NCBI RefSeq assembly: GCF_021246445.1
Contig: NZ_JAJQXW010000006.1
Span: forward strand, 1-35,971
Direction of reading: 5' to 3'
Length of the DNA: 35,971 bases
Source: Rhabdothermincola salaria
Lineage (GTDB): Bacteria > Actinomycetota > Acidimicrobiia > Acidimicrobiales > Acidimicrobilacustridaceae
Shown: positions 1-35,971 of the stretch, piece by piece
Position numbering within the stretch: the stretch's first letter is position 1
Layout of the letters: every line of letters starts with the position of its first letter
Position numbers and translations under genes: made by a program
The notes under the pieces: generated by a model
Databases searched by the model: none
What the model saw: the letters and a program-made list of their open reading frames with translations, nothing else
Told to the model about the DNA's origin: nothing

Positions 1-99
1 CGAGATCGCCGCCGTCAGCGTCGTCTTCCCATGATCGATGTGACCCATCGTGCCCACATTCGCATGGGGCTTGGTCCGCTCGAACTTCTCACGCGCCAT
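1..99 (-). CDS. tuf: Elongation factor Tu, 5' end (runs off the left edge of the window)
   Basis: Manual translation from ATG at 99 gives [33 protein letters not shown], the EF-Tu N-terminus with the GHIDHGKT G1 motif. SD AGGAG at 107-111. Not in the ORF track. Confidence 0.97.
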
Positions 100-169
100 G
101 GGGGATCTCCTGGGTGCCTTTCGGGGGTGGGATGGGGACTCGCCCGCAGATCGGACGAGGGTGCTTCGA

Positions 170-246
170 TGGTGTCGGCGGTCGGACTCGAACCGACGAC
201 CACTCGATTATGAGCCGAGTGCTCTAACCGTCTGAGCTACGCCGAC
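170..246 (-). tRNA. tRNA with CAT anticodon, most likely elongator tRNA-Met (Ile2 not excluded)
   Basis: Reverse complement GTCGGCG TAGCTCAGACGGTTAGAGCA CTCGG CTCATAA TCGAG TGGTC GTCGG TTCGAGT CCGAC CGCCGAC A CCA. Full cloverleaf with encoded CCA. G1-C72 is paired and there is no GGG/CCC anticodon stem, so it is not the initiator. Confidence 0.93.
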
Positions 247-279
247 AGGCCGCCGACCCGGGAGACCCGGGCCGGAGAG

Positions 280-352
280 AGCCCCCTGACAGAATCGAAC
301 TGTCGACCTTTTCCTTACCATGGAAACGCTCTGCCGACTGAGCTAAGGGGGC
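280..352 (-). tRNA. tRNA-Thr(GGT)
   Basis: Reverse complement GCCCCCT TAGCTCAGTCGGCAGAGCG TTTCC ATGGTAA GGAAA AGGTC GACAG TTCGATT CTGTC AGGGGGC T. CCA is not encoded. Confidence 0.95.
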
Positions 353-386
353 GCGCTCGGCACGAGGTGCCGCGCACAAGGTCGCC

Positions 387-416
387 ACTATGCCATGCCC
401 CGTCCCGGGTTCCCAA
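387..416 (-). promoter_or_regulatory. Candidate sigma-70-type promoter for the tRNA-Thr/tRNA-CAT/tuf unit
   Basis: On the minus strand: TTGGGA (416-411), 18-nt spacer, then CATAGT (392-387) preceded by TGG (extended -10), about 35 nt upstream of tRNA-Thr. Confidence 0.45.
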
Positions 417-462
417 CTCGGCTCCGCTCAAGGCGGCGGCGTGCCGTGTCGATGCTGCCCGG

Positions 463-1731
463 GTGAGGCTGACCCGGGTCGTCATCGAAGCAGACGGGCG
501 CCGCTTCCACCTGGACATGCACCCCGGGCTGACCGTGGTGAGCGGACTCGACCGGGTGGCCCGGCGCAGCCTCGGCCGCGCCATCGTCTCGACGCTGGGC
601 ACCGGGCGGCCGGGCCTGCACGCCGAGGTGCTCACCGACGACGGGCACCACCTGGCGGTCTTCCGACCGCCCTCGTCACCGGTCCGGGTCGTCGACGTGG
701 ACTCGGCGCGTGACATCACCGGCGACGTCGCACCCGACGGCGGGCCGCCCGACCTGCTCGCCCACTTCGGTGTCGGCCCCACCGAGGCCCCCGCCGTGGT
801 GCTGATGGGACCGCGCGACCTGGAGACCCGATCGGTGGTCGAGCAGCGGATCCTCGAGCTGGCCCACGTCGACCAGCACCGGCTCTGGGACGTGGCCGAC
901 AAGGTCGCCGAACGGGCCGCGCAACTCAGCCAGCTCGGGGGTGAGCCCGAGGAGCTCGACAGCGTCCTCGTGGAGGAGATCGACCGCCGCCACCGGGCCT
1001 TCGAGGCGGCCCAGGCCGAGCACGAGCGGGCCCAGAGGGTGTGGCTGCTGTTCGGTGCCAACGCCGGGCTGATGGCTGCGCCCGTGGCCGTCGCCGCCGG
1101 ATGGGCGGCGGCGATCCCCTTCCTCGGCGCGGCAGCGGCCATGACCGCCTGGTCGGCCCACGAGTGGCGTGTCGTCGAGGCCGCCCGGCGCGAGGAGTCA
1201 GCTGCCCTCGAGGAGGCCGGGGCCACGTCCTACCTCGCCTTCCAGCTGGCCCGGGTCGACCGGGCCCTCGGCACCGAGGCCCACCGACGCCGGCTCGGCC
1301 AACTCGTCGGCGCCCACCGGGCCGCCCTCCAGGAATGGCGCCTGCTCGCCGGCGACACCGACGTCGAGTGGGCCGACCAGCACCGCCGAGAGATCCTGGG
1401 GACCGCCCAGCGCCTGCGGGACGCGGCCCGCGCCGGGGCTCCCTCTCCCGCGGTCATGCCCGGCGACGAGACCGCGCGCGACCGGCTCGACCGGCTACGA
1501 GTGCGCCTCGCCGTCCGCCCCAGCGGCGGGGAGTCCGTTCCCCTCGTCTGCGACGATCCCTTCATCGAGGTGGATCCCGGCGCCAAGCCACCGCTGCTCG
1601 AGGCGCTGGTGGAGTGCGCCCGACAGCGTCAGGTGATCCTGCTGACCGACGACGCCGAGGTCACCACCTGGGCCCGGGTCGAGCGCCTCACGGGAGATGT
1701 CGAGCTGGTGGAGCACGCGCCGGTACGGTGA
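463..1731 (+). CDS. Membrane-anchored YhaN/SbcC/SMC-like protein with degenerate ATPase motifs
   Basis: GTG 463 is preferred over 367 because MRLTRVVIEADG..LDMHPGLTVVSG matches the SMC/Rad50-type N-terminal pattern. Central coiled-coil-like helices, a hydrophobic hairpin (VWLLFGANAGLMAAPVAVAAGWAAAIPFLGAAAAMTAW), and a C-terminal Walker B/D-loop-like PLVCDDPFIEVD plus QVILLT. Confidence 0.6.
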   Translation: MRLTRVVIEADGRRFHLDMHPGLTVVSGLDRVARRSLGRAIVSTLGTGRPGLHAEVLTDDGHHLAVFRPPSSPVRVVDVDSARDITGDVAPDGGPPDLLAHFGVGPTEAPAVVLMGPRDLETRSVVEQRILELAHVDQHRLWDVADKVAERAAQLSQLGGEPEELDSVLVEEIDRRHRAFEAAQAEHERAQRVWLLFGANAGLMAAPVAVAAGWAAAIPFLGAAAAMTAWSAHEWRVVEAARREESAALEEAGATSYLAFQLARVDRALGTEAHRRRLGQLVGAHRAALQEWRLLAGDTDVEWADQHRREILGTAQRLRDAARAGAPSPAVMPGDETARDRLDRLRVRLAVRPSGGESVPLVCDDPFIEVDPGAKPPLLEALVECARQRQVILLTDDAEVTTWARVERLTGDVELVEHAPVR

Positions 1732-2222
1732 ACGCCGTGCTGTTGCGCCTCGCCCGCCCCGCCGACGCCGAGGCCATCCGGACCATCTACAACGCGGAGG
1801 TCACCGGCTCCACGGTCACCTTCGACCTGCGCCCCCGGTCCCTGGAGGAGCAACGGGCGTGGCTCGACGCCCGCTCCGGAGCGTTCGCCGTGCTGGTGGC
1901 CGAGGACGAGGGCGAGGTGGTGGGCTTCGCCTCCCTGTCGCCCTACCGGGACCGGCCCGCCTACAGCACCACCGTCGAGGAGTCGATCTACATCCGCCAC
2001 GACCAACGGGGCAAGGGCCTCGGCAAGGCGTTGCTCGGCGAGATCGTGGAGGTGGCCTCCCGCCAGGGGTTCCACACGATCATGGCCCGCGTGGTGGGCC
2101 ACCACCAGGCCTCGATCGGGCTGCACCGATCGGTCGGGTTCGGCGTCGTCGGCGTGGAGCGCGAGGTCGGACGCAAGTTCGGCAAGTGGCTCGACGTCGT
2201 CGTCATGCAACGCATGCTGTGA
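1728..2222 (+). CDS. GNAT N-acetyltransferase, phosphinothricin/methionine-sulfoximine acetyltransferase (PAT/YncA)-like
   Basis: GTGA overlap with the upstream stop. Motifs IYNAEV...TVTFD, AYSTTVEESIY, QRGKGLG (acetyl-CoA loop), ASIGLH..GF and VGRKFGKWLDV. Confidence 0.9.
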   Translation: MNAVLLRLARPADAEAIRTIYNAEVTGSTVTFDLRPRSLEEQRAWLDARSGAFAVLVAEDEGEVVGFASLSPYRDRPAYSTTVEESIYIRHDQRGKGLGKALLGEIVEVASRQGFHTIMARVVGHHQASIGLHRSVGFGVVGVEREVGRKFGKWLDVVVMQRML

Positions 2223-2288
2223 GCACGCGCTGGCCGGGCGACCGGCCCGGCCCCGCTGCTCGTTTTCCGTGGCCGGTGGTGGTGTCGC

Positions 2289-2294
2289 TACAGT
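2289..2294 (+). promoter_or_regulatory. Candidate -10 box (TACAGT) for tRNA-Tyr
   Basis: TANNNT hexamer 11 nt upstream of the mature tRNA 5' end. Confidence 0.4.
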
Positions 2295-2305
2295 GAGTCT
2301 CCCCT

Positions 2306-2387
2306 GGGTCGGTGCCCGAGTGGCCAAAGGGAACGGGCTGTAAACCCGTCGGTTCTGCCTACGGTGGTTCGAATCCACCCCGGCCCA
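2306..2387 (+). tRNA. tRNA-Tyr(GTA)
   Basis: GGGTCGG TGCCCGAGTGGCCAAAGGGA ACGGG CTGTAAA CCCGT, long variable arm, GGTGG TTCGAAT CCACC CCGGCCC A. Followed by CCG, so CCA is not encoded. Confidence 0.96.
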
Positions 2388-2431
2388 CCGCAGCGCGACG
2401 CCTCGGCGTCGGGCCGCACCGCAGCATCCGA

Positions 2432-2459
2432 GCTCGGCCGCCCTCCGGGGCGGCCGAGC
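2432..2459 (+). terminator. Perfect 12-bp GC hairpin downstream of tRNA-Tyr (possible terminator or processing stem)
   Basis: GCTCGGCCGCCC-TCCG-GGGCGGCCGAGC; no U-tract. Confidence 0.45.
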
Positions 2460-2504
2460 CGCGTGCGGTCGATCGCGGCGGCGCCATCGCGGTAGACATC
2501 ACCC

Positions 2505-2993
2505 ATGCCCAGCTTCGACATCGTCTCCGAGGTCGACACCCAGGAGGTCCGCAACGCGGTCGATCAGGCCGCCCGCGAGATCGCCAACCGGTTCGACTTC
2601 AAGAACACCGACTCCAGCATCGTCCTCGATGACTCCGGGATCGAGATGCGCTCGGTCACCGAGGACCGGCTCAACGCCATCCGCCAAGTGCTCGAGGAGA
2701 AGCTCGTGAAGCGCAAGGTCTCCCTGAAGGGGATCGAGCACGGCAAGGTCGAGGATGCCGCCGGCGGCACCGTCCGCCAGGTGTCCACGCTGAGCGCCGG
2801 CATCTCCTCGGAGAAGGCCAAGGAGCTGAACAAGGCCATCAAGGGCCTCGGCCTCAAGGGCGTCCAGTCCCAGACCCAGGGCGACCAGGTGCGCGTCACC
2901 GGCAAGAAGCGCGACGACCTCCAGGCCGTGATCGCTGCGCTCAAGGAGAAGGACCTCGGCATCCCCCTCCAGTTCGAGAACTTCCGCGACTGA
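2505..2993 (+). CDS. yajQ: YajQ family nucleotide/c-di-GMP-binding protein
   Basis: MPSFDIVSEVD.QEVRNAVDQA.RE...RFDFK at the N-terminus and QGDQVRVTGKKRDDLQ...PLQFENFRD at the C-terminus. Confidence 0.96.
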   Translation: MPSFDIVSEVDTQEVRNAVDQAAREIANRFDFKNTDSSIVLDDSGIEMRSVTEDRLNAIRQVLEEKLVKRKVSLKGIEHGKVEDAAGGTVRQVSTLSAGISSEKAKELNKAIKGLGLKGVQSQTQGDQVRVTGKKRDDLQAVIAALKEKDLGIPLQFENFRD

Positions 2994-3004
2994 CCCAACC
3001 CTGG

Positions 3005-3053
3005 CGCCCGGACCGGTCGGGCGTCGGGACCCGACTTCGGGACTCGGGGTCCC
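3005..3053 (+). terminator. Two tandem hairpins after yajQ
   Basis: CGCCCG-GACCGGT-CGGGCG (3005-3023) and imperfect CGGGACCCGA...TCGGGGTCCCG (3025-3053); no U-tract. Confidence 0.3.
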
Positions 3054-3383
3054 GGCGGGTCCTGTCCCGGCCCAGAACCTGACGTGCTCAGTCGCTCAGA
3101 GCGGCAGCTTCGTGGAGCTCTGGCGTAGGTCGACGAGCTCCTCGTCGATCTCATGTGGCGGCCACCGAGCCGCACTCGCTCCTGTGCGCGCGTCAGAACC
3201 GTGGCCCGGGCCACCCCCCGGGACCCGCTCGGACCCGGGTCCATGGAGCCTTCCTCGCGAACTCGTCGGGACGCGATGTGGGCGCCTCGCTGGCCGGGAC
3301 CATGGCGGCGCGGAGCGCCGCGGTGTGGCGGCGACGCTGCGCTTGCCCGCCGCCACCTGACCGCGACCGTCAGCCGACTCGCA

Positions 3384-3625
3384 ACAGCCGACGCCGCGCA
3401 GCAAGGAGGCTCAGCCACGGCACGCGTTTCGGCGAAGCCGGCGAGGGGAGCCTGCGACCCGAGCTGAGTGTCAGAGGCGGTGAGGGGAGGCTTGCCGACC
3501 CGAACGAAGTGTCACGGCTTGCCGACCCGAAGCAGATGTCACAGGCGACGCCGCGCAGCAAGGAGCCTCAGCCTGCGTGAACGGTCGCCGCAGGCGGCGG
3601 AGGGGAGGCTTGCCGACCCGGAGCT
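3384..3625. repeat. Nested intergenic direct-repeat cluster (REP/BIME-like)
   Basis: 33-bp repeat ACAG(C/G)CGACGCCGCGCAGCAAGGAG(G/C)CTCAGCC at 3384-3416 and 3541-3573. Motif GAGGGGAGGCTTGCCGACCCG at 3482-3502 and 3600-3620, with a variant at 3443-3461 and a partial copy at 3516-3530. Confidence 0.8.
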
Positions 3626-4109
3626 AGTCGTAGTAGCCGGAGTGGATGTAGACGCAGGGGATGCCCTCGGTGTGGAACATGTGGACGTTGCGGCGGTCGT
3701 CCTCGAAGGCCAGGCGCAGGTCGAGGCCGTAGTCGCGGAGCTCCCCGACGGTGCGCTGCTTGTAGCCGCGGCTCGAGCCGTGGTCGTGCCAGTCGCGCAT
3801 CACCAGCAGGTCCCAGCGCAGCCCGTAGCGGTCGAGCCAGCCGAGGGTCTGGGGGCGCACCCGGGCCGGCCGGGCGGTGAGCAAGACGATGTGCAGGTCA
3901 TCGTCGAGCACGTCGAGGAGGCGGGCGACCTCGGCGATGAGCTCGTCGTCGCCGCAGGCCGCGAAGAAGGCCTCCCAGTCCCGGTAGGGATGGTCGAGGT
4001 AGTGCTGGCGGCGGGAGGCGTCGGAGAGCACCCCGTCCATGTCGAACACCACGGCGGGGCCCGGCTCGACCGGCCCGTCGCGCCACTGCCAGTTGTCGGG
4101 GAGAGGCAT
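3624..4109 (-). CDS. HAD-superfamily phosphatase resembling the 3'-phosphatase domain of polynucleotide kinase-phosphatases
   Basis: Motif I VVFDMDGVL, motif II LLTAR, LVMR...K, motif IV AFEDD. Start is ATG 4109 or GTG 4115; the ORF-track start at 4211 overlaps acs. Confidence 0.75.
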   Translation of the reverse strand: MPLPDNWQWRDGPVEPGPAVVFDMDGVLSDASRRQHYLDHPYRDWEAFFAACGDDELIAEVARLLDVLDDDLHIVLLTARPARVRPQTLGWLDRYGLRWDLLVMRDWHDHGSSRGYKQRTVGELRDYGLDLRLAFEDDRRNVHMFHTEGIPCVYIHSGYYD

Positions 4110-4140
4110 CGTCACCCCGCCATGATGCCCCGCTGGCGGG

Positions 4141-6078
<1,938 letters not shown>

Positions 6079-6120
6079 CGGCGTTGCCCCTTCCCCGTGG
6101 TCGCGGTCCCCAGGGGGCCG

Positions 6121-6126
6121 ACACTA
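6121..6126 (-). promoter_or_regulatory. Candidate -10 box (TAGTGT) for acs
   Basis: TANNNT on the minus strand in the 68-nt gap between the methyltransferase stop and the acs start. Confidence 0.35.
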
Positions 6127-6146
6127 CCGATCGGGCGACGCCGCCA

Positions 6147-7313
6147 TCACCGCTCGGGCGCGCCGGCTCCGACGTCCCATCGCACGACCACGAAGCCGCC
6201 GAGCCCGGAGGGGTCGAGCAACGCCTCGGCCTCGCTCACCCGGCTGCGGCCTCGCAGGGCCTCGAGGTCGCCCAGGTGGGCGCGCTCGCGCCAGATCCGT
6301 CGCCCTTCTTCGACGAGGTCGTCGATGCCGTTGGCGAGCAGGAAGTCGGCCTGCGTGCTCACCGTCCCTCCCGGGCACCCCCGCAGGAGCTGGTCGACCG
6401 CGACGTCGGCGGTGATGTCCTGGGTGCCGGGGTCGTCGAGGGGGTGCCCGCCCCGTTCGTGGCCTCGGAAGGTGCGCAACCAGGCCAAGGGGGGCCGCTC
6501 GGCCAGGTCGGCATCGGAGGCGCCGTAGTCGACCACGAGCACCTGCCCCTCCGCCAGGCGGTCCCGGGCCCGGCCCACCCATGCCGCGGCCGCCGCCTGG
6601 TGGGGCACCCACACCCCCGCCGGCAACGCCCCGAGCACCACGTCGTCGGCGGAGGTGGGCCCGCGGGGCACGATCACCGGCGCGAACGCGGCGTCGCCGC
6701 CGCGGACCACGCGCAGCTCCTCGACGCCACCGCCGGTCGCCCGGGCCACCGGATCGAACGGGAGGTTGTCGAGCAGCTCGTTGGCCACCACCACCCCTCG
6801 GACGGTGGCATCGGGGAGGTCCGCGGCCGACACGACAGCCGGCCCGCGCCCGGCCCGGGGGGCGGTGACCACGGCCGTGAGGTCGCCACCGGCGCGCTCC
6901 CCCACCCAGGCTGGCTGGTGCGCGCCATGAGCGGCGCGCTGCGCGGCCGATGTCTCGACCAGGACGTGGACCAGTGCCTCGGCGCAGCGAGGACCGGCGG
7001 CCAGCACGGTGCGGGCCAGCGTGCCGGGTCCGGCGCCACCCTCGATGACGACGAAGGGGTCGGGACGCCCGAGCTCGTCCCAGGAGGCGTCGAGCACCCG
7101 GGCCAGCACGGCACCGAACAGCGGGCCGACCTCGGGGCTGGTGAGGAAGTCGCCCCGGCGGCCGGCCCGGCCACCCCCGGCGTAGAACCCTTCGCGGGGG
7201 TCGTACAGGGCGGCCTCCATGAACGACGAGAAGGCCAGAGGGCCGTCGGCGTCGATGCGAGCCAGCAGACGGTCGTGGAGGGACTCGTCCCCCGGGCCGG
7301 GCGGGGATGCCAT
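6147..7313 (-). CDS. SAM-dependent methyltransferase, MidA/NDUFAF7 (DUF185) family
   Basis: GPLAFSSFMEAALY..GFY, GDFLTSPEVGPLFG, EGGAGPGTLA, ANELLDNLP, VVDYG, PGTQDITADV, TQADFL and LLDPSGLG are the family-typical blocks. Strong SD GGAGG; starts 18 nt after the nuoN2 stop. Confidence 0.88.
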   Translation of the reverse strand: MASPPGPGDESLHDRLLARIDADGPLAFSSFMEAALYDPREGFYAGGGRAGRRGDFLTSPEVGPLFGAVLARVLDASWDELGRPDPFVVIEGGAGPGTLARTVLAAGPRCAEALVHVLVETSAAQRAAHGAHQPAWVGERAGGDLTAVVTAPRAGRGPAVVSAADLPDATVRGVVVANELLDNLPFDPVARATGGGVEELRVVRGGDAAFAPVIVPRGPTSADDVVLGALPAGVWVPHQAAAAAWVGRARDRLAEGQVLVVDYGASDADLAERPPLAWLRTFRGHERGGHPLDDPGTQDITADVAVDQLLRGCPGGTVSTQADFLLANGIDDLVEEGRRIWRERAHLGDLEALRGRSRVSEAEALLDPSGLGGFVVVRWDVGAGAPER

Positions 7314-7331
7314 GGCGGCCTCCCCCGGCGG

Positions 7332-8843
7332 TCAGCCGCCGAGGCCGAGGAGGGTGACGGACTCGGTGAAGTGGGTGAAGGCCCGGGGGAAGACGCCCAC
7401 GGCCAGGGTGAGCACCGCGGTGATGCTGACGGCGGCCACCAACGACGGCGGCACCCGGATGGGCGTGACGTCGCCGTCGGGCGCGTCGTCCATCCACATG
7501 ACCCGCATGAGGCGGCCGTAGTAGGCGAAGGCGACCACGGAGTTCACGGCCACGAGCACGGCGAGCGAGTAGCCCGAGAAGTTGCCCGCGCTGGCCAGGG
7601 CCCGGAAGATCTCGAGCTTGCCGAACCACCCCGCCGCCGGCGGGATGCCGGCCAGGGCGAAGAGGAAGAGCGTCATGCACACCGTGAGAGCGGGGGCGTA
7701 GGAGAACAGCCCGCCGAAGCTGCTCAGCTCCGCCGAACGGGTCTTGCGGGCCACCGCGATGACCACGGCGAAGGCACCGAGGTTCATAGCCGCGTAGATG
7801 AGCAGGTAGACCACGATCGCCTGCAGCGAGGTGAGGCCCACGTCGCCACCCGTGCCGGCGATGGCCAGCGGGGCGAGGATGTAGCCGGCCTGGGCGATGC
7901 CCGAGTAGGCGAGCATGCGCACCACGTTGGTCTGGCGCAGGGCGATGAGGTTGCCCACGGTCATGGTGACGGCGGCGAGCACCCAGATGAGGGGCCCGTA
8001 GACGTCCTCACGGCCGTAGAGGGCGATGAAGACCAGCTGCAACAGGGCGACGAAGCCGGCGGCTTTGGAGGCCACCGCCAAGAAGGCGGTGATGGGCGTG
8101 GGCGCACCCTCGTAGGTGTCGGGGGCCCACGTGTGGAACGGCACGGCGGACACCTTGAAGGCGAAGCCGATGATCACGAACACGATGGCCAGGGTGACGA
8201 TCGGCTGGGTGTCGGCGGCCCCTCCGACCACTTCTCCGATCTCGGCGAGGACGGTGGTGCCGGTGAGCCCGAACAGCAACGACATGCCGTAGAGCAAGAT
8301 GGCCGAGGCGAAGACGCCCATCAGGTAGTACTTGAGACCCGCCTCGTTGCCCTTGCTGTCGCGCTTGCGCCAGGCGGCCAGCGTGTAGGCGGGGATGGAC
8401 AGCATCTCGAGGGCCACGAACATGGTCACGAGGTCGCGGGACGAGGCCATGACGAGCATGCCCACCACCGAGCCGAGCAGCACCTGGTAGTACTCGCCCT
8501 CCCAGTAGTCGCCCTCGGCGATGTAGTTGGTGGACAACAGCACGACCACGTAGGCCGAGGCGAGGAACAGGGCCTTGAGCACCAAGGCGAAGTCGTCGAC
8601 GACGTAGGCGCCGCCGAACATCACCCGGTCGGTGCCGTCCATGGCCAGGGTGACCAGCGGGATGGCCGCCACGAGCAGGCCGATGCCGGCGATCGTCGAC
8701 GACAGCCACCGACCGCTCTCGTCGGTGAAGGCATCGACGATGAGGACCAGCGACAGCACGCCGACCACGATCAGCTCGGGCGCGAGGGCGTGGAGGTCGA
8801 GCTGGGGGGTCTCCCAGGCGAAGGCGGCCAACTGGGCGAGCAC
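7332..8843 (-). CDS. nuoN: Complex I-like subunit N (second cluster)
   Basis: EAGLKYYLMG, AFKVSAVPFHTWAPDTYEGAPTP, RMLAYSGIAQAGY and LAGIPP; GTG start. Confidence 0.95.
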   Translation of the reverse strand: MLAQLAAFAWETPQLDLHALAPELIVVGVLSLVLIVDAFTDESGRWLSSTIAGIGLLVAAIPLVTLAMDGTDRVMFGGAYVVDDFALVLKALFLASAYVVVLLSTNYIAEGDYWEGEYYQVLLGSVVGMLVMASSRDLVTMFVALEMLSIPAYTLAAWRKRDSKGNEAGLKYYLMGVFASAILLYGMSLLFGLTGTTVLAEIGEVVGGAADTQPIVTLAIVFVIIGFAFKVSAVPFHTWAPDTYEGAPTPITAFLAVASKAAGFVALLQLVFIALYGREDVYGPLIWVLAAVTMTVGNLIALRQTNVVRMLAYSGIAQAGYILAPLAIAGTGGDVGLTSLQAIVVYLLIYAAMNLGAFAVVIAVARKTRSAELSSFGGLFSYAPALTVCMTLFLFALAGIPPAAGWFGKLEIFRALASAGNFSGYSLAVLVAVNSVVAFAYYGRLMRVMWMDDAPDGDVTPIRVPPSLVAAVSITAVLTLAVGVFPRAFTHFTESVTLLGLGG

Positions 8844-8846
8844 CGA

Positions 8847-10406
8847 TCAGCTCCCTGCGTTGCCGAAGGCGGCGACGGTGTTGACGACGGCGGGGTCGGT
8901 GACCTTGAACAGCAGGTTCGGGTAGATGCCGAGCACGACGATCAGGGCCAGCATCGGCGTCCAGGCCACCCACTCGGCGGGCTGCACGTCGGTGATGTGG
9001 GGGTCGTCGGCGAATTCCTCGGTGGGTTCGCCGAACGCCACCCGCTGGTAGAGCCAGAGCAGGTAGGCGGCGGCGAGCACCGTGCCGAGGGCGGCGACGA
9101 CCATGTAGACCCGGAACAGCGCCTCGTTCAGGTCGCCGCCGGGGTTGTAGGCCGAGAGGATCGCCGGGAACTCGCCCCAGAAGCCGGCCAGGCCGGGCAG
9201 ACCGAGCGAGGCCATGGCGGAGAAGCCCAGGATCCAGCCCATGCGGGGAGCCTGCTTGAGCATCCCGCCGAGACGCCCGATCTCGAGGGTGTGGTAGCGC
9301 TCCTTGGTGGAGCCGGCCACGAAGAAGAGCATCCCGGTGATGAGGCCGTGGGCGACCATGCCGAAGATGGCCGCGTTGATGCCGAAGTCGGTGAGGGTGG
9401 CGATGCCGAGCATCACGAAGCCCATGTGGGCCACGGACGAGAAGGCGATGAGGCGCTTCATGTCGGTCTGGGCCAGACAGCACAGCGCCCCGTAGATGAT
9501 GCCGATGACGGCCAGCAACCCGATGAAGGGCGCCCACCGTTCGGCCGCTTCGGGCAGGATCGGCAGCGAGATGCGCACGAACCCGTACGTGCCGAGCTTC
9601 AGCAGCACCGCGGCCAGGATCACCGAGCCCACCGTGGGGGCCTGGGTGTGGGCGTCGGGCAGCCACGAGTGGAACGGGAACATGGGCACCTTGATGCCGA
9701 AGCCCATGAACATGCCACCGAAGATCCACAGGGCCGCACCGATGGAGATGCCCTCGGCGGCGGCCGGCAGCTGGGTCATGTCGAAGGTGTGGCGCATGAC
9801 GCCGTCGACCATGATCTCGTCGGAGAGGAAGTACAGCGCCATGAAGCTGACGATCATGAGCGCCGAGCCGAACAGCGTGTAGAGGAAGAACTTCATCGAC
9901 GCGTAGCGGCGCTTCTCGCCGCCCCACACGCCGATCATGAAGTACATCGGCAGCAGCACGACCTCGAAGAACACGAAGAACAAGATGAGGTCCTGGGCGG
10001 CGAACGTGCCGATCATGCCCGTCTCGAGGATGAGGATCAGTGCCAGGAACGCCTTGGGGTTGTGCGGCTCCGGGAAGTGGTTCCACGAGTACACGATGCA
10101 CAACGGCACCACCAGCATCGTGAGGGCGATGAGCGGCAGCGAGATGCCGTCCATGCCGACGATGTAGCGGCTGTTGATCACCGGGATCCACGCCTTGTCG
10201 ACGAAGAACTGCAGCGCTCCCGCGTCGTCGTAGTCGAAGTTGGTGAACAGCAGCACACCGACCAACGCCACCGCGAGGGAGGTGACGAGGGCGGTGACCT
10301 TGATGAGGTACTCGTCCTTCTTGGGGATGAGCATCACCACGGCCGCACCGACCAGCGGCAAGAACACCGCCAGGCTGAGGCCCCAACCGTTCAGGAAGTC
10401 TTTCAT
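8847..10406 (-). CDS. nuoM: Complex I-like subunit M (second cluster)
   Basis: DGISLPL, FFVFFEVVLLPMY, KVPMFPFHSWLPDAHTQAPT, LLKLGTYG and GLPGLAGFWGEF. Confidence 0.96.
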   Translation of the reverse strand: MKDFLNGWGLSLAVFLPLVGAAVVMLIPKKDEYLIKVTALVTSLAVALVGVLLFTNFDYDDAGALQFFVDKAWIPVINSRYIVGMDGISLPLIALTMLVVPLCIVYSWNHFPEPHNPKAFLALILILETGMIGTFAAQDLILFFVFFEVVLLPMYFMIGVWGGEKRRYASMKFFLYTLFGSALMIVSFMALYFLSDEIMVDGVMRHTFDMTQLPAAAEGISIGAALWIFGGMFMGFGIKVPMFPFHSWLPDAHTQAPTVGSVILAAVLLKLGTYGFVRISLPILPEAAERWAPFIGLLAVIGIIYGALCCLAQTDMKRLIAFSSVAHMGFVMLGIATLTDFGINAAIFGMVAHGLITGMLFFVAGSTKERYHTLEIGRLGGMLKQAPRMGWILGFSAMASLGLPGLAGFWGEFPAILSAYNPGGDLNEALFRVYMVVAALGTVLAAAYLLWLYQRVAFGEPTEEFADDPHITDVQPAEWVAWTPMLALIVVLGIYPNLLFKVTDPAVVNTVAAFGNAGS

Positions 10407-10425
10407 CAGTGGCTTTCCTGGGTTC

Positions 10426-12630
10426 CTAGAGGACGAAGACGAAGACGCCGGCCAAGACCGTGGCAGCGGCGAAGAGGATGGCGCCGTACTGCTGGACCTT
10501 GCCGGTCTGCAGACGACGCAGGAGCTGGCCGGAGGCCTCGGAGGCCGTACCCGAACCGTTCACGAGGCCATCGACCACGAACTGGTCGACGCCGCGGTAG
10601 ACGACGCCGGAGGCCTTCCGGAAGACCGTCGCGGTGCCATCGACGATGCCGTCGATGACGTTCTGGTTGAACCAGTTCGCGGCCCGGGCCAGGGGGCCCT
10701 TGGTGTTGGCCGCGATGATGTCGGTGTAGAGGTGGTCGAGGTAGTACTTGTTCTCGAGGATGGTGTAGCCGCCCCGGGCCAGGCGACTGCGGGCCATGAG
10801 GCCGTGCGGGCCCAGGTTCTTCTCGTAGTACGCGTAGGCCGCGAAGAGCCCGGCGACCGCCAGCACGGTGGACAGCAGCGCCACCCAGGGCACGAAGCCC
10901 GAGTGCGCCACCGCGGGGAAGACGAAGTTCGGCTCGACGTAGTCCTCGAAGGGGTGGACGAACGCGCTGGGGAGCTCGAGGCCGAAGAAGTTCGCCGGGA
11001 AGTTGAAGAACCCGAAGGTCACCGAGGCGATGGCCAGGATGACGAGCGGCACGGTCATGACCCTCGGCGACTCGTGAGGCGTGCCGTGGCCCCGGTACTC
11101 GCCCCAGAAGGTCATCCAGTAGGCCCGGCCCATGTAGGCCGCCGTCATGAAGGCCGTGATGAAGCCCATGACGAGCATGAAGGTGTAGGCCTGCTCCTGC
11201 CCGACCGCGGCGCCGGCGAGGATCTCGTCCTTGGACCAGAACCCGGCGAAGGGGATGATGCCGGCGAGGGCCAGCGTGGCCAACAAGAACGTGATGTGAG
11301 TGGTCTTCATGTACTTGCGCAGGCCACCCATCTCACGCATGTCGAACGTGTGGTGGGCCGCATGGCTGACCGAGCCGGCACCGAGGAAGAGGCAGGCCTT
11401 GAAGAAGGCGTGGGTGAAGAGGTGGAACACGCCGGCCGTCCACGCCCCCACCCCGAGGGCCATGACCATGTAGCCCAGCTGGGAGATGGTCGAGTAGGCC
11501 AGGACCTTCTTGATGTCGTACTGCACGAAGGCGAGGACGCCGCCGATGATGGTGGTGAGCCCACCGATGAGGGCCACGTAGTGGAACGAGCTCGATCCGA
11601 TGGCCAGACCCGACCAGAACACCGGGTACAGGCGGGCGATGAGGTAGACGCCGGCGACCACCATGGTGGCGGCGTGGATGAGCGCAGACACCGGGGTGGG
11701 CCCGGCCATGGCATCGGGCAGCCAGGTGTGCAGCGGGAACTGGCCCGACTTCGAGGTGACACCGGCGAACAGGCACAGCGCACCCACGAGCAGCAGGGTG
11801 GTGTTGGCCCCCGGCGAGAGGGCGTACTCGTTGATGTGCAGCACCCCGAAGCTGGTGGCCCCGGCGGCGAAGAAGGTGATGGTGACGCCGATGATGAGGC
11901 CCATGTCGCCGACACGGTTGGTGAGGAAGGCCTTGAGGGCGGCGTCGGAGTTCTTCTTCTCCTCCCACCAGTGCCCGATGAGGGCGAACGAGCAGAGACC
12001 GACGAGCTCCCAGCCCACCAGCATCTGCAGCGTGTTCGAGCTGATGACGTAGAGCAGCATCGACGCGGTGAACAGCGACAGGAAGGCGTAGTAGTGGGTG
12101 AAGCGCCGATCGCCGCGCAGGTACTCGGTGGAGTAGATGTGCACCAGCAACGAGATGATGGTCACCGTCACCAGCATCATGGCGGTGAGCCCGTCGACCA
12201 GGGTGCCGGCCTTGAACTCGATGCCTCCGATCTGGAACCACGTGACCTCGGCGACCACCGGAGTGACGGCGGCCTCGGCCTTGCCCTCCCCGGCGGCGGC
12301 GGCGAGCTCGCCGGCGGCGCTCTCACCGGTGCCGGGGCCGATGGGCGTGACGACCGCGGCGGAGTGGCCCTCGGCGCCGGCCTCCGCTGGCGGAGGCAGC
12401 TCCACGCCCTGCAGCTCCGAGGAGGGCACCGAGGTCGGCGGGTCGTCGACCCGCTGGATCCACTGGCCGGCCACGACGAGCGACAGCAGCAGGCAGACGG
12501 AGACCGAGGCGATGCCGATGCCGGCAGTGGCCCTGGTGCCCAGACGCTTGCCGAAGAACAAGATGGCCACGAACGACACCGCCATGAGGGCGGGGAGGAT
12601 CCAGACCTGGTCGAGGAGATGGGGGATCAC
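10426..12630 (-). CDS. nuoL: Complex I-like subunit L (second cluster)
   Basis: GWELVGLCSF, KAFLTNRVGD, KSGQFPLHTWLPDAMAGPTPVSALIHAATMV, HAFFKA, FWSKDEI and LQTGKVQQY. Confidence 0.96.
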   Translation of the reverse strand: MIPHLLDQVWILPALMAVSFVAILFFGKRLGTRATAGIGIASVSVCLLLSLVVAGQWIQRVDDPPTSVPSSELQGVELPPPAEAGAEGHSAAVVTPIGPGTGESAAGELAAAAGEGKAEAAVTPVVAEVTWFQIGGIEFKAGTLVDGLTAMMLVTVTIISLLVHIYSTEYLRGDRRFTHYYAFLSLFTASMLLYVISSNTLQMLVGWELVGLCSFALIGHWWEEKKNSDAALKAFLTNRVGDMGLIIGVTITFFAAGATSFGVLHINEYALSPGANTTLLLVGALCLFAGVTSKSGQFPLHTWLPDAMAGPTPVSALIHAATMVVAGVYLIARLYPVFWSGLAIGSSSFHYVALIGGLTTIIGGVLAFVQYDIKKVLAYSTISQLGYMVMALGVGAWTAGVFHLFTHAFFKACLFLGAGSVSHAAHHTFDMREMGGLRKYMKTTHITFLLATLALAGIIPFAGFWSKDEILAGAAVGQEQAYTFMLVMGFITAFMTAAYMGRAYWMTFWGEYRGHGTPHESPRVMTVPLVILAIASVTFGFFNFPANFFGLELPSAFVHPFEDYVEPNFVFPAVAHSGFVPWVALLSTVLAVAGLFAAYAYYEKNLGPHGLMARSRLARGGYTILENKYYLDHLYTDIIAANTKGPLARAANWFNQNVIDGIVDGTATVFRKASGVVYRGVDQFVVDGLVNGSGTASEASGQLLRRLQTGKVQQYGAILFAAATVLAGVFVFVL

Positions 12631-12637
12631 GGTCAGC

Positions 12638-12952
12638 TCAGCCCTTCAACAGATCGAGCTCGGTGACGTCGATGCTCTGTCGGTTGCGGTAGATCATCAT
12701 CACCATGGCCAGGCCGACGCCGACCTCGGCGGCGGCGATGGCGATCACGAACAGGGCGAAGACCTGGCCCGTCATGTTGGTGATGTCACCGGCGTGCCAC
12801 ATGGCCCCGAAGGCGACGAGGTTGATGTTGACGGCGTTGAGGATGAGCTCGATCGACATCAGGATCATCACGCCGTTGCGGCGGGCGAGCACCCCGTAGA
12901 CGCCGATGCAGAACAAGATCGCGCCGAGGAAGAGGAACTGGTTGACGAGCAT
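12638..12952 (-). CDS. nuoK: Complex I-like subunit K (second cluster)
   Basis: RRN..MILMSIELILNAVN and GQVFALFVIAIAAAEVGVGLA. Confidence 0.95.
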   Translation of the reverse strand: MLVNQFLFLGAILFCIGVYGVLARRNGVMILMSIELILNAVNINLVAFGAMWHAGDITNMTGQVFALFVIAIAAAEVGVGLAMVMMIYRNRQSIDVTELDLLKG

Positions 12953-12955
12953 GGG

Positions 12956-13465
12956 TCAGTCCCGCCTTGCCAGGACGATGGCCCCGACCAGGGCCACGAG
13001 CAGGAGCACCGAGATCACCCAGAAGGGGATCAAGAAGGTGGAGAAGATGGAGTCGCTGACCTCGGCGGTGCGCTGGACGGCGATGTCGCCGAACTCTCGG
13101 TCCTCGAAGCCGTCCCAGAGGGCGAAGCCGAGCAGGCCGGCGAGGATGACCCCGATGCCGGCGGCGACGGCCTTGGCCGGGCCCGGGTTGTCGAGGTCGT
13201 CGGTGCGGCCGATCTTGGAGCGGGTGAGCATGATGCCGAACAGGAACAGCACCATGATGGCGCCGAGGTAGACCAGCACCTGAGTGATGGCCACGAACTC
13301 GGCGGCCAACAAGATGTACTGGGCGGCCACGCCGGCGAGGACCAGCACCAGCCAGAGGGCGGCGTGCATGATGTTCTTGCTGGTGACCACGCGGATGGCC
13401 CCGAAGACCATCAGGGCGGCGATCACGTAGAACGCGATGTTCTGGGCGACGAGCAGGGCGAGCAT
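12956..13465 (-). CDS. nuoJ: Complex I-like subunit J (second cluster)
   Basis: ATG 13465 (TGATG overlap with the nuoI2 stop). KNIMHAALWL, AEFVAITQVLVYLGAIMVLFLF and LLVALVGAIVLAR. Confidence 0.93.
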   Translation of the reverse strand: MLALLVAQNIAFYVIAALMVFGAIRVVTSKNIMHAALWLVLVLAGVAAQYILLAAEFVAITQVLVYLGAIMVLFLFGIMLTRSKIGRTDDLDNPGPAKAVAAGIGVILAGLLGFALWDGFEDREFGDIAVQRTAEVSDSIFSTFLIPFWVISVLLLVALVGAIVLARRD

Positions 13466-13968
13466 CAGTCTCGAGGCACCTTCTTGACCTTGGCCTCGGA
13501 GCCGGCCTCGTAGGCGGGGAAGTCCGGGACGGTCTGCATCCACTGGCCCAAGCGGGTCTTGTCGTGGAGCAGGTCGGCGATGCGGACCTCGGAGTACTCG
13601 TACTCGGGGCTCCAGAAGAGGGCCTCGAAGGGGCAGACCTCGACGCAGATGCCGCAGTACATGCACAGGGCGAAGTCGATGTCGAAGCGGTCGAGGGCGT
13701 TCTTCTGGCGGGGCTTGCCGCCCTCACGGCGCGGAGGCGCGAGGTACTTGTGGGCCTCGATGAAGATGCACCAGTCGGGGCACTCGCGAGCGCACAGCAT
13801 GCACGCGGTGCAGTTCTCCTCCTTGAGCGAGATCACACCCCGCGCACGCGGCGCGGGGAGCTCCTTCTCGTGGGGGTAGAGCGTGGTCTGGGGGCCCGAG
13901 GTGAGGGTCTTGACCATCTCACCGAACGTGACACCGAGGCCCTTGATCAGACCTGGGACCTGAGGCAT
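13465..13968 (-). CDS. nuoI: Complex I-like subunit I, 2x[4Fe-4S] (second cluster)
   Basis: [19 protein letters not shown] and [12 protein letters not shown]. Confidence 0.95.
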
Positions 13969-15006
13969 CTAGAGCACCACCTTGAGCACGCCGGTCACGA
14001 GGATGTTCACGAGTGAGATGGGGATCAGCACCTTCCAGGCGAAGGACTGCAGCTGGTCCTCACGGAAGCGGGGGTAGGTGAAGCGGACCCAGAAGATGAT
14101 GAACGACACGAGCATCACCTTGGCGAACAGCACGATGGGCCCGAGGACGTAGTACCAGTCGCTCGAGGTCGAGAGCCACGGGACCGCCCAGCCACCGAGG
14201 AAGAGCACCGATGCGATCGCCGCGAAGGCGAAGGCGGTGGCGAACTCGGCGAGGAAGAACAACAGGAACCGGAAGCCCGAGTACTCGACCTGGTAGCCGC
14301 CGACGATCTCGGACTCGGCCACCGGCATGTCGAAGGGGGGCTGGGTGAGCTCGGCCTGCACGGCGGCGAGGAAGATCACGAACCCGACGAACTGGGTGAG
14401 GATGAACGGGTTGCCGATGCCGCCCCAGCCGAAGATCTCGCCGTCGGCCTGGGCGAACACGATGCCGTTGAGGCTGAGGGTGCCGGCCTGGATGACCACA
14501 CCGACGACCGCCAGCACGAGCGGGAGCTCGTAGGCGATGAGCTGCCCGGCGGCACGGAGCGCACCGATGAGGGAGTACTTGTTGGCCGAGGCCCAACCGG
14601 CCATCAGCACGCCGATGACCGACAGCGACGAGACCGCCAGCACGAAGAAGATGCCGGTGTCGAGGTCTTCGACGACGAGGTTCGGTGAGGCGGGGATGGC
14701 CACGTAGACGAGCAGCGTCGAGACGAGAACGACGATCGGTGCGGCCCGGAAGACGAACTTGTCGGCCCCGTTGGGCATGAGGTCCTCCTTCTGGAGGAAC
14801 TTCACGCCGTCGGCGAGCAGCTGCAGGGTGCCACGAGGGCCGGCTTCCTGAGGCCCGAGGCGGCTCTGCATCCAACTCATGACCTTGAAGAGGAAGACCA
14901 TGCCGAGGATGAGGGCGGTGGTGGGGACCACCGCGCTGACCACGAGGACCTTGATGACGGTCGACAGCCAGTAGGGCGGGTCGAACGCGGCGAGGAGGAG
15001 GGTCAT
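13969..15006 (-). CDS. nuoH: Complex I-like subunit H (second cluster)
   Basis: MQSRLGP, ADGVKFLQKED, NKYSLIGALRAAGQLIAYE, PFDMPVAESEIVGGYQVEYSG and YPRFREDQL. Confidence 0.95.
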   Translation of the reverse strand: MTLLLAAFDPPYWLSTVIKVLVVSAVVPTTALILGMVFLFKVMSWMQSRLGPQEAGPRGTLQLLADGVKFLQKEDLMPNGADKFVFRAAPIVVLVSTLLVYVAIPASPNLVVEDLDTGIFFVLAVSSLSVIGVLMAGWASANKYSLIGALRAAGQLIAYELPLVLAVVGVVIQAGTLSLNGIVFAQADGEIFGWGGIGNPFILTQFVGFVIFLAAVQAELTQPPFDMPVAESEIVGGYQVEYSGFRFLLFFLAEFATAFAFAAIASVLFLGGWAVPWLSTSSDWYYVLGPIVLFAKVMLVSFIIFWVRFTYPRFREDQLQSFAWKVLIPISLVNILVTGVLKVVL

Positions 15007-16178
15007 CGGTCGATGTCACCCAGGATGAAGTAGAGGCTGCCGAGGATCGAGATGAGGTCGGGGACGTAGACGCCCCGGGCCACCCACGGCACGATGGAGA
15101 TGTTGTTGAACGAAGGCGTGCGGATCTTGACCCGGAACGGGACCAGGTCACCCTTGGAGACGACGTAGTAGCCCATGGCGCCGAGGGGGTTCTCGGTCTC
15201 GACGTACGCTTCGCCCTCGGGCACCTTGATGATGCGCGGCACCTTGGCCATGACCGGACCGCCGGGCAGCGAGTCGAGCAGCTGGTCGACGATGAGGGTG
15301 GCTTCGCGGGTCTCCTGCAGACGCACCCACGTGCGGGCGTAGCAGTCGCCGTCGGGGTGGGTCCAGACCTTCCAGTCGGCCTGGTCGTAGGCCAGCCCGG
15401 GCGGGCACGCGTCGCGCCGCAGGTCCCAGTCGACCCCCGAGCCGCGCAGGTTGGCGCCGGAGAGCCCGTAGCTGAGGGCGATGTCGGCGGGGATGATGCC
15501 GATGCCGCGGGTACGAGCCTGGAAGATCTCGTTGCCCATCATCAGGGTCTCGGTCTCGTCGCAGAAGGCTCGGAGGCGCGCCATGGCGGCCTTGGTCTCG
15601 GCGATCCAGCCCTTGGGCAGGTCGTCCTTGAGGCCGCCGATGCGGTCGAAGTTGGGATGGAAGCGACCGCCGGTGGCCGCCTCGATCTGGTTGAGCACGT
15701 GCTCGCGGTCACGGAAGGCGTAGAAGCCCATCGTCATGGCCCCGAGCTGCAGGCCGAAGTCGCCGAGGAACAGCGAGATGTTGGCGATGCGGGCCAGCTC
15801 GAAGAGGATGGTGCGGATGTGCTGGGCCTGCGGCGGGGCCTCGACCTCCATCAGCTTTTCGGCGGCGAGGATGAATGGCACCTCGTTGGCGAAGCTGCCG
15901 AGCCAGTCGATGCGGTTGATGAGGGCCGTGACCTGCGGGTAGGTGCGGACCTCGGTGAGCTTCTCGTAGCCGCGGTGCATGTAGCCCGGGATCGGTTCGG
16001 CGGTGATGATCTCCTCGCCGTCGAGCTTGGCGACGATGCGCAGGGTGCCGTGGGTGGCCGGGTGCTGCGGGCCCAGGTTGAGGGTCATGCCCTCGGTCTC
16101 GAGCTCGACGTTGACGCGGGCGTCGGCGGCCTGCGACGCGATGTAGGCGAGCTGGTCGCGCTCGCTGATGGCGGTCAT
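15003..16178 (-). CDS. nuoD: Complex I-like subunit D (second cluster)
   Basis: [45 protein letters not shown] and GDIDR. No NiFe CxxC motifs. Confidence 0.95.
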
Positions 16179-16861
16179 TCGCCCTCTCCCTCGTCGTCGC
16201 CCTCACCGGGCAGCGGCTCCACGTCGACGATGCCCGGCCACGGACGCACCCGGCGGCTCAGCAGCGGGAAGTCCTTGCGCAGGGGGTGCCCCTGGAAGTC
16301 GGCCGGGAGGTACAGCTTGATCAGGTTGGGGTGCCCGTCGAAGGTGATGCCGAACATCTCGAAGCACTCGCGCTCGTGCCAGTTGGCCCCCCGGAAGTGC
16401 GGGGTCCAGCTGCCGATGCGCAGGTCGTCGTCGGCGATGTCGGCCTTGAGGTGCACGCCCATGCCGGCGGCGATGGAGTAGAGCCGGCCGATGACCTGGA
16501 AGCGGGTGTCGCCGCCGGCGTAGCCCTGCTGCAGGGGCCCGGGATCCTTGGGCTCGCCGCCGTGGACCGCCAGGTCCTCCTGGGCGTCCATGTCGCGCCC
16601 GTAGGGCGAGGGCAGCCAGTCGATGGCGGAGAGGTAGTCGAAGAAGTCGTAGCCCAGGGCCTTGAGCTCGGCCGCGGCCTGGGGCCAGGCGTCGCGGTCG
16701 ACGCGAACCCAGAGGTCGTCGAGAGGACGGATGTGGGAGCCGACGACGGCGTCGCCGAGGGCCGCGGTGATCTGGCCCAGGAGGGCCTCACGGGGCTCGT
16801 CGACGAGCGGCGCCTCTTCCTCGGGCGCCTCGGTCTCGGTGGACGTGTCAGCCGACGACAA
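16175..16861 (-). CDS. nuoC: Complex I-like subunit C (second cluster)
   Basis: YLSAIDW and [41 protein letters not shown] 16861 is preferred on SD spacing; GTG 16870 is the alternative. Confidence 0.92.
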
Positions 16862-17348
16862 TCGGATCACCCTTCCAACGAGCGGACATGTCCTCGTTCA
16901 AGATGCGCTCCTGGAGCAGGACCACACCCTCGAGCAGGGCCTCGGGCCGAGGCGGGCAACCGGGGACGTAGACGTCGACGGGGATGATCTGGTCGACGCC
17001 CTTGGTCACCGAGTAGCTGTCCCAGTAGGGGCCCCCGCAGTTGGCGCACGATCCCATGGAGATGACGTACTTGGGGTCGGGCATCTGCTCGTAGAGGCGC
17101 AGCACGGCCGGCGAGAGCTTGTCGGTGACGGTGCCGGCGATGACGACGAGGTCGGCCTGCCGGGGCGTGGCCGGGAACGGGATGACGCCGAGGCGCATCA
17201 CGTCGTAGCGGGGAGAGGCGAAGGCGGCCCCCATCTCGATGGCGCAGCACGCCAGACCCCACTGGTACGCCCAGATGGAGTACTTGCGGCTCATGTTCAG
17301 GAGCTTGCCGATGGACTTCGGCATGCGTCCGCTCTCGACTAGGCCCAT
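16848..17348 (-). CDS. nuoB: Complex I-like subunit B, N2 cluster (second cluster)
   Basis: ATG 17348. [33 protein letters not shown] and [14 protein letters not shown]. Confidence 0.96.
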
Positions 17349-17713
17349 CGGATGACCCCCTTGCGCCAGGCGTGGAGCAGGCCCAGGGCGAGCAGCACGA
17401 TGACCGAGCCCATGGCCACCAGGCCGAACCAGCCGTAGACCTCGAGACGGGTGGCCCACGGGAAGATGAACACCGCTTCGACGTCGAAGATGACGAACAT
17501 GAGGGCGAAGACGTAGTAGCGGATCTGGCTCTGCGACCAGGCGGTGCCCACGGCGTCGACGCCCGACTCGTAGGTCAGGTACTTCTGCTCCTGGGGGCGG
17601 GTCGGTCGCAGGATGCGACCGAGGCCCAGGAGCCCCGCGGCCAGACCGACGCCGACACCTGCGAAGATGGCGACCGTCAGGTACTGCCGCACGAAATCGG
17701 AGTACTCAGACAT
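17339..17713 (-). CDS. nuoA: Complex I-like subunit A (second cluster)
   Basis: [31 protein letters not shown] and AWRKGVIRW. Confidence 0.95.
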
Positions 17714-17722
17714 CGGCGGCTG

Positions 17723-17743
17723 AGCCTAGTGAACGGCTGCACA
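17723..17743 (-). promoter_or_regulatory. Candidate nuoA2 promoter -10 (TAGGCT, 17728-17723) with an overlapping Rex/CRP-like 16-bp palindrome (17728-17743)
   Basis: TAGGCT lies 9 nt before the ATG and there is no SD (near-leaderless). AGTGAACGGCTGCACA differs at 2 positions from the Rex operator consensus TGTGAACNNNTTCACA. Confidence 0.55.
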
Positions 17744-17834
17744 TGGCAGGAAATCCTCTGGTCAGGCGGGACGGGGAGCCACGAAGGCACCCCGCCGAGG
17801 GCGGATCGGGCGGGTTCGACACAGGGGGTGGGAC

Positions 17835-17871
17835 GGCTCCGTCGCGCCCGGTGAAGGGGCGCGACGGGGCC
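17835..17871 (-). terminator. 15-bp hairpin directly after the nuoN stop, separating the two nuo operons
   Basis: GGCTCCGTCGCGCCC-GGTGAAG-GGGCGCGACGGGGCC with one non-Watson-Crick pair; no U-tract. Confidence 0.55.
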
Positions 17872-19512
17872 TCACGGGCCGGTGGGAGCGACGACGCCCT
17901 GGTCGGTGTCGTCGACCTGCACCAGTGCCGGTTGTCCTTCGCGTGCGGGCTGGACGAGGGCGTCGGGCAGGATCCCGTAGAGCACCGTGACGACGACGCA
18001 GAGGCCGATGGCCAGACCGGCGCCGGCTGGGATCGGGAGGCGCTGGGCTCGCGTGGGCACGGTGCCGTCGTCGCCGTCGTCGGCGCCGGACATGAACATC
18101 GCCACCACGATGCGCAGGTACAAGAAGGCGGCGATGACCGCTGACACCATGGCCACGAGGGCCAAGGGGATCGACGAGGCGTCGACCGCCGCGGTGACGG
18201 CGTAGAACTTGGCGAAGAACCCGGCGGTGAACGGCACACCGGCCTGGGCGAACAGCAACAACGTGAACGCCGCCGCCAGCAGCGGGTTGGTGCGGGCCAG
18301 GCCCCGGTAGTCGGCGAGCTCGTGGCGTCCGTCGCCTCGACGGCCGACGACCGTGATGACGCCGAACGAGCCGGCCACCATGAAGGTGTAGGTGGCCAGG
18401 TAGAAGAGCACGGCGGCGGTGCCGTCGGCCGAGCCGGCCTCGACCGCCATGAGGATGAAGCCGGCGTGGCTGATGGACGAGTACGCCATCATGCGCTTGA
18501 CGTTGCTCTGCACGATGGCGAGGGCGGCGCCCAGCACCATCGACAGGATCGCCAGCGCGTAGACGATCGGCTTCCAGGTGGTGCCGTAGTTCTCGAAGGT
18601 GAGGACGAACACCCGCACCAGCCCGGCGAAGGCCGCCGCCTTGACGCCCGAGGCCATGAAGGCCACGACCGGCGACGGGGCGCCGTCGTAGACGTCGGGG
18701 CTCCAGGCGTGGAACGGCACGGCGGAGACCTTGAAGGCCAGACCGACGAGCATCAGGGCCAGGCCGAGCAGGAGCAACCCGTTCTCGGCGGGCACCACCT
18801 GGGCCATGAAGTCCTTGATGGCGATGAGGTTGGTGGACCCGGTGGCCCCGTAGACCAGGGCGACGCCGTAGAGGAAGAACGCCGAGGAGAACGAGCCCAG
18901 CACGAAGTACTTGAGGCCCGACTCCTGGGACTGGGCCCGGCGCAGGTGCATGGCGGCCAGCACGTACACGGCGATGGAGAGCGTCTCGAGGCCGAGGAAC
19001 ACGACCAACAGGTCGTTGGCCGTGGCCATCATGACGCCGCCGCTGGCCGAGAGCAGCATGAGCACGTAGAGCGCGGGGCCCTCGTCGAGGCCTTCGCGGC
19101 GCAGGTAGTCGTCGGCCAGCAGGGCCGTCAGGATGACCGCCATGCACACGACGACGGTGACGAAGAGCCCGAAGCCGTCGATGCCCACCATGCCACCGAC
19201 CGTGCTGAACGGCCCCATGACCTCGGCGCCGTTGTCCCACCACAGCACCTTCTCCCAGCCCTGGACGCGAGCCCATAGGGGGATGGTGGCGATGGCCGCC
19301 ACGGACGCCACGACGACGGTGGCGATGGCGTAGAAGGAGCGGGGGGTCCGGCTGCGCAGCACCGAGGAGAGAGTGAGCATCAACAGGGCGCCCACCATGA
19401 GCACGATGAGGGGCAACAGGCCCCGCCAGTCGACGGATGGTCCCTGCACCTCGACGATCTGGTCCCCCGGGACCGACGAGGCCTGGGCGAAGAAGGTGGC
19501 GAGTGCGCTCAT
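17872..19512 (-). CDS. nuoN: NADH-quinone oxidoreductase subunit N
   Basis: FLGLETLS, ESGLKYFVLG, AFKVSAVPFHAWSPDVYDGAP, KRMMAYSSISHAG and AGVPFTAGFFAK. Confidence 0.96.
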   Translation of the reverse strand: MSALATFFAQASSVPGDQIVEVQGPSVDWRGLLPLIVLMVGALLMLTLSSVLRSRTPRSFYAIATVVVASVAAIATIPLWARVQGWEKVLWWDNGAEVMGPFSTVGGMVGIDGFGLFVTVVVCMAVILTALLADDYLRREGLDEGPALYVLMLLSASGGVMMATANDLLVVFLGLETLSIAVYVLAAMHLRRAQSQESGLKYFVLGSFSSAFFLYGVALVYGATGSTNLIAIKDFMAQVVPAENGLLLLGLALMLVGLAFKVSAVPFHAWSPDVYDGAPSPVVAFMASGVKAAAFAGLVRVFVLTFENYGTTWKPIVYALAILSMVLGAALAIVQSNVKRMMAYSSISHAGFILMAVEAGSADGTAAVLFYLATYTFMVAGSFGVITVVGRRGDGRHELADYRGLARTNPLLAAAFTLLLFAQAGVPFTAGFFAKFYAVTAAVDASSIPLALVAMVSAVIAAFLYLRIVVAMFMSGADDGDDGTVPTRAQRLPIPAGAGLAIGLCVVVTVLYGILPDALVQPAREGQPALVQVDDTDQGVVAPTGP

Positions 19513-21133
19513 CGGTCCGACTCCTCGGCGAGGGCGGAGTGGTCGTCGGCGGCGCCGTCGCCCTCGACGACGATCTCGAGCTCACGGCCGTCCTGGGTCA
19601 CCGGCTGGGTGAAGCCCGGGACCTCGGCCTCCATGCGGGCCACGACCCGCTTCACCGATGGTTCGATGCGGTCGAGGACGGGCTTGGGGTACACGCCGAG
19701 GAACACGATCAGGAACAGCAGCGGGACCATGACCAGGCGTTCGCTGAGGTCGAGGTCCGGGAAGAGCTTGTTGTCCTCGTCGGGTTCGCCGTGGAAGACC
19801 CGCTGGTAGGCCCACAGCAGGTAGAGGGCGGCGACGATGACGCCGGCGGCGGCCACCACGGCCCACCAGCGGTGGGAGATGAAGGTGCCGAGCAGGATCA
19901 GGTACTCGCCCACGAAGCCGTTGAGGCCCGGTACACCGATGGAGGACATCATCACGACGGTGAAGATGCCCGCGTAGACGGGGGCCACCTTGGCGATGCC
20001 CTTGAGCTTGGCGATCTCGTAGGTGTGGCGGCGCTTGTAGAGGAAGCCGAGCAGGATGAACAGCGCACCGGTGCTGATGCCGTGGTTGACCATCTGCAGC
20101 ACCGAGCCCTCGATGCCCTCCACGTTGAGGGCGAACAGCCCCATGACGGCGAAGCCCATGTGGGCCACCGACGAGTAGGCGACGAGGCGCTTGAGGTTCT
20201 TCTGCATGGCGGCGACGATGCCGCCGTAGATGATGCCGATGGCGCCCAGGGTGAGCATGACCGGCGCGAACCACACGGTGGCCTCGGGGAAGAGCTCGAG
20301 GCCGAAGCGCAGGAAGCCGTACGTGCCGAGCTTGAGCAGGATGCCGGCCAGGTCGATGGAGCCGGCGGTGGGGGCCTCGGTGTGGGCGTCGGGGAGCCAG
20401 GTGTGGAAGGGGAACGACGGGACCTTGACGGCGAAGGCCACTGCCATGCCGAGGAACAGCCACCGTCCGGTGTTGGTGGCCAGCGAGTCGCTGGCGATGA
20501 TCTTGGTGAAGTCGAAGCTCACCCCACCGTCGTCGCCGGCCCCGGCCAGCACGGCGAGGGCCACGATGGACACCAGCATGAAGGCCGAGCCCAGCATGGT
20601 GAACAAGAAGAACTTGGTGGCGGCGTACACCCGGCGGCCGTGGCCCCACTTGCCGATGAGCATGTAGAGCGGGATCAGGGTGATCTCGAACATCAAGAAG
20701 AACAGGAACAGGTCGAGGGCGAGGAACGCCCCCATGCACCCGCCCATGAGCACGGTGAGCCAGCCGTAGTAGCCCTTGACGTCGTGGTCGGGCTTGGCCG
20801 CGAACAGCGCGATGGGGAACAGCACGCCGGTGAGGGCCACGAGGAACAGCGAGATGCCGTCGACGCCGAGGAAGAACTTGATGTCGAGGGACTCGACCCA
20901 GGTCTGGCTCACGGTGAACTGGAAGCCGGGGTCGGCGGTGTCGAACTGGACGACGACGACGGCGGCCAGGATGCCGGTGAGCAGCGAGGCCAGCACGGCC
21001 ACCTGGCGGTGCAGCTCCGGCCGGGATCGGGGGATGAGCGCGATCGCCAGCGCCCCGACGAACGGCACCAGGATGAGGGCCGGGAGGATCGGGAAGCTCG
21101 GCGATTCCGCCGCGAAGAGAGAGGCGCTCAGCA

Positions 21134-21134
<1 letters not shown>
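19509..21134 (-). CDS. nuoM: NADH-quinone oxidoreductase subunit M
   Basis: GVDGIS, FEITLIPLY, KVPSFPFHTWLPDAHTEAPT and KRLVAYSSVAHMG. Confidence 0.96.
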
Positions 21135-23188
<2,054 letters not shown>

Positions 23189-23195
23189 CGGTGCC

Positions 23196-23501
23196 TCAGC
23201 CCCTCAGCAGTCTGATGTCGTCGGCGGTGGCACCGGGCTTGCGCCGGACGACGGCCACGACCAGCCCCAGCCCGACGACGACCTCGGCGGCGGCGACCAC
23301 CAACACGAAGAAGACGATCACCTGCCCGGTGATGTCGTCGAGCATGACGCCGAACGTGACGAAGGACAGGTTGACGGCGTTGAGCATGAGCTCGACGCAC
23401 ATGATCATGACGAGCGGGTTGCGGCGCACCAGCAGTCCGACCGCACCGAGCCCGAACAGCACGGCCGACAGCACCAGGTAGGCCATGTCGAGGTTGCGCA
23501 T
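23196..23501 (-). CDS. nuoK: NADH-quinone oxidoreductase subunit K
   Basis: RRNPLVMIMCVELMLNAVN and VVAAAEVVVGL. Confidence 0.95.
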   Translation of the reverse strand: MRNLDMAYLVLSAVLFGLGAVGLLVRRNPLVMIMCVELMLNAVNLSFVTFGVMLDDITGQVIVFFVLVVAAAEVVVGLGLVVAVVRRKPGATADDIRLLRG

Positions 23502-24103
23502 CAGTGCTCGTCTCCCTCGGCGGGGGCGGTGAGCGGCTCGTCGCCCTGGTCGGTCATGGAGGCCGGCTCACCGATGGGCTCGACGTCCTTGGGTCGACGG
23601 GAGAGCACGACCGCGCCGACCACGGCAATGGTGAGCAGCCCGGCGGTGATCTCGAGCGGGAAGACGTAGGTGGTGAACAGCTGGCGCCCGATCTGGGCGA
23701 TGTTGCCGGCACCCTCCTCGAGGGCCCCGGTGACCGACCGGGCCCCGGTGACGGCGTCGGAGCCGCTGATGACCAGCACCGCGAGCACCGCCCCGACGAG
23801 GACCACCCCGACCAGGCCCGCCAGCGCCCGCTGGCCCACCAGGGGTTCGGTGGTGAGGTCCTCTTCCTGGTCGACGCCGAGGAGCATGAGCACGAACAGG
23901 ATCAGCACCACGATGGCGCCGGTGTAGACGATGACCTGCACGGCGGCCAGGAGCTGAGCGTCCTGGTTGAGGAACAGCACGGCGATGCCGAACAGGCAGG
24001 CCACCAGGCTGAGCGCCGAGTGCACGGGGTTGCGCGAGACGATGACCCCGAGGCCACCGGCCAACACGACGACCGCGCAGATGACGAAGACGGCGGTTTC
24101 CAA
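23501..24103 (-). CDS. nuoJ: NADH-quinone oxidoreductase subunit J
   Basis: RNPVHSAL, QVIVYTGAIVVLILFVLML and YVFPLEIT; TTG start. Confidence 0.94.
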   Translation of the reverse strand: METAVFVICAVVVLAGGLGVIVSRNPVHSALSLVACLFGIAVLFLNQDAQLLAAVQVIVYTGAIVVLILFVLMLLGVDQEEDLTTEPLVGQRALAGLVGVVLVGAVLAVLVISGSDAVTGARSVTGALEEGAGNIAQIGRQLFTTYVFPLEITAGLLTIAVVGAVVLSRRPKDVEPIGEPASMTDQGDEPLTAPAEGDEH

Positions 24104-24106
24104 GAG

Positions 24107-24793
24107 TCAGTGCCCCCCGTGATCGTCGTGACCGGGTGCGTCGTGGCCGTGGTCGTCGTGACCGTCCTCGTCCACGAAGTCCGCCGGTGTGGTCACCCGG
24201 TCCTTGAGCTCCTGGCCGTCCTCGGGGGCGCGGACGCCGTAGCCCAGCTCACCCGACCAGCCGACCGACCCCTCGAAGCGGGCGTCGCCGGACGGCGCGG
24301 TGGCGCGCATCCAGGCCGAGGTGTGCTCGTCCTCGCCGGGTCGCCAGTCCTCCCAGGGCAGGTGCTGAGGACGCCCGTCGTCGTCGACCACCAGCTCTTC
24401 CTTGGTGTAGATGGCGTCGGCCCGGTTGGTGAACGAGAACTCGAACATCTTCGACTCGGTGATGGCCTCGGTGGGGCAGGCCTCGACGCACAGGTCGCAG
24501 TGGATGCAGCGCAGGTAGTTGATCTCGTAGACGTAGCCGTAGCGCTCGCCCGGCGACACGGGATCGTCGGGCGGGTTGTCGGCCCCGCGGACGTAGATGC
24601 AGCGCGCCGGGCACACGCCGGCACAGAGCTCGCACCCGATGCACTTCTCCATGCCGTCCTCGTAGCGGTTGAGGACGTGGCGACCGTGCACCCGGATCGG
24701 CTTGGGGGCCTTCTCCTTGGGGTACTCGGTGGTGACGCGCTGCTTGCGCCCCATCTGGCGCAGGCTGACGAGGAATCCGCCCAGATAGCCCAT
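24107..24793 (-). CDS. nuoI: NADH-quinone oxidoreductase subunit I
   Basis: ATG 24793 (MGYLGGF). [26 protein letters not shown] and [12 protein letters not shown]; His/Asp-rich tail. Confidence 0.95.
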
Positions 24794-24795
24794 GG

Positions 24796-26001
24796 CTAGT
24801 CCACCACCCCTTCGAGTCGGCGGGCCTTGGATGTGGACAACGCCAGCTTCAGCAGGCCGAAGCCGATGCCGAACAGCGCCAGCGTGCCGCCGACGACGAG
24901 GCCGGCGTTCCAGTCCTGGTCGAGGGCCACCTGGATGACGGCCAGCACCAGCACCCAGCCGAGCGAGAGCGGGATGAGGACCTTCCAGCCCAGGTCCATC
25001 AGCTGGTCGTAGCGCACGCGGGGAAGGGTGGCGCGCACCCACACGAAGCCGAACAGGAAGATGACGACCTTCACGAAGAACCAGATGATGCCCCAGAGCC
25101 AACCCGGGCCGATGAGGGCGGGGCCGGCGGGACCGCCGAGGAAGAGCGTGACGATGATGGCGGCCATCGTGATGCTGTTCATGAACTCGGCCAGGAAGAA
25201 CAGGGCGAAGCGGATCGAGGAGTACTCGGTGTGGAAGCCACCGACGAGCTCCTGCTCGGCCTCGACGAGATCGAAGGGCGGCCGGTTCAGCTCGGCCTGG
25301 CTGGCGACGAGGAACACCACGAACGGCACGAGCCCCGTGAGCAGGATGTTCCAGTTGGGCAGGAAGCCCCATCCGCTGCCGGCCTGGTTGAGCACGATGT
25401 CGTGCGTGCTGAGCGAGCCGCTCAGCAACACCACGGCCACGACCGACAACCCGAGCGCAGCCTCGTAGGAGACCATCTGGGCCGAGGCCCGCACCGAACC
25501 GAGCAACGGGTACTTGGAGCCCGAGGACCAGCCGGCGAGCATCACGCCGTAGACGGCGACCGACGACATGGCCAGCGCGAAGAGGACGCCGATGGGCGGG
25601 TCGGCGAGCTGGAGATAGGTCTCCTTGCCGAACAGCTCGACGGTGCCGTTGTTGCCTCCCGTGAAGTCGCCCCCGATGGGGACGATGGCGAACAACAGGA
25701 ACGCCGGGATCACCGACAGCATGGGGGCGAGGATGAAGACCCGTCGCTCGGCCTTGTCGGGGATCAGGTCTTCCTTGAAGAAGAACTTGGTGCCGTCGGC
25801 GAGGGTCTGGAGGATGCCGAAGGGTCCGGCCAGGTTGGGGCCGATGCGGTTCTGGAGGTCGCCGACCACCTTGCGCTCGAACCACACCATCAGCATCGTC
25901 GAGACCAGCAACAGCACGAAGACGACGACGACCTTCAACACCACGATGAGGACGACGGCGAGGTCGATGTTGCCGGCGAGGAGGGGATCACCGCCCAGCA
26001 T
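24796..26001 (-). CDS. nuoH: NADH-quinone oxidoreductase subunit H
   Basis: [68 protein letters not shown] and [17 protein letters not shown]. Confidence 0.96.
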
Positions 26002-26148
26002 CGAAACTGCCTCCGTCGTCGGTCTCGGGGTGGACGCGGGGGGCCGGGGTCAGGCCACGCCCGCAAGGGGACGGCCTAGCCCATCGCACGGAGGTGGGGT
26101 CGCGCAACTCTGCTCGTCGGCCGGCTGCCACCGGTGCCCACGGACCCG

Positions 26149-28881
26149 TCACCGGGCGGTCTCGATGCGCAGGTCGGTGACCGGCACCGTGGCGTCGATG
26201 AGGTCGGTGACCCGGACCTCGGGCTGGTTCACGACCAGCGCTGCGGCCCCGCGGGGCACGCCGGGATCGGCGGCGACGGGCACGGTGACGGTGTGGCGCG
26301 CCGAACGCACGACGACCCGGTCGTGGTCGGCCACACCGAGGCGTTCGAAGTCGTAGGGGTTGATCCGCAGCTCGGTGCCCGGGGCGAGGCCGGACAAGGA
26401 CGACGCGGCCTGGACCTGCGTCCCGAGGTCGTAGAGCTTGCGGGTGGCCACCAGCCGCAGGCTGTAGGCGTCGAGCGGCGGGGCGGGGCTGGCGGCCACG
26501 TGGACGTGGCACAGCAGCTCCGGACGAGGGAGGGCGGCGGGCTCGGCCGACACGGTCTGGTCGGCGAGCTCGCCGTCGTGGTCGGCGAGGTCGGTGGCAG
26601 TGGCCTCGGCCTCGGCGGCGGTGGCCTCGGCCTCGAGGGCCTGGGTCTCGGCCTGGTCCTCGGACGCCGCCGCCTGGGTGGCCAGGGCGTCGGCCTCGGC
26701 GCTGGAGGGTCCGCCGGCGGCGTCGGCAGGCTCCTCGGCGAGCGACTCGGCGTGGGCGGCGAGCGGGACGAGGATGCCTTCGGCTCCGCCCTCGGAGACC
26801 ACGAGCTCACGGGTCACGCCGGCGTGGGCGGGGGCGAGCCGCTCGATCTCGGCCCAGACCGACTCGACCGAGGCGAACCCGAGGTCGGAGCCGAGGCGCG
26901 ACGCCAGCTCGGCGGCGATCATCCAGTCGGGACGGGCCGTCCCCGGCGGGGTCACCCGCTGGGAGAGGGTGGACACGCGACCCTCGATGTTGGTGGTGGT
27001 GCCGGCCTTCTCGGCGAAGCCCGCGGCCGCCAGGACGATGTCGGCCCGGCGGGACGACTCGGTGAGGAAGGTGTCGACGGCGATCACGGTGCGAGCACCG
27101 GTGAGGCCGCGCTCGGCCAGGTCGTGGTCCGGGAAGTCGACGGCCGGGTCGGCGCCGAGGAGCACGAGGACATCGATGCGACCGTCAGCGGCGGCGGCGA
27201 GGATGCCGGCGGTGTCGAGGCCCCGGGCTTCGGGCACCGAGGACCAGCCGTTGCGGTACCAGTCGGCCCCGTCGTCGAGCGTGACCCGGCCGGGCAGCAG
27301 CCCGGGGGCCAGGCCCATGTCGAGGGCCCCGTGCACGTTGCCTCGCCGCAGGGCGGAGAGGAAGCGGGTGTCGGGACGAGCCTGGAGCAGGACGGCGGCG
27401 GCCTCGACCACGCCGTCGGCGGACTCGGCCACCGACGGACGCCCGAGGACCACCGAGACGGGCCCGTCGGCCGCGGCCAGCAGGGCCCGCACCTCGTTGA
27501 CGGCCGCCGGTGAGAGCCCGGCGACCTCCTTGGTGGCGTCAACGGGGGCGACGAGCGCACGCGCCAGCTCGGCGGCGTCGCCCGGGCGGTACAGCAGCGA
27601 CGACGACGCCAGCTCGCTGAGACCGCTGCTGCGCGCCCCCAGCTCGACGAGGGTGACGCGATCCTCGACCACGGCGTGGCGCAGGCGCAGGAAGAGCACC
27701 GGGAGCTCTTCTTTGAGGTCGGGCGCCAGCAGCACGACCGTGCCGCCCGGGGTGCAGACCTGGTCGATGGAGGCCTTGGGCAGGCCGAGCGCGGCCTCGG
27801 CCGGCAAGCCGTCGCCCAGCTGAGCGTCGACGTTGTCGGTGCCGAGCACGCCCTTGGCCAACTTGGCCCAGGCGTAGGCGTCTTCGTTGGTGAGCTGGGA
27901 CCCGCCGATGACGGCGATGGAGGCGGGGCTGGAGGCCCGACCCAGGGCATCGGCGGCGCGGCCGAGAGCGTCGCCCCAACGAGCCGGGCGCAGCGCATCG
28001 CCCTCGCGGACGAGCGGATCGGTGAGACGGCCCTCGGCCTCGATGGACTCGAAGCCGAACCGGCCCTTGTCGCACAGCCAACCCCAGTTGACGGGGTCGA
28101 CGTCGACGCCGTTGAAGCGCAGCACCTGGTCGCGGGAGGAGTCGATGGCGATGCGGCAGCCGACCGCGCAGCCCTGGCAGGTGGACTCGGTGACCTCGAG
28201 GTCCCACGGGCGGGCCTTGAAGCGGTAGCTCGAGGCGGTGAGGGCCCCGACCGGGCAGATCTGCACGGTGTTGCCGCTGAAGTACGACGAGAAGGGCTCG
28301 TCGGGGAAGGTGTTGACCTCGGTCTGGTTGCCTCGGTCGATGAAGTGGATCAGCGGGTCGCCGGCCACCTCCTTGGCGAAGCGGGTGCAGCGGTCGCACA
28401 GGATGCAACGCTCGCGGTCGAGCAGCACCAGGTCGCTGATCGGGATGGGCTTCTCCTTGTGGCGCTTCTCCTCGACGAAGCGGCTCTCCCCCGGGCCGTA
28501 GGCCATGGTCTGGTCCTGCAACGGGCACTCGCCGCCCTTGTCGCAGACCGGGCAGTCGAGGGGGTGGTTGATCAGGAGGAACTCGAGGATGCCGTCCTGG
28601 ACCTTCTTGACGGTGTCGGACTCGGTGTCGACCTTCATGCCGGGGGTGCACTCGAGCATGCAGCTGGGCTGCAGGGCCGGCCCTCGGCCGGTGTCGACCT
28701 CGACGATGCACATGCGGCACATGCCCACCGGCCGCATGCGCTCGTGGTAGCAGAAGCGGGGGATGTAGACGCCGCTGCGCTCGGCGGCTTCGATCAACAG
28801 CTCGCCCTTGTGGGCCACGAACTCGGCGCCGTTGATCTCGACGGCCACACCGTCGGTGGGAGGAGCTTCGGGATCAGGCAT
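26149..28881 (-). CDS. nuoG: NADH-quinone oxidoreductase subunit G
   Basis: RFCYH..GMCRMC..PSC (N1b), HPLDCPVCDKGGEC (N5), CILCDRC..ICPVGAL (N4) and CQGCAVGC..WLCDKGRF (N7). Confidence 0.96.
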   Translation of the reverse strand: MPDPEAPPTDGVAVEINGAEFVAHKGELLIEAAERSGVYIPRFCYHERMRPVGMCRMCIVEVDTGRGPALQPSCMLECTPGMKVDTESDTVKKVQDGILEFLLINHPLDCPVCDKGGECPLQDQTMAYGPGESRFVEEKRHKEKPIPISDLVLLDRERCILCDRCTRFAKEVAGDPLIHFIDRGNQTEVNTFPDEPFSSYFSGNTVQICPVGALTASSYRFKARPWDLEVTESTCQGCAVGCRIAIDSSRDQVLRFNGVDVDPVNWGWLCDKGRFGFESIEAEGRLTDPLVREGDALRPARWGDALGRAADALGRASSPASIAVIGGSQLTNEDAYAWAKLAKGVLGTDNVDAQLGDGLPAEAALGLPKASIDQVCTPGGTVVLLAPDLKEELPVLFLRLRHAVVEDRVTLVELGARSSGLSELASSSLLYRPGDAAELARALVAPVDATKEVAGLSPAAVNEVRALLAAADGPVSVVLGRPSVAESADGVVEAAAVLLQARPDTRFLSALRRGNVHGALDMGLAPGLLPGRVTLDDGADWYRNGWSSVPEARGLDTAGILAAAADGRIDVLVLLGADPAVDFPDHDLAERGLTGARTVIAVDTFLTESSRRADIVLAAAGFAEKAGTTTNIEGRVSTLSQRVTPPGTARPDWMIAAELASRLGSDLGFASVESVWAEIERLAPAHAGVTRELVVSEGGAEGILVPLAAHAESLAEEPADAAGGPSSAEADALATQAAASEDQAETQALEAEATAAEAEATATDLADHDGELADQTVSAEPAALPRPELLCHVHVAASPAPPLDAYSLRLVATRKLYDLGTQVQAASSLSGLAPGTELRINPYDFERLGVADHDRVVVRSARHTVTVPVAADPGVPRGAAALVVNQPEVRVTDLIDATVPVTDLRIETAR

Positions 28882-30220
28882 GGGCGGCGGCCTTGGGGAA
28901 GTCGACGGGCACCGACATCCGGGCTTCCTCGGCCCGGGCGATGGCGGCTTCGAACTCGGGACGGAAGCGCTGCAGCGCGGAGGCGATGGGCGAGACCGCG
29001 GACGGGCCGAGCGGGCAGATGGTGGTCTGCTTGGGCGGCCAGGCGATGCCCGGTGAGATGTTGTCGCAGACGTCCATGAGCAGGTCGAGGTCGCTGGTGC
29101 GGCCGTACCCGTCGTGGATGCGCTGGAGGATGTTCTCGAGCCAGGTGGTGCCCTCGCGGCACGGTGTGCACTTGCCGCAGGACTCGCGGGCGAAGAAGCG
29201 CACGACGCGCAGGCAGGCCTTCACGGCGTCGGTGGTCTCGTCCATGACGACGATGGCCCCCGAGCCAAGCATCGAGCCGGCGCGGTCGACGGTGCCCTTC
29301 TCGAGCGGGAGGTCGAGGTGCTCCTCGTAGAACCACGGCGCCGAGGCCCCACCGGGGATGAACGCCTTGAGCTGGTGGTCGCCCTGGATGCCCCCGGCGT
29401 AGACCGGGGCGTAGATCAGGTCGCGGAAGGTGGTGACGCCGAACTCGACCTCGAACACGCCGGGGTTGCGGACATGGCCCGAGACGGCGAAGACGCGGGT
29501 GCCGCGGGAGTTCTCGGCCCCGAGGTCGGCGAAGGCCTGGCCACCGTTGGTCACGATCCACGGCAGGTTCGACAGCGTCTCGACGTTGTTGACGATGGTG
29601 GGCTGCATGTACAGGCCCTTGGCCGCCGGGAAGAACGGGGGCTTGAGCCGGGGCATGCCCCGGTTGCCCTCGAGGCTCTCGATGAGGGCGGTCTCCTCGC
29701 CGACGATGTAGGCACCGGCACCCCAGGTGAGCACGACGTCGAGGGAGAAGTCCGAGCCCAGGATGTTGCGGCCCACGTAGCCGGCCGTGTACGCCTCGTT
29801 GAGGGCGGCGGCGATGCGCTCCTGGGCCAGGGCCATCTCGCCGCGCACGTAGAGGAACGCTTGGCTGCAGCCGACGGCGTAGCAGGCCAGCAGGACGCCC
29901 TCGATGAGCTGGTGGGGATCGCGCTCCATGAGGAGGCGGTCCTTGTAGGTGCCGGGCTCGCTCTCGTCGCCGTTGACCACGAGGTAGCGGGGCCACACGT
30001 CGGCGGGGGTCAGGCCCCACTTGACGCCGGCGGGGAACCCGGCCCCACCGCGGCCGAGCAGGCTGGCCGTCTTGACCTCTTCGTGCACCTCGGCCGGGCT
30101 CATGGTGAGGGCCTTGCGCAGGGCGGCGTAGCCGCCGGTGGCCACGTAGCGGGCCAGGGTGTGGCTCTCGGGGTCGGAGAACCGTCCGGTGATGATCTTG
30201 GGGGCGTCGGTGATCGCCAT
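28874..30220 (-). CDS. nuoF: NADH-quinone oxidoreductase subunit F (FMN/NADH-binding)
   Basis: ATG 30220 (TGATG overlap). GRGGAGFPAG.KW, NGDESEPGTYKDR, GAGAYIVGEETAL, NNVET and ESCGKCTPCREG..TICPLG. Confidence 0.96.
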   Translation of the reverse strand: MAITDAPKIITGRFSDPESHTLARYVATGGYAALRKALTMSPAEVHEEVKTASLLGRGGAGFPAGVKWGLTPADVWPRYLVVNGDESEPGTYKDRLLMERDPHQLIEGVLLACYAVGCSQAFLYVRGEMALAQERIAAALNEAYTAGYVGRNILGSDFSLDVVLTWGAGAYIVGEETALIESLEGNRGMPRLKPPFFPAAKGLYMQPTIVNNVETLSNLPWIVTNGGQAFADLGAENSRGTRVFAVSGHVRNPGVFEVEFGVTTFRDLIYAPVYAGGIQGDHQLKAFIPGGASAPWFYEEHLDLPLEKGTVDRAGSMLGSGAIVVMDETTDAVKACLRVVRFFARESCGKCTPCREGTTWLENILQRIHDGYGRTSDLDLLMDVCDNISPGIAWPPKQTTICPLGPSAVSPIASALQRFRPEFEAAIARAEEARMSVPVDFPKAAAHA

Positions 30221-30834
30221 CAGGCTTCGCGCTCCTCGGTGGCGGACATCCACACCGGGATGGCGGTGTCCTCGGGGGTGACGTTGCCGGCCCGGCGTTC
30301 GACGGGGATGTGCTGGCGGACCCGGGCCAGGGTGCCGTGGGGCGGGATGTCGTCGCGCCGGCCGCCGCGGAGGTCGTCGACGAGCTGGTCGAACTCGTCG
30401 TGGGTGATCTTGTGGAAGTACCGGTAGTTGACCTGCAGGCACGGGGCCTCGGTGCAGGCCGCGATGCACTCGACATCCTCGATGGTGAACACGCCGTCGG
30501 AGGTGGTCTGGCCGGGCACGATGCCCAGGCGCTGCTCGGCGTGGTGGAGGAGCTCCTCGCCACCGAGGAGCTGACAGGAGATGTTGGTGCAGATGTTCAC
30601 CATGTAGCGCCCGACCGGCTCGAACTTGAACATCTCGTAGAAGCTGGCCGTGCCCAGCACCTCGGCTGATGTGACGCCGACCAGCTCGGCGATGTGGGCC
30701 ATGGCCTCGTCGGTGACGTGGCCGTCCTGCTCCTGGGCCAGGTGCAGCAGCGGGATCAGCGCCGACTTGGGCCGGGGATAGCGACCCACGATCTCGCGGG
30801 CGACGGTGAGGTTCTCAGGGGTGAAGCGCGGCAT
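30220..30834 (-). CDS. nuoE: NADH-quinone oxidoreductase subunit E
   Basis: ATG 30834 (TGATG overlap). SALIPLLHLAQ, ASFYEMF, CTNISC and VECIAACTEAP (N1a). Confidence 0.95.
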   Translation of the reverse strand: MPRFTPENLTVAREIVGRYPRPKSALIPLLHLAQEQDGHVTDEAMAHIAELVGVTSAEVLGTASFYEMFKFEPVGRYMVNICTNISCQLLGGEELLHHAEQRLGIVPGQTTSDGVFTIEDVECIAACTEAPCLQVNYRYFHKITHDEFDQLVDDLRGGRRDDIPPHGTLARVRQHIPVERRAGNVTPEDTAIPVWMSATEEREA

Positions 30835-32171
30835 CAGCGATCGACCTCGCCGAGGATCGGGTCGACCGACGAGATGATGGCCACCCCGTCGGCGATCAGG
30901 CCCTCGTGCATCATGTGGGGGAGGGCCTGGAGGTTCACGAAGCTCGGGGCCCGGACGTGCATGCGGTAGGGGTTCGGGGAGCCGTCGCTCACGATGTAGC
31001 AGCCGAGCTCGCCACGCGGGCTCTCCACGGAGACGTAGGCCTCGCCCTCGGGCACCTTGAAGCCCTCGGTGAAGATCTTGAAGTGGTGGATGAGCGCCTC
31101 CATCGATTCGTCGATGCGGGCGCGGGGCGGCGGCGTGACCTTCTTGTCCTGGATCCGGTAGTCGCCCTTGGGCATGCGCTCGAGGCACTGGCGCACGATC
31201 TTCATCGACTCGCGGATCTCGGCCAGGCGGATGGCGTAGCGGTCGAAGCAGTCGCCGTAGCTGCCGACGACGACGTCGAAGTCGACCTGGTCGTAGGCCA
31301 GGTAGGGCAGGTCGCGGCGCAGGTCCCAGGCGTAGCCGGTGGAGCGCAGGATCGGGCCGGTGACCCCGAGGGTGAGGCACTCCTCCGCACTGATCACGCC
31401 GATGCCCTGGAGGCGCTCCTGCCAGATCGGCTGGTTCGACATGAGCGTCTCGTACTCGTCGAGGCGCTCGGGGAGCAGGTCGAGCAGGCGCTCCACGCCG
31501 CCGTGCCACCCGTCGGGCAGGTCGGCGGCCACGCCGCCGGGGCGGATGTAGTTGTGGTTCATCCGCAGGCCGGTGACCTCCTGGAGGAACCGCAGCGCCT
31601 CTTCGCGCTCGCGCCAGCCGTACAGCATCATCGACACCGCACCGAGGTCCATGCCGTTGGTCGCCATGAACAGCAGGTGCGAGGACATCCGGTTCAGCTC
31701 GGTCATGAGCATTCGGATCCACACCGCCCGCTCGGGGACCTCGATGTCGAGGAGCTTCTCGACGGTGAGCGAGAACGCCAGCTCGGTGAACAACGGCGCG
31801 GCGTAGTCCATGCGGGTGACGTTGGTGGGGCCCTGGAGGTAGGTGAGCTCCTCGCCGGTGCGCTCCATGCCCGTGTGCAGGTAGCCGATGATCGGCTTGC
31901 AGCGCAGGACGGTCTCGCCGCGCAGCTCGAGCATGAGGCGCAGCACCCCATGGGTGCTGGGGTGCTGGGGCCCCATGTTGATGAGCATGGTCTCGCCGTC
32001 GGGGGACGGCTGGGACTGGAGGTCGGCGGCCTCGGTCTCGGACAGACGCAGGACGGCGCCGAGCTCGCGCAGCCGTTCGGCGGCGTCGAGCACGTCGCGA
32101 GGTTGCATCTCCTGACCTCCCTCGGAGGTCTGGGCGACGTTGGCCGCGGGGGCGTCGTGGGTGGTGCTCAT
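30834..32171 (-). CDS. nuoD: NADH-quinone oxidoreductase subunit D
   Basis: NMGPQHPSTHGVLR, GYLHTGMER, TRMDY, MEALIHHFK, ESPRGE and SSVDPILGEVDR. Confidence 0.96.
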   Translation of the reverse strand: MSTTHDAPAANVAQTSEGGQEMQPRDVLDAAERLRELGAVLRLSETEAADLQSQPSPDGETMLINMGPQHPSTHGVLRLMLELRGETVLRCKPIIGYLHTGMERTGEELTYLQGPTNVTRMDYAAPLFTELAFSLTVEKLLDIEVPERAVWIRMLMTELNRMSSHLLFMATNGMDLGAVSMMLYGWREREEALRFLQEVTGLRMNHNYIRPGGVAADLPDGWHGGVERLLDLLPERLDEYETLMSNQPIWQERLQGIGVISAEECLTLGVTGPILRSTGYAWDLRRDLPYLAYDQVDFDVVVGSYGDCFDRYAIRLAEIRESMKIVRQCLERMPKGDYRIQDKKVTPPPRARIDESMEALIHHFKIFTEGFKVPEGEAYVSVESPRGELGCYIVSDGSPNPYRMHVRAPSFVNLQALPHMMHEGLIADGVAIISSVDPILGEVDR

Positions 32172-32190
32172 CGGGCAGATACCGCCTGGT

Positions 32191-32730
32191 TCACCGGTTG
32201 GCCGGTGCAGCTTTGAACTGCACGGGGATGCGGCCGGCGTCGTAGTCCTTGCGCAACGGGTGACCGACCCAGTCCTCCGGCATGAGGATGCGGGTGAGGT
32301 CGGGGTGGTCGGTGAAGGCGACGCCGAACATGTCGTAGGCCTCTCGCTCCATGGCCTCGGTGCCGGCGTAGAGGTCGAAGAGCGACGGGGCGACCGGTTC
32401 GGATTCGGGCACCTGGACCCGGACCCGGACCCGCTCTCGCCGGGCGTGGCTCAAGAGGTTGACCACGACCTCGAAGCGCTCGGGGTCGATGCCGGGCGCA
32501 AGGGCACGACCCGGGTGGGCGAGGTAGTCGACGACGGTGAGGTCGATGCAGACCAGGAAGCCCTCGTCGTGGAGCGCCTCGATCAGGGGCCGGTACTGCT
32601 CGAGACCGGTGTGGAGCACGGCCTGGCCGTGCGACCAGATGAGCGGTGCGCCGTGGCGCGTCTCGGGTTCGTCGACCGCGGTCGCCTCGTCGGCGCCCTC
32701 GGGACCTTCGGTGGTCTCGTCGTCCGCCAC
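32191..32730 (-). CDS. nuoC: NADH-quinone oxidoreductase subunit C
   Basis: RFEVVVNLLS and EREAYDMFGVAFTDHPDLTRILMPEDWVGHPLRKDY. Confidence 0.95.
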   Translation of the reverse strand: MADDETTEGPEGADEATAVDEPETRHGAPLIWSHGQAVLHTGLEQYRPLIEALHDEGFLVCIDLTVVDYLAHPGRALAPGIDPERFEVVVNLLSHARRERVRVRVQVPESEPVAPSLFDLYAGTEAMEREAYDMFGVAFTDHPDLTRILMPEDWVGHPLRKDYDAGRIPVQFKAAPANR

Positions 32731-32732
32731 GA

Positions 32733-33320
<588 letters not shown>

Positions 33321-33788
33321 CTACGCGGCCTCCCCACTGGTGACGGGCTCGCGGCCCTCGGTGCCCACTCGCCGGATGGTGCTGGTGATCGACCGGGCCG
33401 GCGAGACGAGCGGTGACGTGCGCACCCGCTGGATGGGACCCCAGTCGAGGGCGCCGTTGCCGATGAGGTAGACGAACGACTCGAAGACGGCGGCCACGAA
33501 GATGACGATCGCAACGATGCCGTAGCCGCCGAGCTCGCGGTACACGACGGCGTACGGGAACAAGAACACGATCTCGATGTCGAAGACGATGAAGATCATG
33601 GCCACGAGGAAGAACTTCACCGGGAAGCGCTCCGGCGGGTCGACGCTGGGGACGATGCCGCACTCGTAGGGCGCCGACTTGGGCACCGACGGGCTACGGG
33701 GAGCCAGCAGCCTCGACGCCACTCGGCTGAGCCCGGCGAACAGCAGGGCCAGCACCAGCATGGCGAAGATGGGGAGGTACTGGCCCAT
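33321..33788 (-). CDS. nuoA: NADH-quinone oxidoreductase subunit A
   Basis: KSAPYECG, RFPVKFFLVAMIFIVFDIEIVFLFPYA and GALDW. Confidence 0.95.
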   Translation of the reverse strand: MGQYLPIFAMLVLALLFAGLSRVASRLLAPRSPSVPKSAPYECGIVPSVDPPERFPVKFFLVAMIFIVFDIEIVFLFPYAVVYRELGGYGIVAIVIFVAAVFESFVYLIGNGALDWGPIQRVRTSPLVSPARSITSTIRRVGTEGREPVTSGEAA

Positions 33789-33791
33789 GGC

Positions 33792-34736
33792 TCAGGCGTC
33801 CTTCGAGGCGGCCTCGGCGGCGGCCTTGTTCTTCATCAGGGTCTTGTCACGGCTGTGCAGGACCCAGGCGAACAGGACGAACAACGACGTCGAGATCACG
33901 AAGTAGAGGAAGGGCAGGAGCCGCACGCTGCCGAGATCACGGACCATGACGACCGAGACGACCGGCGCGTCGGGGTCGACCTCGGGCAGGGGCGGGGCCT
34001 CACCCTCGACCGGCGTCTGCTCGATGACGGCCTGCACCTGCACGATGGCGTAGTGGGTGGGGTGGGTGAACTGGAAGCTCTTGCGCACCCGGTACCAGGC
34101 CCGGCACAGCGCACCGTCGTCGGGGCAGGCCTCGGCCCGGGTCTGCTTGCCGCCGAAGGAGAACGTGTCGAGGCGCTCGAACTCCGTGGGGCCACCGAAG
34201 TAGCCGGCGTCGACGAGGGCCACCTCGGCGGCCGCCTGGGCCTCACCGGCGGCGCTCGGGGAGATGATGCGCCAGCCGTTGAGGGCCTCTTCGTCGAGGT
34301 ACTGCTCGAGGAGCTCGGGATGCGACGTGGTCAACTCCGAGATGAGGAACCCGTTGGGGTACTCCTCGGAGAGCTCGGGGTTCTCGGCCAGGATCCGGTC
34401 GGCCTGGGGCAGGTCTTCGGGCTGGGGCAGCTGCTCGGCCGCGTCGGTGCGTGGTGTCTCCGGGCCGTCGACGTAGATCTCGACGGCTTGCCACGACGGG
34501 TTCTCGCCTCGCGGCCCGATGGCCGGGGGCATCAGCCACCAGATGAAGGTGAGGATGACCATCCAGCCGGCCAAGCCGGCGAGCGACAGCAGCAGGCCCA
34601 GGCGGGCGCCCACGTTGGTGCCGAGCAGCAGGTAGACCGACCCGCACAGCACGCCTACGCCGACGACCACGATGAGGATGCCACGGATGCCCGGGTCCCA
34701 GGCGAGGCCGGCGAAGAGGTTGACGGTGGCAAGCAT
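33792..34736 (-). CDS. Uncharacterised membrane protein (2 N-terminal TM helices, acidic soluble domain, 1 C-terminal TM)
   Basis: ATG 34736 (MLATVNLFAGLAWDPGIRG). Hydrophobic segments GILIVVVGVGVLCGSVYLLL, LGLLLSLAGLAGWMVILTFIWW and LLPFLYFVISTSLFVLFAWVL. Tightly packed between the cytochrome c gene and nuoA. Confidence 0.8.
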   Translation of the reverse strand: MLATVNLFAGLAWDPGIRGILIVVVGVGVLCGSVYLLLGTNVGARLGLLLSLAGLAGWMVILTFIWWLMPPAIGPRGENPSWQAVEIYVDGPETPRTDAAEQLPQPEDLPQADRILAENPELSEEYPNGFLISELTTSHPELLEQYLDEEALNGWRIISPSAAGEAQAAAEVALVDAGYFGGPTEFERLDTFSFGGKQTRAEACPDDGALCRAWYRVRKSFQFTHPTHYAIVQVQAVIEQTPVEGEAPPLPEVDPDAPVVSVVMVRDLGSVRLLPFLYFVISTSLFVLFAWVLHSRDKTLMKNKAAAEAASKDA

Positions 34737-34741
34737 CGGGG

Positions 34742-35869
34742 TCACAGGCTCCGCTCGTATTCGACGACGGCCGCGATCTGCTCCTGGGTGAGCATCACCT
34801 GGTCGGGGCTCAGCCGGGCCGTCTCGGGATCGATGGCGTTGGGGTTGGCCCCGAAGCCGGGCATGGCCCCCTCGGAGAGGCCGAACTGGCCGTAGGCCGT
34901 ACCAAACGGCTGGTAGTTGGTGACGAAGTCGATCTGGCTCTGCGCCGTGGGGAACTGGCGCAGGGTGGAACCGCCGGTGAGGTTGGGGCCCATGGCTCCG
35001 CCACCGGGAACCTGGGGCTCGCCGTAGGACCAGCCCTTGGTGTGGCAACGCCCACAGGAGTAGGAGCCGCCGGCGAAGCCGTCGTAGAGGCCGAGGTTGA
35101 AGATGGCCTCACCGAGGGTCTCGTAACGCACGCTGCCACCGGGACTGGCGGGGTCGTTCGTCGTGCAATTGCCGTCGGCGTCGGGGGCGCAGACCGTCTC
35201 GATCTGCTCGTCGACGGCGGCGCGGGCCTCCTCGGCGCTGAGCTGGATGCTGAAGAGGTAGTCGACGATGTTGTCGAGCTGTTGGTCGGTGAGCGGACCT
35301 CCGCCCTCGGCTCCCCACGCCGGCATGGGCGAGAACGCACGGCCGTAGATCAGGATCGACTTGACCTCTTCGGCGGTGTAGCGGAACAGCACGTCGTCGA
35401 GCGACGGCGCCTTCCAGCTGACGCTGGCGATGAAGTCGCCGTTGTCGCCCGTGAGCGTGAAGTTGGCCACGCCCCCCACACCTTCGGGGCCGTGGCACGA
35501 GGCGCACTGCGCGCCGTTGACGTAGAGGTCTTCACCGCGGGAGACGAAGACCTCCTCGAAGTTGGCCACCGCGTCCTCCTGGCGACCGGGTTCGGCCAGC
35601 CAGTACAGCGGCAGGGTGACACCGATGACGGCGAGGGTGGCCAGACCCAGCCCGAGGGTGCGATCGAGCTTCTTGGTCTCGAGCTCCTCGTCGTCCATGT
35701 AGGGACGGCGGTTGGCGGCGAGCTCGAGCTCCGAGCCGACCTCGGCCCGGCCCTTGCGCATGTTGACGATGACTCCGATGCCGAAGCCGACGATGAGGAC
35801 GATGGCGACGATGATGCCGATCGTGCGCTGGGTGTTGGCCAGCACGACGGTCGCGAGAAGGTTCGACAT
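34742..35869 (-). CDS. Membrane-anchored diheme c-type cytochrome
   Basis: Two N-terminal TM helices. CASCH (35506-35492) with a distal SPMPAWG Met, and CGRCH (35056-35042) with a GAMPGFG Met. ATG 35869 overlaps the upstream TGA. Confidence 0.9.
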   Translation of the reverse strand: MSNLLATVVLANTQRTIGIIVAIVLIVGFGIGVIVNMRKGRAEVGSELELAANRRPYMDDEELETKKLDRTLGLGLATLAVIGVTLPLYWLAEPGRQEDAVANFEEVFVSRGEDLYVNGAQCASCHGPEGVGGVANFTLTGDNGDFIASVSWKAPSLDDVLFRYTAEEVKSILIYGRAFSPMPAWGAEGGGPLTDQQLDNIVDYLFSIQLSAEEARAAVDEQIETVCAPDADGNCTTNDPASPGGSVRYETLGEAIFNLGLYDGFAGGSYSCGRCHTKGWSYGEPQVPGGGAMGPNLTGGSTLRQFPTAQSQIDFVTNYQPFGTAYGQFGLSEGAMPGFGANPNAIDPETARLSPDQVMLTQEQIAAVVEYERSL

Positions 35870-35970
35870 CAATGGGATCCGGCTCCTACGCAGTGGGGTC
35901 CTTCGGCTTCCTGGCCGGTGGTGTTGACCCCGATCGGGGCACCCTGGATGATCATGCCGGTGTTCACGGT
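35869..35970 (-). CDS. 3' end of an upstream gene, probably the Rieske Fe-S subunit of a bc-type complex (partial)
   Basis: Manual translation TVNTGMIIQGAPIGVNTTGQEAEGPHCVGAGSH*, with its stop overlapping the cytochrome c ATG (TGATG). It resembles, from memory, the C-terminal tail of Acidimicrobiia Rieske proteins. The Fe-S motifs would lie outside the window. Confidence 0.6.
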   Translation of the reverse strand, partial: TVNTGMIIQGAPIGVNTTGQEAEGPHCVGAGSH

Positions 35971-35971
35971 G

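Follow-up and report, generated by a model that had tools for sequence, protein, structure and literature searches.

Why does a methyltransferase gene of the MidA/NDUFAF7 family stand at the end of the second of two nuo gene sets in Rhabdothermincola salaria, and on what would its product act? In human cells NDUFAF7 is reported as the enzyme responsible for the dimethyl-arginine of the NuoD homologue (PMC3829151; review PMC9006661), and this residue has been described in the human, Pichia and Paracoccus proteins (PMC3750175). We analysed the first 35,971 nucleotides of contig NZ_JAJQXW010000006.1 (assembly GCF_021246445.1), here called the window, together with related genomes of the order, the class and the phylum.

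The nuo2 Operon and Its Presumed Twelfth Gene

The window carries a 14-gene nuo set, including E, F and G, at 33788-17872, and a second set, nuo2, of 11 contiguous genes at 17713-7332, in which Pfam finds no E, F or G gene, these being confined to the 14-gene set. In order along the reverse strand, nuo2 comprises nuoA2 (17339..17713; PF00507, E 7.1e-32), nuoB2 (16848..17459; PF01058, E 2.3e-28; start uncertain, probably a later Met), nuoC2 (16175..16870; PF00329, E 7.1e-31), nuoD2 (15003..16178; 391 aa; PF00346, E 1.2e-77), nuoH2 (13969..15006; PF00146, E 1.2e-102), nuoI2 (13465..13968; Fer4 families, two 4Fe-4S motifs), nuoJ2 (12956..13666; PF00499, E 8.5e-37 over residues 89-232 only; the start is uncertain and the listed ORF overlaps nuoI2), nuoK2 (12638..12952; PF00420, E 4.7e-30), nuoL2 (10426..12630; PF00361, PF00662 and PF01010), nuoM2 (8847..10406; PF00361, E 4.4e-75, and PF01059) and nuoN2 (7332..8843; PF00361, E 1.7e-67). 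The NuoB2 translation retains the CC...C...CP cysteines, including PGCPP, which we take to be the ligands of cluster N2.

The methyltransferase gene, midA (6147..7313, reverse strand, 388 aa), had been described as starting 18 nt after nuoN2, and direct reading agrees: the nuoN2 stop TGA is at 7334-7332, the midA ATG at 7313-7311, and the 18-nt spacer (7314..7331, reverse strand) reads CCGCC GGGGGAGG CCGCC, in which GGGGGAGG precedes the ATG by 5 nt. Co-transcription of midA with nuo2 is presumed; a promoter and terminator consensus scan of 3900-8000 on both strands found no sites, which is uninformative at 70% G+C. Genome-wide, there are two genes for NuoD and a single one with PF02636.

MidA as a Member of the MidA/NDUFAF7 Family

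By Pfam, PDB profile and fold, MidA is a member of the MidA/NDUFAF7 family (PF02636, COG1565) of SAM-dependent methyltransferases. The match to Methyltransf_28, the HMM search proposed as a check in the preliminary description, has an E-value of 4.7e-26 and a score of 92.2 bits (cut-off 23.3), over model positions 1-233 of 249; the NCBIfam models gave no match to MidA. As a single sequence the protein matches PDB entries 4f3n (1.7e-20), 1zkd (1.3e-15) and 5ztz (3.5e-15), and a profile built from 60 MidA proteins of actinobacteria finds Dictyostelium MidA (5ztz; E 8.3e-45, spanning 331 positions) and the Burkholderia thailandensis protein of 4f3n/4g67 (E 4.3e-58). The predicted structure (pLDDT 94.9, pTM 0.92) has the MidA-type fold, a methyltransferase core of seven beta-strands plus the extra domains of the family: Foldseek aligns the model to 4g67, 5zu0/5ztz, 4f3n and 1zkd with TM 0.69-0.76 (about 0.75 for 5ztz/5zu0 and for 4g67), its top six hits are all PF02636/COG1565 proteins, and the best other methyltransferase scores TM ~0.3. 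Judged from these E-values and TM-scores to PDB entries, the assignment stands at the level of family, as distinct from orthology with NDUFAF7.

The glycine-rich EGGAGPGT lies at residues 91-98, and across the 60 sequences G97 of the GAGxG motif is invariant and A94 and G95 nearly so; E179 and D182 (ANELLDN), D262 and Y263 (DYG) and D299 are likewise invariant, and E120 nearly. By analogy with class I methyltransferases we take the conserved glycine-rich and acidic residues to bind SAM or substrate, and their conservation fits a protein under selection for catalysis.

Arg69 and Trp92 Set NuoD2 Apart From NuoD1

The two NuoD paralogues share 38.6% identity. The preliminary description had reported that they differ at the residue methylated in mitochondria, and the motifs and codons prove correct. 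NuoD2 has Arg69 (CGC, 15974-15972), the candidate methylation site, and NuoD1, encoded in the 14-gene operon at 30834..32171 on the reverse strand (NCBIfam NuoD, 550 bits), has Thr100 (ACG, 31874-31872) in the motif IIGYLHTGMER. In ungapped alignments Arg69 pairs with the Arg of mitochondrial GLLHRGTEK and with the Thr of Thermus thermophilus Nqo4, and the offset of +16 in the 430-residue mature chains makes it residue 85, that is, bovine Arg85. The description had also held that only the NuoD2 paralogue keeps this Arg, and this extends to related genomes, with HRG in 60/60 NuoD2 orthologues and HTG in 20/20 NuoD1 orthologues; at the level of sequence, the Arg/Thr contrast is a general one.

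The same description had given NuoD2 the mitochondrial spacing between this Arg and the quinone-binding Tyr. The spacing of 23 residues holds, yet position 92 (codon 15905-15903) is a Trp that occupies the place of the Tyr (RIDWLGS vs RLDYVSM / RMDYLHS; Tyr123 in NuoD1). This Trp is present in 60/60 NuoD2 orthologues and in every NuoD2-type sequence read, none of which has lost the Arg, and both Arg69 and Trp92 are invariant in the 71 NuoD2 sequences aligned. If, as we assume, the His of the beta1-beta2 loop and Tyr87 (Thermus numbering) are the quinone-site residues of NuoD, then NuoD2 departs from the canonical site, since it keeps His39 and His43 but has Trp92 for the Tyr. It would therefore not be an ordinary quinone-site subunit, and Nuo2 would be a complex I relative with an altered quinone pocket.

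Conservation of the Arrangement in Acidimicrobiales

Among fetched operons of related genomes, 58 of 60 have the order A2..N2-midA, which places the arrangement far beyond chance. In 46 of 57 operons no more than 150 nt separate the N2 homology from that of MidA, and nuoN2 lies directly upstream of midA in 67 of the 80 named Acidimicrobiia contigs (the related-locus search, made with a mixed MidA alignment, yielded Acidimicrobiia contigs only). Both genes occur in 104 of the 151 genomes of the order, neither in 42, MidA only in 3 and NuoD2 only in 2. Of the 104, 82 have midA on the strand of nuoD2 and 7.4-17.5 kb further downstream. These counts of co-occurrence and synteny are new here, and the related genomes behind them are non-independent samples. 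We rejected co-occurrence within the order as evidence separate from synteny, because a single deletion takes out both genes.

It could be argued that midA came to lie beside nuo2 by chance and was simply inherited there, without any functional tie, and operon membership alone can indeed be neutral, but nothing specific speaks for this reading and we regard it as highly improbable. The linkage has been held across the order and persists despite the divergence of MidA, whose identity is down to 36-53% (66-83% for NuoD2), and it recurs in other orientations beside stand-alone nuoD2 genes in ten other family codes.

midA Tracks nuoD2 Outside the Class

Of the 79 MidA-positive genomes outside the class, 38, spread over 10 family codes, have midA no more than 8 kb away from a NuoD2-like gene, and in 20 of these 38 the distance is within 1 kb. 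The pairs are mostly convergent, and divergent and midA-upstream orientations occur too. In the 20 loci fetched, the NuoD2-like gene stands alone, with no other nuo2 gene within ~7 kb except for a nuoC2 in one locus; in the two stand-alone nuoD2-midA loci that were read, the flanking genes are unrelated. One genome (G202) has two NuoD2 copies, and there midA adjoins the stand-alone copy. By its position beside stand-alone nuoD2 genes, midA tracks NuoD2 and not the operon.

The preliminary description had asked whether midA co-occurs and is syntenic with HRG-type NuoD. In the phylum sample, 98 of the 101 MidA-positive genomes have a NuoD2-like gene and 2 more have another HRG-type NuoD; the sole MidA-positive genome with HTG-type NuoD alone is G226 (98% complete). 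These counts do not bear out the refuting case set in that description, in which midA would be just as common, and unlinked, where an HRG-type NuoD is missing. The conserved genomic link between midA and NuoD2 is a strong one.

MidA could, on the other hand, methylate something other than NuoD2, whether another Nuo2 subunit, an unrelated protein or a small molecule, and be merely co-regulated with Nuo2. In 40 of the 79 MidA-positive genomes outside the class, midA and the NuoD2-like gene are on separate contigs or far apart (1.1 Mb in G415, for example, and unlinked in all 21 genomes of family code f89), and f89 is one of several family codes in which midA has no linkage to nuo genes. At two loci where it has parted from nuo2 (L183, L185), midA remains beside acs, and 4f3n/4g67 and 1zkd, the PDB structures of PF02636 proteins from bacteria, were deposited as uncharacterised. 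Such a substrate nonetheless seems quite unlikely to us: where nuoD2 has left the operon, midA adjoins nuoD2 and not the remaining nuo2 genes, and MidA-positive genomes nearly always, in 100 cases out of 101, have a NuoD2-like gene or another NuoD of the HRG type.

Nuo2 Systems Without MidA

In the phylum sample, 89 of the 187 genomes with a NuoD2-like gene lack a PF02636 gene. All 15 operons fetched from MidA-less genomes are complete nuo2-type operons, and the 14 MidA-less NuoD2 sequences readable at the motif all have GYMHR[GA]FEK, with the Arg kept, and the Trp. A tailored actinobacterial MidA profile found nothing credible in any of five MidA-less genomes. The headless enzyme therefore does not need MidA in general; the earlier view of MidA as a dedicated factor is partly supported, its genomic link to NuoD2 being borne out. 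With so many relatives operating Nuo2 without it, MidA would be an accessory, non-obligatory factor, and what conserves the Arg is something other than methylation; the same applies to E. coli, where NuoCD is reported to keep the Arg without dimethyl-Arg (PMC3750175). In our control genomes, PF02636 matched in Caulobacter and had no match in E. coli or Thermus.

Retention of Arg69 in the MidA-less lineages means that the Arg does not need the enzyme, and gene linkage indicates NuoD2 but no particular residue. MidA might accordingly be a NuoD2-specific assembly chaperone, for which binding and not methylation of Arg69 is essential, or it might methylate another residue of NuoD2; the Dictyostelium MidA structure, as far as its title goes, concerns "regulation of Complex I assembly by MidA". 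We consider this rather unlikely, since across 60 diverged MidA sequences the glycine-rich motif and the acidic and aromatic residues expected of a working class I methyltransferase show little or no variation, and since a methyltransferase-deficient mutant, according to a review, gave no rescue of the Dictyostelium knockout (PMC9006661).

The residue two places after the Arg is Phe in 14 MidA-negative NuoD2 sequences and non-Phe (Tyr/Ala/His) in 51 MidA-positive ones, with 2 exceptions. We did not count this as evidence of co-variation with MidA, as the pattern goes back to no more than 2-3 changes on the NuoD2 tree and does not allow an independent-pairs test.

Proposed Role of MidA

The reading that we prefer, to which we give a probability of roughly 60%, is that MidA is a SAM-dependent methyltransferase made together with the 11-subunit, NuoEFG-less Nuo2 complex and acting on its NuoD2 subunit, most likely at Arg69, the counterpart of the residue to which NDUFAF7 adds a symmetric dimethyl group in mitochondrial NDUFS2 and which is dimethylated in Paracoccus Nqo4. 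Methylation would take place before NuoD2 docks onto NuoB2, a step that would bury Arg69 beside the terminal Fe-S cluster, and NuoD1 of the NADH-oxidising complex, with Thr at that place, would be no possible substrate. Methylation of Arg69 is proposed here by analogy with the mitochondrial enzyme. Prediction of a complex of NuoD2 (71-row alignment), SAM and MidA (60-row), run without controls, gave a median score of 0.23, below the mark of 0.32, and bears on binding in neither direction.

A broader, doubtful idea treats midA plus nuoD2 as an ancient two-gene module within Actinomycetota, unconnected with the alphaproteobacterial/mitochondrial pair. Arg methylation would then be an optional tuning of the junction between cluster N2 and the quinone in an enzyme with a Trp pocket and no NADH module, and lineages losing MidA would have compensated in the substrate loop by Phe for Tyr/Ala/His at the +2 position. 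Were this so, Arg methylation of complex I would be both more ancient and more widespread than the "proteobacterial origin" in print allows, and actinobacteria that have the pair and are open to culture and genetics could reveal the role of the modification.

Relation to Known Systems

MidA of R. salaria has the Pfam family and fold of human NDUFAF7 and Dictyostelium discoideum MidA (5ztz, 5zu0, 5zzw), the candidate target Arg69 is at the position homologous to NDUFS2 Arg85, and all of them may serve an enzyme of the complex I type as accessory factors. Unlike those proteins, to which it has 22-23% identity in structural alignment, it has a putative activity and a gene inside or beside the structural genes, and its partner would be a paralogous NuoD, with Trp for the quinone Tyr, in an 11-subunit enzyme without NADH module. 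The closest solved relative by sequence and fold is the Burkholderia thailandensis COG1565 protein (4f3n, 4g67; TM 0.76), which has no deposited function. A bacterial NuoD with symmetric dimethyl-Arg is reported in Paracoccus denitrificans (Nqo4; PMC3750175), a lineage that has PF02636; an alphaproteobacterial MidA homologue is exemplified by the Rhodopseudomonas palustris protein (1zkd). In Paracoccus, however, there is one NuoD to be modified, and it belongs to a 14-subunit, NADH-oxidising complex I, whereas here the enzyme that oxidises NADH has Thr and the Arg is confined to the second complex.

The literature search for MidA beside nuoD2, or for the Arg/Thr contrast, found one source, a 2021 preprint on Ca. 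Actinomarina (bioRxiv 10.1101/2021.02.01.429150), in which nuoA, B, C, D and H-N are followed by NDUFAF7 (K18164/PF02636) next to a 14-subunit set, and NDUFAF7 is called an accessory assembly component. In its available text this is a passing mention within the gene context of heliorhodopsin, with no NuoD residue analysis, co-occurrence counts or link to stand-alone nuoD2. The midA-NuoD2 link is an extension of known biology, and the nuo2-midA arrangement, judged by comparison, appears to be a well-supported, real bacterial counterpart of the mitochondrial assembly step that the preprint had already glimpsed.

The value of the system is tempered by this precedent and by a function that is inferred. 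In mitochondria the dimethyl-Arg beside cluster N2 is inseparable from assembly defects, and actinobacteria offer natural controls: two complex I-type enzymes per cell, one with Arg and one with Thr; Nuo2 systems with and without MidA across the phylum; and lineages with a stand-alone nuoD2-midA pair. For the last of these, Streptomyces is described as having nuoD2 apart from nuoA2, B2 and H2-N2 (PMC8388888, PMC3765725), in papers whose available text makes no mention of a neighbouring methyltransferase. In our sample, family code f107, which has genomes of 7-10 Mb and is probably Streptomyces, shows the same pattern, with midA beside the stand-alone NuoD2-like gene.

The midA Gene and Its Product

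All of the genes of interest in the window lie on the minus strand. The 14-gene nuo set, which includes nuoE, nuoF and nuoG (33788-17872), and the 11-gene set of nuoA2, B2, C2, D2, H2, I2, J2, K2, L2, M2 and N2 (17713-7332) stand head to tail about 160 nt apart. An 18-nt spacer between 7332 and 7313 (CCGCC-GGGGGAGG-CCGCC) separates nuoN2 from midA, which has an ATG start and 388 codons (7313-6147); 68 nt after it comes an acetate-CoA ligase gene, acs (6078-4141). A search of the genome (3.9 Mb in 7 contigs) found one PF02636 gene and two NuoD genes. The tandem of 14- and 11-gene sets recurs in many relatives, with NuoD1 and NuoD2 matches on one contig, 15-25 kb apart. Two minus-strand ORFs upstream of nuoA1 overlap each other: one of 418 aa without a Pfam match (33792-35048) and one of 376 aa with cytochrome c domains (34742-35872). 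Because of this overlap, they are probably not both genes.

The preliminary description had called the midA product a DUF185/MidA-type protein, and both sequence and predicted structure bear this out. The protein (P0002, 388 aa) matches Pfam Methyltransf_28 (PF02636) with 92 bits (cut-off 23.3) and, as a single sequence against the PDB, retrieves a Burkholderia COG1565 protein (1.7e-20), a Rhodopseudomonas DUF185 protein (1.3e-15) and Dictyostelium MidA/NDUFAF7 (3.5e-15); with a profile of 60 actinobacterial MidA sequences, these values become 4.3e-58, 9.2e-50 and 8.3e-45. The same structures make up the six top Foldseek matches of the AlphaFold model (pLDDT 94.9), at TM 0.69-0.76, with the next methyltransferases at about 0.3. 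Across the 60 aligned sequences, A94 and G95 of the glycine-rich segment are nearly invariant and its G97 is invariant, and invariant residues also occur in the ANELLDN (E179, D182) and DYG (D262, Y263) segments. P0002 belongs to the MidA/NDUFAF7 family, a statement of membership that we set apart from orthology; its closest named relatives, with identity up to 64%, come from MAG contigs of Iamiaceae and other Acidimicrobiia.

The Candidate Arginine and the Quinone Site

NuoD1 has the motif IIGYLHTGMER with Thr100, and NuoD2 has Arg69 in its place. When NuoD2 residues 27-112 are aligned with solved chains by HMMER, without gaps, Arg69 pairs with the Arg in mitochondrial GLLHRGTEK (residue 85, by an offset of +16 in mature chains of 430 residues) and with the Thr of GYLHTGFEK in Thermus Nqo4. 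The Arg/Thr contrast drawn earlier can be read directly from the motifs and is general among orthologues (60/60 HRG, 20/20 HTG): NuoD2 had GYMHRGYEK with Trp 23 residues after the Arg in all 60 fetched order-level operons, and NuoD1 had GYLHTGME[KR] with Tyr at +23 in 20/20 genomes, 9 without MidA and 11 with it.

The 23-residue spacing from Arg69 to residue 92 was correctly described, but residue 92 is Trp (codon at 15905-15903) and not the quinone-binding Tyr. NuoD2 reads RIDWLGS here, vs. RMDYLHS in Thermus and RLDYVSM in mitochondria; in complex I this is the position of the quinone-binding Tyr (Thermus Tyr87, bovine Tyr108). The Trp was present in every NuoD2-type sequence read (L035-L094 and L115-L149), that is, in 60/60 order orthologues, 20/20 stand-alone copies and 14 readable operon copies from MidA-less genomes, while NuoD1 keeps Tyr. 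This may mean that the quinone pocket has been rebuilt or that the acceptor is a different one. NuoB2 retains the CC...C...CP cysteines. On this evidence the candidate Arg of NuoD2 has a probable N2-type cluster beside it, but the quinone pocket of the subunit is changed.

Linkage Within the Order

We searched 151 genomes sampled from the order of the window for PF02636 and NuoD2, with NuoD2-type matches at 66% identity or more and NuoD1-type matches at about 40%. Both genes were found in 104 genomes and neither in 42. MidA alone was found in three, namely G077 (75% complete, zero NuoD matches), G107 (89% complete) and G108 (merely weak PF02636 matches), and NuoD2 alone in two, G103 (87% complete) and G115 (63% complete). 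These are counts of related genomes rather than independent samples, and they include three genomes flagged unpublished (G042, G143, G065), used in the order-level tallies only. Since the genes form one operon, single deletions would be expected to remove both, and co-occurrence at this level adds little beyond synteny.

Where both genes are present (104 genomes), midA lies on the same strand 7.4-17.5 kb downstream of nuoD2 in 82; in the others it is upstream (2), on a different contig (17) or far apart (3). Among the 60 linked regions fetched out of 84, the order A2-B2-C2-D2-H2-I2-J2-K2-L2-M2-N2-MidA is kept in 58, a count that takes in three stretches without the first genes on the tblastn map, and midA stands upstream of nuoA2 in the remaining two. 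NuoN2 homology ends no more than 150 nt before MidA homology begins in 46/57 (median 56 nt), leaving out three loci whose best NuoN2 match is less than 40% identical. Among 80 named contigs that form an independent set, nuoN2 is directly upstream of midA in 67 and further upstream in 5; another 5 contigs have too little DNA, and 3 show no nuoN2. The position of midA after nuoN2 as an apparent 12th gene of the 11-subunit operon, proposed from the 18-nt spacing and a strong SD, recurs in these relatives. The acetate-CoA ligase gene is next after midA in the window and in 29/60 fetched operons (L035-L094), and still so in two genomes where midA lies apart from nuo2 (L183, L185). One NuoD2 match (G072:C5:21967-23133) has an in-frame TAG, with operon and midA otherwise intact.

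midA Beside Stand-Alone nuoD2

Of 301 phylum genomes, each at least 90% complete, 101 carry PF02636 and 187 a NuoD2-like gene (E ≤1e-75 to the NuoD2 query, P0001): both genes are present in 98, MidA without a NuoD2-like gene in 3, the reverse in 89 and neither gene in 111. There are 79 MidA-positive genomes outside the class of the window, and in 38 of them midA and the NuoD2-like gene are no more than 8 kb apart (within 1 kb in 20), across ten family codes (f96, f102, f107, f114, f118, f122, f124, f126, f133, f149). The arrangement is mostly convergent, sometimes with midA directly upstream on the same strand. Unpublished genomes (G151, G168, G197, G216, G236, G266, G291, G315, G360, G371, G395) enter the phylum tallies only; G236 is among the 38.

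In all 20 fetched loci of such adjacent cases the NuoD2-like gene stands alone, the only other nuo2 gene within about 7 kb being one nuoC2 in one locus; the neighbors in the two loci read are unrelated (SelA, BNR-repeat protein, NUDIX, histidine kinase). MidA was seen by tblastn with P0002 in 18/20 and by PF02636 in 20/20, and all 20 NuoD2-like proteins have GYMHR[GA][AY]EK with Trp at +23. We regard these pairs as our most telling result: midA tracks NuoD2 itself, and this points to NuoD2 being its partner. In one genome (G202; L130, L175), the NuoD2 of a full nuo2 operon has GYMHRAFEK and the stand-alone copy beside midA has GYMHRGYEK; the two are sister groups on the NuoD tree, which points to duplication within that family. 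Published work describes nuoD2 apart from the rest of nuo2 in Streptomyces (PMC8388888, PMC3765725), consistent with the 7-10 Mb f107 genomes.

A segment of about 35-40 residues in operon-type MidA (alignment columns about 136-175; P0002 about 127-165) is missing from MidA beside stand-alone nuoD2. Contig C498 of G408 carries a NuoD2 79% identical to that of the window with midA 8 kb downstream, in a family (f99) with MidA in 1/24 genomes; this may be bin contamination by an Acidimicrobiia contig, or transfer.

NuoD2 Without MidA

The preliminary description would have been refuted by midA being equally common and unlinked in genomes lacking HRG-type NuoD; among the 301 genomes, MidA nearly always accompanies HRG-type NuoD. 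Three MidA-positive genomes have no NuoD2-like match: G180 and G237 have a NuoD with GNLHRGVEK and Tyr, and in G226 the only NuoD seen was of HTG type. The converse fails, given the 89 NuoD2-like-only genomes and the MidA-less operons. Complete nuo2-type operons occur in 15 fetched loci of MidA-negative genomes (f91, f94, f95, f113, f117, f129, f132, parts of f96 and f98), with GYMHR[GA]FEK and Trp in the 14 with a readable motif, and an actinobacterial-MidA profile found no credible MidA in 5/5 MidA-negative genomes (best match 16.8 bits, E 0.007). An 11-gene-type operon is also present in 5 further MidA-negative and 2 MidA-positive loci, where NuoD has HRG and Tyr wherever the motif is readable (6/7). 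MidA is found in 21/21 f89 genomes, and midA lies away from nuo genes in f89, f84, f98 and others. The Arg thus persists where MidA is missing; the same is true of E. coli, in which the NuoCD Arg is unmodified (PMC3750175).

The residue two after the Arg (NuoD2 residue 71, 15968-15966; L135-L149, L174, L175) is Tyr, Ala or His with MidA and Phe in NuoD2 of MidA-less genomes (14 MidA-negative Phe, 51 MidA-positive non-Phe, 2 exceptions), a possible substrate-loop signature of MidA absence. The tree has 76 sequences (one in three of the 60 from the order, NuoD2 and NuoD1 of the window, and all NuoD matches over 300 residues from the fetched stand-alone, MidA-negative and further loci), with a NuoD2 clade of 68 rows (SH-aLRT 99); on it the Phe state changes 2 times and the MidA state 3 times, too few changes to test the association statistically.

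A Proposed Role for MidA Acting on NuoD2

The observation of an operon-end MidA with an HRG-type NuoD2 is confirmed by gene layout, motifs and the PF02636 match. The further proposal of an assembly factor dedicated to NuoD2 gains from the comparative-genomic linkage but is qualified by the many NuoD2 genomes without MidA: MidA acting on NuoD2 in an accessory role, with methylation as its candidate activity, is well supported by comparative genomics. Building on the observed family, fold, motifs, site homology and gene linkage, we infer co-transcription, catalysis, target residue and timing as follows: MidA would be made together with Nuo2, bind freshly made NuoD2 and methylate Arg69 with SAM before NuoD2 joins NuoB2, leaving NuoD1, with its Thr, untouched.

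In published work, NDUFAF7 methylates NDUFS2 Arg85 (PMC3829151, PMC9006661), the Arg modification is present in Paracoccus Nqo4 (PMC3750175), and NDUFAF7 is reported with the nuo operon of Ca. Actinomarina and called an assembly accessory (10.1101/2021.02.01.429150). Our literature search found no report on midA beside nuoD2, the Arg/Thr contrast or the Trp.

Among 14 well-known control genomes, PF02636 matched only in Caulobacter, Synechococcus elongatus and Haloferax volcanii. The latter two have complex I relatives without NuoEFG, and the link of MidA to "headless" enzymes may therefore be wider.
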